Part shown: positions 1-64,000 of the stretch, one piece after another | Position numbering within the stretch: the stretch's first letter is position 1 | Layout of the letters: each line of letters begins with the position of its first letter | Assembly: GCA_020051695.1 (NCBI GenBank) | Contig: JAGVQM010000019.1 | Location: 15,221 to 79,220, forward strand | From: Candidatus Zixiibacteriota bacterium | GTDB taxonomy: Bacteria; Zixibacteria; MSB-5A5; WJJR01; JAJRUJ01 | Direction of reading: 5' to 3' | DNA length: 64,000 nt | Translations under genes and position numbers: made by a program | Notes under the pieces: model-generated | Database searches by the model: none | The model's input: only the letters and a program-made list of their open reading frames with translations | Told to the model about the DNA's origin: nothing

Positions 1-1
1 G

Positions 2-820
2 GAGTTTTCAGCGATCAAGGAATTTGATGATTATACCTACGTGCACTCGACCAATGTCTGCATTTATTCGATCACACTTGGTTTGCGGCTGGGGCTGGAC
101 CGGAGCCGATTGTCGCAGCTCGGCTTTGCCGCGTTGTTTCACGATATCGGCAAGACCAGGTTATCCCCCGAATTGATTGGCAAGGCCGGGGCATATGACG
201 ATGCGGACTGGCGGGAAATCCGGAAACATCCCGCGCTGGGCGCCCTGACCCTGGCGATGATGCCGGCGACCGATGCCCACAATTCTCGCGCAGTGCTGGT
301 CGCCTATGAGCATCATTTGAATCTGGACGGCACCGGTTATCCGCCGTTGCCCACGCCCCGTGAACTCGATTTGTTCTCGCGGATCGTGGCCCTCACCGAT
401 TCCTACGACGCGATGACCTCGGGACGGGTATATATGAAAACCCGGCTGTCTCCGGATGAAGCGGTGCACCGGCTGCTGCGTCAGAGCGGCTTACGGTATG
501 ATGCGGTGCTGTTGCAGGCGACAATCCATGCGCTCGGAGTTTTCCCGGCCGGGACGTTCGTGCGGTTGAATACCGGCGAATATGGCATTGTGCGGCGCAA
601 TAACCCCCTTGATATTTTCTGCCCGGAGGTTATCGTTTTCCATGTGCAAGAGCACGGCGTGATCATCGACCGGACGATCCAGCTTAGTGCGCGCGATGCG
701 GAGACCGGCGGGTATCGGGCATATATTGCCGAAATTGTCGATCCGGAGACTTTGGGCCTGACCACTAGGGAAGCGCTGGGCATCGAATGGACGGAAACTG
801 CCTCTGCGGCGATCGAGTAA
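2..820 (+). CDS. HD-GYP domain phosphohydrolase (5'-truncated at window edge)
   Basis: Open frame with no stop back to nt 2. Contains HDIGK metal-binding motif and 'LDGTGYPPL' GYP motif, typical of HD-GYP c-di-GMP phosphodiesterase domains. Confidence 0.6.
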   Translation, partial: EFSAIKEFDDYTYVHSTNVCIYSITLGLRLGLDRSRLSQLGFAALFHDIGKTRLSPELIGKAGAYDDADWREIRKHPALGALTLAMMPATDAHNSRAVLVAYEHHLNLDGTGYPPLPTPRELDLFSRIVALTDSYDAMTSGRVYMKTRLSPDEAVHRLLRQSGLRYDAVLLQATIHALGVFPAGTFVRLNTGEYGIVRRNNPLDIFCPEVIVFHVQEHGVIIDRTIQLSARDAETGGYRAYIAEIVDPETLGLTTREALGIEWTETASAAIE

Positions 821-927
821 GGCACCGTACCCTCATATTTTTGTCAACCCGGCCCCCCCGACCAGCGTATAACAAACCGAGAAGCGGGATAACGGTACTC
901 CACAACGTGTAATCAGGGAAGGTAAAC

Positions 928-2199
928 GTGAGTTTCCCGGTCATTGCCTCACTGGTCGCCGTCATGATCCTCTGCAGCGCAAGCAGCGGACGGGCCGAAC
1001 GGATTCTGATTCCGATGGACGTCCGGCAGACCGATCATTTGAAGGCCTATGGGGTGGCCTATTGGGCCCTCGAGCAGGGAATGAATGTTGAATGGTTGCT
1101 CAACTTCGAGGGCGGGTCGTTTCTCTGCCCGGCCGTGTCGGACCTGGCGGATACCTGTATCGTGCGTGGTGTCCTGTTTACCCGGATTTCCGAGCCGGAG
1201 GCCGAGCAGGTGTATACCCGGGTCGAGCAGGAAAACATGGAAGTTGTCCTCCTGGAGAAGGCGCCGTCTATTGCCATTTATACTCCCCCCAACAAACAGC
1301 CGTGGGATGACGCGGTCACCCTGGCCCTGACCTACGCGCAAATCGCGTATACGACGCTCTGGGACGAGGAAGTCCTGGGTGGCGAGCTGAGCCGGTACGA
1401 CTGGGTGCATCTCCATCACGAGGATTTTACGGGGCAGTACGGCAAGTTTTACGCGTCGTACCGGGGGGCGTTATGGTACAAGCAGGAACAAGCCGTCAGC
1501 GAGGCGATGGCCCACCAACTGGGCTACCATAAGGTTTCCGAAGAGAAAAAGGCCGTGGCCCGGGCGATTAAAGATTATGTCACCGGCGGCGGTTTTTTGT
1601 TTGCCATGTGCTCGGCGACGGAGACTCTGGATATAACACTCGCTGCCGAGAATGTGGATATTGTGCCCTCGGAATTCGACGGTGATGCATATGATCCGGA
1701 CTGCCAGGAGCGCCTTGATTATAGTAAAACCATGGCATTTAATGGCTTCTCTGTTTCCCTCGACCCATTTGCCTACACTCATGGAGACATCGACACCACG
1801 CCGGACCGGAAAACGAACCGGTATGGCCCTAAAGGGGATTATTTTACCCTCTTTGACTTTTCCGCCAAACTGGACCCGGTCCCGACGATGCTGGTGCAAT
1901 GCCATGTCCCGGTGATCAACGGCTTCATGGGTCAGACTACTGCTTTTCGCAAGTCGCTGCTAAAAAAACATATCATTATCCTGGCTGAAAACGAAGGGCA
2001 ACAGGAAGTGCGATACCTCCATAGCAATTTTGGGCAGGGCACTTTCACCTTCCTGGGAGGGCATGACCCGGAGGATTACCAGCATTTTCTTTATGACCCG
2101 CCTACCGAATTGGCGTTGCACAAAAGCTCTCCGGGGTACCGCTTGATCCTCAACAACATATTATTCCCTGCGGCGCGAAAAAAAGAACGCAAAACATGA
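928..2199 (+). CDS. secreted protein with class-I glutamine amidotransferase-like (ThuA/DJ-1-like) fold
   Basis: N-terminal signal peptide (MSFPVIASLVAVMILCSASSG). 'GGGFLFAMCSATE' resembles the nucleophile-elbow region of ThuA/DJ-1-type domains. Assignment is tentative. Confidence 0.4.
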   Translation: MSFPVIASLVAVMILCSASSGRAERILIPMDVRQTDHLKAYGVAYWALEQGMNVEWLLNFEGGSFLCPAVSDLADTCIVRGVLFTRISEPEAEQVYTRVEQENMEVVLLEKAPSIAIYTPPNKQPWDDAVTLALTYAQIAYTTLWDEEVLGGELSRYDWVHLHHEDFTGQYGKFYASYRGALWYKQEQAVSEAMAHQLGYHKVSEEKKAVARAIKDYVTGGGFLFAMCSATETLDITLAAENVDIVPSEFDGDAYDPDCQERLDYSKTMAFNGFSVSLDPFAYTHGDIDTTPDRKTNRYGPKGDYFTLFDFSAKLDPVPTMLVQCHVPVINGFMGQTTAFRKSLLKKHIIILAENEGQQEVRYLHSNFGQGTFTFLGGHDPEDYQHFLYDPPTELALHKSSPGYRLILNNILFPAARKKERKT

Positions 2200-2545
2200 T
2201 GTAAACCACTCGTTAATCGTCGTCTTTCGCGGTAATACGCGAATTTGTACCGACCCGAATTTTATTTCGACGGAGACACTTTCGGTTTCGATTCGTGGCA
2301 AAAAAAGGCCATTTATCGGATAAAAAAGTTAATATTTGCTTGCGCAATGGGGGGCGATTTGTAGATTGGTGGTGCGCGTTGCTGTGAGTTGAAGAAAAAC
2401 ATCGTCGTCCGGTTTGACTTGCGCCGGGTGATGGACAATCTCCGAGTGAGACCATAGTTCGATATATGTCGGGAAAAAGTGGGGCAGGCCGGGGCTTTGC
2501 GGTGGAGTGAAGACTTTCGGTGGCAAGAGAAAGGGATGAACTACA

Positions 2546-3244
2546 GTGAAAAATTTGACAATCATCGTCGACAATAATCAGCGGGATTCGGCGGTCCCCA
2601 AGTACATCGAAAGCAAATCCGTGACCATTGAATATGCCAATTTGCGCACCGGGAGTTATTTGATCACCGATAACATGGCCATCGATCGTTTGACCAGCAC
2701 GCAATTTGTCGAGCTTACCTCGCAGAGGGCGTTATTCCGCCGGCTGCTTGATTTCAAGAAAACGTATGAAGAGCCGGTCCTGCTGGTCGAGGGCAATAGT
2801 CTGGCCAAGAATAAAAAAGTCTCCGGCGGCGCCCTGCGCGGGGCGATCTCCTATATCTGCTGTTTGAACCGCATTCCGATTATTTTTACCGCGGATGAAG
2901 TTGAGACCGCCGAGATGCTGTTCATTATCGCCAATCAAACACAGTTCGGCCTGGGCTATGAAGTCTCGGCCCCCGAACCGGAGACCCCGGCGGCGAGTGA
3001 AGGGCAACCGGTAAAGCCAAAGACTCCCGAGGATATCCAGTCGTATATCGTGCAGGCGCTGCCGGATGTCGGTCCGGCGCTGGCAACATCGATTATGACG
3101 ATGTACGGCAATTTGCGCACACTATTTTCCGCCACGGTCGGCGACCTGACCAAAGTCGAGGGCATCGGGCCGAAAAAGGCCAAGAAAATCATCGAGGTCT
3201 TCGATCTTGATTTCGCCGAGGAGAAAAAAGGCAAGAAAAAGTAA
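2546..3244 (+). CDS. ERCC4 (XPF/Mus81/Hef)-like nuclease-fold protein with C-terminal (HhH)2 domain; catalytic motif degenerate
   Basis: 'IIVDNNQRD...LRTGSYLITDNMAIDRLTSTQF' aligns with the ERCC4 signature (VDxRE...GDY...ERKxxxD) but with D->S and ERK->DRL substitutions. C-terminal 'LPDVGPALATSIMT...VEGIGPKKAKKII' is a tandem helix-hairpin-helix. Lys-rich tail. Confidence 0.55.
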   Translation: MKNLTIIVDNNQRDSAVPKYIESKSVTIEYANLRTGSYLITDNMAIDRLTSTQFVELTSQRALFRRLLDFKKTYEEPVLLVEGNSLAKNKKVSGGALRGAISYICCLNRIPIIFTADEVETAEMLFIIANQTQFGLGYEVSAPEPETPAASEGQPVKPKTPEDIQSYIVQALPDVGPALATSIMTMYGNLRTLFSATVGDLTKVEGIGPKKAKKIIEVFDLDFAEEKKGKKK

Positions 3245-3270
3245 CAGCTCTGCCTGCACGCCGCTCTGCT

Positions 3271-3296
3271 GCCCGCCTTCGTGCGGGCTTTTTTTT
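3271..3296 (+). terminator. rho-independent terminator downstream of the ERCC4-like gene
   Basis: GCCCGC-cttcgt-GCGGGC hairpin followed directly by TTTTTTTT. Confidence 0.55.
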
Positions 3297-3387
3297 GCAT
3301 GCGCACAGGGCATATGGGGCATCGCTGAATAATGCCGGTGGCGGTCGGGAAAAACCCGGCGGGATGATGGTGATAAAATCAGGCCGA

Positions 3388-4029
3388 TCAGCTGAACAAT
3401 TTGAGCAGCCAATCGTCGATGAGGAACTGCACGCGCTCGATCAGCAGCGAAATACGCGCCATCACGGTATAGCCGAACGACGCGCCGAAGCCGATCATCA
3501 ATGTCCAGATGCCGACTTTGGCGATGCCGCCGGTGGCGCCTTTGTGTTCCTTGGAGAAAAAGAAATAGACCAACGACGTGATGATGCCGATCACCACCAC
3601 GACCGTGTTGATACCCGCCCAAAAGTCGGTTTGCGAATTATGGAGAGCGACAAACGACTGCACGGTGCCGAAGATTTGTTCGAGGACTTTGGTCTGCATC
3701 TCCAGCGGGATCGCGACGCCGGTAGCGATGCCCAGATAGAACGCCAGCGGGTACCGGGAAATCCAGGCCCAGCGTTTGACGATCCGGGTCCACATCAGGA
3801 CCCCGAGGAACGCCGGGATAAGATACCACCATTTCCCGGCCAGCAGTTTCTGCCAGATGTTGGGGATAGCCACGTTGACGTACAGGATAGAAACCCAGTA
3901 CCCTGCCGAAACGCCGACGACCAGATGTTCGGTAAATTTATAGAACGGATTGTCCTTGTACAAAAACGAAAAAATGCACAGGGTCAGCACCGCGGCGACG
4001 GTTGTGGCTATGGCAGTGGCGAAATCCAT
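3388..4029 (-). CDS. cassette protein D (copy 1): polytopic membrane protein of unknown function
   Basis: Paralogue of 34920-35684 and 38640-39383. Shared motifs FLYKDNPFYKF and FFSKEHKGAxGGxAKxGIWTLMxxFGASFGYTVMARISLLI. Several hydrophobic helices. Confidence 0.7.
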   Translation of the reverse strand: MDFATAIATTVAAVLTLCIFSFLYKDNPFYKFTEHLVVGVSAGYWVSILYVNVAIPNIWQKLLAGKWWYLIPAFLGVLMWTRIVKRWAWISRYPLAFYLGIATGVAIPLEMQTKVLEQIFGTVQSFVALHNSQTDFWAGINTVVVVIGIITSLVYFFFSKEHKGATGGIAKVGIWTLMIGFGASFGYTVMARISLLIERVQFLIDDWLLKLFS

Positions 4030-4032
4030 CGT

Positions 4033-4902
4033 TTATAACCCAACCCTGTTCTTTTTGCGGGTGGCAAAATACCCGATGTTACCGACGATAATAAAAATAA
4101 TAATAATTGAGTGCGCGACCACCTGCACGCTCATGCCTTCCACGGCCTTCCCCGGCGTGCCGACCAGCGTTTCATATTCTGCGGCGCCCTGTAATCCACC
4201 GAGGATTCCGAAAATCTGACCGGTCTGCAGATAGGGGTAATAGTCGGTGGCCATGACCCCGGTGACCCCGATGGCCAGCGGAACCTGATACCGGCCGTTG
4301 CCGTATGTAATCCACCAGTCGGTCGCGGAGGTCCCCGAAATGTTGATCACGGCTTTGATATTCTGGTAATTGCGGATACCCTTCATCATCGGCAGCGAAT
4401 CCAGCGGCACATTGTAATAATCGTTGGGGAAGGGGATCCGGTAGTTTTGTCCCATGCCCAGGATAATCAATATCGGGTATGGCTTGTAGCCCAGGAACAC
4501 CCAGTCTTTACCGCTTTCGGGGCGGTAGCCGGTCAGTTCAAAATGCCGCTGGCAGGCCGTGTCGATGGCTTCAGCAGCCATCCCCGGCCCGTTTTGATGC
4601 AAGGCGGTGATAATGACTTTGATCTTCTTTTCAAAACATTGTTTCAGGACGGCCCGCGTCATCGGGTGCAGCTCCGCAAGCGTGGAGGGATCGTAATCCA
4701 TCGCCAGATGGATATAATCGCCGTCACTGAGACTGTTCATATAATCGTAAATGCTGCGCGCTTCCTTGGAAATCGGGATCGGAATCACCGGCTTGGCAAT
4801 GACCGAGAGGACCACTGCCAGCATCAAAAATCCATAGACCCACCGCCGGTCGATGGCGAACATGCGTTCGAAAATGTTTTTTCGCGAATTCTGCTCAGTC
4901 AT
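4033..4902 (-). CDS. cassette protein C (copy 1): bitopic membrane protein with large periplasmic domain
   Basis: N-terminal TM (WVYGFLMLAVVLSVIA) and C-terminal TM (VVAHSIIIIFIIVGNIGYF). Paralogue of 35688-36548 and 39380-40237 (DYDPSTLAELxPM, GxxGAAEYE motifs). 3-nt gap to D. Confidence 0.7.
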   Translation of the reverse strand: MTEQNSRKNIFERMFAIDRRWVYGFLMLAVVLSVIAKPVIPIPISKEARSIYDYMNSLSDGDYIHLAMDYDPSTLAELHPMTRAVLKQCFEKKIKVIITALHQNGPGMAAEAIDTACQRHFELTGYRPESGKDWVFLGYKPYPILIILGMGQNYRIPFPNDYYNVPLDSLPMMKGIRNYQNIKAVINISGTSATDWWITYGNGRYQVPLAIGVTGVMATDYYPYLQTGQIFGILGGLQGAAEYETLVGTPGKAVEGMSVQVVAHSIIIIFIIVGNIGYFATRKKNRVGL

Positions 4903-4920
4903 GTTCCACCCGAGTTCAGA

Positions 4921-5547
4921 TCAATCCTTGCCCAGATATGATCGTTCAATACCCAGGACCACTTTCATCGCCGTCGAGACGATCCCCAGCCCGACCCCGA
5001 TCAAAATCGCCCGTTTGGCCGCCAGGTTGGGGACATTCAAAATCCAGTCCGAGGTTTTGCCGACCACCGAGGTCAGCGGCCCCAGCGGGAAAAACCGCAT
5101 CATGACGATGATGGCGGCGACCAGCAAAATACTGGCTAAAACCGAGCGGGCACGAAATGCCCGATAAGCGGCCGAGGCAATGAAAAAGGCCAGCAACGAA
5201 AACATCGTCGCCGAGATCGGGATCATGATGTTGTTGAAACTCCAGTCGAACGCCGTCGATAGCGGGGGATAATGATGGCCGATAACGCCGAACGCACTCA
5301 TGACAAACAAGCCGATGAGGGTGACGATGGAGTAACGCCAGGCCTCCGTTTTCCGCCTGATTCTGGTGATGCTCACGCGGGTCAGCGAAATGACGCCGAG
5401 CATCAGCGCAAACACGCCGATAATCGGCGGCCAGTCCAGGGCAATGAATTCGTAGAAAAACTCAGACTTTTCGTGGGGTACGAAATACTGCACGACCATA
5501 AACAGCCCGCAGGAAAAGATAATGATCAGTGGAAACTGCCGTTTCAT
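4921..5547 (-). CDS. cassette protein B (copy 1): polytopic membrane protein
   Basis: Paralogue of 36553-37341 and 40255-40917. Shared motifs ATMFSLLAFFIASAAYRAFRAR and NVPNLAAKRAILIGVGLGIVSTAMKVVLGIERSYLG. Confidence 0.7.
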   Translation of the reverse strand: MKRQFPLIIIFSCGLFMVVQYFVPHEKSEFFYEFIALDWPPIIGVFALMLGVISLTRVSITRIRRKTEAWRYSIVTLIGLFVMSAFGVIGHHYPPLSTAFDWSFNNIMIPISATMFSLLAFFIASAAYRAFRARSVLASILLVAAIIVMMRFFPLGPLTSVVGKTSDWILNVPNLAAKRAILIGVGLGIVSTAMKVVLGIERSYLGKD

Positions 5548-5556
5548 ATCCGTACC

Positions 5557-6906
5557 CTAAATATTCAATGCAAAATAATCCGTGAGCCAGCCCAGATTTA
5601 AAATCCCGGCAATCACTCCGATGACCATGGCCACCAACAGGAGCGCCTTGGCATAATCCTGGGCCTTTAACGTCCCCAACAGAATCGGTTCCCGTCCCAG
5701 GTAGGCCGATGCCGCGTATAATTCCTCACCGATGAGCGTATAGTCGCACGCCACAACGAAAAACGGAAGTTGGGTCACCCGGTCGGTCCCGGAAATCTGG
5801 ATCGACCCGGCCAGCGAACCGGTTTCCGCCAGGATCAGCGATTCGGCGTAGAACACACCCAGGTAGAAATTCGTCGCTGTCTGCCGCCGCAACATGACAC
5901 CGTTGACTGCGGCGACATAGGCAAACTGGTTTTGGGTGACAAAATAGACCATATCTTCGTTATAATCATCCACGCGGCCGGCGTCGATGTAGGCCTGTTT
6001 GACCGTTTCCTGCGCAATGGTCATCACAATCGAATCATAACAGGGGACGATAAGTTCGGTCTGGTACTCGGCGACTTTTTTGGCGACGCGGGAAAGAATG
6101 GTAAACGAGGCAATGGTGGCGATTTCATCGGGCGCCCCCAAACCGAGCACATACAAGATCGGCCGCCCCATTTCGGTCGCGCGGCCGATGGCCTCATCGA
6201 CGGCGTTGATCCCCGCCAACGGCCGGATATACAGTTCCCTGCCGCCCCTGGCCAGTCTGACCATGGTCAGCATCAAGCCCCCGAAGATCAGCACGGCCAG
6301 GACGACCCATGTTTTCCCCGTATGATACCACTGCCCGGATGATTCGACCGGGCCGAAGATTGCGGATTCAGAGACGGCGCCGCCGGTACCGACAGACAGT
6401 ATTTTAAACGAGAATCCGACATCGTCGGGAGAATAATCGTTGCCTTCGCGGGCCTTGCCGCCGCGATTAAAATATTCTGCAGTACCCGCGGGGATACTCG
6501 CAATTGTATCCCATACGCCCTCAACGAGATGCCACCAGGTGCCCTGTTCGTTACGCCATTGGGGCCCGTCGCCCTGTGGTTCGGTCAACGGACCCGCCCA
6601 GCCCGGCGTACGCAGGATCCTATATTGCAGGACATTGTTCCGGCCGCCCAGATCATCGGCGGAGATGTTCCAGGTCAGATGGAAGGCATGGCCATGGTCG
6701 TTGGGGAGGTCCACCACTTGAAGATTGCTGATCGGCGCGGGGGGAGGTTCGACAATAATGGTCGTGGAATCGACAATCAGCGTATCAGAATGGGGTTCGT
6801 CAACTTGCGCTGCTGCTGAAAGGGATAAAACACAACAAATAAAAACGGTTGCGGCTATGCAAATCCAACAATGGGTTGTCCTCACCCCAGCGGCCTCACC
6901 AATCAT
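5557..6906 (-). CDS. cassette protein A (copy 1): signal peptide - Fn3-like ectodomain - TM - conserved cytoplasmic domain
   Basis: Paralogue of 37350-38615 and 40951-42225. Invariant block GRATEMGRPILY...AESLILAETG...QLPFFVVACDYTLIGEELYAASAYL. Ectodomain has the Fn3-like pattern LTWxxxADD...YRILR. Confidence 0.7.
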   Translation of the reverse strand: MIGEAAGVRTTHCWICIAATVFICCVLSLSAAAQVDEPHSDTLIVDSTTIIVEPPPAPISNLQVVDLPNDHGHAFHLTWNISADDLGGRNNVLQYRILRTPGWAGPLTEPQGDGPQWRNEQGTWWHLVEGVWDTIASIPAGTAEYFNRGGKAREGNDYSPDDVGFSFKILSVGTGGAVSESAIFGPVESSGQWYHTGKTWVVLAVLIFGGLMLTMVRLARGGRELYIRPLAGINAVDEAIGRATEMGRPILYVLGLGAPDEIATIASFTILSRVAKKVAEYQTELIVPCYDSIVMTIAQETVKQAYIDAGRVDDYNEDMVYFVTQNQFAYVAAVNGVMLRRQTATNFYLGVFYAESLILAETGSLAGSIQISGTDRVTQLPFFVVACDYTLIGEELYAASAYLGREPILLGTLKAQDYAKALLLVAMVIGVIAGILNLGWLTDYFALNI

Positions 6907-7108
6907 CGGCGGCTAAGAAACCTAAATCCGAGCCAAAACGCAACCCCAAAAAGTGGAAATATCAGCGGAGTACTGTGAATATTATGTAAATATGCAGTAG
7001 AAAGAATTCTCGTGGCATGGGCATCTTCCGCCAAGGGCGGACAGGTGCCCCCGCAGATACACGGGCGGGACGCCCGTGCCACATGGTCATCATAGTCCGG
7101 GACTCGGG

Positions 7109-8458
7109 CTACGCCAGCTCAGCAAGAATCTTCTGAAAATCAGGAAAGCGGGCAAGGATGACATCGGCGTTGTCGATCGTCGTGTCCTTTTCACCGGATA
7201 AACCGGCGACCGCGAAAGCCATGCCGATATCACTGTCACCGTGACAATCAATGTCGGCGGCGTGCCATTCGGTAGGTCCTTCAATGGCCCAGCCGTCCTC
7301 CAGCTCGGCGACTTTGACCCCCATGCGGCGCAGGTTTTCGGTAACCGCGGCAAACGGCAGCAACCCGACATCCTGCAATTCTTTCGCGCCGCGAATCACA
7401 GTCACCCCCACCGCCGATCCGGCGACAACAGCGATTAACGGGAGCTGCCCCGCCAGCGAGGGAATTTCCGAGGCGGAAACTTTGGTAGCTTTGAGCGTCT
7501 CGCCGACCACCTCGATATCACCCACCGGCTCGCCGTTTTCGATACGCCGCTTCTGCGTGGTGATCTCGGCCCCCATGCGCCGCAGGATTTTCAACAGCCC
7601 GGTCCGCGTGGAATTCAAGCCGACGTCGGTGACGACAATCTCCGACCCCGGCCGCACGGTGGCGGCGGCGATCAGCGGCGCGGCCAGCTCATAATCGCCG
7701 GGGATGACCCAATCGACCGGCTGCAGCGGCGCCGCATGCGGAGTAACCGTCAGCCGTTTATGAAATACTTCCCGTTCGGCCAGCGCCTCGTCGGGACGCA
7801 GCAGTTGTTCGCGGCGGCTCAGCGGGCGCTCGGGCCGGACAATTGACGGTTCAATGCCATAGGCAGGTAAAATCCGCTCCAGACTGTCCGGCAACGGCAA
7901 ATCTTCGGTAATTTCGGTGGTGGACGAGGCAAACAGGGCTGCCATCAGCGCAACATCTTTAACCATCGGCAAGCAAGAGCCGGTGGCAATCAACGAACCG
8001 CGTGGCTGGACCGAATTGAATTTGATGCTGGTCTCATCGTTCTCACTGATTTCCGGCAAGATGCCCATGACCGCCAGGGGCTCGAAAACGGCCGCGCGGA
8101 TTGCCGCAGGCACATCTCCAACCAGTGTCGACGGCTGTTTTCCCCCGGCCAGCAGGCCCGCCAATAACCAGTAGGCGACGGGCGCGTCCGGACAATTCAA
8201 CTCGAGGGTGGCCGAAGTCTCCACGCCGGGCGGCCTGCCGTCGATTTGGATAACATGGCGCCCGGCGTTCACGGCCGAGCCGAGCCGGCGGACGCAGTCC
8301 AATACAGTTTGCGCACCGTGGTGCTCCGGCCAGTTGTTGATCGTCGATTTTCCGCCACACAACACCGACAGCACCGCTGCCCGCTGTGCCAGCGCAATGT
8401 CCGGCGGAAAACGGAAACTGCCCCGCACCCGCCGTGTCGGTTTAATCGTCAGTTTCAT
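7109..8458 (-). CDS. aroA: 3-phosphoshikimate 1-carboxyvinyltransferase (EPSP synthase)
   Basis: EPT-family fold. N-terminal GGKST...RA..L region and C-terminal 'DIGMAFAVAGL...ARFPDF' match AroA rather than MurA. Confidence 0.7.
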   Translation of the reverse strand: MKLTIKPTRRVRGSFRFPPDIALAQRAAVLSVLCGGKSTINNWPEHHGAQTVLDCVRRLGSAVNAGRHVIQIDGRPPGVETSATLELNCPDAPVAYWLLAGLLAGGKQPSTLVGDVPAAIRAAVFEPLAVMGILPEISENDETSIKFNSVQPRGSLIATGSCLPMVKDVALMAALFASSTTEITEDLPLPDSLERILPAYGIEPSIVRPERPLSRREQLLRPDEALAEREVFHKRLTVTPHAAPLQPVDWVIPGDYELAAPLIAAATVRPGSEIVVTDVGLNSTRTGLLKILRRMGAEITTQKRRIENGEPVGDIEVVGETLKATKVSASEIPSLAGQLPLIAVVAGSAVGVTVIRGAKELQDVGLLPFAAVTENLRRMGVKVAELEDGWAIEGPTEWHAADIDCHGDSDIGMAFAVAGLSGEKDTTIDNADVILARFPDFQKILAELA

Positions 8459-8464
8459 CAGAGA

Positions 8465-10177
8465 TCACATTTGTTCGGGCGCGGCCAGGCCCAGGAGGTA
8501 CAAGCCATCCCGCAAGACTTCGCGAATTGCAGCCGAAAGCAGCATCCGTGCCCGCGTCAGGGACTCATCATCGGTCATAATCCGCACCCGGTGATAATAG
8601 CTGCTGTACAGATCGACCAGTTCGATCAAATATGCAGCCAGCGTCATCGGCTCACAGGTCTCGGCCACCGTTTGCACCATCCGGGGATATTCATGCAGCA
8701 GTAACGCCAATCGTGTTTCCTCCGGGTCGGCCAGGACTGCGCAATCGATATCGGTTTCTACCGGCCTGCCATACTTGCGCAGCAAAGAACACAGCCGCGC
8801 GTGATTGTATTGCAGGAACGGCCCGGTGTGGCCGTCAAAGTTGAGCACGTCCTCAAAACTGAAAACGATATCCTTGTTGCGCCGCACGGCAATCTGCGAA
8901 AAAACCACGGCGCCTGTGCCGACTTGTTCGGCAACTTCATCGACGTTCGGCAACTCGGGATTTTTCTCGGCGATAATATCTTTCGTGCGCTGCACGGCCT
9001 GTTCAATGACATCGTCGAGGAACACGACCGTCCCTTTGCGCGTGGACATGATTTCCGTGCCGAATTTCACCCAGCCAAACTCGATATGTTCCATGTGGTC
9101 GGCCCACGCATACCCCATCTTTTTCAACGCGGCAAACAACTGGCGAAAATACAGGGCCTGGGCCGAGCCGACGATGTACAACGCCCGGCTGAAATGATAC
9201 GTCTTGTACCGGTACTCGGCGGCCGCCAGATCGCGCGTGGCATATAGCGAGGCATCATCGGCTTTGCGCACGACAAATGCCGGGAGCTGCGGGTCATCGA
9301 ATTCCATGACCAGCGCATTTTCCGATTCATGGGCCAGGCCCGTCTCCTGCAGCCGTTTGATCAACGGCCCGAGATGCTCGTTATAGAAGGCCTCGCCGGC
9401 GTACGAGTCAAAGCCCACCCCCAGGCGCGCGTAAATGCGGTTGAATTCCTGTAACGACAGGTCGCGGAACCGCTGCCATAATGCGCGGTTGTCCGGGTCG
9501 CCGTCCTCGAGTTTTTTGAATTCGGCGCGGCCGTGTTCTTCCAGTTCCGGATTGTACTTGGCCTCTTCGTGAACCCGGACATATAAATCATACAGGGCAC
9601 GGATCGGCTGGACGGACAGTTGTTCTTCCGAACCCCATTGCCGGAAGGCGTAAATCAATTTGCCGAACTGTGTGCCCCAATCGCCGAGGTGGTTGATTGC
9701 CACGGGCTTGTAACTCAATTTTTCCAGCACGCGATACAGGCTGTTGCCGATCACGGTCGAACGCAGGTGCCCGACCCCGAACGGCTTGGCGATATTGGGG
9801 TGCGAATAATCCATCACGACGACTTGGCCCATGCCCTCGTCGGCAGCCGCATAACGGTCCCGCATGTGGACGATCTTTGGTAGCACTTCGGCAGCGATGA
9901 TCCCCGGTTGTTCCCAGAAATTCAGAAAACCGCCGACCGCTTCGATCTTTTGGACCGTCGCCGGACAACTAATCGTATCCGCGACTTTCCCGGCGACCAC
10001 CGGCGGCGGCTGGCACAATGTTTTGGTGAAGCCGAACAGGGGAACGGCAAACTGGCCAAAACCCGGCTTGGCCGGCAATTGCATCAGCCGTTTGATTTCC
10101 TCGGCCGATGTTTCCACACCCAGGCGGCCCAGCGCCTCAGCAGTCGAACGGGCAATATCGGCGAAAATATCAGTCAT
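8465..10177 (-). CDS. argS: arginine--tRNA ligase
   Basis: 570 aa. Class-I synthetase HIGH-like 'GVGHLRST', 'MSTRKG' (KMSK variant), anticodon-binding DALR-type C-terminus. Ends 7 nt before the aroA start. Confidence 0.9.
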   Translation of the reverse strand: MTDIFADIARSTAEALGRLGVETSAEEIKRLMQLPAKPGFGQFAVPLFGFTKTLCQPPPVVAGKVADTISCPATVQKIEAVGGFLNFWEQPGIIAAEVLPKIVHMRDRYAAADEGMGQVVVMDYSHPNIAKPFGVGHLRSTVIGNSLYRVLEKLSYKPVAINHLGDWGTQFGKLIYAFRQWGSEEQLSVQPIRALYDLYVRVHEEAKYNPELEEHGRAEFKKLEDGDPDNRALWQRFRDLSLQEFNRIYARLGVGFDSYAGEAFYNEHLGPLIKRLQETGLAHESENALVMEFDDPQLPAFVVRKADDASLYATRDLAAAEYRYKTYHFSRALYIVGSAQALYFRQLFAALKKMGYAWADHMEHIEFGWVKFGTEIMSTRKGTVVFLDDVIEQAVQRTKDIIAEKNPELPNVDEVAEQVGTGAVVFSQIAVRRNKDIVFSFEDVLNFDGHTGPFLQYNHARLCSLLRKYGRPVETDIDCAVLADPEETRLALLLHEYPRMVQTVAETCEPMTLAAYLIELVDLYSSYYHRVRIMTDDESLTRARMLLSAAIREVLRDGLYLLGLAAPEQM

Positions 10178-10319
10178 GACGATGCAATATATATGCGGGT
10201 TTTCAAGGAATACACTATTCTTTCATCCGTGGACCACCGGCACTGTCACGGATCTGCGTCAGACCAAAAAGCATGGGGCCGCAGGTTATTTTGATTCTGC
10301 CCCTGCTCCATGTTCCCGA

Positions 10320-11051
10320 TTATTTGGCTTTCCTGAGGTCGCGATTGACTTTGTATTCGGCTTCCCGGACTGCGGCCATGAATTCACGGACCAGGGCCGG
10401 TTCCTTACGCCCGGAACCACCCTCGACGGCGGATGAAACATTGATGCCGTATGGCCGGTGGGTGGCAATTAATTCGCCGACGTTCTCACTGGTCAAGCCG
10501 CCCGAAATGTAGATCCGCCCCCACGCTTCACCTTCGTTATCCGGCAGCCGGGTCCAGTCGAACGGCTCGCTGTCCTCCCCCGGAAGATTCTCGGTGGCGG
10601 GATCGAATATGTAATCATAACAGAAATTCCACGGCGGTTCCTCAGGCACATCGTCGTCGCCGATCGGGATGACCCTCATCAGCCGTATGCGGCGGGCAAG
10701 GTTATGCCAGCTGCTGCCTGGCGGCTCGCCGCAAATCTGCGCGCCGGTCAACCCGATCCGTCGTACGGCCTTTTCGGCCTCACTGGTACCGGCGTCACGG
10801 AACACGCCGATCTTGGCGGTCATCGGCGAAAGGACTTTGATAATCTCGACCACCCGTTGCGCCGCGACCGCCCGGGGTGACTGGGGCCAAAAAACAAAAC
10901 CCAGTGCGTCGGCCCCCTCCCGTTCAGCCATTTGTGCATCGACGATGTTGGTAATTCCACAAATCTTGACATGTACGCGATACACGGGGTCCTCCTGGTT
11001 GCGGCGATTGGCTCGACTGGTCTGGATATACGGATATTGGTTCCCCCCCAC
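10320..11051 (-). CDS. trpF: phosphoribosylanthranilate isomerase
   Basis: 'VKICGIT...GADALGFVFWPQSPR' PRAI signature. True start probably near the GTG of 'VHVKICGIT' (~10970); the first ~25 codons of the ORF are likely not translated. Confidence 0.7.
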   Translation of the reverse strand: MGGNQYPYIQTSRANRRNQEDPVYRVHVKICGITNIVDAQMAEREGADALGFVFWPQSPRAVAAQRVVEIIKVLSPMTAKIGVFRDAGTSEAEKAVRRIGLTGAQICGEPPGSSWHNLARRIRLMRVIPIGDDDVPEEPPWNFCYDYIFDPATENLPGEDSEPFDWTRLPDNEGEAWGRIYISGGLTSENVGELIATHRPYGINVSSAVEGGSGRKEPALVREFMAAVREAEYKVNRDLRKAK

Positions 11052-11105
11052 GGAGTCAAGTCATCTTTGCCCCGGCGCCGCTTTTTTGTGCATCCGGGGC
11101 GCGGC

Positions 11106-12449
11106 TCAGGAGCCGGCCAGACGCCCGACCGGGACGCCCTCCCCGCCACCCGCCCGCAGGTCTTCATTGCGGAAAAACCAGAAGTACAATATTGCCGCCA
11201 AAAGATATAACCCGCCGGCCACCAGCAACGGCTCGGTATAGCCAATGTGTTCAATTAATGCCCCGCCCACCCAGGTGGCCAGCGCCCAGGATGAAGTCCA
11301 GGCCAGCATCGCCAGCCCGTTGGCCACCGCCCGATCGGATTCCCCCACGCGTTCCATCAGATAATTGTTGGCGATGGGGACACCCATATTCATCAAGGCC
11401 CCGCGCATGATAAAAGCCCCCACGGCCAGATGCAGGTTATGGGAAAACGCCAGCACAACCATAAATGGCAGCGAGGCCGCTTCCGTGTACACGACCATGC
11501 GGATCATACCCCATTTTCGCGCCAGATACGGCCCGATCAATACCCCGACCAGCATTGAAGTTTGCACCAGGCCGTAATAGAAGCCGATAGCCAGCGGTTC
11601 CATGCCGAACCGGTCGCGGAAATACAGGTTCAAAAACGGGATAATCAGCCCCGCCCCCACACCGATCACAAAAAAGGGAAAGGTCAGTTTGAACAGCAAT
11701 GGGGCCTTGTTCCGGGCGCGTTGGATCAGCGTGGCGGCAGTTTGGGAACGGTCAACGATCACCCCCGAGGGAATACTCAGATACACGACCGCGCCGATGA
11801 ATGTCGACAGCGCACCGCCGATCAGCAACGCCCGATACGCCAAAACCACCGAACCCAGAAGCTCGACCGCCACGCGGTGCAGCCAACCCCCGCCAAAATA
11901 CGCAAATAACCCGGCGCCCAGCATTGCAGCAAACTGCAGGGAAAACACGTGCGCGCGTTCTGTCGAGGTCGTATAACGCATAAAAAACGGGCCGCCCACG
12001 ACGCGGGGGATCGCCGCAGCCATCCCGACACCGACAGACGCCGCTACCATCAGCGCGGGCAGATGTACCACCGTCAGCAGAAAATAGCAGCCGGCAGCCA
12101 GCGCCGTTGACAGGACCACCAGCCACCGCGCCGAAAAACGCGCAATCAACGTCGCGGCGGGGATGGTCATAACAATCGTACCCACGGATTGCATCGACCA
12201 TAACCGGCCGATGAACGACTCGGAATGGCCGAGTTCGCGCATGTACAGGTTCAACAGCAGCATAAAGACTGCCCACCCCATCCCCAGGAAAAACGTGCCC
12301 CAGAGAAACCGCCGGGCGGCCGGATGAATGTGCACAAACGGCGAGATAAATCCCCGGAGTCCCCCTGGTGCTGCATGCTCATAATCCAGGCGGGGACTAT
12401 CGTCAATCACCGTTGGTGACGAGGAAGACTTATCATGCGGAATGTTCAA
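11106..12449 (-). CDS. MFS transporter
   Basis: 12-TM pattern with MFS-like loop motifs, 447 aa. Confidence 0.75.
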   Translation of the reverse strand: MNIPHDKSSSSPTVIDDSPRLDYEHAAPGGLRGFISPFVHIHPAARRFLWGTFFLGMGWAVFMLLLNLYMRELGHSESFIGRLWSMQSVGTIVMTIPAATLIARFSARWLVVLSTALAAGCYFLLTVVHLPALMVAASVGVGMAAAIPRVVGGPFFMRYTTSTERAHVFSLQFAAMLGAGLFAYFGGGWLHRVAVELLGSVVLAYRALLIGGALSTFIGAVVYLSIPSGVIVDRSQTAATLIQRARNKAPLLFKLTFPFFVIGVGAGLIIPFLNLYFRDRFGMEPLAIGFYYGLVQTSMLVGVLIGPYLARKWGMIRMVVYTEAASLPFMVVLAFSHNLHLAVGAFIMRGALMNMGVPIANNYLMERVGESDRAVANGLAMLAWTSSWALATWVGGALIEHIGYTEPLLVAGGLYLLAAILYFWFFRNEDLRAGGGEGVPVGRLAGS

Positions 12450-12520
12450 GGGGTACTCTAATCGTCATCTACAGGCATCTGCAATCCTGTATATCGGCTA
12501 TTGACAGTCAGCGGGCGCTA

Positions 12521-13327
12521 TTATTCAAGATTGATTTCACCCGAGTAGATGTTGACCGCCGGGCCGGTCAAATACAGCCGATCGGCACGCGGATGATAAT
12601 CGACCCTTAGTTTGCCCCCCGGCACAAGGAGGTCCACGGAGTTGCCGACCAGGTCTTCGCGCATGGCACACAAAGCGGAGGCCACCGCGCCGCTGCCGCA
12701 GGACAACGTGGGCCCCACGCCGCGTTCGACAAACCGCACTTCGACGGTCCGGCGGTCGACGACCCGGACAAAATCAACGTTGGCCCCGCACGGAAAGATC
12801 GATTCGTTTTGCACACGAGATGCCGCGGCGACCCAGTCGAAATCAAAATCCTGCACCAGCACCACCAGGTGCGGATTACCCGCGGCGATGGCGGTCACCG
12901 GTTGTCTGGTCCGGCCCCACTTCAGCGCTGGAAGTGAGAGTGCCTGATACTGAGGAAAACCGAGATCGACCTGCACCATGGCCACCGGCCCATTGCGCCT
13001 GATGACCCGCGTGATGGCCGGTCCGGCGGGCGGCAGAAAAACGGTTTCCTCTGTACCCTGGGAAACCAGCAAAGCGGCGCAACGCAGCCCATTGAGGCAG
13101 GTTTCCGCCGGGGAACCATCGGCATTGAAAATCCGGAATTCATGGGTACCGTGCCGGTTGGGCGTATGCAGCACGATCAGCCCGTCTGCCCCGACACCCA
13201 GGTGCCGGTCACAGATCAGCCAAGCCCGTTTTCCGGTCCAGAACCGTTGCGGCGCGGCCGATTTTTCCCGAACCAGGATGAAATCGTTGCCCGTTGCCTG
13301 CATTTTGGTGAAACTGACTTTTTTCAT
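12521..13327 (-). CDS. dapF: diaminopimelate epimerase
   Basis: 'MQATGNDFILV' N-terminal motif and the two catalytic-Cys regions (CLNGLRC, CGSGAVA). Confidence 0.9.
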   Translation of the reverse strand: MKKVSFTKMQATGNDFILVREKSAAPQRFWTGKRAWLICDRHLGVGADGLIVLHTPNRHGTHEFRIFNADGSPAETCLNGLRCAALLVSQGTEETVFLPPAGPAITRVIRRNGPVAMVQVDLGFPQYQALSLPALKWGRTRQPVTAIAAGNPHLVVLVQDFDFDWVAAASRVQNESIFPCGANVDFVRVVDRRTVEVRFVERGVGPTLSCGSGAVASALCAMREDLVGNSVDLLVPGGKLRVDYHPRADRLYLTGPAVNIYSGEINLE

Positions 13328-13552
13328 CTACCCATCCCTGTGGCTGTCCGCTGCGGTCCGACGGGGCCGGGCTCTCAACAAATCGCGGACCCTCTTGTCG
13401 CAAAAAACGAAATTCGTGCGGACCGGACAAGAACGATTATTCCCCTCGGGAAGGCACGACCGGCGCCCTGCAACGACCAGCATGCATCAGCCGGTTCCGG
13501 CGAACAGAAATACAACAGTAATAATGGCCCAAATTGGAGGATGCATGAATAA

Positions 13553-14788
13553 TTACATGTCGGCAAATACGCGGCCCAGACGCTTGATCCCCTCGCGAAT
13601 CATGGCGCAAGACGCGTTGGAAAAATTCAAGCGCATGGTATTTTCCATTATCCCCAGCGGATCGAAGGCCTTTCCAGGGACAAAGGCCACTTTTTCCTCG
13701 ATGGCCTTGAAGAACAACTCTTTTGCCTTGATCTGTTCCGGCAGTACAATCCATAAAAAAAGCCCGCCTTCGGGCCTGGTCCACCGCACGGTATCGGGGA
13801 AAAACTCAGCCATCGTCGCCAGCATCGTATCCCGCTGTTCCCGGTAGTTGACAATCAGCGTGGCGATGTGGGGGTCCAGCGCCCCGCCGGCAACATATTC
13901 ATGAACCAGATACTGGGCGAATTGATTGGTGTGCAGGTCGGTCGATTGTTTGACCCGCTCAAAAACGTCGGTGACTTCTTTGGCCGCCACCGTCCAGCCG
14001 ATCCTGAGTCCCGGGGAAATAATCTTGGAAAAAGTGCCCAGTTGAATGACAATATCACCACCCAGCCGTTTCAGCGAGGGCTGGTCGGTACCGGAATAGC
14101 GGAGCTCCCCGTACGGATTGTCGTCGATAATCGGCAGTCTGTATTTATAGGCCAGCTCAATCAGTTTATGCCGCCGTGGTTCGCTGAGGGTCACTCCGGC
14201 CGGGTTTTGGAAATTGGGCACGACATAGATAAAGGCGGGATTGTACTTTTTAATCTGGGCTTCTGCTTCATCGACTTTCATGCCCTCGTCGTCGATCTCG
14301 ACTGTAGCGTACCTGGCCCGATAGAAATTGAAGGCCTGGAGTGCGCCGACATAGGTCGGGCGGCAGCACAAGACATATCGTCCCGGTTCGAGGAACGAAC
14401 GCCCCACAATGTCTAACCCCTGCTGCGAGCCGCCGGTGACGATAATATTGTCGGCAGTGATGCCCTCGCCGCCGCGAATGCCGGCCCGGTCGGCAAGGAA
14501 CTCGCGCAACGGGCCGTACCCCCGCGAAAGACCGTATTGCAGTGCCAGTGTCCCGTATTGCACAAGTACCCGGTCGGCAACGGCCTTTAATTCCTCAATG
14601 GGGAACGACTCGGGCGCCGGCAGTCCCCCGGCAAAGGAAATTACTCCCGGTTGAGAAGAGTATTTCAAAATGTCACGAATAACTGAGCTTTCCAGCTCAT
14701 ACGCTGCAGGAGAGAAATAGCTTTTATCGAACGTGAAAGTCTTCGGCATCCCGGATGTTTCTGTTTTACCCATCCCCGATTCCATCAC
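13553..14788 (-). CDS. PLP-dependent aminotransferase, class I (LysN/ARO8/AAT-like)
   Basis: 'SVIRDILKYS...ISFAGGLP' and 'TFSKIISPGLRIGW' (PLP-lysine region) are typical of class-I aminotransferases. Confidence 0.7.
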   Translation of the reverse strand: MMESGMGKTETSGMPKTFTFDKSYFSPAAYELESSVIRDILKYSSQPGVISFAGGLPAPESFPIEELKAVADRVLVQYGTLALQYGLSRGYGPLREFLADRAGIRGGEGITADNIIVTGGSQQGLDIVGRSFLEPGRYVLCCRPTYVGALQAFNFYRARYATVEIDDEGMKVDEAEAQIKKYNPAFIYVVPNFQNPAGVTLSEPRRHKLIELAYKYRLPIIDDNPYGELRYSGTDQPSLKRLGGDIVIQLGTFSKIISPGLRIGWTVAAKEVTDVFERVKQSTDLHTNQFAQYLVHEYVAGGALDPHIATLIVNYREQRDTMLATMAEFFPDTVRWTRPEGGLFLWIVLPEQIKAKELFFKAIEEKVAFVPGKAFDPLGIMENTMRLNFSNASCAMIREGIKRLGRVFADM

Positions 14789-14914
14789 GTATAAAAAACC
14801 CCAAAAAACCTAAAAAGTCAAGTGGATTCACACGAACTCATATTCATTCTCCCTAATATGATACTCCTGTCACAGGCCGTTGTTGTACACCGGCTTGGTG
14901 GTTTTTGTCAACTC

Positions 14915-17275
14915 CTACCACCAGGACCAGAATTCGACACGGAAAAAATAAACGACACGACGCAAAACCAGTTTAATCAGCGGTCGGTCACCGCAATAAA
15001 TCTTGGCCTGTCCGGTCATGCCGGGGAATAAGCGGCCGTCAAGATTAGGGACCATGGTAATGACGTCGTACGTACTCTTCTCGCCGACAGCATATGGCGC
15101 AATCGCCAGTTTGTTGACCCGGCCTTCAAACATCTCCAACGGATAGGAACGCACCTTTAATTTAACCGGTGCGCCGATAACTACTTCACCGATATCATCC
15201 TCGGACGTTGGGATAATGACCCGCATGGTGTCGGTCCGTGCCAGTTCGAAAATAGTCTCGCCGGTGCGCGCGCGGGTCACCCGGCCGGAAAACGGCGCGT
15301 GGAAGACCGACGCCGCAATCTGCGAACGATAATAATCGACCACGGCGGCCAGCTCGGCGATTTCGGCTTCCTTGATGGCGATTTCCTCGATCTTGGGCGC
15401 GGAAATCAACAGGGACAATTCGCTTTGTTTGGCCTGTTTCGCCTGCCTGCCGACCGCTAGTTGCGTGCGGTACAGTTCAAATTCGCCATCAGAGATCAGA
15501 TTTCGTTCGTGCAGCCCTCGGGCGCGTTCGTGCTCGGCCTCGGCGTTTTCCAGCCGCGCCTCGACCTGGGCCAGCTCGGCCCGGAGCTGACGGACCTGCT
15601 CCTCCTTGGGACCGGAAAACAATAAATTCAGTTCGGCCTGCGCACGGCGCGACCGTGCCTCCATTGCCGCCAACTGGCTGGTATAACGATTACAGGAAAT
15701 GACCAGGACCGTATCACCGGCGGAGACCTGCTCACCCTCCACAAAACGCGGAGTGATCGCAATCGCCGAAAATTCCGCCGCAGTCAACTGCAGCGAGCTG
15801 CGTTCGCGGATCTCGCGCAGCCCGGCCTGGACCAACTCCGTTTCAACAATGCCGGCCTCGGGGTTAAAAATCCGATATACCGATGCCGGCTCGACACGGC
15901 AGACCGAACCGACCTTGCGCTCGGCCTGGATGAAAAAGGACGCCAGCAGCACAAGCAGGACGGCGCCCCAGAAAATGTACGGGCGCCTGGAGCGCGGCGA
16001 TTCGGGTTTTGAATCTGCCGGGGATTGGGCCGGGATCGGGGGCCCCTCTTTTTTTGTTCCCGAACTTGCGGGTTGCTCCTCGCCGCTTTTCATGTCTTTC
16101 TCCTTCCACAACGGCCGGGCCAGCATGATGCCGATAGCCCCCCATAAGACCAGCGGCCCTGCTGCGCCGAACCGGTCCGCCAAAAACGCGGTCACATGGT
16201 ACCCGACAAAACCCAGCAAAAATACCGAATACGTGAGGGCAATCAGCCCATACCAGAAAAATACCCGGCCATGTTTGTCGTCGGAGTGCACGAGACGACG
16301 GCCACATGTCCATTCGCTTACCCGCCGCTTGAGATGGCCGAACGCGCGCGCCCGCAGGTTCGGCAAATCCAGCAGATCGGCCAGCAGGTAATAGCCGTCA
16401 AGTTTGATCAATGGATTGAGATTGAACAACACGACGGCCAGCGAAACCGCGGCGACCAGAAAGGCAAAGTGATTGATCACGGTGCCCAATGCGGTGATCC
16501 GCCAGATGAAAACCGCAAGGGCAGTGGCGACCATCTGCACAAACAGCCCGGCGAGCATGACGTTCGCCTTGTGCCGTTTTTTGGGCAATAAGTAGGCGTC
16601 CGACATGTTGCAATACACGCAGGGCTGAAAATATAACAGCAAAAAGCCCATCTCGGTCACTTGTCCGCCATAATGTTTCAGGGCCACAGCGTGCCCGAAC
16701 TCATGAACAGCAGCCAGCACGAAAATAGCCGCCAGAATACCGATAATCGAGCCGAGCCGAAAAACATCCGCAAACCGCATGAAAAAAGTGCCGCTGTTGG
16801 CGCCGGCGACCGCCAGGGATAACCCGATCAACGCCACCGCCGAGATAAAAGACTCCGGAGTGAACATCCAGCGGACCCGGCGTTCGATTCCGGCCACCAA
16901 TCGATCGGGATTCAAGGCCGCGATCCGCCACATCAACAGCCGGCCCCACAATGAGCGCCCCGGCCGGTCGTGCCGCCTGCTCCGGGAAATGGCGGCCTCG
17001 GCGTACACCCCCTCGAACAGGCACAACCGCTGCATTTTGTGAAAAAACGCCAGGGCTGCGCCGGGGGGCAACTGCGCGTTAAATTTGGTGGAAAAAGCTG
17101 CTTCGGCGCCCTCGACCGTCGTCATACCGTCCATGCGTGTGATCAGGAAATATTCCGGTTCCCGCAATTTGAAAAAACGTCCCGTTGCGGGATCTTTGAT
17201 GATATAAACGGTCTGCCCGCCGGCATCCTGGGGGCTGGCGATAATATCGGGCCGCAACTTGAAATATTCGGGCAT
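14915..17275 (-). CDS. fusion protein: peptidase M50 (site-2 protease) N-terminal membrane domain + HlyD-family periplasmic adaptor C-terminal domain
   Basis: HExxH 'VHEFGHAV' and the S2P 'NLNPLIKLDG' motif within TM helices. Second half has long Arg/Glu/Ala coiled coil (QLAAMEARSRRAQAELN...AELAQVEARLENAEAEH) and β-domain like HlyD/membrane-fusion proteins. Confidence 0.7.
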   Translation of the reverse strand: MPEYFKLRPDIIASPQDAGGQTVYIIKDPATGRFFKLREPEYFLITRMDGMTTVEGAEAAFSTKFNAQLPPGAALAFFHKMQRLCLFEGVYAEAAISRSRRHDRPGRSLWGRLLMWRIAALNPDRLVAGIERRVRWMFTPESFISAVALIGLSLAVAGANSGTFFMRFADVFRLGSIIGILAAIFVLAAVHEFGHAVALKHYGGQVTEMGFLLLYFQPCVYCNMSDAYLLPKKRHKANVMLAGLFVQMVATALAVFIWRITALGTVINHFAFLVAAVSLAVVLFNLNPLIKLDGYYLLADLLDLPNLRARAFGHLKRRVSEWTCGRRLVHSDDKHGRVFFWYGLIALTYSVFLLGFVGYHVTAFLADRFGAAGPLVLWGAIGIMLARPLWKEKDMKSGEEQPASSGTKKEGPPIPAQSPADSKPESPRSRRPYIFWGAVLLVLLASFFIQAERKVGSVCRVEPASVYRIFNPEAGIVETELVQAGLREIRERSSLQLTAAEFSAIAITPRFVEGEQVSAGDTVLVISCNRYTSQLAAMEARSRRAQAELNLLFSGPKEEQVRQLRAELAQVEARLENAEAEHERARGLHERNLISDGEFELYRTQLAVGRQAKQAKQSELSLLISAPKIEEIAIKEAEIAELAAVVDYYRSQIAASVFHAPFSGRVTRARTGETIFELARTDTMRVIIPTSEDDIGEVVIGAPVKLKVRSYPLEMFEGRVNKLAIAPYAVGEKSTYDVITMVPNLDGRLFPGMTGQAKIYCGDRPLIKLVLRRVVYFFRVEFWSWW

Positions 17276-17413
17276 CCCTGCTCCGCGGCTAAACCGTTAA
17301 TCGTAACGGCAAATTATCCGTAATCTGCCGTCCGGGCAAGGATTATCTGGACTTCCGGGGCTTGACCCGGCCGCCCGAACGAAGTTAATTCATTCAACGA
17401 CATCACAGGAGGA

Positions 17414-18709
17414 TTGGTGAAGCTTGCAGTAATTGGTCTGGGGCATACCGGCCTGGTGGTGGCGGCGGTACTCGCCGAGATCGGGCATCAGGTACACGGC
17501 TTTGATATTGAAAGCGGCAAACGGTCGCGGATCAGCCGGGGCCACAGCCCCTTCTATGAACCGGATCTGGATTCGTTGATCGCCCGGGGGTTGGCCACGG
17601 GGCGATTGGTGATCAGCAGGACGCTGGATGAAGCGCAGGCGGACGCCGAGGTCGTCTTTCTGGCGGTCGGGACACCGGCGGCCAATGGTGATGCGCCGAA
17701 CCTGGCCGAATTCTGGTCGGCGGCGGGGCAGGTGGTGCCGCTGCTGCTGCCGCATGCGGTCCTGGCGATTAAAAGTACCCTGCCGGTCGGCACCACCGAT
17801 GAACTCATCGCGCGTTTCAAAGCGCAGTGGCCGGACGCCCCGCCGGTGGTCAATGTCCCGGAGTTTTTGCGTCAGGGGACGGCGGTTGCGGATTTTCTCC
17901 GGCCGGAGCGGGTAATTTTCGGTTCCCATTCACCGGCGGCGCTCAATGTCATGCGCGTAGTATATGAACCATTCAAATTGTCATCGGAGACCATTCACGA
18001 ATGCCGTCCGGTGGAGGCCGAGTTGATCAAACACGCGGCCAACTGCTTTCTGGCCGCCCGGATTTCCTATGCCAATGAATTGGCCAACCTGTGCGGCCGA
18101 CTGGGCGCAGATTATGAAATCGTGCGCCACGGCCTGGCCGCCGACTCGCGCATCGGTTCAAGTTTTCTCAACGCCGGGCTCGGTTTCGGCGGCTCGTGTT
18201 TTCCCAAGGACCTTGCGGCGTTGATTAAGACTGCCCGGGATGCCGGCAGCCCGTTCACTCTGCTGGAAGCGACATTGGCCGCCAATCGCGCGCAGGTGCA
18301 TCGTGTCGTGGCACTGGCCGACGAGATGGTGGGCGGGTTGTCGGGCAGGAAAGTCCTGCAATTGGGTTTGACTTATAAAGCGGGTACCGACGATACCCGT
18401 GGTTCGCGGGCCCTCGAACTGGCGTTCCTATTGATTCGGGAAGGCGCGGAATTGACCTGTCACGACCCGGCCTATATCCCGACCGAGGTCGGTTCGGATC
18501 AATTATTTACGATTGCCGACGATCCGGTTTCCGCCGCCTCAAGAATGGACCTGGTCCTTATTGCCACCGACTGGCCGGAGTTCATCGATTTACCCTGGTC
18601 GAAAATTGTGGGCAGCATGCGTTCGGCGAGACTCCTTGATGGGCGGAACCTGCTTGATCCCACCGAAATGACCGCCGCCGGTTTTACATACCGGGGCATT
18701 GGGCGGTAA
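17414..18709 (+). CDS. ugd: UDP-glucose 6-dehydrogenase / nucleotide-sugar dehydrogenase
   Basis: N-terminal Rossmann 'VIGLGHTGLVVAAVL', catalytic 'GGSCFPKD'. GGAGG RBS before the GTG start. Confidence 0.85.
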   Translation: MVKLAVIGLGHTGLVVAAVLAEIGHQVHGFDIESGKRSRISRGHSPFYEPDLDSLIARGLATGRLVISRTLDEAQADAEVVFLAVGTPAANGDAPNLAEFWSAAGQVVPLLLPHAVLAIKSTLPVGTTDELIARFKAQWPDAPPVVNVPEFLRQGTAVADFLRPERVIFGSHSPAALNVMRVVYEPFKLSSETIHECRPVEAELIKHAANCFLAARISYANELANLCGRLGADYEIVRHGLAADSRIGSSFLNAGLGFGGSCFPKDLAALIKTARDAGSPFTLLEATLAANRAQVHRVVALADEMVGGLSGRKVLQLGLTYKAGTDDTRGSRALELAFLLIREGAELTCHDPAYIPTEVGSDQLFTIADDPVSAASRMDLVLIATDWPEFIDLPWSKIVGSMRSARLLDGRNLLDPTEMTAAGFTYRGIGR

Positions 18710-18814
18710 AGACTTCTTATTCTTGCTGCGCTACAATGAAACCACGCGGCAACCCACCGCGATCGGCTTGTGGATACACAGCTTTTTGATGCGCATTGCC
18801 ACCGAGATCACAGT

Positions 18815-19111
18815 CTACAATTCATTGGCCAGCTCCACGATCCGTTTGTAGGGAATCGCCGTCCAGCTTTCGGCCTGCAGCGCGCCATTGGCCCGGCTGA
18901 TCATCGAGACTTTGGCCGCGATTTCCTCATCGGGCGCCTCATAAATATCCAAAAAATCATAAGGCCCCAACAGCCCGTAATGGGCCAGGAATTTGACCTC
19001 CGGGCATTTTTTCTTGACCTGCTTGAGCCACGCCCGGCCCAGCGACGACCGGCTTTTCACTTGCCGGGTCACTTCGGGCGAAAGCTTGGTCATGAGAATG
19101 AAGGTTTTCAT
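18815..19111 (-). CDS. GYD domain protein
   Basis: 98 aa. 'GPYDFLDIYEAPDEE' GYD-family signature. Confidence 0.65.
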   Translation of the reverse strand: MKTFILMTKLSPEVTRQVKSRSSLGRAWLKQVKKKCPEVKFLAHYGLLGPYDFLDIYEAPDEEIAAKVSMISRANGALQAESWTAIPYKRIVELANEL

Positions 19112-19195
19112 TAGAATCTCCTGCTCTTTGATACGGATGGTCTATTCAAAAACTATTCTCTTCTCCCCCCTGATTAATAAGGAGCGAGCAAAAGG

Positions 19196-19762
19196 CTAAT
19201 TTTTCACAAAGTTAGCATCAGTCAGGTATACGGTGCTCCTAAAAAGCATCTGTATTTTGGCCTCAAATCTCACCGAATCGCCCTTTCGTAATTGCTCAAT
19301 CTCGGCACGCCAAACCTCATCGAATTCAACGGAAATTGTACGTCTATAACGTTCCCACTCGATAGCAACGGATATGGAATTAAAAGGGGTAGTACTCGCA
19401 TCGTAAAACTTGCCTGACCATCTAACCCAACGACCAAGATAGGACTTTTCAATCACTGTTTCAGCCTGCAGAGGAGGAAGATCTTCAAGCGCAGCGAATA
19501 GCTCAGCGGGTGATTTTTCTCTAAGGAATACTCGCTTTGATTCAGCTTCCGGATTTAGTTTCGCATCTGGATTCAAATAGTCTTTATCTATTGGTGTATC
19601 TACTAAATCGGCAGCCTGCTCTTTTTGAACCTCTTGTTGTATCGAGGCTTCATCAGTACTGGGACGAGTGGCAAAAAAAATAATAACGGCGGCGATTAAC
19701 CCAAAAACGCCGGTCACAAAGGCTCCTTGTACGGATGCCTTTTGATACCATTTCTGTGCCAT
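19196..19762 (-). CDS. hypothetical membrane-anchored protein in a low-GC islet
   Basis: Start reassigned to the internal ATG (MAQKWYQK) preceded by an AAAGGA RBS. N-terminal TM (AFVTGVFGLIAAVIIFFA) plus ~130-aa soluble domain. Visibly AT-richer than its neighbours. Confidence 0.5.
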   Translation of the reverse strand: MAQKWYQKASVQGAFVTGVFGLIAAVIIFFATRPSTDEASIQQEVQKEQAADLVDTPIDKDYLNPDAKLNPEAESKRVFLREKSPAELFAALEDLPPLQAETVIEKSYLGRWVRWSGKFYDASTTPFNSISVAIEWERYRRTISVEFDEVWRAEIEQLRKGDSVRFEAKIQMLFRSTVYLTDANFVKN

Positions 19763-19911
19763 ATTAATCCTTTTGGCGATTTTCCAAAGCCACCTACAGC
19801 AGATTATGAAAGACTTTGCCGTTGTGTCAATCACCAAATCGCGGTCATTCGGTGTCAAATCCGGCTTTAGTGGCTGGAACTCGCCCGCATTTATTGCTAT
19901 CATTGCCCGCT

Positions 19912-20379
19912 ATGGCCTTGGATATGACAATGGGTAGCGACCAGAGGCAATCATTCACCCAAACCCTCGGCACGGGCCTCCATAAGGGCCTCGGTTCCTA
20001 CTGGATGCTCTGCAAAGTGATGATTCCGGTTTTCGTGATTATGACTGTCCTGGCGCACACGCCGGTGCTGCCGTGGGTCGCCGAGGCCTGCGCGCCGTTT
20101 ATGAAATACTGGGGACTGCCCGGGGGCGCGGCAATGGCCCTGATATTGGGCATGACCATCAATATTTATGCTTCTATCGCCGCGACCATCGCGTTGAACC
20201 TCACCCCGGCGCAGATGACCATCGTCGGTGTCATTATTCTGGTGTCCCACAACAATATCATGGAAGCCGCCATTTTGCGCAAAACCGGTGCGCCGATCGG
20301 CTTTCTGGTGCCTCTGCGGATCATTGGGTCACTGGTATTGGGTTGGCTGGTGGCCCTGGCGTACGGGATGGCGGGGTGA
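19912..20379 (+). CDS. nucleoside-recognition (Gate) domain membrane protein, SpmA-like
   Basis: Hydrophobic protein similar to the SpmA/FeoB-gate family. Start uncertain (ORF opens at 19816). Confidence 0.5.
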   Translation: MALDMTMGSDQRQSFTQTLGTGLHKGLGSYWMLCKVMIPVFVIMTVLAHTPVLPWVAEACAPFMKYWGLPGGAAMALILGMTINIYASIAATIALNLTPAQMTIVGVIILVSHNNIMEAAILRKTGAPIGFLVPLRIIGSLVLGWLVALAYGMAG

Positions 20380-20382
20380 GCG

Positions 20383-20868
20383 ATGGAAATCCTGGCGACA
20401 ACTGATTTCTGGGTCACGATGCTGTGGGATTTGTTTCACTTGTTGCGCAAGGTATTTCTGGTCCTGATGCCGATTGTGATTGTCCTGGAGTTTTTGCGCT
20501 CGACAACGGTTTTTGCCGCACTCATCGACCGCCTGCACCGCTGGGGTCGGGTATTCGGTTACCAGAAAGAATCAATGTCGCCATTAATCACCGGGATTGT
20601 CTTCGGCATTGTCCTGGGGGCGGGGATCCTGATCGCCGAGTCCAGAACCCGCAAGCTCTCCCGGCAACAAACATTGTTAATCGGCACGTTCCTCAGTATT
20701 TGTCACGCGATTTTCGAGGATACGCTGGTGTTTATGGTCGTCGGGGCCAACGGGCTGGTGCTGCTGGGCAGCCGTTTCTCGGCGGCATTGCTGGTGGTAT
20801 TTTTCCTGTCATGGTATCTGCGCGCGGGTTTGTGGCCGCGCACAAAGACTGCTCCGGTCCCGCAATAA
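20383..20868 (+). CDS. nucleoside-recognition domain membrane protein, SpmB-like
   Basis: Second-half partner immediately downstream (4-nt gap) of the SpmA-like gene. Confidence 0.5.
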   Translation: MEILATTDFWVTMLWDLFHLLRKVFLVLMPIVIVLEFLRSTTVFAALIDRLHRWGRVFGYQKESMSPLITGIVFGIVLGAGILIAESRTRKLSRQQTLLIGTFLSICHAIFEDTLVFMVVGANGLVLLGSRFSAALLVVFFLSWYLRAGLWPRTKTAPVPQ

Positions 20869-20988
20869 CCGGCAGCTTTCCAGATTAATCTGATATGCGG
20901 TTTCCTGCCGGGGACATATATTTTCCGGGTGCTCCGCATCGGCCGGTATGCGGAGGAACACAACTGGAGAAAATCTCCGGCGGGCGCA

Positions 20989-22371
20989 ATGAGCGAGCAC
21001 AACGACAAAACAACCGCCGCGCTGAATAGTACCGAGTACATCCTCAGCGGGAACCCCTACCGCACAATCATCCGACTGGCCTGGCCGGCGATCATGTCGA
21101 TGATGTCGCACACGCTGCTGACGATCACCGACGCCGCGTGGGTTGGGCGGCTAGGGGCCACGCCGATGGCCGCGGTGATCTCCAGTATGTTCGTCATCTG
21201 GATGATCTGGTCGCTGGCCGAGGTGATCACCTCGGGCGCGGTGGCCCTGGTTTCGCGCAAACTGGGCGCCAAAGACACGGCGGCGGCCGGGCATATCGCC
21301 GACCATACGTTTCGTTTTTCGATCTGGTTTTCTCTGGTGTTCACCGTCGTTGGCGTAGCATTCAGTCCGTGGGCCTTTGAGGTCATGGGCAGCGCGCCGG
21401 ATGTTCGAGATATCGGCATTGTCTACCTGCGCGTTTTTTTCTGTTCAGGTCCGCTTTTGATCGGCGGGCAGCTTTTCAACGCGTTGTACCGGGCTTCGGG
21501 TGATACAAAGACGCCGTTTTTGGTGAATATCTTCAGTAACGCACTAAACCTGGTGCTCAACCCGCTTCTGATTTTCGGAGTCGGACCGTTCCCGGAATTA
21601 GGTCCCGCAGGTTCCGCGTTAGCCACAGTATTGTCCTATGGCTTTGCGTTTGCCGCCTATTTCGTCGCTTTTCGACGGCGGCCGCTCCCCTTTGATTTTT
21701 CCCGCCATTATTTTGTCAAGCCGGACTGGGATATTGTGCGGCGGACGGTAAAAGTCGGTCTGCCGCTGTCTACGTCGGGAATCATTTTCGCCGTCGTGTA
21801 TCTTTTCATCAACCGCGTGACCGCCTCATTCGGCACGGAAGCGGTAGCCGCCCTCGGCGTGGGGAATCGGATTGAATCGATTAATTTTCTGATCGCCTTC
21901 GGCTTTTCGATGGCCGTCGCTACGCTGGTCGGCCAAAACCTCGGGGCCAAAAATGCCCGGCGCGCCGAAGCGCTCGCCTTTAAGACCGTCTGGCTGATCT
22001 CGGGTTTTTGCGGCGTGACCTCGGTGTTGTTTTTTATTTTTGCCCTGCCCGTCGCCAAGTTTTTTAACGCCGACCCGGCCGTCTGGCCCTATTGTGTCAG
22101 TTACCTGCAAATCCTGGCCCTGTCCCAGGTCCTGATGGGTTGGGAAATCGTCTTCGAGGGCGCCTTTGCCGGAGCCGGTGACACGCTCCCGCCGATGATT
22201 GTCTCCATCGTCGGGTCGGTCGCGCGCATCCCCCTGGCTTATGCCCTGGCCTTGTGGCTGGGCTGGGGTGTGGCCGGGATCTGGTGGACAATAACGCTGA
22301 CCACGATCGTCAAGGCAATTGTCCTGCTGATCTGGTTCCGGCTGGGCCGGTGGAAGAGTAAGGAAGTGTAA
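20989..22371 (+). CDS. MATE family efflux transporter
   Basis: 12-TM protein with 'RLAWPAIMSMM' N-terminal MATE signature and duplicated halves. Start chosen at MSEHNDK. Confidence 0.8.
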   Translation: MSEHNDKTTAALNSTEYILSGNPYRTIIRLAWPAIMSMMSHTLLTITDAAWVGRLGATPMAAVISSMFVIWMIWSLAEVITSGAVALVSRKLGAKDTAAAGHIADHTFRFSIWFSLVFTVVGVAFSPWAFEVMGSAPDVRDIGIVYLRVFFCSGPLLIGGQLFNALYRASGDTKTPFLVNIFSNALNLVLNPLLIFGVGPFPELGPAGSALATVLSYGFAFAAYFVAFRRRPLPFDFSRHYFVKPDWDIVRRTVKVGLPLSTSGIIFAVVYLFINRVTASFGTEAVAALGVGNRIESINFLIAFGFSMAVATLVGQNLGAKNARRAEALAFKTVWLISGFCGVTSVLFFIFALPVAKFFNADPAVWPYCVSYLQILALSQVLMGWEIVFEGAFAGAGDTLPPMIVSIVGSVARIPLAYALALWLGWGVAGIWWTITLTTIVKAIVLLIWFRLGRWKSKEV

Positions 22372-22496
22372 AAACCGGTCCGGCCCGGCAAATCAAGCGT
22401 TGACCTGCACTGCCGAAATATATAACTACTGCCTGGGGCCGACAACAGGAGAACAGGCGGACGAAGTCAAGCGTTGAGGGGAAAGGGTACGGTCCG

Positions 22497-23453
22497 ATGG
22501 CTACCGGTTGGGTATATGATGAGGTGTTTTTGAAGCACGATACCGGGCTCCGACATCCGGAATCGGCGCAACGGCTGCAGGCCATCGCCGCACACCTGAA
22601 ACAAACGGGACTGGCGGCACGATTGACCCCGATCCCGGCCCGGCCCGTGGAAAAACACGAAGTTATTCGCGTGCATTTCGCCTCACACTGGGACCGTCTG
22701 GAAAAAGTATGCCGTGACGGCGGCGGGTTTCTGGACGGCGATACGCCAGTGTCGGCCGGTTCATGGGAGGCGGCAATCACCGCCGCCGGCGGGACAATTG
22801 CTGCGGTCGATGCGGTAATGCAGGGAACGGTAACCAATGCCTTCGCCTGTGTCCGCCCGCCGGGCCACCATGCCGAACCGGAAATGGCCATGGGGTTCTG
22901 CCTGTTCAACAATATCGCTATCGCTGCCCGACACTTGCTCGACCAGTGCGGCCTGGAACGTGTGTTGATTGTCGACTGGGACGCGCACCATGGCAACGGA
23001 ACGCAGTATGCATTTTACGAAAATCCGCAGGTCTTTTATTTTTCCATCCATCAATTTCCCTTCTATCCCGGCGAGGGAGCCGCCACCGAGACCGGGCGCG
23101 GCGCCGGCGAAGGGTTTACCATGAATGTGCCGATCCCCGGCGGTTCCGGGGACGCCGAATTCCTTACCGGGCTAATCAACGGGTTACTCCCGGCAATGGA
23201 GAGTTTTCGGCCGCAATTCGTGCTGCTTTCGGCCGGTTTCGATGCCCATCGCAATGACCCGATGACGGGTTTGGCGGTGACCGACCAGGGATTTATCAAG
23301 GCCGGCTTGATTATCAAAAGTCTGGCCGACCGCCACTGCGGCGGCAGATGGGTCTCGGTCCTTGAGGGCGGATACAACGAAAGCTCCCTGACCACTGGCG
23401 TGGCCAACCTGCTGCGCATCAAGCTGGGGGATATCACCGAACATGAGGGATGA
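22497..23453 (+). CDS. histone deacetylase-family amidohydrolase (AcuC/HDAC-like)
   Basis: 'DWDAHHGNGTQ' and 'GGGFLDGDT' HDAC-family zinc/active-site motifs. Confidence 0.85.
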   Translation: MATGWVYDEVFLKHDTGLRHPESAQRLQAIAAHLKQTGLAARLTPIPARPVEKHEVIRVHFASHWDRLEKVCRDGGGFLDGDTPVSAGSWEAAITAAGGTIAAVDAVMQGTVTNAFACVRPPGHHAEPEMAMGFCLFNNIAIAARHLLDQCGLERVLIVDWDAHHGNGTQYAFYENPQVFYFSIHQFPFYPGEGAATETGRGAGEGFTMNVPIPGGSGDAEFLTGLINGLLPAMESFRPQFVLLSAGFDAHRNDPMTGLAVTDQGFIKAGLIIKSLADRHCGGRWVSVLEGGYNESSLTTGVANLLRIKLGDITEHEG

Positions 23454-23456
23454 TGC

Positions 23457-24242
23457 ATGCCACGCTATGTCCGCGTTGCCGTGGAAAACCAACCTGTCTG
23501 GGGCAGATTACATCATCACACAATTGAAATCCTGAACCGCGCGCCATACGCTGACGGGCAACCCACCGGGACGACTCTGGCGCTCGAGCAAACCAGACTG
23601 CTCGCGCCGGTATGTCCATCCAAGATCATCTGCGTCGGGCTTAACTACGCGCTCCATGTCAAAGAAAGCCAGTCGGCGACGCACATCCCTGAACAACCGG
23701 TATTGTTCATGAAACCACCCACGGCGGTGATCGGGCCGGACGACAGCATTGTATATCCCCCGTCCTCGGCGCGGGTCGATTACGAGGCGGAACTGGCCGT
23801 GGTGATCGGCAAAACCACCCGGCACGTCGCCGAAGCCGACGCCGAGAAATATATCTTCGGGTATACGTGCGTGAATGACGTCACCGCCCGCGACCTGCAG
23901 AAAAAGGACGGTCAGTGGACGCGGGGCAAGGGATTTGATACGTTCTGCCCGGTCGGCCCCTGGATCGAGACCGAGCTTGATTACCGCAATACCACCGTCG
24001 AATCGTACCTCAACGGAGCGCGCAAACAATCGGGCAATACCGCCGACATGCTGTTCCCGGTGCCGTTTTTGGTGTCATATATCAGCGAGATCATGACCCT
24101 GTTGCCCGGCGATGTCATCTCCACCGGCACGCCGGAAGGCATCGCCCCCATGCAGCCGGGGGATACGATTGAGATTCGGGTCTCGGGGATCGGGTCGCTG
24201 GTGAATCGGGTTGTTACCGCGAAACCGGGTTGCTGCGGGTGA
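23457..24242 (+). CDS. fumarylacetoacetate hydrolase (FAH) family protein
   Basis: 'EAELAVVIGK...GYTCVNDVTARD...KGFDTFCPVGPW' FAH-family signature. Confidence 0.8.
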   Translation: MPRYVRVAVENQPVWGRLHHHTIEILNRAPYADGQPTGTTLALEQTRLLAPVCPSKIICVGLNYALHVKESQSATHIPEQPVLFMKPPTAVIGPDDSIVYPPSSARVDYEAELAVVIGKTTRHVAEADAEKYIFGYTCVNDVTARDLQKKDGQWTRGKGFDTFCPVGPWIETELDYRNTTVESYLNGARKQSGNTADMLFPVPFLVSYISEIMTLLPGDVISTGTPEGIAPMQPGDTIEIRVSGIGSLVNRVVTAKPGCCG

Positions 24243-24255
24243 CGTACAATTACTG

Positions 24256-24972
24256 ATGAACGCACAAATCCTGATTAAAACAACCGGCCTCTGCCGACAT
24301 TATCGGCGGGGACCGCAGGAAATCCGCGCAGTGGATGATGTGAATCTGTCCATTCCAAGGGGAGAATTCCTGGGTATCGTTGGAGCGTCAGGGTCGGGTA
24401 AATCGACACTCCTGAATTTGCTCGCCGGTCTGGACACACCGACCTCCGGTACAATCAACATTGACGGCAGCGCATTGAGCGCCCTGAACCGTCGGCAGCT
24501 GTCCACTCATCGCGCGCGGTGCGTGGGTATGGTGTTTCAATCGTTTAATCTGATTTCGCATCGTACAGCCCTGCAAAATGTCGAACTGGCGTTGTACTTT
24601 AATGACACTCCGCTCGGTGAGCGCACAGGCCGGGCAACGGACATTCTGCAACGCCTGGGATTGGGCGACCGACTGAACCACCGACCGGCCGATTTGTCCG
24701 GTGGTGAACAGCAGCGCGTGGCCTTGGCGCGGGCGCTGGTCAAACGGCCTGAAATCCTGATGGCAGACGAACCGACCGGGAACCTGGATGAAATGAATAC
24801 CCGGCACATCGCCGCGATGCTTGCCGAATTGAATCGCGAGGGTCTTACGGTGCTCATGGCGACTCATGATACTGCGCTGGCCCGCGAATGCGCACGGCGG
24901 GTAATCAGGATGAGCTACGGGCGGCTAGTCAATGAAGAGGATGTCCGGGCCACCGGAGGAGTGACATCATGA
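24256..24972 (+). CDS. ABC transporter ATP-binding protein (MacB/LolD-type)
   Basis: Walker A 'GASGSGKST', signature 'LSGGEQQRVALARAL', Walker B 'ILMADEPTGNLD'. ATG at 24256 chosen to avoid overlap with the upstream gene. Confidence 0.85.
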   Translation: MNAQILIKTTGLCRHYRRGPQEIRAVDDVNLSIPRGEFLGIVGASGSGKSTLLNLLAGLDTPTSGTINIDGSALSALNRRQLSTHRARCVGMVFQSFNLISHRTALQNVELALYFNDTPLGERTGRATDILQRLGLGDRLNHRPADLSGGEQQRVALARALVKRPEILMADEPTGNLDEMNTRHIAAMLAELNREGLTVLMATHDTALARECARRVIRMSYGRLVNEEDVRATGGVTS

Positions 24973-26432
24973 CTCTGCCCGACCTGGCCGAAATCTCAAT
25001 CGGCAATCTGTGGCGGATGAAGCTGCGGTCGTTCCTCACCATTTCCGGGGTCGTGATTGCCATCGCGGCGTTCGTGGCGATGCTGTCGTTCGGGGCGGGA
25101 AACCAGAAATATGTTACGCGCCAGTTTAACGCACTTGGCTTGCTGCATACAATGCAAGTCTACCCGGCGCGTGCGGAAGGATTGGCGGATTCTGTTAAAA
25201 TCCCGGCGCTCAATTCGGCAATGGTGGCCAAACTGGCCGGACTGCCCGGCGTAAATCTAGCCTATGCATTTGATGTATTCCGTGTTTCGGCCCAGATCGC
25301 CGATACCATCATCGGCACCGAAGCCCAGGCCCTGCCCGCAGCGGCGGCGCGAACCAAAATATTTTCGCAGTTGCTGGCCGGTGCCCTGTTTACCGGAGAC
25401 AGCGCCAAGGAAGCAGTGGTCACCAGCCAGTTTTTGGACTCGTTACATATCACCGACCCCGATTCATTAATCGGCCAACGCCTGGTGATCTCGGTCCGGG
25501 CAGCAAGCATCGACAGCGGTATGGCCGCGGTCCTGCGGGGCGGTATGAACACGATCCACGAACGCATCCGGCAGGTACGGTTTGATTCATTGGTCAATCA
25601 GGACTATCTCTGGGCCCTGGCCCGCCGGGAACTCAACGATGCAATGAAACGATTCGTAGACGGTTATCTTAACTCGCGGGCGACGATCGCCGATACGCTT
25701 ACCATTTGCGGCGTGCTCAAATCCGCCGAGCAGGGACGATTGCGTGTCGGGCCTCTCATCATTCCCCTGGCCACCGCCGCACGCTTCAGCGCCGCCGGTC
25801 CCGGCGAAAACCCGGTCGATTTATTTTCCTCACTGCAAAGTGGCGGATTATTCCTTGCCGACGACCCTGGTTCAGCACGAAGTTTCAGCAAAGTCACACT
25901 CGATCTGGAACCCCAGGCCGCATACACGGCAATTCGCGACACCGTTGAGACGCTCGGTTTTCGGACGTTCAGCTTTATGGAACAATTCGAGGAGATCAAG
26001 GAATTTTTTGTCTATTTCGATTTGGGATTGGGCATCGTCGGACTGATTGCTTTGGTCACTGCCTCGCTGGGTATCATCAACACCATGGTGATGTCGATCC
26101 TCGAACGCACGCGGGAGATCGGCGTGCTCAAATCTCTCGGGGCGGATGATCGCGATATCCGCAACCTTTTTTTAGTGGAATCGGGAACGATTGGCCTGAT
26201 CGGCGCTTCCTGCGGGATCATTTTCGGCTGGTTGATTACTCGGTTGGTCTCAACGATAGCGCAGACAATTATGGTCCGACAAGGCCTTGATGAAATCGAA
26301 TTGTTCGCCCTGCCACTCTGGCTGGTTTTGATCGCATTGTCATTTGGGTTGATCGTCAGCCTGCTGGCCGGGGCCTATCCGGCCCGGCGCGCAGCCCGCG
26401 TCGATCCCGTGAAAGCTCTGCGCAGCGATTAA
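24969..26432 (+). CDS. ABC transporter permease, FtsX/MacB-like
   Basis: N-terminal TM, large periplasmic domain, C-terminal 3-4 TM FtsX-like domain. 4-nt overlap with the ATPase gene. Confidence 0.75.
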   Translation: MTLPDLAEISIGNLWRMKLRSFLTISGVVIAIAAFVAMLSFGAGNQKYVTRQFNALGLLHTMQVYPARAEGLADSVKIPALNSAMVAKLAGLPGVNLAYAFDVFRVSAQIADTIIGTEAQALPAAAARTKIFSQLLAGALFTGDSAKEAVVTSQFLDSLHITDPDSLIGQRLVISVRAASIDSGMAAVLRGGMNTIHERIRQVRFDSLVNQDYLWALARRELNDAMKRFVDGYLNSRATIADTLTICGVLKSAEQGRLRVGPLIIPLATAARFSAAGPGENPVDLFSSLQSGGLFLADDPGSARSFSKVTLDLEPQAAYTAIRDTVETLGFRTFSFMEQFEEIKEFFVYFDLGLGIVGLIALVTASLGIINTMVMSILERTREIGVLKSLGADDRDIRNLFLVESGTIGLIGASCGIIFGWLITRLVSTIAQTIMVRQGLDEIELFALPLWLVLIALSFGLIVSLLAGAYPARRAARVDPVKALRSD

Positions 26433-26453
26433 TACACGTGATTGTCTCGCGTC

Positions 26454-28754
26454 CTACCACGCCGCTTTCCACGATAACATTGCCCAGGCTGCCAGATACA
26501 ACGCTGCGGCGATCAGCAACGCGGCGGTGAAGCCCCAGGCGAAGGCGACCAGCAAAATCAATGTCGCCCCCAGCACGGATGCCGCGCCGTTGATTGCAAA
26601 TCCCCAGTCGATCAGTGTCCCCACCCGCAACGCCGCCTTGGGGAACGGCATGCCCATAAAAAAGCCCAGCGGGGAGATCAACAACGCGCTGATCAGGATG
26701 CGCGCGGTAATCGGCAGCATGGTCAGTTCCTGGAACAATCGAGGAAAAATGAAAATGTCCAACAACAACCAGGCCATGATACTGACAAAGGCCGTGCGGT
26801 CGCGGACTTTTGCCGAAAACCGGCTGCCGATGCCGGAGGAAACCAGCAGAGTCAGGAGAATCACCGCAATGCTGTACACCGCCGGTCCGACAAACAGCGT
26901 GTATTTCTGGATCAGGATTACCTCAACGGCCATAAACGCCAGACCGATGATGAAAAAATACAACCAGGGGAGGGCACGGAGTTTTTCGCGTTTCCCGAGA
27001 TACGGCACCAAATTGATCGGGATAACCAGCACGATGACAATCACGGCAATGATGACGATAATCATTTTGGAAACCGGAAAACCGAGGAAATCATACGGGC
27101 GCAGGCCGTTCAGTTTATCCCAGGAAAAATTCTTCCACAACCCCAGTTGCGCGGTAAAAGGACGGTCGTCGGTGCACGGGGAAATGTCGATCGTGGCCGA
27201 GTCGGCGGCCGCAGTCCAGCCGTTCGCGACAATTTGATTGATGATATTGCCCTGCAGCGAATCTGCTGCCGGGTACAGCAAATAACAGTAGCTTTGTTCC
27301 TCCGGCGCATGCTGCCCGAAAGCGTTACGGCGGATTTCGTCAGTCAGCGGCTTTTTGGACAACAGGATCATATTGCGCCGCATGTTGGGCAGGTTATACA
27401 CGGAAAAGTGCGCGGCGGGGTGGGCCACACCGGCAGCTTCCAGTCCGTGGATCAACTCGCTGACCAGGCGCGGCATATAAAACTGATGTTCCATCATCAT
27501 GAACCCGCTGTCGGACAGGGCCGTCCAGTAATCGCGAAAGGCCTCGGTGGTAAATAAATAATTCTCTGCCAGGGCAAACGACCCCGAGGCCAGCGCCGCC
27601 CACGAATTCGAACTGAGGGAGTAAATGACATCAAACGCGCCGGTGAACCGGCTGACATAGATCCGGGCATCTTCGGTAACGACCTTGACGCGGGGATCAT
27701 GGTAGATCCCGCCGGAGAACTCGGCCAGCGTGGTGAAATGTCCCAGGGAATCCGCTCCCGCCGAATCGGGGGGGAACGGCAGGTACCCGCCGGGGTCGCC
27801 CACGGTCATCATGAAATTGATATGCGGGTTGACCTCCACGGCATGAATTTCGGCCGCGCCATATTGCAACGCCTGCAGCACATCGACACCACCCCCTGCC
27901 CCCAATGAAAGGAAGGTACAGGAATCAAAACGCCCGATCAAATTGGAAACATCGATGCCGAACTCGTACAGCATCGAATCCGGTTTATCCCAGTTGCCGT
28001 CGAAACCATACACCGGAGAATTGGCCGCGTTATCGATGTTGATTCCACGATAGGTTTCATCGTAACCATAGAGTTTAATCTTGGACATCGCATCCCAATG
28101 CTTGTAAATGACCGGGCCGTGCTCGGGACGATCGACTTCCAGCATGCCGACAGCATAATTGCCGAGGACAAGCGCCGCCGCTGCCAGGGCCAGGGGGAGG
28201 ATTCTAGACCAGCGCCGACAGGCAATGAACGCCGCCGTTAGGACCGGCAAAGAACACCAGAAGACCGTGGCCGGGGTGCCGATCGCGTTCATCAGGTAGA
28301 TCGCCACGAACACGCCGGCCCCCGCGCCAAGCAGGTCGGCCATATATAGTCGCGGCACATTTTGATGGTCCTGCTTAAACAGCAGCGCCAGGACCATCCC
28401 GGCACAGAAAAACGGCGCACCCAGCAGGACAATGGCCCCGATCAGCTTTCCGATCATTGCGGCACTGGTGAACACCCGCGCAAAGTCCGGTCCGAGCTGG
28501 AAGACCAGTGGCGGGCCGGCCAGGGCGAACAGACCGGTCAGCGCCAAATATCCGCCGACACTGCGCAGCCGGTTCAATCCCGGGACCAGCCGCAACGAAA
28601 GTGCCCCCAGACCCAGGCCCATGACCGCCAATGACAGAACCAAAAAGGCAAAACTATAGAAAAATTCGGCGGAAAAAATTCTGGTCCAGACAACTTCCAA
28701 TGCAATTATCGAAACAGACAACAGGGCAATGATGACATACTTGCGGTTTCCCAT
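26454..28754 (-). CDS. polytopic membrane protein with embedded spermidine-synthase-like (aminopropyltransferase-fold) domain
   Basis: 766 aa. Many TM helices at both ends. Central 'FLSLGAGGGVDV...DPRVKVVTEDARIYV' matches the SAM-MTase-like spermidine synthase fold. Confidence 0.55.
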   Translation of the reverse strand: MGNRKYVIIALLSVSIIALEVVWTRIFSAEFFYSFAFLVLSLAVMGLGLGALSLRLVPGLNRLRSVGGYLALTGLFALAGPPLVFQLGPDFARVFTSAAMIGKLIGAIVLLGAPFFCAGMVLALLFKQDHQNVPRLYMADLLGAGAGVFVAIYLMNAIGTPATVFWCSLPVLTAAFIACRRWSRILPLALAAAALVLGNYAVGMLEVDRPEHGPVIYKHWDAMSKIKLYGYDETYRGINIDNAANSPVYGFDGNWDKPDSMLYEFGIDVSNLIGRFDSCTFLSLGAGGGVDVLQALQYGAAEIHAVEVNPHINFMMTVGDPGGYLPFPPDSAGADSLGHFTTLAEFSGGIYHDPRVKVVTEDARIYVSRFTGAFDVIYSLSSNSWAALASGSFALAENYLFTTEAFRDYWTALSDSGFMMMEHQFYMPRLVSELIHGLEAAGVAHPAAHFSVYNLPNMRRNMILLSKKPLTDEIRRNAFGQHAPEEQSYCYLLYPAADSLQGNIINQIVANGWTAAADSATIDISPCTDDRPFTAQLGLWKNFSWDKLNGLRPYDFLGFPVSKMIIVIIAVIVIVLVIPINLVPYLGKREKLRALPWLYFFIIGLAFMAVEVILIQKYTLFVGPAVYSIAVILLTLLVSSGIGSRFSAKVRDRTAFVSIMAWLLLDIFIFPRLFQELTMLPITARILISALLISPLGFFMGMPFPKAALRVGTLIDWGFAINGAASVLGATLILLVAFAWGFTAALLIAAALYLAAWAMLSWKAAW

Positions 28755-28895
28755 GTTTGATCCTTTCGGGCCGAATATAACGGTACACTCTTTCCCATAA
28801 GGTGCTCGTCTATCCGTACTCCTCCAGGCACCAGCTTAATCAACGGTATCCAGCGCATTAAGTTGCGCCCATGAAACAGTATTGACAAGCGGGGG

Positions 28896-30131
28896 CTAAT
28901 TCCGGGGCAGCATCGCGGCCAGGGCCGCGTCCATACCCGGCACGCAATTGTCCCAGAAAAAGCGAGTCACGACCCCGGCGAGCTGTCCGGCATTCCCCGG
29001 CAGCCGGCCGTCACGGGCAATGCATGCGGCAAGGTGCGCCAAACGATCCGCCAGCTCCTCGGGCGAACCGTTATAGAAATATTCACCCCTTGCTGCTGCG
29101 GTCCCGGCAGCAAGGATTTCCACATACGACAGCCGCCGTGGCAGCAGCGGCCAAGCCCCGGCGGCGATGGCCTCCACTGCGCTGATACCGAAAAACTCAT
29201 GAGTCGCAGTCGAGACAAAAACATCGGCTGTGGACAGCACGCCGACATACTCCTCCCGCCGCGCGAGGTACCCCCAGTGTTCAATCGCTTCGGCGAATTG
29301 TTCTTTCGCGCGGGAAAACGCGCCGGGGACTTCCGCAAACTGCTGACCGATGACACTCACGCGGAAGGTGACGCCGCGATCACTGAGTATGTGCAACGCC
29401 CGGAAAAAATCATCCGGATTTTTATCATGTTCCCAGCGGGCCGCCCAAACAATGCGTAACGGACCGGGCCGGCGCGCACCCCGCGCCGGAAAGTTTTCGA
29501 TGCCCGGCGGAAAAACCCGGGCTTTCCGGCGAAGTTGATCGACCACTGCCAACGGCTGATAATCGGGCATCCGGCGCAGGAATACATCCAGGGCATCAAG
29601 AAAACAATCGCGATGGTATGCAGAATTAAACCACACAGCCGCGGCCGTCAGCGCAGTGGTCAGATTGGTCATGGCAAAATGATAATCGCGTTCATGTTCC
29701 TCGCGCACGGGATAGGTCAGTTGGTTTTCGTGGAAATATGCCACTGCCGGCAGCACCCGGAGGGGTTCATCAACCAGCCCCCGAAACTCCGCGAGGTTGA
29801 GCATATCCGAACACCAGACCAGGTCCCACGCTTCGCCGCGCCGCAGGCGGCGGTCCAGCTCGGCGGCAAAAGTGACCGCGGCATGGCGCATCCGCCATTT
29901 CCATTTGGTGGCGGGCAGGGTCAGGAACGTCCAGTGATGAACACTGCATTTTGCCCAGCCGTCCAGAAAGGCCCGGTGGCTGCCGCCGTAGTATGGCTCC
30001 AGCGCGAGAACTCTCATTGGTCTGTCCCGGAACACAAGGTGAACGTTGCCGGGGACACCGGCAAGGTAATACGGCAGCGTTTCGACGGTAATCAGGCGGG
30101 TGGCCGGATCATCCGGCAACCGGGGGCGCAC
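28896..30131 (-). CDS. glycosyltransferase (GT4-like) with N-terminal DUF3524-like domain
   Basis: C-terminal 'EFFGISAVEAIAAGAWPLLP' EX7E-type GT-B motif. N-terminal half resembles the DUF3524 region of tRNA-queuosine mannosyltransferase-like enzymes. Confidence 0.5.
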   Translation of the reverse strand: MRPRLPDDPATRLITVETLPYYLAGVPGNVHLVFRDRPMRVLALEPYYGGSHRAFLDGWAKCSVHHWTFLTLPATKWKWRMRHAAVTFAAELDRRLRRGEAWDLVWCSDMLNLAEFRGLVDEPLRVLPAVAYFHENQLTYPVREEHERDYHFAMTNLTTALTAAAVWFNSAYHRDCFLDALDVFLRRMPDYQPLAVVDQLRRKARVFPPGIENFPARGARRPGPLRIVWAARWEHDKNPDDFFRALHILSDRGVTFRVSVIGQQFAEVPGAFSRAKEQFAEAIEHWGYLARREEYVGVLSTADVFVSTATHEFFGISAVEAIAAGAWPLLPRRLSYVEILAAGTAAARGEYFYNGSPEELADRLAHLAACIARDGRLPGNAGQLAGVVTRFFWDNCVPGMDAALAAMLPRN

Positions 30132-30143
30132 CCCTATTGCCGG

Positions 30144-30728
30144 TCAATCATAGAACCATTTCATCTTGCGCAACTCGGGGACCTCATAGCTGAGGTCCTC
30201 GGCGATTTCATTGAGTTCGTCGGCAGTTTCCTCCAGTCCCTCGGCTTCGGTTTCGAGGTCGGCGGCGTCATCTTCCAATTTTTCGCTCGCATCCTCGAGG
30301 TCACGTTCCAGGTCTTCCATTTCGTATTCGGTCAGAAACGCGCGCAGCACCCCGGCGGCCGCATTGACCCCCAGTTCGCCCCCGCGCAGACCGATTTCAC
30401 CGGCCTTGAGGCCGATTTTTTTGGCCTCAGCGACCAGTGCTATCGTCTGCTCATAGTAATGTTCCAGCAGCCGGTCGGCCTCGTCATCGGTTTCAATCGG
30501 GCGTCCGTTGATCGATAACCGATAGTCGGCGGTGATCTCGATCCATTCCAGACGCCGGCCCTCGTGTTCGAGGCGCAGCGTCCCATCGTCATCAATATCC
30601 ACTGATCGGTTGCCGCCGATATGATTCCGTTCGTGTGCTTCTCCGTGGCGCTCATCCATTGCCAAAGCGGGCAGCACCGGCAACAGGACAAACATCCCGG
30701 CCAGAAGTATGGTAATCGTCGTTTTCAT
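30144..30728 (-). CDS. secreted hypothetical protein with acidic coiled-coil C-terminus
   Basis: Start at MKTTITILL preceded by a GGGGAG RBS. Signal peptide. C-terminal run of D/E-rich heptads (EDASEKLEDDAADLETEAEGLEETADELNE). Confidence 0.5.
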   Translation of the reverse strand: MKTTITILLAGMFVLLPVLPALAMDERHGEAHERNHIGGNRSVDIDDDGTLRLEHEGRRLEWIEITADYRLSINGRPIETDDEADRLLEHYYEQTIALVAEAKKIGLKAGEIGLRGGELGVNAAAGVLRAFLTEYEMEDLERDLEDASEKLEDDAADLETEAEGLEETADELNEIAEDLSYEVPELRKMKWFYD

Positions 30729-30817
30729 AAACACTCCCCGATATTTTTCTAGCGTACGGTCGAACCGGAGCCGAAGTTGCATTTTTGCCGGGGGTGACGA
30801 AATACACAAAGACTAAT

Positions 30818-31321
30818 TCAAGGGGTCAGGCGGGCGATCAGATCGGCAAAACCGGGAAAGAGGCCGGTAAGTTCCTGCCGATCACCGGCTTCATAGTCTG
30901 AGCGGTCAAAACCGGGGGCCATGGTCGTGCCCAGCAAGGCGTAGGCGCCTCCCTCCCGCAGTACCGCTCCCTGCCAAACCCCGCGCGGCACCCGGATCTG
31001 CACGCGCTCGCCCCCCTGAAGATTGTGCCCCAGCGTCAGGAGTTCGACCTGCCCGGAGGGATGCAGCAACAGCAGGATCACCGGGTCTCCCATGTAAAAA
31101 TGATAGATCTCATCACTGGGCAGGCGGTGCAGCATGGATTGAGCATCCGGGGTCAGCAGGTATAATATCGAGGTGTACAACGACTTTTTTGCGCCGGATT
31201 GACCGGCCGGTATTTCGGCCCCGATTGATTCCTCGGCCCGAAAGGTTTCGACATAGTACCCACCCTCCGGTTCCAGCGGCCGCATACTGAACATTTCGAT
31301 CATTTGTTCCGGATCCAACAT
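30818..31321 (-). CDS. cupin-fold protein (DUF985-like)
   Basis: Start at MLDPEQ with an AAGGGAG RBS. Cupin-like length and composition. Confidence 0.5.
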   Translation of the reverse strand: MLDPEQMIEMFSMRPLEPEGGYYVETFRAEESIGAEIPAGQSGAKKSLYTSILYLLTPDAQSMLHRLPSDEIYHFYMGDPVILLLLHPSGQVELLTLGHNLQGGERVQIRVPRGVWQGAVLREGGAYALLGTTMAPGFDRSDYEAGDRQELTGLFPGFADLIARLTP

Positions 31322-31475
31322 AGTCGGCTCCCTTTTACTCGTGTCCGAGGACAGCACTATCCCCAATAATAAGTACGATATCCGGCGATTTCGGCCAATG
31401 AAAAAAGGCCGGGGAAAAACCCCGGCCTCAATTTCGGAAACAGACGCCGCGGCGTCGGCGCCGTTCGAGCAGTAA

Positions 31476-33383
31476 TTACAACTTGGCCAACTCCTCTTCC
31501 AGTCGGGTAACCAGCTTATCGACATGTTCGATAACCGCTTGGAATGTTTCAGGTTGCGTCAGGTCAACGCCCGCTTTTTTAAGCAATTCCATCGGGTAGT
31601 CGCTCCCGCCGGCTTTCAACAAGGTCATATAGCGATCGATTGCTGCCGCGCGGACTGCCTTGTCCGCCGACCTGATATCCTCGGCCAGCTTGGCCGAAGA
31701 GGCAAAACAGGTCGCGTATTTATAGACATAGTACGGCGTGCGGTAGAAATGGGCGATGCGGGTCCAGGTGGAACCGTACAGGTCGTCAAACACCACGGCA
31801 TCACCCTGATACGTCTTCCAAAGGCCGGTATACAATTCGGTCAGTGCATCGGCAGTGATCGGTTGGCCCTGTTCGGCCAGCTTATGCGCCTGCCACTCGA
31901 AATCGGCGAACATCACCTGGGTATAGAACGTGCCGATGATATTGTCGATGGTTTGCTGCAACAGGGCAATCCGCTCTTTGGGGTCCTGGCTTTTTTCCAT
32001 CATATAATCCAGAAACAATGCCTCATTGAGCGTGGAAGCCACCTCAGCCACGAAGATCGTATAATCGGCGGTGGCAAAGGGCTGGTTTTCATTGGACAAC
32101 ATAGTGTGCAGCGTATGGCCGGCTTCATGGGCCACGGTGAACGCCTCGCGGAGCGTTTCATTGTAATTCAGCAGCATATAGGGATGGACACCGTAGACAC
32201 CCGCGGAAAAAGCCCCGCCGCGTTTACCTTCATTTTCAAAGACATCGATCCACCCGCCCGCGAACGCCTGTTTCATTTTGGCCTGGTAGTCGGCGCCCAG
32301 CGGCGCGACAGATTCAACAATCCAGCCCGTGATCTCATCGTAATCATACACTTTGTCGAAATCCACGACCGGGATGGACCCGTCATAACCATGATACGTT
32401 TCCAGCCCCAGGGCTTTCTTGCGCAGTTGGTAATAGCGGTGTACCGGCGCGGTGCCCGCTTTGACGATGTTGACCAGGTTTTCGTATACGGAGGTCGGTA
32501 CATTATCGTCGTCTAAATAGGTCTCCAGCGTGGAGCCGTATTTGCGCGCCTGTGCCGTACCCCAGTCACGCTGCAGAATGCTGTTATAGGTCGCCGCATA
32601 CGTGTTGGCGTTGGCGTGGTATATCCCATAGTACTGCTGGAACGCCGCCGCCCGATCGGCCTGGTTGCGGTTGGTGGACAGGGTACTGTAATATTGTCCG
32701 GCCGTCATGGTGACCGTGTCGCCACCGGACAGGACGACCTCGGGGAATCTGATATCGGATGTAGACAATTCCTGATAAATCGAAGCCGGCGTACCCCGGA
32801 ACTGGCTGAAGTACGACAACAACTGTTCCTGTTCTTCGTTTAAGACATGTTGCTGCTGGCGATAGAGGTTCTCGATACTGTAACGGTAGGGGGCCAGTGC
32901 CGGTGTTTCGTTCAGCCATTTTTCGGTGGTCTCCCAGGGAATCGCCAGCAATTCCGGGTTGAACCAGGCCGTGGCCACGCTGAATTTGCCGAACAGGATT
33001 TGGACTTGCTGCAACTTGGCGGCGATTTCATTATTGCGTGTATCGGTTACGCTGGACAGCGACGGATACTGGTAGACTTTGTACGCCAGCATTCCCAGCG
33101 TGTCACCCAGCAAATAGGAACGCAACAACTGTTCCGGTCCCTGGGCCAGTGTTCCCTGTAAAGCGGCGTACCGGTCCATCACGTTCTCGAGCCGGGCCAG
33201 GTCTGCCTCCCAAGCGGTCCAGTCCGGATAAATGTCGTTGAGATCCCACTTGTACTGAGCCGGGATTTCAGCGCGCACCAGCGTGTTCGGTTTTGCCAAA
33301 GCTAGGGCGGCCATGGCCACTACCAGCACCATCGCGGCCAGCACGGCAATCACCGGGAACCGTCGGTTGTTCTGTTGCATGTA
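31476..33383 (-). CDS. pepF: oligoendopeptidase F (M3B family)
   Basis: 'HEAGHTLH' zinc-binding HExxH in an M3B context. N-terminal signal/anchor (FPVIAVLAAMVLVVAMAALALA). Start at ATG 33383 with an AAAGGAG RBS. Confidence 0.85.
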   Translation of the reverse strand, partial: YMQQNNRRFPVIAVLAAMVLVVAMAALALAKPNTLVRAEIPAQYKWDLNDIYPDWTAWEADLARLENVMDRYAALQGTLAQGPEQLLRSYLLGDTLGMLAYKVYQYPSLSSVTDTRNNEIAAKLQQVQILFGKFSVATAWFNPELLAIPWETTEKWLNETPALAPYRYSIENLYRQQQHVLNEEQEQLLSYFSQFRGTPASIYQELSTSDIRFPEVVLSGGDTVTMTAGQYYSTLSTNRNQADRAAAFQQYYGIYHANANTYAATYNSILQRDWGTAQARKYGSTLETYLDDDNVPTSVYENLVNIVKAGTAPVHRYYQLRKKALGLETYHGYDGSIPVVDFDKVYDYDEITGWIVESVAPLGADYQAKMKQAFAGGWIDVFENEGKRGGAFSAGVYGVHPYMLLNYNETLREAFTVAHEAGHTLHTMLSNENQPFATADYTIFVAEVASTLNEALFLDYMMEKSQDPKERIALLQQTIDNIIGTFYTQVMFADFEWQAHKLAEQGQPITADALTELYTGLWKTYQGDAVVFDDLYGSTWTRIAHFYRTPYYVYKYATCFASSAKLAEDIRSADKAVRAAAIDRYMTLLKAGGSDYPMELLKKAGVDLTQPETFQAVIEHVDKLVTRLEEELAKL

Positions 33384-33435
33384 CTTGCTCCTTTGTTGGA
33401 TGGCCTCTGCCATCGATTCACATCCAAAACCTGAA

Positions 33436-33464
33436 AACATATCGTGCAGGACCGCTGTTGTCAA
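33436..33464 (-). promoter_or_regulatory. sigma70-like promoter for pepF (TTGACA-17-TATGTT)
   Basis: On the minus strand, GTTGACA, 17-nt spacer, then TATGTT about 50 nt upstream of the pepF ATG. The -35 is embedded in an inverted repeat. Confidence 0.4.
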
Positions 33465-33634
33465 CCGATCCACCCAAATCGTTGACAATTAACATAATAT
33501 CGATTTCAGGGTTGGAAGGCCGGGTTCCCATGGGGACAGTTGCAATGGCCAACGGGTAGACTGTGGCTGTGGCTCGGAGCGAAAGCATGCGGGATTTGGT
33601 GTAGTGAATCGGGGGCTTTCCGCCAAAATCATTT

Positions 33635-34594
33635 CTAGTGTCGTTCCCGCCCAAAATTTTTACCTTTGGCGAAAACCAACGGCAGCAGCTGAGACGCCTC
33701 AATCAGGGTCATCCATAACCGCGCGGCCACGGCGATCATTGCCGCAAGTCCGGGCGACATTGTCGATGCCAGCAAAACGGACAGGACTCCTTCGCGCACC
33801 CCCAACCCTCCCGGCGCGAAGATCGCCAGGTAACCCAGCAAATAGGCGGCGCCGAAGCCGGCCGCTATTGCCCAGAACGAATCCGGTTGAAAGCCCAGAC
33901 CATGCAGCATACACCAAAACGACGCGCCGTAGAGCACCCACGAAATAACATAGAAGACCAGCAAAACCAGCGACCGGCCAAAGGACAATTGAATGACCAC
34001 CGGGGGCCGCTTGAAGAGGCGCAGACCGCAGTTGAGGATCCGGGCAAAGATGCCGGGATACAGAATGATCACAGCGAGCACGACCCCCAGGACCAATGGC
34101 AAAATCGATAACCCCTGAAAGATGGTGTGTCCCAGGACTGCCGTGACGAAAAGCGCCCCGGCGATCAGAGTAAATGCCTGATGCAATACTGTGCCGACAA
34201 ATGCCGTGGCCGTGGAATAGCCCTCCCGGTTGAGCATGTAAAACATCCCCATCATCGACCAGACCTTGCCCGGAAGGTATTTGCCGAGATTGGATAAAAC
34301 CGTAATGCGAAACGCCGTCCAGAATTTCAATCGCTGACCGGAGATGGAAAACAGCAAATACCGCCACAGTTGTACGAGACTGAGCGAAACCACCCATAAC
34401 AGCGCCGCCGAACAGGCCAGCCAGCTAAAATTGAACCTCCAGGGATAATCGCGGATGACATCCCATTGCGAGGCCATGGACCGCACGAGATAAAATAGAA
34501 CCGCCGCGAAAATCAGTATGAATATGACCGTGGTCAATACACCCTTCCGCGGTCGGGTCTGCTCGTGAATCCTAACATCGTTGTTATCAGGCAT
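33635..34594 (-). CDS. flippase-like / lysylphosphatidylglycerol-synthase-TM-region family membrane protein
   Basis: 319-aa, 8-TM protein with conserved basic residues in loops, like pfam LPG_synthase_TM/UPF0104. Tentative. Confidence 0.45.
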   Translation of the reverse strand: MPDNNDVRIHEQTRPRKGVLTTVIFILIFAAVLFYLVRSMASQWDVIRDYPWRFNFSWLACSAALLWVVSLSLVQLWRYLLFSISGQRLKFWTAFRITVLSNLGKYLPGKVWSMMGMFYMLNREGYSTATAFVGTVLHQAFTLIAGALFVTAVLGHTIFQGLSILPLVLGVVLAVIILYPGIFARILNCGLRLFKRPPVVIQLSFGRSLVLLVFYVISWVLYGASFWCMLHGLGFQPDSFWAIAAGFGAAYLLGYLAIFAPGGLGVREGVLSVLLASTMSPGLAAMIAVAARLWMTLIEASQLLPLVFAKGKNFGRERH

Positions 34595-34741
34595 TTGTCC
34601 TGCTCGCTGCCCCCATGGTTTTCTCCGGGGCTTGTTGACTTCGAGGCCTATTTAATTAGAATGCAACATCTTAAGTCAAGGCAAAACCATTATGGGGAAA
34701 GGCGGCGGCGCGGACGACATCACCGGCGAAGAACCGTAGAC

Positions 34742-34815
34742 TACCCCCGGCTGGATTCGAACCAGCTACCCTCGGCTTAGAAGGCCGATGCTCTATCCAT
34801 ATGAGCTACGGGGGC
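34742..34815 (-). tRNA. tRNA-Arg (anticodon TCT)
   Basis: Reverse complement folds as a cloverleaf: GCCCCCG/TA/GCTC...GAGC/A/TCGGC-CTTCTAA-GCCGA/GGGTA/GCTGG-TTCGAAT-CCAGC/CGGGGGT/A. CCA not encoded. Confidence 0.85.
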
Positions 34816-34828
34816 ATGTGCCGACGCT

Positions 34829-34858
34829 ATAATACGTCAAATAGGCGCCGCCAATCAA
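34829..34858 (-). promoter_or_regulatory. putative promoter for tRNA-Arg (TTGATT-18-TATTAT)
   Basis: The -10 lies ~13 nt upstream of the mature tRNA 5' end. Confidence 0.35.
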
Positions 34859-34919
34859 GAGGAAATCCGGTTCAGGACAAGCTGTCCGGCGGAAAAGATT
34901 ATGGCTGATAACAAGTTGC

Positions 34920-35684
34920 CTAGTTAATAAAGCCCAGCCAGTCGCCGAACAGGAAGCGCATGCGGCCGACCAACAGGGAAATACGCGCCATCACCGTGTA
35001 GCCGAAACCCGCGCCGAAAGTGACCATCAGCAGGTAAATGCCCACGCGCGAGGCGGCGCCGAATGCGCCCTTGTGTTCTTTGGAGAAAAAGAAATACACG
35101 ATCCCGCAAAAGACGCCAAGGAACACCACGACTGCTGACAGCGAATCCGTCGTCAGGAAACCGCCGTCCGGCCCGAACACGGCCAGCGGGTTGATCGTGT
35201 TATAAATCTGCCCGATAAAATCCGAACGCAGGTAGCGGACAAAATTCAATCCGGCAGTGGTCCCGACAATAAACGCCAGCGACCAGCGGGAAATCCAACC
35301 AAGCTTCGAAGACAACCGCAGCAATAAAATAATGCCCAAAATCAGCGGCAGGAGATACCAGTAATTCGGTTCGGCATCGGCCACCGAGGGTAAAAATGGC
35401 CGTACCGCCGGCGGATGCAGCCGCCCGATCAGGTTGGGGACCAGTGTCGTCCAAAACCCCATCGACATCCAGTACGCCGCCGAGACCCCAACAAACAAAT
35501 GCTCGGCAAATTTATAGAACGGGTTGTCTTTATACAAAAAGCTCAGGATACATAAAGTCAGGAACGCGCCGAACGTGATATAAAACCCTTCAAACGCCCG
35601 GGCATCGCGCGCCATGATCGAGATGACGAACGCAATGATCAGCACGATAAATCCGATCAGATAGATGATAGCCCTGCGTTGCAT
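34920..35684 (-). CDS. cassette protein D (copy 2)
   Basis: FLYKDNPFYKF and FFFSKEHKGAFGAASRVGIYLLMVTFGAGFGYTVMARISLLVGR motifs. Paralogue of 3388-4029. Confidence 0.7.
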   Translation of the reverse strand: MQRRAIIYLIGFIVLIIAFVISIMARDARAFEGFYITFGAFLTLCILSFLYKDNPFYKFAEHLFVGVSAAYWMSMGFWTTLVPNLIGRLHPPAVRPFLPSVADAEPNYWYLLPLILGIILLLRLSSKLGWISRWSLAFIVGTTAGLNFVRYLRSDFIGQIYNTINPLAVFGPDGGFLTTDSLSAVVVFLGVFCGIVYFFFSKEHKGAFGAASRVGIYLLMVTFGAGFGYTVMARISLLVGRMRFLFGDWLGFIN

Positions 35685-35687
35685 CGC

Positions 35688-36548
35688 CTATTTCGCCCGC
35701 GCTTTCCGTTTCCGGTCGATGAAAAAGGTCGCGTTGCCGATAATGATGAACAGCATGATCACGATATGCGCCACCGCCTGCGGCCCCATCATCTCCAGCC
35801 CGCCGTGCGGCATTTGCTCAAAATCGGGATATTTCCGGATCATTTCCGATTCGTATTCGGCTGCGCCCTTGATCCCCCCCATCATGCCCAGCATCTGGTT
35901 GGGATAATACGGATACAACTGCGGCGCCGAGACCGCGGTCACCCCGCCGGCCACCGGTATGTTGCCGGGGTCGCCGGCAAAAAGGATCCACTCTTTCAAA
36001 CCGGGAAAGCCGCCGCCGAAGGCCGCGATTAAGTCCATGTTTTTCAAACTGCGGACATCCCGCATCATCGGAATGCTGTCAATCTGCGTGCCGTTGACAT
36101 CGGTAGTATACATCTTCTTCATGTCGGTAATGATCACGTTGATCAGGCCCTGATTACCCGCCTTGTATCCCAGATGGACATAATCCACACCGCAAACCTT
36201 ATCCGGGAAATGTGTCGTGACGATACGGTCGATCGTCTCATCGGCCAGATTTTGCCCCGTGCCCCACAACGCCATGACATACAATTTCAGATTTCGCCGG
36301 CAACAGTGATACATCACGGCATCAACCATCGGTTGCTGTTCGGGAACAGTGGAGGGATCGAAATCCAGCGAAATCAACACCCGCGAACCCTCAGGCAGGG
36401 TCTCGATTTTATCGAAGATCTTCTGCACAATCGGCGTAATCCGCTCGGGAAAGATGACATTGAACAACAGGGGAATAATTACGGACAAGGCAATAAACAA
36501 AAAGATTATCCGCCGGTCGATGTTCTTGATGGTATCGAAAAAGGCCAT
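35688..36548 (-). CDS. cassette protein C (copy 2)
   Basis: 'IDRRIIFLFIALSVII' N-TM, 'SLDFDPSTVPEQQPM', 'GGIKGAAEYE', C-TM 'AVAHIVIMLFIIIGNATFF'. 3-nt gap to D2. Confidence 0.7.
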   Translation of the reverse strand: MAFFDTIKNIDRRIIFLFIALSVIIPLLFNVIFPERITPIVQKIFDKIETLPEGSRVLISLDFDPSTVPEQQPMVDAVMYHCCRRNLKLYVMALWGTGQNLADETIDRIVTTHFPDKVCGVDYVHLGYKAGNQGLINVIITDMKKMYTTDVNGTQIDSIPMMRDVRSLKNMDLIAAFGGGFPGLKEWILFAGDPGNIPVAGGVTAVSAPQLYPYYPNQMLGMMGGIKGAAEYESEMIRKYPDFEQMPHGGLEMMGPQAVAHIVIMLFIIIGNATFFIDRKRKARAK

Positions 36549-36552
36549 GGCG

Positions 36553-37341
36553 TTAATCCTTGTCCCGTCCGAGATATGTCCGTTCGATGCCCAGGATCAC
36601 CCGCAGCGACATCGAAATTACTCCCAGCGAAATGCCGATAATAATTGCCCGCTGGCCCGCCAGGTTGGGGACCCCCATAATCCAGTTGGTCAGGTTAGGC
36701 ACTTCGAAAAACGACAGCGCATCAGGCAGCCAGAACGTGGCATAGTACCCGGCGGGCGTCCGCCCCAGCAGAATGACAAAGGCAGTGACCAGCAGGACGG
36801 TGGCTTCCTTGTTTTTAGCCCGGAATGCGCGATACGACGCCGAGGCCACAAAAAAGGCCAGCAGCGCGTACATCGTCGCTTTCAGCGGAGTAAAGACATA
36901 CGTGAAAAAGTCCTGAAACACCGAGCCGGTGGCGGTGAGATTCCCCACCCAGCCGCCGGGGTTGCCGATTTTGAACAACCCGGCCCAGAGCATGACGAAA
37001 AATCCGATGAGTGTGACCATCGAGAAAAACCAGTCTTTGCCGCGCCGGTCCTCGATCCCGCCCATCGCATGGAAGGGAAACGCAATGAGCATCTTCAACG
37101 GCCAGAAGCCCCCCTGTTTCCTGCTTTCCGTGAAATAGAACTTCAACCCGCGGAAGAACCGCCCACTGTGGATCCGCACCAGGTTGCCGCCGCCGAGGAA
37201 GAAGGCAAACACGGCGATGATATCAAAATACAGGCTGAAATTTTCACCCAGCCGGCCGAACGGGTCATGCGGAATAAACGCCGCGATGATCAGCACCGCG
37301 CCGACGGTGAACGTGATTAATAATGGTACCTGCCGTTTCAT
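36553..37341 (-). CDS. cassette protein B (copy 2)
   Basis: Start reassigned to MKRQVPLL (ATG 37341) by alignment with B1 and B3. 'ATMYALLAFFVASASYRAFRAK' and 'VPNLAGQRAIIIGISLGVISMSLRVILGIERTYLG'. Confidence 0.7.
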   Translation of the reverse strand: MKRQVPLLITFTVGAVLIIAAFIPHDPFGRLGENFSLYFDIIAVFAFFLGGGNLVRIHSGRFFRGLKFYFTESRKQGGFWPLKMLIAFPFHAMGGIEDRRGKDWFFSMVTLIGFFVMLWAGLFKIGNPGGWVGNLTATGSVFQDFFTYVFTPLKATMYALLAFFVASASYRAFRAKNKEATVLLVTAFVILLGRTPAGYYATFWLPDALSFFEVPNLTNWIMGVPNLAGQRAIIIGISLGVISMSLRVILGIERTYLGRDKD

Positions 37342-37349
37342 GGTTTTGC

Positions 37350-38615
37350 CTATTGATTCAGCCGGAACAGATCGCGCACCCATTCGCCGGCGGTGGTGGC
37401 AATCCCGACATTAAACAATGACCCGATAGTCAGCAGTGTCACGCCGGCCAGGATCGCCAGCATCGCGATCATCTTGCCGACATCCTGCCCCTTCAACGAC
37501 CCCAGCTGGCGCGGTTCGTGCGACAGATAAGCCGAGGCGGCGAACAACTCCTCACCGATCAGCGTATAATCGCAGGCCGCGACAAAAAACGGCAGCTGTG
37601 CGGGCATCGCCGTGCCGGCGATCTGGATCGCCTCGATGGAATGGCCGGTCTCGGCCATAATCAGCGATTCGGCGAAAAACGCGCCGAGATAGAAACAGGT
37701 CGCCGGCCTTTCGCGCACCATGATCCCGTCCACCGCCGCGACATACCCGAACTGTTCGTCGGTGACATACTGCACATAATCATCCGAGTATGCATCGGGG
37801 CGCCCGGCGGCCAGATAGGCCTCTTTAATCGACTCGCGCGCGGTGGTCATCACAATCGAGCGTGAAGTCGGGACAAACAACTTGGAATCATATTCGGCGA
37901 TGGTCTTGGCGATCCGCCCCAAGATCGTAATCCCGGCCACGGTCTGCACGTCGTCCATGTCCTGGATGCCGGGGATAAACAAAATCGGCCGCCCCATTTC
38001 GGTGGCGCGTCCGATCGCCTCGTCGACCGCTTCGAGTCCGGCGATTTTGCGGATAAAGAGTATTTTGCCCCTTTTGGCCGAGGCGATGAAATACCCGATA
38101 AACAACGAGATGATTCCACCGACGACAAACAAATTCAGGATATTGAAATTAAACCACTGCGCGGACGATCGGACCGGACCGATCACCGGCGAAGACGACG
38201 AGCCCCCGGCTGTCTGGGTCTCGATTCTGTAATAGAAATCCGTCCCCGGCACGGTCGAGGCATCAGTGTATCTTTTTTCTCCGGCCGAGGAAAACCCGGT
38301 CTCGCGAAACGGCCCTTCCGGCGATTCGGCGCGCAAAATGCGGTAGCCCGTGACCAGGTTTTCGCCGGGACGGTCATCGGCCGACAGCTCCCAAAAGACA
38401 TTGATCGAATGCCCTTCATCGGAAGGCGTGTCTTCCGCCCCCGCATTGACCGGCGGCGCAGGCCGGCGGACCGCGGCCATCATCCCCGCAACGCCCGTAG
38501 CGGCGGAATCGGCCGGCGCCGAATCGACAACCTGGGCGACCATGCCGGAAGCCGGCAGCAGCATCCCTGCCAGAAGACAGCAAAAAAGAATTTTGTGCAG
38601 CACCTTCATGGTCAC
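37350..38615 (-). CDS. cassette protein A (copy 2)
   Basis: Signal peptide, Fn3-like 'NVFWELSADDRPGENLVTGYRILRA', TM, 'GRATEMGRPILFIPG...AESLIMAETG...QLPFFVAACDYTLIGEELFAASAYL'. Confidence 0.7.
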   Translation of the reverse strand: MTMKVLHKILFCCLLAGMLLPASGMVAQVVDSAPADSAATGVAGMMAAVRRPAPPVNAGAEDTPSDEGHSINVFWELSADDRPGENLVTGYRILRAESPEGPFRETGFSSAGEKRYTDASTVPGTDFYYRIETQTAGGSSSSPVIGPVRSSAQWFNFNILNLFVVGGIISLFIGYFIASAKRGKILFIRKIAGLEAVDEAIGRATEMGRPILFIPGIQDMDDVQTVAGITILGRIAKTIAEYDSKLFVPTSRSIVMTTARESIKEAYLAAGRPDAYSDDYVQYVTDEQFGYVAAVDGIMVRERPATCFYLGAFFAESLIMAETGHSIEAIQIAGTAMPAQLPFFVAACDYTLIGEELFAASAYLSHEPRQLGSLKGQDVGKMIAMLAILAGVTLLTIGSLFNVGIATTAGEWVRDLFRLNQ

Positions 38616-38639
38616 GACGTCAATTCAGTTTCAGACCGA

Positions 38640-39383
38640 CTAGTTAATCAATTGCAACCAATCACTCATGAGATAATCCATGCGGCCGATCAACAGCGAT
38701 AACCGGCTCATGACCGTATACCCGAATGATGCGCCGAACGTGAGCATCAGTGTCCAGATCCCGATTTTGGCCACCCCGCCGAATGCGCCTTTATGTTCCT
38801 TGGAAAAATAAAAATAGATCAGTCCGGAGAGCGTCCCGATGACCAATATTGCCTGAGAAATGGTCGCCCACAAGTCGAGATTCCCGGCGGCATCGTAACG
38901 CTGCAGCGGGCCAGCAGAGGCCCCCAGCTGGAGGATGCCGTTGGAAACAAAGTAATTGATAAAATACAACCCCGCCGTCGCGCCGACCACCACCGCCAGC
39001 GGCCAGCGGGAGATCCACCCCGCTTTGGGAAACAACCGCATCAGCATCAGGACGCCCAGAAGCCCGCCGATCAGCATCATCCACCGGTCATCCCATCCGC
39101 CGCCCTGCACGAACGTCGTGTGATAGGCCGCGCCGACCCCGACGAAGAGCTTGGAATACATATTCTGCCAGAATAATGAGACAAACCAATAGCCGGCGGA
39201 AATTCCCACAAATGCGGCTTCGGAAAACTTGTAATACGGGTTGTCTTTATACAAGAAGGAAAAGATACCGATGGTAAAAAACGCACCCAGGGTCACCGCA
39301 AGGCCCTGGGATGCGGCCAGGATCGCAAAAACGGCGATTCCGACGGCGATAACGATATAGCCGACTACTTTGGTGTTCATCAT
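38640..39383 (-). CDS. cassette protein D (copy 3)
   Basis: FLYKDNPYYKF and YFSKEHKGAFGGVAKIGIWTLMLTFGASFGYTVMSRLSLLIGR. Start ATG overlaps the C3 stop (ATGA). Only 25 nt before the A2 start. Confidence 0.7.
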   Translation of the reverse strand: MMNTKVVGYIVIAVGIAVFAILAASQGLAVTLGAFFTIGIFSFLYKDNPYYKFSEAAFVGISAGYWFVSLFWQNMYSKLFVGVGAAYHTTFVQGGGWDDRWMMLIGGLLGVLMLMRLFPKAGWISRWPLAVVVGATAGLYFINYFVSNGILQLGASAGPLQRYDAAGNLDLWATISQAILVIGTLSGLIYFYFSKEHKGAFGGVAKIGIWTLMLTFGASFGYTVMSRLSLLIGRMDYLMSDWLQLIN

Positions 39384-40237
39384 GTTTGCTTCCGCCGGCC
39401 ACCGGCAAAGTAGGCCACATTACCCACGATGATGAAGAGGATCACGATGATGTGGGCAAATGACTGGGATAACATGAATTTCGTGGCCTTGCCCAGGGTA
39501 CCGGCCAACTCTTCAAATTCCGAAGCGCCCTTGAGGCCGCCCAGAATCCCCCGGAGCTGCCCGCTTTCAAAATAGGGATACGCCAGCGGGGCCTGTACTG
39601 CTGTCGTCCCCCCCAATAATTGTACCCCGAAACGATCAACGCCGAATTGCACCCACTCCACAATACCCGGATATCCGGCGGAGACATTGATCACAAAGTC
39701 GATATTGTTAAAATTCTGCATTCCCTGCATCAGCGGTAACTCGGCGATTGGCGTGCCCCGGAAATCGCGCGGGAATGCCGCGGGAATCGACGAACCCATC
39801 CGCTGGATCACCAATTCATTGCCGGCCTGGAAACCGAGGTTGACCCAGTCGCGGCCATAGGTCAGCGTCTTGCCCTTCCAGATAATCGTTTCTCCGGGCA
39901 CCTCGCCCAGTACGGACTCCAAGGCGGCATTGGCCTGCTGCGGTCCCTGCGGCCACAGTCCCATGATGATCATCTTCAAGTCATGATCGAGGCAATACCG
40001 GATCGCCGTTATCGCCATCGGCTGCAATTCCGGCGCCGAGGGAGGGTCATAATCACAGGGAATGAGCACGCGGGCGCCCGGCTGCAGTCGCGCCAGTTCG
40101 TCAAAACCACGACGCACTTCGTAAGAAATCGTGGTCTTTTGGGAGATATTCAAAAATAACGGCAGGGTGACCGCAACGATGACGAACAGGAAAATAATCC
40201 GCCGGTCGATCTTCATCAATTTGTCCCAAAAACCCAT
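39380..40237 (-). CDS. cassette protein C (copy 3)
   Basis: Start reassigned to MGFWDKLMKIDRRIIFLF (ATG 40237, AGGAA RBS) by alignment with C1 and C2. The ORF-track start at 40426 would overlap B3. Confidence 0.65.
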   Translation of the reverse strand: MGFWDKLMKIDRRIIFLFVIVAVTLPLFLNISQKTTISYEVRRGFDELARLQPGARVLIPCDYDPPSAPELQPMAITAIRYCLDHDLKMIIMGLWPQGPQQANAALESVLGEVPGETIIWKGKTLTYGRDWVNLGFQAGNELVIQRMGSSIPAAFPRDFRGTPIAELPLMQGMQNFNNIDFVINVSAGYPGIVEWVQFGVDRFGVQLLGGTTAVQAPLAYPYFESGQLRGILGGLKGASEFEELAGTLGKATKFMLSQSFAHIIVILFIIVGNVAYFAGGRRKQT

Positions 40238-40254
40238 GCCGTTCCTGCCTGTCA

Positions 40255-40917
40255 TCAATCGCCGCTGACAAATGTCCGTTCGATCCCCAGAATAATCCGC
40301 AATGATGTCGACATGATCCCCAGCGCGATGCCGATCATGATCGCCCGCTGCCCGGCGGTGTTGGGGATGTTCATCACCCAATCGGCCCAGTTGGACAACC
40401 ACAGCCAGTGGGGCAACTGCAACCATTCTTTGGTGATCATATCACCGACCGGCACCCGCCCCAGCATCACAAAAAATGCAGCCAACAGCAGCATCGTCGC
40501 TTCCTTGTTGCGGGCGCGGAAGGCCCGATAGGAAGCCGAGGCCACGAAAAAACCGAGAAGGGCAAACATCGTGGAGGACAGCGGATCATAGACATTATCA
40601 TAAATGAACATGAACCGCGTACCGGGCTCCTGAAAATTCGCTCCTCTGGAGAAAAAGATGCCGACGATAAATATTGCGGCAAAACCGATAATCGTCACCA
40701 GTGAATACATCCAGTCTTTCTTGCGCCGGGCAACCTTGAGCAACGACAATTTCATCAAGTTCAGCGCACCCAGCCAGATGGCAAAGGCCTGAATGATCCC
40801 AAACCAGTCGGAAAACCAGTCGGAAAACCGGGAAACCGGTTCGTGCGGCACGAAATATTGGAAGATGTACATGATCCCCACCACCGCAGTGATGATCAAT
40901 GGAACTTCACGCTTCAT
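40255..40917 (-). CDS. cassette protein B (copy 3)
   Basis: 'STMFALLGFFVASASYRAFRARNKEAT' and 'IPNTAGQRAIMIGIALGIMSTSLRIILGIERTFV'. Confidence 0.7.
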   Translation of the reverse strand: MKREVPLIITAVVGIMYIFQYFVPHEPVSRFSDWFSDWFGIIQAFAIWLGALNLMKLSLLKVARRKKDWMYSLVTIIGFAAIFIVGIFFSRGANFQEPGTRFMFIYDNVYDPLSSTMFALLGFFVASASYRAFRARNKEATMLLLAAFFVMLGRVPVGDMITKEWLQLPHWLWLSNWADWVMNIPNTAGQRAIMIGIALGIMSTSLRIILGIERTFVSGD

Positions 40918-40950
40918 CTTCGCTCAAACCCTTCCCGTCTCCCCACGACG

Positions 40951-42225
40951 CTACACCTGGAACCACCCGGAAATATCCGCAATCTTAAATGTTCCCAGGA
41001 GCAAACCTGCGACAGCCGCGATCAAGATCAGTACTTTGGCCACGTCCTGACCCTTGACGCTGCCCAGTAATTTCGGTTCTTTCGACAGATAGGCCGAGGC
41101 GGCAAAAAGCTCTTCGCCAATTAATGTATAGTCGCAGGCCGCCACAAAAAACGGCAATTGAGAGGCATTCGCGGTGCCCGCGATCTGAATCGCACCGATC
41201 GCATTGCCGGTTTCGGCCATAATTAACGACTCGGCGTAAAACGCGCCCATATAGAAAATCGTCGCCGGTTTCTCGCGGACAAACAAGCCGTCCAGCGCAG
41301 CGGCATAACCGAACTGGTCATCGGTAAGATAACGCACGATGTCTTCGTTGAACGCATCCGGCCGGCCGACGTTCAAATAGGCCTCCTTCACCACCTCGCG
41401 GGAGGTGATCATCACCAGTGAACGCGAAACCGGAACATCCAATTGCGCATCGTACTCCGCGGCCAGTTTGGCGATCCGCCCCAGGATGGTCACCCCAGCC
41501 AGGGTCTGGACATTATCCATATCCTGTGTCCCGGGGATATACACCAGCTTGCGGCCCATTTCGGTGGCGCGCCCGACCGCCTGTTCGACTTCCGCCAGAC
41601 CGGCGATAGGCCGGACGTACAAATCCTTGCCCTTCTTGGCCACATTGATAAACCACAAAATCGAAATTCCGATTACCAGCACCCAGGGCAAAATCCGTGC
41701 GGTGCGAATGATATGAAACCACTGGCCGGAGGCTTTCGCGGCCCCGGAGAGCGGCGAAGCCACGCCGGCAAACAGTTTTTCCCCGGCCGGAGTGAACTTG
41801 CCGGCCAGGGCGGCCACCTTATAGTAATAATTTACCCCGTTGTCGACCTGGCCGTCGGTGAGCGTGGTCATTCCGGCGGTCGCGGAACCAACGGTATCAA
41901 ACGGCCCGTCGGGCGAAGTCGAACGCAAGATAATATACTTGGTGACATTTCTGCGGCCGGCAACATCATCGGCGGACAGTTCCCAACTGATAGTAATCGA
42001 TTTCCCGGCGTCATCAGGGGTATCCTGGGCTTCGACCGAGACAACCGGCGCCGGGGCTTCGAGTTGGGGCGGAGTTTCAGCCACAACGACCGTGGTCGAG
42101 TCGACGGGAGCATCCTGTGCCCAGGCAGGCGATGCCGCGCCACATACAGGAAAGACCAGCAGGAACAGGGAGATGGACAACGCTTTTTTCATCATCAGCA
42201 GTTCCTGCACAAAAAAAATCCCCAC
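40951..42225 (-). CDS. cassette protein A (copy 3)
   Basis: Signal peptide (MMKKALSISLFLLVFPVCGAASPAWA; true start may be M11 or M12), Fn3-like 'ITISWELSADDVAGRRNVTKYIILRS', TM, 'GRATEMGRKLVYIPG...AESLIMAETG...QLPFFVAACDYTLIGEELFAASAYL'. Confidence 0.7.
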   Translation of the reverse strand: MGIFFVQELLMMKKALSISLFLLVFPVCGAASPAWAQDAPVDSTTVVVAETPPQLEAPAPVVSVEAQDTPDDAGKSITISWELSADDVAGRRNVTKYIILRSTSPDGPFDTVGSATAGMTTLTDGQVDNGVNYYYKVAALAGKFTPAGEKLFAGVASPLSGAAKASGQWFHIIRTARILPWVLVIGISILWFINVAKKGKDLYVRPIAGLAEVEQAVGRATEMGRKLVYIPGTQDMDNVQTLAGVTILGRIAKLAAEYDAQLDVPVSRSLVMITSREVVKEAYLNVGRPDAFNEDIVRYLTDDQFGYAAALDGLFVREKPATIFYMGAFYAESLIMAETGNAIGAIQIAGTANASQLPFFVAACDYTLIGEELFAASAYLSKEPKLLGSVKGQDVAKVLILIAAVAGLLLGTFKIADISGWFQV

Positions 42226-42353
42226 CTGCTTTGAGGTGAGGTCCTATTCATCGACGAGACTGGGTTCCCGGACAATGACTTGTTCTGCGTTTCCCGTCTC
42301 TCATAACCGTCACTATTATCCCATCCCCATCCCGCACACTCACAAGTGATAGA

Positions 42354-42382
42354 ATATACCCCCCGCATATACCGCCTGTCAA
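42354..42382 (-). promoter_or_regulatory. putative sigma70 promoter for the 8-gene cassette array (TTGACA-17-GTATAT/TATATT)
   Basis: On the minus strand, cTTGACAggcggtatatgcgggggGTATATTct, ~120 nt upstream of the A3 start, in the divergent intergenic region. Confidence 0.4.
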
Positions 42383-42515
42383 GGCAATTATTCCCCGGAG
42401 AACCAATCAACGGCGGCTCTGCTGGCCGCTGATCAGTGCGGTGCATTTATCGAAAAACCTGTTGACATCCGGCCCCGTGCCCGCTTGCTCTAGGGGAAAG
42501 GATAGAGCGCAACTG

Positions 42516-43184
42516 ATGGCCGCGACACAAAAAATCGACGTCTACGAACAAGCCCTGGAGCTGGTCCGGCAACTTCATGCGGTGAACAAATATGAGGTGG
42601 ATGAGGAGGTGGCCGAGTGGCTGGCCAGCGAATCGGAAATCAACGCTGATTCCCCCAGCGGGCAATTCAACAGGATCATCGGCAGAATTTACGAGGGCAT
42701 GTTCAACGGCATTCAATCCATGCGGGAAATCGGGCCGGAATTGCTGTGGGGCCGCGCGCAGGACAAAGTCCGGGGCGAATCATATCATGCGCCGGACACT
42801 GCACAAAAGGAAAAAATACCGATCATCCACTGGCGGCTGCTGCGATTGTACTGGATGGTCCGGCTGGCCGCCGAGGAGTTGATCGAGCAAAAACCCCGCA
42901 CCCGGCTGGGCAAAGTCTTAATCGAAGTCGAGCACGACCTGCGCGAGGCGTTTGTCGAAACAAAAGAAGGCGTCAAGCTCCCGCTGGCCATGCGCCGCAA
43001 GAAACAGTGGGACCTGCTGGCCGATTTCGGCATGGGGCTGACGGTCGACCAGATTTACGATCTGCGCCCGCCGCGCTATGTCATCCACTGGAACACCGGC
43101 GAAAAGTTGTGGCTGGGAATAATCGTCGGAATCGTGATCGGTTTCGTGCTGGGGGTAATGCTGCTGTGGCCGTCGGGGCAGTAG
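42516..43184 (+). CDS. hypothetical tail-anchored protein, divergently transcribed from the cassette array
   Basis: Start at ATG 42516 (MAATQKID). Soluble helical ~190-aa domain followed by a single C-terminal TM (LWLGIIVGIVIGFVLGVMLLW). Confidence 0.45.
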   Translation: MAATQKIDVYEQALELVRQLHAVNKYEVDEEVAEWLASESEINADSPSGQFNRIIGRIYEGMFNGIQSMREIGPELLWGRAQDKVRGESYHAPDTAQKEKIPIIHWRLLRLYWMVRLAAEELIEQKPRTRLGKVLIEVEHDLREAFVETKEGVKLPLAMRRKKQWDLLADFGMGLTVDQIYDLRPPRYVIHWNTGEKLWLGIIVGIVIGFVLGVMLLWPSGQ

Positions 43185-43198
43185 CGCTTGCGCTGCTC

Positions 43199-46138
43199 CT
43201 ATAATTCTCCGTTGGCGTCGGTTTTAATGATGCTGAAATCAGCAGATGTGGCACCATGAGCGGTCATCCACCCGCTGATGATCAGACCACCATCGGGAGC
43301 TTCAATGACACCGGTGGCCCCATCACTTTCGGAATCACCGATGGTCCGTTCCCACAGGATCGTCGCAGTCGGACTTATTTTTGCCACGTACATATCGCTT
43401 TTGCCTGCGCCAAACGATTTAGTAGAACCAACAACAACAAAATTGCCATCCGAAACCGCAATGATCTTTGAAATCGCATCATCATTGCCGCCACCCAGAT
43501 AGAGTTCGTTGCGTTTATTGCCCAACGAATCAATCCATATTACATAACCATCTTTCATTCCGAAATACGATGCCTGGGTCCATCCGGCAATTACGTAATC
43601 ATCGATTCCATATTGAATCAGCGATTCGCCACTGTCATTGTAATAGTAGGCCCCCTGACCGTAATCTCTGCCCCACAAGTTTTTACCCTGCGCATCAGTC
43701 TTGGTAACAAACAAACCGACGCCAGCTATCATCAACCCGGTATCATGACACTGAATCACCGCATTGCCGCCATAGCCCGAATATTGCCTTTTCCAGGTTT
43801 CCTGTCCGATGGCATCAGTTTTGAACAAGAATGCTGCGGGGTTGCCTCCGACGGAGCCAGACAGAACATACCCACCGTCTGATGTTGCTGCGACAGATCG
43901 GCTGCCAGCCACCACCGTGGCACCGTCAACATAATGAAGGCGTTCCCAACCAATTGAACCGAAATCATCGATTCTGGCGATTACAACTCTGGTATCCCAT
44001 ACTAATCCCCCGCGTTCCCCCGATTCTCCGGCCGCGATATATCCACCATCCCATGCCGGGATTATTGAAAAGAGGTAATCGTCATAATCCGGTCCATGGC
44101 CAAAAACCCGTTCCCATGCCACTGTACCATCGGCGTTGACTTTAGTCGCGTAAAAATCAGAAGTCGACTGCGGTGAATAACTTGGACTCCAATAGGCAAC
44201 GCCATTTGGAATTGTGCCGACCGCCACCGCGCCACCCTCAGGGGTTAAAGTAATTGAGCGTGCTGCTTTCCTGCCAGTGCCTCCGATAATAGTATACCAA
44301 GTATTGGATAACGTTGTTGTTTTCGCCTCTGCCACATTGGAAAGTCCAGACCAATTTCCCGAAGTATCCGCCGTCTTCAGCGCTAAAAAATAATTCAATC
44401 CTGGAGTTAATCCGATTATCTCAAATGATTCCGCTTCGTGTACAGGTTTCGCAGGCCGTAATCCTTCTGCCGGAATCCCCTCACTCCATGTATCATCTGT
44501 AATCGGTGACGTTGCATAGCGCATGTCGTATTGAGCTGCCTGCCCCAAAAGACTATCGTCACCCGACGCGTTCCAAATCAAGGTCACCGAATTATGGCTG
44601 ACGGTTTGCGGGTACAGGTTCGTTATTGCTGCCGGAGGGATTGTGTCTGTTCCAGGTCGGGCGATTCCCAGCACATCATTCGAGAGAGGGGACCAATTCT
44701 GGACCTCATCCGCAGTTTTTATGGCAAAATGATAGGCGGTGTTTTTCGTCAAACCCGTTACCATGAGTGTTTCCGGGGAACCACTTGATAGAGGCAACGT
44801 AACACCGGGATAGGAATATAGTGCTCTGAAATTAGTTTCATTAATTACTGAAGTCGAGTATCGAAGATCGTATAAACTAGCCGTTCCCACATCGCCATCA
44901 TCTCCCGGCGCCGTCCAACTCAAGGTCAGCGATGTCAATGATGAATCGATAATCCGCAAATCAATGATTGCCCCCGGCGGCGTCCGGTCGATGCTCGCTG
45001 TCCGCGCCGCCAGTACGTTGGACATCGTCGACCAGTTCAGCATTTCGTCGCCGGTTTTCAGGGCAATATAATATTCAGTTTCACTCTGCAAACCGGAAAT
45101 CCTGATTGTGTCACCAGTTCCGGCGAACGATGGTTTCGGCAGATTTGGCGCGATTTGTGCATCGGGAAAATTCACTTCGTTCATCAGCCGGGGAGAATAA
45201 CGAATATCATAAAACGACGCTCGTCCCAGCGTGTCGTCATCACCCGGCGCCGTCCAGATCAACAAAAGAGAAGTGCTCGTCGTATCCAGAACTCTCAGAT
45301 CAGCAATCGGTCCCGGAGGCGTGGTATCGGCCGCCGTGGCGCCGATGATGACATTAGACATTGCCGACCAGTTCGGGACTTCATCGGCGGTTTTAATTGC
45401 AAAACAATAATTTTCGTTCGTGTCCAGGTCATAGAAAGTATACTGCTGCGTGCTGTCCGCCAGCCAGGGTGTCGGTGGATCGGCAACCTGTTTCGCATGA
45501 ATAAAATATTCGTCGGTAATCAGCGTGGTCGGTGAATAACGGATATCATATGCTGCGGCAGTCCCCGCCGAGCCGTCATCGCCGGGCACGGTCCAGCTTA
45601 ATTCAATGAAGGTATATCCGGCGTCAGTCACCCGCAAATCGGCAATTGCTGCCGGGGGGACAGTATCCAGGACAGCTTCTGTCGTGCCGGTGGCGATATT
45701 GGAGATCGCCGACCAGTTGGGCACTTCATCAGCCGCCTTGATCCCAAAATAATATGTTGTGTCCGGCAACAGCCCGAGGACCAGCATCGTCTCCGGCGTC
45801 CCCGCTTCCTGCGGGATCGGCAGACTGAACGGCTGCAGCGCCGAATCCCAGGTGGAATCGGTCAGGACGATGGAATGAAATCGGATATCATATTGGGCCG
45901 CCGTGCCGTTGGCGTCATCATCCCCGGGCGCGGTCCAGGTCAGCACCAGCGAACTGTCAGTGGGATTGATCGCCGCAAGATCGGTAATTTGTGCCGGGGG
46001 TGTGCTGTCGGGAATACCGGTGCCCTTGTCGGTTTTTTCCACGCCGCAGGACAAGACAAGCACGACGATCAAACCGGCGCCAATCAACGACTTTCGCAGT
46101 CGCATCCCCACCTCCCGCCGAGCGCAAGTGTCCGGCAT
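43199..46138 (-). CDS. large cell-surface lipoprotein: five tandem Fn3-like repeats + C-terminal β-propeller-like repeat domain
   Basis: Signal peptide with lipobox-like 'LVLSCG' (alternative start MRLRKSL at 46105). Five ~100-aa repeats each containing 'PPxxIxDL...LxWTAPGDDxxxGxAxxYDIRYS...YYFAIKTADEVxNWS'. C-terminal ~350 aa of ~45-aa repeats (DGGYIAAG / DGGYVLSG / DGNFVVVGS...W.R). Confidence 0.65.
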   Translation of the reverse strand: MPDTCARREVGMRLRKSLIGAGLIVVLVLSCGVEKTDKGTGIPDSTPPAQITDLAAINPTDSSLVLTWTAPGDDDANGTAAQYDIRFHSIVLTDSTWDSALQPFSLPIPQEAGTPETMLVLGLLPDTTYYFGIKAADEVPNWSAISNIATGTTEAVLDTVPPAAIADLRVTDAGYTFIELSWTVPGDDGSAGTAAAYDIRYSPTTLITDEYFIHAKQVADPPTPWLADSTQQYTFYDLDTNENYCFAIKTADEVPNWSAMSNVIIGATAADTTPPGPIADLRVLDTTSTSLLLIWTAPGDDDTLGRASFYDIRYSPRLMNEVNFPDAQIAPNLPKPSFAGTGDTIRISGLQSETEYYIALKTGDEMLNWSTMSNVLAARTASIDRTPPGAIIDLRIIDSSLTSLTLSWTAPGDDGDVGTASLYDLRYSTSVINETNFRALYSYPGVTLPLSSGSPETLMVTGLTKNTAYHFAIKTADEVQNWSPLSNDVLGIARPGTDTIPPAAITNLYPQTVSHNSVTLIWNASGDDSLLGQAAQYDMRYATSPITDDTWSEGIPAEGLRPAKPVHEAESFEIIGLTPGLNYFLALKTADTSGNWSGLSNVAEAKTTTLSNTWYTIIGGTGRKAARSITLTPEGGAVAVGTIPNGVAYWSPSYSPQSTSDFYATKVNADGTVAWERVFGHGPDYDDYLFSIIPAWDGGYIAAGESGERGGLVWDTRVVIARIDDFGSIGWERLHYVDGATVVAGSRSVAATSDGGYVLSGSVGGNPAAFLFKTDAIGQETWKRQYSGYGGNAVIQCHDTGLMIAGVGLFVTKTDAQGKNLWGRDYGQGAYYYNDSGESLIQYGIDDYVIAGWTQASYFGMKDGYVIWIDSLGNKRNELYLGGGNDDAISKIIAVSDGNFVVVGSTKSFGAGKSDMYVAKISPTATILWERTIGDSESDGATGVIEAPDGGLIISGWMTAHGATSADFSIIKTDANGEL

Positions 46139-46202
46139 TACTACGATTCACTAGTAATAATACTACATGAATCGGGGGTGTCAACAAAAATCCAGGCGCC
46201 GA

Positions 46203-47642
46203 TTACTCGATTTCCAGCCGCCAGGGCAGCACATACCAAATACGTTCGTCATTCAACGCCGATATTTCAGCAGCCACATCGTCCGCCCGATAACCGAACA
46301 GCCAACCCGGCAACCGGATCGGCGGGGCGGCAAACCACGGGGCACGGGGCAGGAGTCTGACTTCGTAGTTATTGCGGTCGATCCCCGCCAGTTGCGCCGC
46401 CGAGGCGATGGCCCGCTGCAGCCCACCGTATTCATCGATTAAGCCGAGGTCCTTGGCCGCTTTGCCGGTCCAGACCCGGCCCTGCGCCGCGTGCTCAGTC
46501 TCTTCGTGCTCCAGCCGGCGGCCCTTCGCCACCACCTCGATGAAATTATCATATAACAGATGGACCTGTTGGCGCAGTATCTCTCGTTCCTGCTCGGAAA
46601 ACGGCCTGCTCATGCTGTACATGTCGGCGTGCGCACCACGGGTGGAGGTTTCTTTGTCGATGCCGATTTTTTCGTACAACCCGGCCAGGTTGATTTTGCC
46701 GTAATACACGCCGATTGAACCGGTGATTGTCGCGGGCGAGGCAAAGACCGAATCAGCAGCGCAGCCGATATAGTAGCCGCCCGAGGCCGCGACATCGGCC
46801 ATCGAAACGACCAGCGGCTTTTTGTCCCGGGCCAACTCCAGTTCGCGTTTGATCAGGTCGGCGGAGATGCCCGACCCGCCGGGCGAATTGATGCGCAGGA
46901 CAATGGCCTTGACATCCCGGTCGTTGCGCGCCTCACGAAGGGCTGCAACCATGGTTTGTGCCCCCAGCACCTCGCCGGCCAACAGGTCATCACGGTCCGT
47001 ACCCGGCAGCATCGTGCCCTCGGCAACGATCACGGCGACTTTGGGGATCGGTCCCCAGGCCGTGCGGTGGTATGACCGGTCGGCCAGCGCAGCAAAATCG
47101 ACGCGCGCGGCCCCCCGGGAAATTTTATCCTCGATGATTTGGCCCAGCTCATCTTCGTAGGCAATCTGGTCGACCAGCCCGGCGCGCTCTGCGTCCACAC
47201 TCACCAGCGGACCGCCGTCGATCAATTCCCGCACACGGTCCGGGGACAAGTCGCGGTCGGCGGCAACGGTCGTGACCAATTCCATAAAGATGTCGTCCAG
47301 CAGCGCTTCCCGGGCTTCACGGGCCGGTTCGGACAACGAGGTGCGGGAATATGTCTCGACCGCGCTTTTATATTCGCCCACCCGTTCGTATTCGAACTCG
47401 ATGCCGAGCTTGTCCATCAAATCCGTATAGAACGTTGCCTCTGCGCGCAGACCATCGAGATTGACCGTCGACACCGGTGGGCAAACCAGCCAATCGGCCG
47501 CACACGCCAGGTAATACTCGCCGTCGGACGGCGACGAGGAAAAATACACGACGACCGGTTTGCCCTGGGACTGAATCTGCCGAATTGCCGTGCGCAGTTC
47601 ATCCAGCCGCGCCCAGCCAACGTGCAGGTCATCCAAACGCAA
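46203..47642 (-). CDS. sppA: signal peptide peptidase SppA (S49 family, two-domain type)
   Basis: Two S49 repeats. Second carries 'SPGGSGISADLI' and 'VVSMADVAASGGYYIGCAAD'. No obvious N-terminal TM in the ORF as called (TTG start). Confidence 0.75.
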   Translation of the reverse strand: MRLDDLHVGWARLDELRTAIRQIQSQGKPVVVYFSSSPSDGEYYLACAADWLVCPPVSTVNLDGLRAEATFYTDLMDKLGIEFEYERVGEYKSAVETYSRTSLSEPAREAREALLDDIFMELVTTVAADRDLSPDRVRELIDGGPLVSVDAERAGLVDQIAYEDELGQIIEDKISRGAARVDFAALADRSYHRTAWGPIPKVAVIVAEGTMLPGTDRDDLLAGEVLGAQTMVAALREARNDRDVKAIVLRINSPGGSGISADLIKRELELARDKKPLVVSMADVAASGGYYIGCAADSVFASPATITGSIGVYYGKINLAGLYEKIGIDKETSTRGAHADMYSMSRPFSEQEREILRQQVHLLYDNFIEVVAKGRRLEHEETEHAAQGRVWTGKAAKDLGLIDEYGGLQRAIASAAQLAGIDRNNYEVRLLPRAPWFAAPPIRLPGWLFGYRADDVAAEISALNDERIWYVLPWRLEIE

Positions 47643-47680
47643 CAGCAGGCCGCGAACGGCCGGGTCGGCCGCGACTTTAT

Positions 47681-48649
47681 CTAAAACGGTGAGGATTTCG
47701 TAATGCGTCCGAGGCCGGGAAACAAAAAAAAACGGGGAGATTGTTTCTCGGCCGGCGCCCCGCTCAGCGAAATATCGGCCACTTCCCGGCGCAGGTGCAC
47801 TACCGAGCGGCGGCGCTCCTTGAACGATCCGGCAGCCAGCGTACCACGGAAAAACTTGCCGTCCCGGTCAAAGGCATTGTATGACGAGAGCATTAATTCG
47901 GCCAGGTTGAGTTGCACGCCCAGGCCGAATTTGTGGCTGCTCACGGATCCGCCATACAACGGTCGGCCTTTGTCGCCGTAATCGCCGCTGATGATCAGCC
48001 CGTCCACCAATTCCAGCCCGGCCGTAAGATGATAGGCGCCGTCGGCCAGCCGCTGCCCCGTGGACTGGTAATAATCGGCTCCGAGTACCAGCCGTTCATC
48101 AAACATGTTTACCGCCGCGGAATACGCATACACCCCGGCGGTACGCTCCCCGGCGTACGGCATATGGTTGGCGTTTTCCAAGCGTACGCCCAGCGAAAGG
48201 TGCTCACCGGGCCGCACCATCAGCGCGTAGGTCCAGAAATGCGCCTTGTCCTCGAGTACGTCATCGGAGGTGACCCAGCGATACGAGGCCCCCAGATAGA
48301 TCCGGTCCTTGATTTCGCCGCCCCAGCCCAGCGTGTGGTGCCGGGCATCGGGTTCGCCGCCCGAACCCAGCCATTCGACCCCGAAAGCAAATCCGCTGCG
48401 CCCGACATAGATCAGGTCGTTGCCGGCAAGGTCGGAATCCGAATACGTATGTGCCACATACGTCCGCCAGTCGTTATCGGCGGCCAGTGTGCCGGGGTTG
48501 TACCGGAGCGCCCATAGTCCGTCGGCGGCAGCTACACTTTGATAGGGCAGCAGCACCCTCCGGTCGGGATAGACCATCTCGGCCGAGACAGATACCACCG
48601 CAGTCACAAGAATTCCGATAAGTACTGCACAGGCGACAGCTTGTTTCAT
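47681..48649 (-). CDS. putative outer-membrane β-barrel protein (hypothetical)
   Basis: Signal peptide (MKQAVACAVLIGILVTAVVSVSA), alternating-hydrophobic β-strand pattern, aromatic-rich, terminal Phe. Confidence 0.45.
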   Translation of the reverse strand: MKQAVACAVLIGILVTAVVSVSAEMVYPDRRVLLPYQSVAAADGLWALRYNPGTLAADNDWRTYVAHTYSDSDLAGNDLIYVGRSGFAFGVEWLGSGGEPDARHHTLGWGGEIKDRIYLGASYRWVTSDDVLEDKAHFWTYALMVRPGEHLSLGVRLENANHMPYAGERTAGVYAYSAAVNMFDERLVLGADYYQSTGQRLADGAYHLTAGLELVDGLIISGDYGDKGRPLYGGSVSSHKFGLGVQLNLAELMLSSYNAFDRDGKFFRGTLAAGSFKERRRSVVHLRREVADISLSGAPAEKQSPRFFLFPGLGRITKSSPF

Positions 48650-48669
48650 GATCGCACCCTCCCCGTCGA

Positions 48670-49779
48670 TCAGATGGAATCGCCCTCGTCTTTGGTCACC
48701 CGAGGATATGGTCCTCGCAGCATGATATCGCCGCGGTCGTCGATGGCGATGTCCAAAAGACCGCCTCCTTCACCGGCGACACCTTCCAGAGAGTACCGGT
48801 CGATCTGCGTAATCTTGAGCGGCAGTCCTCTGGTGCGGATCGATCCGCCGCCGGTCCTGCTGATCGATGATTGCACCACCGCGGAAAAACCTTCATGGGT
48901 CACTACGGTGACATCGGAGTTATCGGTACGAATCATCACATTGGCCCCCTGCCACCGGGCAATATCGAGATCCACCGGGGAATTGCGCGAGGTAATCCGT
49001 GAATTCCCGCCGGTCACTGTCCAATCGGAAATATTCACCGGCGCATCGTCGACCCGGATATCGACCGCTCCCTCAATTTTTGTAAAATCCAGTTGCCCTC
49101 GTTCCGACCGAACCTGCAATGGTTCGGAAAATCCGGTGAGATCTTTTAACGTCGTAACACCAAAATGGTTATTGATCTGTATCCGGCCCTGTGCGCCGGC
49201 CAGCGACAAGGCGCCGTACTCGGTCCGCAGGTCCGCCGCTTCGGTCACGCCCGTTACCTGGATGCCGCCGTACGTCCCGTGAATTTGTACTTCGCGGAGC
49301 GGCCCGGTAAGATCAAAGTCAAAAAATTCCGAATCACCACGGAAAATCCGTCCCGGCGGCAGCAATATCTCGAAAGCGACCGTCACGCCGATCTGACTGC
49401 CCTCCCACTCTGCGTCCCGGGGCGTGGTGATCCCGATGCGCAATACTTCCCGAACGACCTCAGTCTGCACCGTGATCGACTCCAGGATTCGCGCAGCGCG
49501 TTCGCCGCTGGAGAGATTGTAAAGATTTTTTTTGATTTCGATTTTGATGTCGTCGACATCGACATCGGTCCGCAGCCGTATCTCGCCGCGGATATTCTCG
49601 GGTGGTTTGAACTCGAGCATGGAAATATCGGCGGCGGGAATGCGGCGGATTTCGCTTGCGGCAAGGCCTTGCCGGCTTTCGGCGGTGTTGTCTTCGGCCT
49701 GCGCCAGGCCCGAAAGCATCACGACCAGACCGGCCAGCCGCAGTAGTCGAACAAGCTTAATCTCAAAGCGTTTTGTCAT
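48670..49779 (-). CDS. secreted β-rich protein, DUF4097 / putative-adhesin-like
   Basis: Signal peptide, then Gly/Thr/Asp-rich repeated β-strand units (IRVDDAPVNISDWTVTGGNSRITS...). Confidence 0.4.
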   Translation of the reverse strand: MTKRFEIKLVRLLRLAGLVVMLSGLAQAEDNTAESRQGLAASEIRRIPAADISMLEFKPPENIRGEIRLRTDVDVDDIKIEIKKNLYNLSSGERAARILESITVQTEVVREVLRIGITTPRDAEWEGSQIGVTVAFEILLPPGRIFRGDSEFFDFDLTGPLREVQIHGTYGGIQVTGVTEAADLRTEYGALSLAGAQGRIQINNHFGVTTLKDLTGFSEPLQVRSERGQLDFTKIEGAVDIRVDDAPVNISDWTVTGGNSRITSRNSPVDLDIARWQGANVMIRTDNSDVTVVTHEGFSAVVQSSISRTGGGSIRTRGLPLKITQIDRYSLEGVAGEGGGLLDIAIDDRGDIMLRGPYPRVTKDEGDSI

Positions 49780-49851
49780 GATCTGCCCCTTGCCGGACCC
49801 GGATAGAGATACGGACGGCCGTCGTCATTGTTGCATCGGTGTTCCGCCATA

Positions 49852-50742
49852 TCATTGCCTGCTATTCCTCCGTTCGGCCGCTTTCCCCGCCGTTTGCCGT
49901 ATGGTTGAGCGCCGTGTCGGACTTGTGGACGTCGCCTGCTGCTCTCCGAATAGCTGATACAACAAAATCCCGGCGGCTACGGCACTGTTGAGCGATTCGA
50001 CCGACGGCGCGGTCCGGATGTGCAATGATTGTGCGCCACACTCCCGCCAGACGTCTGACAGACCCTCGGTTTCCCCGCCGATGACCAGTGCGACCCGGGC
50101 TTGTTTCGCTACCGGGCCCGGCGCCGTGCCGGAATGCGCATCGGCCGTATAAATCATATACCGCTTTGCGCGCAGCAACCCGGCCAGTTCGGCGGTTTCG
50201 ACAACCTGGACAATCGGCAACTGGAAGAGCCCCCCCATGGAAGACCGGACCACCTTTGGGTTATACATGTCCACCGTGCCCCGGCTGAGGCAGACACCCT
50301 CCATGCCGAATGCCGCCGCCGAGCGGAGAATTGCCCCCAGGTTGCCGGGATCGCGAACATGGTCCACGACCAGCAAGCGTCGGCCGGAAAGCAGCGCGGG
50401 GGATGGGTCCTGCGGCCGTTGCCGGGCCACGGCAAGAATGCCGGGAGGTTCAACGGTATCGGTCATTTCCTGTATATCATGCGGGGCGGCCACATATATT
50501 GCGATTTCCGGGCGATGGTATTTGTCGAAAATTAAACTGAACCGCTGCCGTGTTTCCGGGTCATCCCGCAAAATAACCGCCTCCAGCACCCACTCGGCGG
50601 CCAATGCCGCATCAAGCAGCCGAAAACCCTCGAGGAGAAACAATCCGGATTTGGCGCGGTTGTGGGCGCTGCGCAGCCGGGCCGCCTGTCGCCTGATTGT
50701 CTTGACCAGCGGCCGCCATCGATCCTGATCGATGAACTTCAT
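49852..50742 (-). CDS. TrmH/SpoU-family RNA 2'-O-methyltransferase (RlmB-like)
   Basis: 'LLVVDHVRDPGNLGAILRSAAAFG' SPOUT motif I, 'VVRSSMGG', and an N-terminal substrate-binding-like domain. Confidence 0.75.
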   Translation of the reverse strand: MKFIDQDRWRPLVKTIRRQAARLRSAHNRAKSGLFLLEGFRLLDAALAAEWVLEAVILRDDPETRQRFSLIFDKYHRPEIAIYVAAPHDIQEMTDTVEPPGILAVARQRPQDPSPALLSGRRLLVVDHVRDPGNLGAILRSAAAFGMEGVCLSRGTVDMYNPKVVRSSMGGLFQLPIVQVVETAELAGLLRAKRYMIYTADAHSGTAPGPVAKQARVALVIGGETEGLSDVWRECGAQSLHIRTAPSVESLNSAVAAGILLYQLFGEQQATSTSPTRRSTIRQTAGKAAERRNSRQ

Positions 50743-50834
50743 GCCTTAGCGTACGCCCCGACGGGCCATCGGGCAAGCATTTTCCTGTTGCGACGAAGAT
50801 ACGGGACAAATTTTTCCATTTTTTTGGTCGACGG

Positions 50835-53543
50835 ATGTTATGTTATACTGCAATGGTCAACATGTGCCAACGAATTAAATATCTCGGGCAGGCGGCTGTC
50901 GGCCGCCGGTTGCTGCTGATTATAGTTGTCTTGACCTGGCCGCCCGGAGTATCGGTCGCCGGCTGGCCCGGCGACAGCAGCATGGTTTTTGAAGCGCCGG
51001 GCATTTATGAGCGGCTGTATCGCAGCCATATCCAGTCGACAGACGGGGCGCCGACCCTGTCTTTGACCTTATCCGGAGGAGGCGCGAGAGGCCTGGCGCA
51101 AATCGGCGTGCTGCGTGCCATCGAAGAACGAGGGCTGGTCGTCACCGGCATTGCCGGGACGAGTCTCGGCGCCATCATCGGCGGGTTGTATGCAGCCGGT
51201 TATTCCGCGGAGGAGTTGGATTCACTCGTCCGCGTGGCCGATTGGAATTCTTTTTTTTCCGATACACCGCCGCGCACGCATTTGTTGCTGCCTCAGAAAG
51301 ATGCCCGCTCTCGCGCCTTTCTGACGCTCCATTTTCGCGGGCTTAAACCCAATTTGCCGACGGCCATGACCGGCGGCCAGCCGCTGCTGCAACTACTGAC
51401 GGAATTATGCCATGCGGCCGAATATCATGCGCGATCGGACTTCGATTCGCTGGCCATCCCCTTTCGCAGTGTCGCGACCGACCTGGTTTCCGGCCGGGCC
51501 ATAATCCTGCGGCACGGTGACCTGGCGCTGAGTTTGCGGGCCGCCTCGGCGTTCCCACTGGCCCTCTCTCCGGTGCATCTGGATTCGATGATGCTGGTCG
51601 ACGGTGGTTTGATCAGCCCCATTCCGGTATCATCCGCCCGCGAGTTCCCGGCCGACCTGGCGCTTGCGGTCAATACAACCTCAGAATTGGAATCGGCGGT
51701 CGCGCTGGAAAACATTTACAACGTGGCCAATCAATCGACCACCATCATGACCCGGCCGCAGTCCCAACAGGCGCTAACGCTGGCCGACGTGGTCATCGCG
51801 CCGCTGTTGCACGAGTACAACAACCTTGATTTTGACCGGGCCGATACGATCATTGCGCTGGGATACAGTGCAGCTTGCCGGGTTTTGGATTCACTACTGG
51901 CGTACTATCAACCACCGGCACAGGACTCGGCCGCCGGTGAACGCGATATCACCGTCGATTCTGTCGCCGTCTCCGGCTTGGATGAGACGGTCCTCGAACA
52001 CCGCGAAATTATTGCCTATCTGCGGTCGCCGTCCGGCGACAAATTATCGCTTGAACGTCTGGAACATAAACTGCATCAGGTAATCGACAACGGCCAGGTG
52101 CGCCGCATAACACTGCAGGTTTCCGCCGATCCCCGGCCGACCATTGGCGAGATAACCATCTCCCCCTATCCCCGGCTGCGCGAGGTGGTCTTCGACGGCA
52201 ACAGCGTGTTTCCCAATGCGGTGTTGGCCGCCGGCTTTTCCCCGCTGATCGGGCGTCTGGCCGACACACGACGGCTGGCCGAGGCACTTCGCAGTTGCCT
52301 GGAATTATATGAGGCGGAGGCCTACTCTCTGGTCGAAATCCGGGCTGCCGAACTCGACGATTCCACCGGGCGCCTGAGAGTGGTCATCGATGAAGGCCGG
52401 CTTTCCGGGCTGGAGGTTGCCGGCAATACCTCGGTTAAAGACTGGGTGATTACCCGCCATTTCCCGCTGCAGAAAGGCCGGTTGTTTAATTTTCGGGAAT
52501 TTTTTCACGGATTGGAAGATTTGCACGCCACCGGGTTATTCAACAATGTTGGGGGCCGGATCGCCCGGGGGGCCGACGGGCCCATCGTCAAACTCAACGT
52601 TCGCGAAAAAGACTACGATATTGTGCGCTTCGGATTACGGCACGATTTGGAATACCAGACCGACGTGTTCGCCGAGGTTGTCAACAGCAACCTTCTGGGG
52701 CTGGGGAATGAAATTTACATACACGCGGGGTATTGCCCGCGCCGGGAACGATACGCCGCCGGTGTGCACGCCGACCGGATGTTCCGCACCTACCTTAACG
52801 CCGCTGTCCAGGCCTATCGGGAGATCCATGAACGGTACCGCTACGTGGACTACCATCGCCGCGGCTTTTTCGAGACGGCCCGGACAGGGTTGATGCTGAC
52901 GGTGGGACATAACATCAAACGTTTTGCGGCATTCTCGGCCAATGTGCGGCTGGAGGATATTGTCCTCACCGAAGAGCCGCCGCTGCCGAATTCGCGCGCG
53001 CGTTTGCGGGCGATGGTATTCTCGGCGCAGTATGACGACCTTGACCGGTATCCTTTTTCCCGCCATGGCCGGAAGTTTGATTTGTCGGTGGAATTTGCCG
53101 ATGATTTTGTCGGCGGCAATGTGGTGTATCGGAAGGCTTGCGCCCAGTTGGAAAACTGGTTGTCGCCCATCGGCCGGTTCACGATCGGCCAGCGGATAAC
53201 TCTGGGGGTGGCCGACCGCGTTGTGCCGGATTACGAGCGTTTTGCGTTGGGGGGCCGCCAGTCGATGATGGGGTTGCACGACGATGAATTCCTCGGCGAT
53301 AAGCTCATCCTCGGCAACCTCGATTGCCGGGTGCGGTTCTTTTCCCGCAGTTATATGAATTTCCGTCTTGATGTAGGTGGGGTCTGGGAGGACGGGGACG
53401 ATGTCCGGCTGATTGACGATTTGCGAGTTGGCACCGGGGCCGGACCTTCATTTGATACTCCTTTGGGACCCTTGGAGTTGATGTGGGGGATTGCCGAGGA
53501 CGATCTCACGAATTTCTATTTTAACTGGGGTTATGACTTCTAA
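50835..53543 (+). CDS. patatin-like phospholipase fused to POTRA + Omp85-type β-barrel (PlpD-like, type Vd secretion)
   Basis: Patatin motifs GGGARG (oxyanion hole), GTSLGA (GxSxG nucleophile), DGG (catalytic Asp). C-terminal half is a D15/ShlB-like β-barrel ending '...NWGYDF'. Confidence 0.75.
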   Translation: MLCYTAMVNMCQRIKYLGQAAVGRRLLLIIVVLTWPPGVSVAGWPGDSSMVFEAPGIYERLYRSHIQSTDGAPTLSLTLSGGGARGLAQIGVLRAIEERGLVVTGIAGTSLGAIIGGLYAAGYSAEELDSLVRVADWNSFFSDTPPRTHLLLPQKDARSRAFLTLHFRGLKPNLPTAMTGGQPLLQLLTELCHAAEYHARSDFDSLAIPFRSVATDLVSGRAIILRHGDLALSLRAASAFPLALSPVHLDSMMLVDGGLISPIPVSSAREFPADLALAVNTTSELESAVALENIYNVANQSTTIMTRPQSQQALTLADVVIAPLLHEYNNLDFDRADTIIALGYSAACRVLDSLLAYYQPPAQDSAAGERDITVDSVAVSGLDETVLEHREIIAYLRSPSGDKLSLERLEHKLHQVIDNGQVRRITLQVSADPRPTIGEITISPYPRLREVVFDGNSVFPNAVLAAGFSPLIGRLADTRRLAEALRSCLELYEAEAYSLVEIRAAELDDSTGRLRVVIDEGRLSGLEVAGNTSVKDWVITRHFPLQKGRLFNFREFFHGLEDLHATGLFNNVGGRIARGADGPIVKLNVREKDYDIVRFGLRHDLEYQTDVFAEVVNSNLLGLGNEIYIHAGYCPRRERYAAGVHADRMFRTYLNAAVQAYREIHERYRYVDYHRRGFFETARTGLMLTVGHNIKRFAAFSANVRLEDIVLTEEPPLPNSRARLRAMVFSAQYDDLDRYPFSRHGRKFDLSVEFADDFVGGNVVYRKACAQLENWLSPIGRFTIGQRITLGVADRVVPDYERFALGGRQSMMGLHDDEFLGDKLILGNLDCRVRFFSRSYMNFRLDVGGVWEDGDDVRLIDDLRVGTGAGPSFDTPLGPLELMWGIAEDDLTNFYFNWGYDF

Positions 53544-53703
53544 GCCGGGCCGGCACCCGCCGATGGTATTGACACAGACGGCAGCCTGCAGGTAGATTGC
53601 CGGTCGGAACAGGCGGACGAATGCCCGCCGTGAAGAAAACAAAACGTTCTGCGGAACGTATCATATTGCGCCACAGGATGATGTTTTTTTCAGAGGAGGC
53701 CCG

Positions 53704-55527
53704 GTGAGCGATTTCAAGGCGGTTCAGCGTACACACACCTGCGGGGAATTACGAGCATCCGATGCCGGCAAAACCGTCCGGCTCAACGGCTGGCTGCACC
53801 GCTGGCGCGATCATGGCGGCCTGTTGTTCGTTGATGTACGTGATCGCTACGGCCTGACCCAGGTTGTTTTTCGGCCGGATATCCTGGACCGGGAAACCAT
53901 GAAACTGGCCGGGCATGTCCGGGCCGAAACGGTCATCGCGGTGGAGGGCGTCGTCGGTTTGCGGCCGGAGGGAATGATCAACACGGAAATGCCCACCGGT
54001 GAAATCGAGGTGGTCGCCGGCAAACTGGCGGTACTCAATGAGTCCAAGACACCGCCCTTCGAAATCGCAGAGGAGACCACCGCCGCTGAGGAGCTGCGCC
54101 TGAGATACCGCTACCTGGACCTGCGGCGGAATTTCCTGAAAGACAAACTCATTCTGCGGCACAAAGTCTGCCTGGCCATCCGCAATTACCTGAGCGCCCG
54201 GGATTTTCTGGAAATTGAAACACCGCTGCTGATGCGTTCCACACCGGAAGGCGCACGGGACTATATCGTTCCGTCCCGGACAGCCAGGGGAAAATTTTAT
54301 GCGCTGCCGCAGTCCCCGCAGTTATTGAAGCAAATGCTGATGATCTCCGGGTTCGATAAATATTTCCAGCTTGCGCGCTGTTTGCGCGACGAGGACCTGC
54401 GGGCCGATCGGCAGCCCGAACACACGCAGATCGATATGGAAATGAGTTTCGTGACCATGGACGATATCTTTGCGGTGATCGAGGGGCTGATGCAGCACCT
54501 GTTTAAGGAAATCCTCGGCATAGATCTGGTGATCCCGTTTCCCCGTCTGACTTACGCCGAGGCGATGTCGCGCTATGGAATCGACAAGCCGGACACACGC
54601 TACGGGCTGACCATCACCGACCTGTCGGACATCGTCGCCGGCTGCGGATTCAAAGTCTTTGCCGAGATTGTCGCCGCGGGCAAGACCGTCAAAGCCATTT
54701 GTGCTCCGGGGCAGGCCGGGCTGTCCCGCAAACAGGTCGGACAATGGGAGGAAACTGCCAAAAGCGCCGGGGCGAAGGGTCTGGCTTATATTTTGTATGG
54801 GGCGGATGGCCCTCGGTCGTCGATTGCAAAATTCCTCGGCCCAGAAATCATGCAGCAGATTGCCTCGGCGACTGCGGCAACGACCGGCGATGCCGTGTTT
54901 ATCGTCGCGGACGATAAGACCGTCTGCGAGGGAGTCCTGGGGCGGCTGCGCATCGAGATGGCCCGGGAATGGGGTCTGGCCGACCCCCGGCGGTTCGAGT
55001 TCCTCTGGGTCCACGCTTTCCCGCTATTCGAATATAATCCCGAGATCGGGCGTTTCGATGCGATGCATAATATCGTGACTTCTCCGTATGCCGAGGACCT
55101 GGCGCTGCTGGAGGAGGGCCGGTCGACACCGCTGGCGGCTGTCGACCCACATCACCCGTGGGCCCGCGTGCGCGCCAACCAGTATGATTTGGTGCTTAAC
55201 GGGACGGAGATCGCCTCGGGTGGCATCCGCAACCACCGGCGGGATATTCAACAACAGATCCTCAATATCCTTGGGATCGATGATGAACGCGCCGAGCGGA
55301 TGTTCGGCTTTCTGCTGGAGGCCCTGGAATACGGCGCGCCGCCGCATGGGGGGATCGCTCCGGGGCTGGACCGCCTCGTGGCGGTCATGACCGGTTCCGA
55401 TTCCATCCGCGATGTCATCGCCTTCCCCAAGACAACTGCCGCGCAATCGCTGATGGACGGCGCCCCGGCGGAAATCGACGACAAACAATTGCATGAATTG
55501 GGCCTGGCAATCGTCGATAAAAAATAA
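53704..55527 (+). CDS. aspS: aspartate--tRNA ligase
   Basis: 607 aa. 'LRYRYLDLRR' and 'FQLARCLRDEDLRADRQPEHTQIDMEMSF' class-II motifs, GAD insertion domain, C-terminal 'GGIAPGLDRLVAVMTG' motif 3. GGAGG RBS before the GTG start. Confidence 0.9.
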   Translation: MSDFKAVQRTHTCGELRASDAGKTVRLNGWLHRWRDHGGLLFVDVRDRYGLTQVVFRPDILDRETMKLAGHVRAETVIAVEGVVGLRPEGMINTEMPTGEIEVVAGKLAVLNESKTPPFEIAEETTAAEELRLRYRYLDLRRNFLKDKLILRHKVCLAIRNYLSARDFLEIETPLLMRSTPEGARDYIVPSRTARGKFYALPQSPQLLKQMLMISGFDKYFQLARCLRDEDLRADRQPEHTQIDMEMSFVTMDDIFAVIEGLMQHLFKEILGIDLVIPFPRLTYAEAMSRYGIDKPDTRYGLTITDLSDIVAGCGFKVFAEIVAAGKTVKAICAPGQAGLSRKQVGQWEETAKSAGAKGLAYILYGADGPRSSIAKFLGPEIMQQIASATAATTGDAVFIVADDKTVCEGVLGRLRIEMAREWGLADPRRFEFLWVHAFPLFEYNPEIGRFDAMHNIVTSPYAEDLALLEEGRSTPLAAVDPHHPWARVRANQYDLVLNGTEIASGGIRNHRRDIQQQILNILGIDDERAERMFGFLLEALEYGAPPHGGIAPGLDRLVAVMTGSDSIRDVIAFPKTTAAQSLMDGAPAEIDDKQLHELGLAIVDKK

Positions 55528-55540
55528 AAAGGACGAATTC

Positions 55541-56542
55541 GTGGACCAGAACCAACAAACCCCGGCTGCATCTACCGACGAGACCTCGCGCGCGTTTTCT
55601 ATTGCCGGCGTCGATCCGAGGATTCTCTCCGGGCCGAACGAGGCGTTTTACCCCCTGATTGAGACGCAGTTCAATGTCCGGCTGACCGCTCGGGGGGACG
55701 AGTTGCTGGTCTTCGGCCCCAAGCAGAATGTCGGCCGCGTCGGCGCGCTGTTTGCTGATTTAATCGAGCATATCAAACGCACCGGTGAGTTGTCTGAGCG
55801 CTACTTGTTCTACGCGATGACCATCGTCAATGAAGACGGCCGCGGACCATCCGAAAAACTGGAAGTCTCCACGTCCCTGGCCGGCATCGGCACGCGGCAG
55901 ATCAAGCCCAAGACGCTGGGGCAAAAGGCCTACCTGGAAGCCATCGAAAATTTCGACATTACCGTGGCCATCGGTCCGGCGGGCACGGGCAAGACATACC
56001 TGGCGGTGGCGATGGCCGTGGCCGAGTTGAAGCACAAGCTGGTCAACCGGCTGATCTTCGCCCGCCCCGCTGTCGAAGCGGGGGAGTCGCTGGGCTTTCT
56101 TCCCGGCGATATTCGGGCCAAAGTCGATCCCTATCTGCGGCCGATCTATGACGCCTTGCATGATATGGTGACCGCCGAACGCATCCGGAACCTGATCGAA
56201 GACCGCGTCATTGAAATCGTGCCGCTGGCGTTCATGCGGGGGCGGACATTGAACCGCGCCTTTATTATTCTGGACGAGGCACAAAACGCCACCGGCGCCC
56301 AGATGAAAATGTTTCTTACCCGTCTGGGAAATAACTCCAAGGCCGTGGTCACCGGAGACGTTACGCAGATCGACCTGGAGGATAAATCGCAGTCGGGGCT
56401 GGTGCTGGCCCCCGGTATCCTGCAAGGTATACCGGGCATCTCGTTTATCGAACTGACCGAACGGGATGTCGTGCGCCATAAACTCGTGGCCCGCATTATT
56501 CGGGCGTATGAGAATTGGGAAAATAAGAAAACCGGGAAGTAA
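55541..56542 (+). CDS. phoH: PhoH-family ATPase
   Basis: Walker A 'GPAGTGKTYLAVAMAV', 'ILDEAQN' Walker B. Start moved to the GTG after the aspS stop (AAGGA RBS). Confidence 0.85.
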   Translation: MDQNQQTPAASTDETSRAFSIAGVDPRILSGPNEAFYPLIETQFNVRLTARGDELLVFGPKQNVGRVGALFADLIEHIKRTGELSERYLFYAMTIVNEDGRGPSEKLEVSTSLAGIGTRQIKPKTLGQKAYLEAIENFDITVAIGPAGTGKTYLAVAMAVAELKHKLVNRLIFARPAVEAGESLGFLPGDIRAKVDPYLRPIYDALHDMVTAERIRNLIEDRVIEIVPLAFMRGRTLNRAFIILDEAQNATGAQMKMFLTRLGNNSKAVVTGDVTQIDLEDKSQSGLVLAPGILQGIPGISFIELTERDVVRHKLVARIIRAYENWENKKTGK

Positions 56543-56580
56543 GCAGGTACACTACCGGCGGGCAGGTCGGGGTTTCGATA

Positions 56581-58848
56581 GTGGAGGTTGTTTCAGGGAC
56601 GCGCTGGCCGTCCCGCGTCATGTCGCAATGGTTGCTTAAATTCAGGCGGCGGCTGGCAGTGGCCAACCGTGAACGTTTTGCCCGTTGGGCGAAAACACCG
56701 CGTTACCGTACGATGCGCTTCGCGGTCGGTTTGGCGCAGGGCGCGGGGCTGGTCCTGCTGGCCCTGTTCCTCTATCCCGCAGCGGAGTTGTTCGCCCCCC
56801 AGGACTGGCCGGATGTCGGCGACGTGGCCACTGAAGACATCGTGGCTTCGGTGAATTTCCCCATTAATAAAAGCCCCGAAGAACTGGCCGAGGAACAACG
56901 GCAGGCCGAAGCGAACTCGCCGCTGTATCTGCGCTATGACCGCGCGCCGGTCGACTCGGTGCTGGACGAACTGAGGGATTTCTTCAACCGCCTGGACTCG
57001 TTGTCGGCGACCTCGTTGTCGAGCCAGTCCCTGGCCCGCCGCCTGCAGCGCGATTTCCCCTGGCTGAACCTGGACCAGCCCGAGGCGCACATCCGGGAAT
57101 GGTCCGCGTTGCGGGCGCATTTGCAGGACATTTTGCGCGGGTTCTATGTGGCCGGCATTTTCCCCAACCGGCAATACCTGCCGTTCTCGGAGAATATTTT
57201 TGTGCTGGTCATGAAGCCCGGCGGGGAAATACCGCTGAAAAAAGACCAGATCCTCGATGTGGATATGGCCCGGCGGTTATTGCGGGCGGAAATCCTGGAA
57301 GTACCCGAGGTCGCCGAGGAGACTAAGGAAAGTCTGGCGGATTTCGCCGCGCAGTTTATCGTCGCCAACCTCGAATTCGATCCGGCGATCACCGAAGCCC
57401 GGCGGGAACAGGCCGTGTCCGAGATCAAGCCGATCAAAATGAAATTTTTCGCCGGTGAACGGATCGTCCGTAAAAACCAGCGGGTGACCGCCGAACATGT
57501 CGAACGTCTGCGGGCCCTGTCCGAGTATCATGTCCGCCAGGCCCGCCATGAAAATCCGCTGGCCTTTGCCATGCCGATCGTGGCGCGCTTTGTCCTGATC
57601 GGCTTGTGTATTGCCGGAATGGGTGTTTACCTGGTGTATTTCCAGCGGCAGGAAGTCAAACGGATCAGTTCGCTTTTGGCCCTCGGACTGATCTGGGCCG
57701 GCATGATTTTGGCGACCTTTGCCATTTCGCGCGCCGGGTTGTCGGAGTATCTCATCCCGATTGCCGTGTCTTCCATTTTAGTGACCATCCTGTTCAACCT
57801 GAGCATGGGCATTTTCAACACAATTTGTCTGTCGGTCCTGCTGGGCGTCCTCGGCGGCTTCGACTTTTCCCTGACCTTTGTCAACCTGGCCGCGGGTATG
57901 GTGACGGCTTATTCGGTGCGCCGCGTACACCACCGCTATGACTTCTACCGTCCCGTGCTGTATGGAGCGGTGACCTATGTCGTGTTGATTTACCTGTTGG
58001 AAACGCTCCGGTTTCAGGATACGGGGGCGATCCTCGCCTCCTGCGGTATCGGGGTCCTGAATGCCTTTTTCTCGGCGATCCTGTGTATCGGGTTGCTGCC
58101 CGTGTTCGAAAGTCTGTTCGGTTTTACCACCGATTTGACGCTGCTGGAGTTGTCGGATTTGAATCACCCGCTGTTGCGGCGGCTGGCACTGGAAGCCCCC
58201 GGCACCTATCATCATTCGTTGATCATCGGCACGCTGGCCGAAGCCGCCGCCGAATCAATCGGCGCCAACTCGCTGCTGGCCCGGGTCGGTTCTTATTTCC
58301 ATGATGTCGGCAAAATTGAAAAACCCGAATATTTCATCGAAAACCAGACGATCGCCCGCAGCCGGCATGACAAACTCACGCCCTCGATGAGCGCGCTGAT
58401 CCTGGAATCACATGTCAAGCTCGGCCGGGACCTCGCTTTGGAATACGACATCCCGGATAAAATTATCGACTTCATCGAGCAGCATCACGGCACCACGACC
58501 ATGGATTTTTTCCTGAATAAGGCACGCAGGCAATCGCCGGATGATCTGGTACCGGATGAGGAATTCCGTTATCCGGGTCCCAAACCGCAATCCCGGGAGA
58601 CGGCAATCCTGATGCTGGCCGATTCTGCCGAAGCGGTCAGCCGCACGCTGGATAATCCGAAACCCAGCCGAATGCGGACCGCCATCCATAGCGTCGTGCG
58701 CGATAAATTTGAAGCCGGGCAGCTCGATGAATGTGACCTGACCTTGAAAGACCTCGGAAAAATCGAGGCCGGTTTTATGCATCGCCTACAGGGGGTCTTT
58801 CACAAACGCGTGGAGTATCCGGGGAAAGAGGCGGAGAAAACCACATGA
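56581..58848 (+). CDS. 7TM receptor with intracellular HD hydrolase domain (7TMR-HD, YqfF-like)
   Basis: Extracellular N-domain, 7 TM helices, C-terminal HD domain 'SLIIGTLAEAAA...YFHDVGKIEKPEYF'. Classic phoH-adjacent gene. Confidence 0.8.
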   Translation: MEVVSGTRWPSRVMSQWLLKFRRRLAVANRERFARWAKTPRYRTMRFAVGLAQGAGLVLLALFLYPAAELFAPQDWPDVGDVATEDIVASVNFPINKSPEELAEEQRQAEANSPLYLRYDRAPVDSVLDELRDFFNRLDSLSATSLSSQSLARRLQRDFPWLNLDQPEAHIREWSALRAHLQDILRGFYVAGIFPNRQYLPFSENIFVLVMKPGGEIPLKKDQILDVDMARRLLRAEILEVPEVAEETKESLADFAAQFIVANLEFDPAITEARREQAVSEIKPIKMKFFAGERIVRKNQRVTAEHVERLRALSEYHVRQARHENPLAFAMPIVARFVLIGLCIAGMGVYLVYFQRQEVKRISSLLALGLIWAGMILATFAISRAGLSEYLIPIAVSSILVTILFNLSMGIFNTICLSVLLGVLGGFDFSLTFVNLAAGMVTAYSVRRVHHRYDFYRPVLYGAVTYVVLIYLLETLRFQDTGAILASCGIGVLNAFFSAILCIGLLPVFESLFGFTTDLTLLELSDLNHPLLRRLALEAPGTYHHSLIIGTLAEAAAESIGANSLLARVGSYFHDVGKIEKPEYFIENQTIARSRHDKLTPSMSALILESHVKLGRDLALEYDIPDKIIDFIEQHHGTTTMDFFLNKARRQSPDDLVPDEEFRYPGPKPQSRETAILMLADSAEAVSRTLDNPKPSRMRTAIHSVVRDKFEAGQLDECDLTLKDLGKIEAGFMHRLQGVFHKRVEYPGKEAEKTT

Positions 58849-59336
58849 ACCCGTCAATTACCCTGACGAACCGTCATCCCCGGTTGCGCCCCGCCCACCG
58901 GCCCCTGGAAATGTTGGCCCGCCGGGTTTTTGCCGGCGAACACAAGCGGGGGACAGCCGATGTCATCCTCATCGGCTCGGCATTGCTGCATTCCCTGAAC
59001 CGGCGGTTTCTTCAGCACGACCGGACCACCGACGTTTTGTCCTTTCCCTTCGGCGCCGCGGGCAAGCCCGACAGCTCCGGGTACTGGGGTGAGGTGTATA
59101 TCAATCTCGATTTGGTCAACACTGACGCAAAAAACAACAACACGACCCTGAAAGAAGCCCTCGCCTGGCGGATGGTCCATGGCTTGCTGCACCTGTTCGG
59201 TTATGATCATCGGACAAAAGACGAGATCGTTCTCCTGGCCGGCCGTGAACGGCGCTACCTGAAGGCGGCCGGATTTTCCTATTCCGGATGGGAGTCCGAA
59301 CACAGCTCGCCGCGGCGCCAAGTGTTAGCACAATGA
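58845..59336 (+). CDS. ybeY: endoribonuclease YbeY (rRNA maturation factor)
   Basis: 'HGLLHLFGYDH' H3xH5xH zinc motif. 4-nt overlap with the upstream gene. Confidence 0.85.
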   Translation: MNPSITLTNRHPRLRPAHRPLEMLARRVFAGEHKRGTADVILIGSALLHSLNRRFLQHDRTTDVLSFPFGAAGKPDSSGYWGEVYINLDLVNTDAKNNNTTLKEALAWRMVHGLLHLFGYDHRTKDEIVLLAGRERRYLKAAGFSYSGWESEHSSPRRQVLAQ

Positions 59337-60607
59337 TGATCATCGGTCTTTCACTGGCAGTGATGGCGGCCCTGATTGTAACTTCACGGCTGGCGGCAAT
59401 CTATTCCTCGCAGTTGTTCTCGTCATCAAGTGAGCTCCTCACCGAACGGAACGATCTCACCGACCGGCAGCGCCGGTTTATCGAGGAGATCAACCGTCGT
59501 CCGCACGACCTGGTGTTTACCGCAGGACTGTTCAAATCACTGGCCTTAGTCGCCGGTTCACTGCTTACGGTGTTCCTGGTCGTCAACGGCGGAGTGTTCG
59601 GCGGGTGGGTGACGATACTATCTGCCGGGGCCGGGGCCATCACGTTCTGGTTTGTCTTTACCCTGATCGTGGATATCATGCCGCCGCCGAGCGAATCGGA
59701 CACGCGGCAGGTCCGGGCCCGTCTGGGCTTGTTGGCGGTGATTTACCACGGCTTCCGCCCCCTGCGCCGGCTGGCCGGCGCCTCCCGCGCCCGGTATGCC
59801 GAAGAGCGGCGGGACGAGGAGAAAAAGGAGGAAATCGTTGAACGCGCCATCGAAACGCTGGCCGAGGGCATCGGGACCGACGAGCCGATTATTGAGGAAG
59901 ATGAACGGCAGATGATCCAGCAGATTTTCCGGCTGGATACCACGGAGGTTAAGGAAGTCATGGTCCCGCGGATCAATATTATTGCAGTCGAACCGGAGAC
60001 CACGCTGGACCGCCTGCGCGAAATTGTCCGCACCGGCGGACACTCGCGTATCCCCGTGTATAAGGGAGATCTGGATACCATTCTGGGGATCGTGCATGTG
60101 AAAGATATTTTTTGCGGGAAGCCGGTTTCCCGTGAGCAGTTCGATTTGCGCAAGTACATCCGCCGCCCGCTGATTGTTCCCGAAACGCAGAAAATCGACC
60201 GCCTGCTCGAGGAATTCCGCCGCAAGCGCAACCATCTGGCCATTGTGGTCGATGAGTACGGCGGCACCGCCGGGCTGGTCTCCCTGGAAGACATCATCGA
60301 GGAGATCGTCGGCGAAATCGAGGACGAGCACGATTACCTCGAACCGGCGATCGTCACCAACGACGACGGGACAGTCCTCGTTTCCGGGCAGGTATCATTG
60401 GAGGAAATCACCGATCATTTTGAGTTGAAACCGTTCTCTGAGGAATTCGAGACCGTGGGCGGTCTGATTTATGATATCGTCGGCGGCGTCCCCGAACCGG
60501 GAAAAGTCATCAACAAACCGCCATTGCGCTTCATTGTGGCCCGGATCGACGGCCAGCGGATTGCCGAGATCAGGGTCGAACGCCTGCCCGAGGGTAACGG
60601 ACACTGA
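59333..60607 (+). CDS. corC: CorC/HlyC-family transporter (DUF21 - CBS pair - CorC_HlyC)
   Basis: N-terminal 4-TM DUF21, 'VMVPRINIIAV...RIPVYKGDLDTILGIVHVKDI' CBS pair, C-terminal CorC_HlyC domain. ATG 59333 overlaps the ybeY stop (ATGA). Confidence 0.8.
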   Translation: MMIIGLSLAVMAALIVTSRLAAIYSSQLFSSSSELLTERNDLTDRQRRFIEEINRRPHDLVFTAGLFKSLALVAGSLLTVFLVVNGGVFGGWVTILSAGAGAITFWFVFTLIVDIMPPPSESDTRQVRARLGLLAVIYHGFRPLRRLAGASRARYAEERRDEEKKEEIVERAIETLAEGIGTDEPIIEEDERQMIQQIFRLDTTEVKEVMVPRINIIAVEPETTLDRLREIVRTGGHSRIPVYKGDLDTILGIVHVKDIFCGKPVSREQFDLRKYIRRPLIVPETQKIDRLLEEFRRKRNHLAIVVDEYGGTAGLVSLEDIIEEIVGEIEDEHDYLEPAIVTNDDGTVLVSGQVSLEEITDHFELKPFSEEFETVGGLIYDIVGGVPEPGKVINKPPLRFIVARIDGQRIAEIRVERLPEGNGH

Positions 60608-60765
60608 TCTTCCCCACGGCGGCGAAACCGACACCCGGTCTGTGAGAGATTCTTCTTTCCCGCCATGGGTATTTTTTGACATTTCCCGACGGCAAAAAAA
60701 CCGATGCGCCGCGGCGGTTTTCGCCGTATTCTGGTGATTAGAACATAAACGGGCGGGTAAAGACG

Positions 60766-60969
60766 ATGCCGATGTTTGAATACCGCTGTGGCGAATGTGG
60801 CCGCAATTTCGAAGAACTGGTCCTGTCCCCCTCGGCCGAACGGATAGTCCGCTGTCCGGGTTGCGGGTCGGCCCGAATTCAGAAAAAAATGTCCTGCTTT
60901 TCCGGAGTGTCCGGCGTGACCGGCTCCGGGGAGGCCGCGCCTGCGCCGCCGAGTTGCGGGTATAGTTGA
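60766..60969 (+). CDS. FmdB-family zinc-ribbon protein
   Basis: 'MPMFEYRCGECGRNFE...CPGCGS' CxxC...CxxC zinc ribbon at the N-terminus. Confidence 0.75.
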   Translation: MPMFEYRCGECGRNFEELVLSPSAERIVRCPGCGSARIQKKMSCFSGVSGVTGSGEAAPAPPSCGYS

Positions 60970-61027
60970 CGGGCGTAAGCGGCGGCCGTGCGCCGTCATT
61001 GCCCGGACCGGGGGTAGCAGAATCCGG

Positions 61028-61624
61028 TTGTCAAAGCGACGAATCGGAAATATCCGGGATATGAACGTCCCTCCGCGACAGTCATCTCGCGCAACCTCCG
61101 GCGGGGCAAAATCATTGCAGACTGACTTGTTCTACCCTGATTTGCGGCGGCTACCTGGGACTTCGGAACTAGCCTTGCTCTTTAACCGTCTCAACGAAAA
61201 GCACTTCGATAATAAATTACCCCCGGCGCAGGTATCCTGGTCCACCCGGCTGCGCATTGCCGGGAACTGCCGTCCGGACAGCCGGGAAATCCGCCTGTCG
61301 GTCAGTTATCACATTCATTTCCCCGAGGAAGTCGAACACACCCTGCTGCATGAGATGCTGCATCTAATTTATCCCACGCACGATGCGGCTTTCAAGCGCG
61401 CGGCGGAGAAACTCGGTGTGTCAATAAATTGCCGGGAATACCCCGGGGTACACCCCCGCAGCCGGTTTGTATACATCTGTCCGGGGTGCCGAACCGTGTA
61501 CCACCGGCAAAAACGCGGCAATATTTCCTGCGGCAAATGTTCGGGTAACGGGTACGATCCCCGGTTCAAGCTGGTGCTCCAAAAATCACCGCCCCGCACA
61601 CCCCGGGTGCGGCCGACCAGTTGA
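61028..61624 (+). CDS. SprT-like zinc metallopeptidase-fold protein
   Basis: 'HTLLHEMLHL' HExxH in a SprT-like context plus C-terminal zinc ribbon 'CPGCRTVYHRQKRGNISCGKC'. Start could be the internal ATG at 61061. Confidence 0.65.
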   Translation: MSKRRIGNIRDMNVPPRQSSRATSGGAKSLQTDLFYPDLRRLPGTSELALLFNRLNEKHFDNKLPPAQVSWSTRLRIAGNCRPDSREIRLSVSYHIHFPEEVEHTLLHEMLHLIYPTHDAAFKRAAEKLGVSINCREYPGVHPRSRFVYICPGCRTVYHRQKRGNISCGKCSGNGYDPRFKLVLQKSPPRTPRVRPTS

Positions 61625-61648
61625 CAAATCGCAAAAAAATCGTATATA
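61621..61648 (+). promoter_or_regulatory. near-consensus sigma70 promoter for tRNA-Met (TTGACA-16-TATATA)
   Basis: TTGACAaatcgcaaaaaaatcgTATATAtc ends ~14 nt before the tRNA 5' end. The -35 overlaps the sprT-like stop codon. Confidence 0.55.
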
Positions 61649-61662
61649 TCTAGGCCTTTTGT

Positions 61663-61736
61663 GGCGGTGTAGCTCAGCTGGCTAGAGCAGCGGAATCATA
61701 ATCCGCGTGTCCGGGGTTCGAATCCCTGCACCGCTA
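61663..61736 (+). tRNA. tRNA-Met (anticodon CAT; elongator-type, could be tRNA-Ile2 if lysidinylated)
   Basis: GGCGGTG/TA/GCTC-AGCTGGCTA-GAGC/A/GCGGA-ATCATAA-TCCGC/GTGTC/CGGGG-TTCGAAT-CCCTG/CACCGCT/A. Lacks initiator features. CCA not encoded. Confidence 0.85.
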
Positions 61737-61899
61737 CTTTCTGTAATCGATTTATTCGCGACCTGTGTTGGATTGCACCACCATATCTTCCTCGCGAAAC
61801 CGCATCTGTTGTCATCGCCACGAGGTTTGGTCAGTTAGTCTCCCGGCGCACTGGACAACAAGGCAGCTGGCGTTGAGCTGTCATAGTCCCAATACTGAT

Positions 61900-64000
61900 T
61901 TATTCTTCAGTTTTCGTGCGCTTCCCGAATAACACGTATAATACCGGCAGAACGAGTAACGTCAGTCCGGTAGATGACACGATCCCCCCAACCACCACGG
62001 TGGCCAGCGGACGCTGCACTTCTGCGCCGACACCTGACGAGATCGCCATCGGCACAAATCCCAAGGCAGCCACGAGTGCCGTAATGAGTACAGGACGCAA
62101 GCGTGTTACCGCACTTTCCCGCACGGCACTTTCAATATCCAGCCCTTCCGACCGCAGTCGCTTGATTGTTGAAACCAGTACCAGCCCGTTCAGTACTGCA
62201 ATGCCGGATAGAGCAATGAAACCGACGCCGGCCGAAATGGAAAATGGCATGCCGCGCACCGCGAGGGTCACCACACCGCCCACCGCCGCGAGCGGGACGC
62301 CCGAGAAAATGAGCAGGGCATCCCTGGCCGATTTATAGGTCCAGAAGAGAAGTCCGAAAATCAGCGCCAACGCGAGAGGCACCACCATCGCAAGCCGCAA
62401 ACGGGCACGTTCGAGGTTCTCAAATTGTCCACCGAGTCGAATGAAATATCCGGCCGGCAACGAGATCTCGGCATCCAGCCGACGACGGAGCTCTTTCACG
62501 AAAGACCCGATATCTCGGCCTCGTACATTACATTGTACGACGATGCGGCGCTTACTCCATTCCCGAGTGATTGTCGATGGTCCCTCATCCAACGCGGCGG
62601 TCGTCACCTGATCAAGACTTACGATGCTGCCTGTGCCCGAGGTCAGGAACACTTGATCGATATCTTCCGGTCCTTTGATTTGTGTCGTATCCACTTGCAC
62701 GACCAACTCAAATCGGCGCTGTCCTTCGAAAACATCGCCGACGGCCAAACCGCCAATGCTTTCAATGGCCATCAGCACATCTCGTGCCGACAGGCCGAAC
62801 CGTGCCAAGCGCTGCCGATCCACCGCCAGCCGAAGCTGCGGTTGTCCCGTTACTTGTTCGACGGAAACATCCGCCGCACCGGATATTTGTTTTGCTACTG
62901 CAGCAATCTGTTCTCCTTTTTCCACCAGGACCGCCAAATCGTCCCCGAACAGTTTGATGCCGATATCCGATCGAATGCCGGCGATCATTTCGTTCACCCG
63001 CATCTCGATCGGTTGTGTGAAGATCCGATTCTGTCCGGGAAGGTCGGCCAGCTCGGCATCCATGGCTGCTGTCAACTCCTCCTGAGTACCCGCTTTCGTC
63101 CACTGCTCTGTCGGCTTTAAAGAAATAAACATATCCGACAGCTCCAGTCCCATGGGATCGGTCGACAGCTCGGCCGTGCCGGTCCTGGTCCAGATTCGCT
63201 CGATCTCGTCCGGGAATGCCTCGAGTAGATTTCGCTCGATTCGCGTATTGTATTCAACTGTTTGCTCCAGCGAGATGCCGGCCAAACGAACCAGATTAAT
63301 GACGATCGTCCCTTCTCTCAGTCGCGGCACAAACTCAGAGCCCAGACGACTGAACAGCAATGCGCCGGAGGCAACCAGGATCAGGGCCAGCACCAGGACC
63401 ACCCGTTTGAAGCGCAGTCCCCAGTCCAGCACCGGCTCATACACATGGCGCAGTCCGCGGACGAGCACCGGCTCCCGCTTCCGTGCGGTGCCGGTTAGAA
63501 AACTGCCGATCAAGGCCGGAATGACAGTGAAGGAGAGGATCAGTGATCCGGTGAGCACAAACACCACCGTCAGCGCCATGGGTTGAAAAAGCTTGCCCTC
63601 CACCCCCTGCAGCGTCAGAATAGGCAGATAGACGGTGATGATAATCAGTTCGCCGAATAACGTCGGTTTTCGCACCTCCAGGATTGCTTCACGAATGACC
63701 TGCAGCCGGTCGGATGACCCATCTGCCTGTGAAAGCCGCCGGACGGAGTTTTCCACCTGAATGACGGCATTATCAACTGCCAAGCCGAAATCGATTGCTC
63801 CGAGACTCATCAGGCTGCCGACGATACCCACGCGCGACATAAGATCAAGAGCGAACAACATCGACAGCGGAATCGCCGAGGCCACAATCAACCCGGCCCG
63901 AAAATTCCCCAGAGAGATAAACAAAATGACGACGACGAGAAGCGCACCATAGAGGAGGTTATGGGTAACCGTCGAAAGGACTTTGTCGACCAACTTCGTC
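61900..64000 (-). CDS. RND efflux transporter (AcrB/CzcA superfamily), 5'-truncated at window edge
   Basis: C-terminal half of an RND pump: TM helices 7-12 and periplasmic loops, ending 'LLVLPVLYVLFGKRTKTEE'. The N-terminus lies beyond nt 64000. Confidence 0.8.
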   Translation of the reverse strand, partial: TKLVDKVLSTVTHNLLYGALLVVVILFISLGNFRAGLIVASAIPLSMLFALDLMSRVGIVGSLMSLGAIDFGLAVDNAVIQVENSVRRLSQADGSSDRLQVIREAILEVRKPTLFGELIIITVYLPILTLQGVEGKLFQPMALTVVFVLTGSLILSFTVIPALIGSFLTGTARKREPVLVRGLRHVYEPVLDWGLRFKRVVLVLALILVASGALLFSRLGSEFVPRLREGTIVINLVRLAGISLEQTVEYNTRIERNLLEAFPDEIERIWTRTGTAELSTDPMGLELSDMFISLKPTEQWTKAGTQEELTAAMDAELADLPGQNRIFTQPIEMRVNEMIAGIRSDIGIKLFGDDLAVLVEKGEQIAAVAKQISGAADVSVEQVTGQPQLRLAVDRQRLARFGLSARDVLMAIESIGGLAVGDVFEGQRRFELVVQVDTTQIKGPEDIDQVFLTSGTGSIVSLDQVTTAALDEGPSTITREWSKRRIVVQCNVRGRDIGSFVKELRRRLDAEISLPAGYFIRLGGQFENLERARLRLAMVVPLALALIFGLLFWTYKSARDALLIFSGVPLAAVGGVVTLAVRGMPFSISAGVGFIALSGIAVLNGLVLVSTIKRLRSEGLDIESAVRESAVTRLRPVLITALVAALGFVPMAISSGVGAEVQRPLATVVVGGIVSSTGLTLLVLPVLYVLFGKRTKTEE

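Follow-up and report, generated by a model that had tools for sequence, protein, structure and literature searches.

PlpD of the pathogen Pseudomonas aeruginosa (patatin domain, PDB 5fqu and 5fya) combines a signal peptide, a patatin-like phospholipase domain, a POTRA domain and a 16-strand β-barrel, an architecture for which reviews use the type Vd autotransporter class, defined as having ‘only one POTRA domain’ (PMC6555100, PMC4104836). A PlpD fragment was reported in the culture supernatant by Salacha and co-workers in 2010, as cited in PMC6555100 and PMC11116518. Fusobacterium FplA, a type Vd phospholipase A1 of the same family, likewise possesses a single POTRA by description, and the phospholipase A1 activity of its recombinant patatin domain is described as dependent on the Ser/Asp dyad (PMC6555100, PMC5724010). 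A Bacteroides fragilis homolog is sensitive to proteinase K on intact cells (PMC4319957). In 2024, Hanson and co-workers placed the PlpD patatin domain exclusively in the periplasm, from truncations, protease accessibility and disulfide bonds that form in vivo between this domain and the POTRA, and showed PlpD to be a homodimer; its lid undergoes a strand swap with barrel strand 1, and its lipase is docked on the one POTRA, which adjoins the barrel (PMC11116518). Phospholipids are elevated in the plpD deletion strain and PlpD probably acts in outer-membrane lipid homeostasis, for which the same study draws a comparison to OMPLA/PldA, a dimerising outer-membrane barrel phospholipase for lipid homeostasis (PMC11116518). 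The number of POTRA domains is not constant, as Arnold and co-workers recorded in 2010 a two-POTRA class of ‘Omp-Patatin’ proteins, listing ‘1-2’ POTRAs (PMC2878562).

Here, we describe a PL-Omp85/PlpD family member in three-POTRA form, encoded within the window, by which we refer to the entire 64-kb stretch of DNA that was analyzed (Table 1). The gene is a single open reading frame without interruption, its stop codon at 53541-53543; a chimeric or misassembled frame was ruled out, as more than 100 homologs span at least 92% of its length. Public databases hold a 100%-identical protein of 896 aa (entry P0001) that begins at Met7 (50853), and the names now used are ‘NTE family protein’, ‘BamA/TamA family’ and ‘patatin-like phospholipase’. 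The best match among species-representative genomes is 36% identical. Met7 is favored as the start because homolog N-termini match there, with the N-terminus of the closest homolog (P0003), MVTVCHR, corresponding to MVNMCQR at Met7. No convincing Shine-Dalgarno sequence was found before the ATG codons of Met1, Met7 or Met10, while the adjoining AspRS gene possesses one, and the DNA surrounding the gene yielded no more promoter or terminator candidates than shuffled controls did.

Table 1 Features of the three-POTRA PL-Omp85 gene and of its product; positions are those of the window.
Feature	Residues	Positions	Strand	Support
PL-Omp85 gene, complete, 902 aa		50835..53543	+	ORF list
Sec-type signal peptide (inferred)	1-42	50835..50960	+	heuristic n/h/c analysis
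N-terminal extension of mature protein	43-73	50961..51053	+	AF2 secondary structure, N-terminal comparison
Patatin-like phospholipase domain	74-357	51054..51905	+	Pfam PF01734, 5fqu_A, PlpD ortholog
Oxyanion-hole motif G81-G-G-A-R-G86 (patatin block I)	81-86	51075..51092	+	58-sequence alignment, PlpD ‘SGGAARG’
Nucleophile elbow G108-T-S110-L-G112	108-112	51156..51170	+	58-sequence alignment, 5fqu_A alignment
Lid hairpin with L165-H-F167	163-173	51321..51353	+	alignment to PlpD
Catalytic Asp motif D256-G-G	256-258	51600..51608	+	invariant; aligned to PlpD ‘LVDGG’
Flexible linker, lipase to POTRA1	358-372	51906..51950	+	AF2 pLDDT <50 at 361-369
POTRA1	373-446	51951..52172	+	AF2 topology, Foldseek, phmmer
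POTRA2	447-522	52173..52400	+	Pfam POTRA_2, AF2, class alignment
POTRA3, adjoins barrel	523-592	52401..52610	+	Pfam POTRA, BLASTP, class alignment
16-strand Omp85 β-barrel (310 aa)	593-902	52611..53540	+	Pfam, DSSP on AF2, Foldseek

The product shares with PlpD the order of its domains, the aligned catalytic dyad and oxyanion hole, a hydrophobic-x-hydrophobic lid at the PlpD ‘ISF’ position, and a predicted C-terminal β-signal. Its N-terminus is signal-peptide-like by heuristic analysis: the n-region carries a net charge of +4, the h-region extends from L26 to P37 (LLLIIVVLTWPP), and the c-region GVSVA, in which Ser occupies -3 and Ala -1, points to cleavage between A42 and G43; a lipobox Cys, sought in the same feature analysis of the signal peptide, was absent. 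The basic-hydrophobic-small pattern recurs in almost every one of the 58 aligned homologs, and the AF2 model has a low-confidence helix at residues 8-33. The mature protein would then begin with an extension of ~30 aa that is lacking in the Pseudomonas PlpD orthologs. In the AF2 model, the extension forms a β strand (48-53) and a helix (57-63), with a mean pLDDT of 84 for the block 51-60; searched alone against Pfam, it returned no match.

The lipase domain is recognized with scores far beyond chance. Pfam Patatin is matched at residues 77-268 (E 1.3e-29; 104 bits, cutoff 27.7), phmmer against PDB sequences recovered the PlpD patatin domain 5fqu_A over query residues 72-362 (E = 1.8e-59), and BLASTP identity to a Pseudomonas PlpD ortholog is 40% in this domain. 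A sequence-only reading of this DNA had held that all three patatin signatures are intact, and they are, conserved throughout a 58-sequence family alignment: no sequence departs from G81, G82, G108, S110, G112 or D256-G257-G258, and at G83, A84, R85 and G86 conservation is 90% or higher. The PlpD catalytic dyad is Ser60/Asp207 (PMC6555100), and the alignment to 5fqu_A equates Ser110 with Ser60 and Asp256 with Asp207; a single shift of the 5fqu_A chain index by +19, which yields PlpD numbering, accounts for both pairs. The catalytic dyad and oxyanion hole are thus intact and phospholipase activity is predicted. Patatin block III reads A-A-S-A-F-P here, as compared to A-S-M-S-I-P in PlpD. Within the lid hairpin, L165-H-F167 aligns with the β-signal-like ‘I-S-F’ lid motif of PlpD; all 58 sequences of the alignment have a hydrophobic residue at 165 and at 167, and the third position of the motif is Phe in 19 of the 58.

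A single POTRA separates lipase from barrel in PlpD and the orthologs of Pseudomonas; in the Zixibacteria protein there are three. The full-length Pfam search placed POTRA_2 at residues 448-521 and POTRA at 526-591, and both assignments persist above cutoff when the POTRA2 and POTRA3 segments are searched alone (POTRA_2, E 2.8e-06; POTRA, E 6.7e-05). POTRA1 is assigned least securely, because its segment alone finds no match in Pfam. Its AF2 topology is β-α-α-β-β, with AF2 also backing the topology of POTRA2, and a Foldseek match spans the entire three-POTRA TamA structure 4c00, POTRA1 included. By phmmer, the POTRA arm is collinear with the POTRAs of Fusobacterium nucleatum BamA. In comparisons to the Pseudomonas POTRA, POTRA1 is weakly similar (z = 3.1), while POTRA3 yields a BLASTP HSP (z = 4.8); POTRA3 corresponds to the one POTRA that PlpD possesses. 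Pairwise z-scores among POTRA1, POTRA2 and POTRA3 are at most 1.2, which rules out a recent internal duplication; the two additional POTRAs are old, diverged units. They could possibly provide a longer arm, partner binding, or another placement of the lipase.

The barrel was described in the sequence-only reading as comprising the C-terminal ~550 aa. A barrel is indeed present, but it is confined to the last 310 aa, with the preceding ~220 aa taken up by the three POTRAs. Pfam Omp85 is matched at 619-902 across the whole profile (positions 1-325 of 325, E 2.1e-19), and DSSP on the AF2 model (pTM 0.68) counts 16 long barrel strands. Foldseek returned BamA and TamA structures with E values of 1e-25 to 1e-30. 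Identity of the barrel to that of a Pseudomonas PlpD ortholog is only ~23%. The chain ends in a predicted β-signal of canonical form, F894-Y-F-N-W-G899-Y-D-F902; all 58 family sequences share Y895 and G899, and 57 share F902. Loop L6 of BamA, TamA and FhaC carries the conserved motif (V/I)RG(F/Y). In the PL-Omp85 family, L6 (~794-822) reads GGxxx[FLM]xG[LF], without a conserved Arg. The profile search and strand count that the earlier reading had proposed thus bear out its domain assignment, with Patatin, POTRA_2, POTRA and Omp85 all matched in Pfam, and of the features on which it had staked that assignment, the N-terminus is signal-peptide-like by heuristic, the barrel has 16 predicted strands, and Ser and Asp are in register with the patatin active site.

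Alignment of the family by length class demonstrated that one-, two- and three-POTRA members exist and that they are distributed by lineage. POTRA3 is kept in every length class, POTRA2 in the two- and three-POTRA classes, and POTRA1 in the three-POTRA class only. Members with three POTRAs are frequent in Zixibacteria, Ignavibacteria and Calditrichota, and their class is the dominant one in several phyla of the FCB group; they were not described in the literature searched, which gives one or two POTRAs. The Chlorobium ‘Omp-Patatin’ proteins (e.g. CT1556) resemble the Zixibacteria protein as patatin-Omp85 fusions of the FCB group with more than one POTRA, but lack its POTRA1; accordingly, a protein from a Chlorobiaceae MAG aligns with POTRA2 and POTRA3 present and POTRA1 absent. 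FplA, compared by description only, differs in its single POTRA. The assignment of the Zixibacteria protein as a PlpD-like type Vd autotransporter therefore stands as to the PlpD family and fails as to type Vd, the definition of which is a single POTRA where this protein has three.

The gene lies between genes for a SpoU rRNA methylase and for AspRS, PhoH and a 7TM-HD protein. A 61%-identical ortholog sits in the same gene order, which there continues into YbeY and CorC, and the divergent SpoU neighbor is kept in Zixibacteria orthologs at 36% identity. The GC content of the gene is that of its flanks. This match and the conserved synteny rule out recent horizontal acquisition and together characterize a core gene passed on by vertical inheritance rather than an effector island. 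Rfam identified two tRNAs and no rRNA in the window. While the host of PlpD is a pathogen, the host of the three-POTRA protein is, to judge from named homologs of this protein and of the adjoining AspRS, an uncultured, environmental Zixibacteria-type organism. This housekeeping context and environmental host fit envelope maintenance better than action on other cells, and the relevance to the membranes of other cells that had been suggested from the sequence finds less favor accordingly.

We consider it probable that the protein is a three-POTRA PL-Omp85 with a periplasmic lipase, likely dimeric, the substrates of which would be phospholipids in the outer membrane of the same cell. The POTRAs would stay periplasmic, as in every Omp85 studied, and by homology with PlpD the lipase domain would also be periplasmic and the protein probably a dimer. 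The lipase would act as a phospholipase A on the outer-membrane phospholipids of the cell itself, serving lipid homeostasis, and the hydrophobic lid hairpin at L165-H-F167 may gate the active site via contact with the barrel. This mechanism is carried over from PlpD, to which identity is 40% in the lipase domain and only ~23% in the barrel. The docking geometry of the PlpD lipase may not carry over to a lipase positioned behind three POTRAs, the structural model here being that of a monomer. OMPLA/PldA would be a functional analogue, with an unrelated fold and no homology: the barrel of OMPLA has 12 strands and carries the active site on its outside, and the enzyme acts on phospholipids of the outer leaflet.

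Classical type Vd secretion, wherein the POTRA-aided barrel moves the patatin domain to the cell surface for display or cleavage and for attack on other membranes or external lipids, is unlikely. PlpD and FplA were first modeled in this way, and textbook classification still follows it (PMC6555100, PMC4104836), and the domain order here, with a passenger-like enzyme between the signal peptide and the POTRA and barrel, matches it; the B. fragilis homolog is, moreover, protease-sensitive on intact cells (PMC4319957). Such sensitivity can, however, reflect outer-membrane permeability, the PlpD experiments put the domain in the periplasm, and export of a folded, dimerised 31-kDa domain has been argued to be energetically unfavorable (PMC11116518). 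The Zixibacteria protein adds a difficulty of its own, as its three POTRAs put the start of the ~15-residue linker far from the barrel; with POTRA1 two POTRAs away from the barrel, threading of the lipase through the barrel would be harder than in the one-POTRA PlpD. The housekeeping neighborhood and free-living environmental host also speak against secretion, and the vicinity of the gene contains no conserved partner gene, whether for a protease or otherwise. The surface-exposed or released lipase proposed in the sequence-only reading rests on this 2010 type Vd model and, by analogy to the periplasmic domain of PlpD (PMC11116518), probably does not apply.

A second possibility is that the protein is a BamA/TamA-like assembly or translocation factor to which the lipase is an accessory domain, the POTRA arm recruiting substrates or a partner that spans the periplasm, e.g. 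a TamB/AsmA-like lipid-transfer protein, and the barrel working on other proteins or lipids. Structurally, TamA (E. coli 4c00; P. aeruginosa 8us1) is likewise built of three POTRAs before a 16-strand Omp85 barrel; Foldseek overlays the last 530 residues of the Zixibacteria protein on the whole of TamA (563 columns, TMt 0.62, E 1.3e-27), BamA is matched at E ~1e-30, the collinearity with the F. nucleatum BamA arm was noted above, and the POTRAs are old and diverged, as they are in TamA (PMC4104836). TamA has no lipase domain, however, and its sequence similarity to the Zixibacteria protein is marginal and confined to the C-terminal end of the barrel (E ~5e-3). The equivalog profiles for BamA and Omp85 score far under cutoff (TIGR03303, 101.6 bits against 297; NF047779, 38.5 against 200), as does NF008287 (21.5 against 1181), and orthology with BamA or TamA was rejected on these scores. 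L6 lacks the conserved Arg, and neither a TamB/AsmA-like nor any other conserved partner gene stands beside the gene in the window and four related loci. Such a role is very unlikely. A patatin-type anti-phage or abortive-infection lipase, a CBASS-like effector that is incidentally membrane-anchored, is so improbable as to be set aside: the weak matches, to CBASS_lipase and an anti-phage phospholipase in NCBIfam and to a cUMP-AMP-activated phospholipase in the PDB, extend over only ~55 residues at the oxyanion and nucleophile motifs, the NCBIfam scores lie far below cutoff (24 against 200 bits, 23 against 400), no cyclase or other defense gene is adjacent, and the full architecture is that of PL-Omp85.

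Returning to the periplasmic phospholipase that we favor, the three-POTRA form invites a further, speculative and quite unlikely proposal: that it is the ancestral, BamA-like state of the family and works unlike PlpD, either holding the lipase off the barrel or recruiting an AsmA/TamB-like partner, such that lipid degradation would be coupled to envelope lipid trafficking where the proteobacterial lipid-homeostasis systems are absent. The collinearity with BamA, the mutual dissimilarity of POTRA1, POTRA2 and POTRA3, and the stepwise absence of POTRA1 and then POTRA2 elsewhere in the family are compatible with such an ancestry.

For the PL-Omp85 family, these findings mean modularity in POTRA number, with one, two or three such domains. 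The PlpD model, in which the lipase rests on a single POTRA and the lid engages barrel strand 1, becomes a testable question of geometry once two POTRAs are inserted. The three-POTRA proteins are natural tests of the periplasmic and secretion models, as a 15-residue linker positioned three POTRAs away from the barrel fits autotransport poorly. With its annotation thus corrected, the Zixibacteria protein is most likely an envelope lipid-homeostasis enzyme rather than a secreted weapon.

In the ORF list of the window, 50835..53543 (+) is a single uninterrupted ORF encoding the 902-aa PL-Omp85 protein. Pfam profiles detected Patatin, POTRA_2, POTRA, and Omp85 domains, in that order. The top solved-structure match in a phmmer search was the patatin domain of the Pseudomonas aeruginosa prototype PlpD (5fqu_A, E = 1.8e-59, residues 72–362), and in this alignment the G81GGARG, G108TS110LG, and D256GG motifs coincide with those of PlpD. 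The catalytic dyad of PlpD is Ser60/Asp207 (PMC6555100); with one offset (5fqu_A chain index +19), Ser110 and Asp256 of the query fall on Ser60 and Asp207, respectively. Residues G81, G82, G108, S110, G112, and D256-G257-G258 are invariant in the 58-sequence family alignment. The patatin architecture with three intact catalytic motifs, as recognized by the sequence-only reading, is thus confirmed far above chance.

An AlphaFold2 model built from the 58-sequence family alignment is confident (mean pLDDT 83.9, pTM 0.68), and its strand count bears out the proposed barrel. In Foldseek against the PDB, matches to BamA and TamA reached E-values of 1e-25 to 1e-30, and the match to three-POTRA TamA 4c00 spans its full length (563 columns, TMt 0.62). 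POTRA2 and POTRA3 exceed Pfam cutoffs when searched as isolated segments; POTRA1 as an isolated segment had no Pfam match. Five lines of evidence point to the POTRA1 assignment: i) predicted topology, ii) the end-to-end TamA coverage, iii) a collinear phmmer alignment with the F. nucleatum BamA POTRA arm, iv) a weak resemblance to the Pseudomonas POTRA (z = 3.1), and v) a faint Toc75-type POTRA match at the equivalent position in one homolog. Pairwise comparison of the three units detected no mutual similarity (z ≤1.2), so they are old units and not recent duplicates.

Features of the PL-Omp85 protein and its surroundings (residues refer to the 902-aa product)
Feature	Position	Strand	Basis or remark
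N-terminal helix	residues 8–33	+	AlphaFold2, low confidence; typical of signal peptide
Mature N-terminal extension	50961–51053, residues 43–73	+	strand 48–53, helix 57–63; mean pLDDT 84 for 51–60
Small strand-helix extension	residues 48–63	+	AlphaFold2
Patatin α/β domain	residues 74–357	+	AlphaFold2
Patatin	residues 77–268	+	Pfam, E 1.3e-29
Disordered linker	residues 361–369	+	AlphaFold2, pLDDT <50
β-α-α-β-β unit 1 (POTRA1)	residues 373–444	+	AlphaFold2
POTRA_2	residues 448–521	+	Pfam
β-α-α-β-β unit 2 (POTRA2)	residues 450–519	+	AlphaFold2
β-α-α-β-β unit 3 (POTRA3)	residues 525–591	+	AlphaFold2
POTRA	residues 526–591	+	Pfam
Barrel, 16 long β strands	residues 595 to 899	+	AlphaFold2
Omp85	residues 619–902	+	Pfam, E 2.1e-19, all 325 profile positions matched
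L6-type loop	residues ~794–822	+	AlphaFold2
SpoU-family RNA methylase	upstream of PL-Omp85 gene		divergent orientation
AspRS, PhoH, 7TM-HD protein	downstream of PL-Omp85 gene		
SppA-like part, L001 residues 1–300	ORF 47681..48649, 322 aa	-	no Pfam match
SppA-like part, L001 residues 313–813	ORF 46203..47642	-	Peptidase_S49, E 2e-81

Heuristic analysis of the N-terminus found an n-region of charge +4, a 12-residue hydrophobic core (L26–P37), a V-S-V-A↓G site whose -3 and -1 residues are small, and no lipobox; nearly all homologs in the family alignment show this same pattern. The predicted signal peptide is kept with each candidate start codon (Met1, Met7, or Met10); of these, Met7 agrees best with the N-termini of homologs and with the database entry and is the favoured start. 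The N-terminal extension that precedes the patatin domain matched nothing in Pfam; long-form homologs carry it in differing sequence forms, whereas Pseudomonas PlpD lacks it. The C-terminus, ...F-Y-F-N-W-G-Y-D-F, reads as a canonical outer-membrane β-signal, with Y895 and G899 invariant across the family alignment and F902 present in 57/58 sequences.

The POTRA number sets this protein apart from PlpD. A Pseudomonas PlpD ortholog (730 aa, complete genome) possesses one Pfam POTRA (335–401) with the barrel directly after it; its BLASTP identity to the query is 40% in the lipase domain and about 23% across POTRA3 plus barrel. Aligning representatives of three length classes from a scan of species-representative genomes, we found that Pseudomonas and Flavobacterium keep POTRA3 alone; that POTRA2 and POTRA3 are kept in alphaproteobacterial MAGs, Fibrobacteres, Chlorobiaceae, Kapaibacterium, and Latescibacterota; and that all three are present in the query, Zixibacteria, Calditrichota, and Ignavibacteriales. 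Judged from these alignments, the POTRA content of the family is modular. Reviews define type Vd autotransporters with 'only one POTRA domain' (PMC6555100; PMC4104836), and Arnold et al. 2010 catalogued 1–2 POTRAs, with two-POTRA cases in Chlorobium (PMC2878562); the searchable literature yielded no account of a class with three. The sequence-only reading thus has the family right, but in POTRA number the protein departs from type Vd as so defined. An entry identical to the query is already in public databases, and 96 of the best 120 database matches are 860–992 aa long with the same domain set. Three-POTRA PL-Omp85 proteins are common in FCB-group genomes and apparently undescribed in the literature searched.

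Named homologs of the PL-Omp85 protein and of the adjacent AspRS (62–65% identity) come almost entirely from Candidatus Zixiibacteriota MAGs; one 178-kb NCBI contig carries both the 100% AspRS match and the identical PL-Omp85 entry. At L001, the locus of a 61%-identical ortholog, gene order matches and continues with YbeY and CorC. Zixibacteria orthologs at 36% identity keep the SpoU neighbour with varying downstream genes, and in the one Gemmatimonadota genome examined the neighbours are entirely different. GC content is in line with that of the flanks, and the genes in the remainder of the window are those of an ordinary chromosome (ArgRS, an EPSP-synthase-family gene, oligopeptidase F, and MATE, MacB, and AcrB transporters). 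This pattern marks the PL-Omp85 gene as a core gene that stands alone and is inherited vertically.

The PL-Omp85 stop and AspRS are 160 nt apart, and this gap contains a sigma-70-like TTGACA-18-TAGATT match (53569–53598, +) and a strong AGAGGAGG Shine-Dalgarno (53687–53703) preceding the AspRS GTG, which together suggest independent transcription of AspRS; promoter matches in a scan around the PL-Omp85 gene did not outnumber those in shuffled controls. As listed, the PhoH-like ORF and the end of AspRS share 35 nt (55493–55527, +); in L001, PhoH begins 4 nt past the stop of AspRS, which makes a downstream codon the probable true start of PhoH here. Upstream, an SppA-like signal-peptide peptidase (46203–48649, -), a single 814-aa ORF in L001, is split over two frames; the implied frameshift near 47712–47747 could reflect a pseudogene or a mistake in assembly or sequencing. 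Another protein, of 369 aa (48670–49779, -), has a signal-peptide-like N-terminus and no Pfam match; its L001 counterpart, a 368-aa hypothetical protein, sits at the same position, between SppA and the SpoU methylase. Elsewhere, a 979-aa protein (43199–46138, -) carries fibronectin type III repeats in its N-terminal part, matches a purple acid phosphatase N-terminal domain and a Rha78A-like Ig domain more weakly, and is probably secreted or surface-located. In what looks like an unusual fusion, a 786-aa ORF (14915–17275, -) joins a Peptidase_M50 (site-2 protease) region to a C-terminal HlyD-type membrane-fusion barrel-sandwich domain; a 766-aa ORF (26454–28754, -) matches no Pfam family at E ≤ 1e-5.

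The latest experimental work on PlpD overturns the type Vd secretion model. Hanson et al. 2024 found the PlpD patatin domain to be exclusively periplasmic and POTRA-docked, in a homodimer; a lid segment that carries a β-signal-like I-S-F motif undergoes dynamic swapping onto barrel strand 1, and many phospholipids accumulate in the plpD deletion strain (PMC11116518). The lid position reads L-H-F in the query, and 58/58 family members have hydrophobic residues at the L and F positions. Because of the PlpD results, the conserved hydrophobic lid positions, the housekeeping synteny, and the environmental host, the best-supported reading, and a reasonably probable one, is that the PL-Omp85 protein would act as a periplasmic phospholipase for envelope maintenance. 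Secretion of a surface-exposed or released lipase, as the sequence-only reading had it, is no longer the best-supported mechanism for this family (PMC11116518). We consider it unlikely, even though older data report a PlpD fragment in the supernatant, and a B. fragilis homolog was protease-sensitive in older work (PMC4319957). In the model, about 15 flexible residues link the lipase to POTRA1, itself two POTRA domains from the barrel; threading the lipase through the barrel would thus be harder than in PlpD, and we infer that this geometry, too, favours a periplasmic lipase. Less likely still is an assembly role like that of TamA/BamA, in which the long POTRA arm would bind a partner: family-model scores are sub-threshold, the L6 loop has no conserved Arg in the family alignment, and the neighbourhoods examined contained no partner gene. 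Conserved neighbours of the PL-Omp85 gene include neither a TamB/AsmA-like gene nor a protease or another candidate partner. Assignment as a defence lipase was rejected, NCBIfam matches to defence-lipase models being sub-threshold. Three-POTRA members are naturally suited to discriminating between the periplasmic-lipase and autotransport models.
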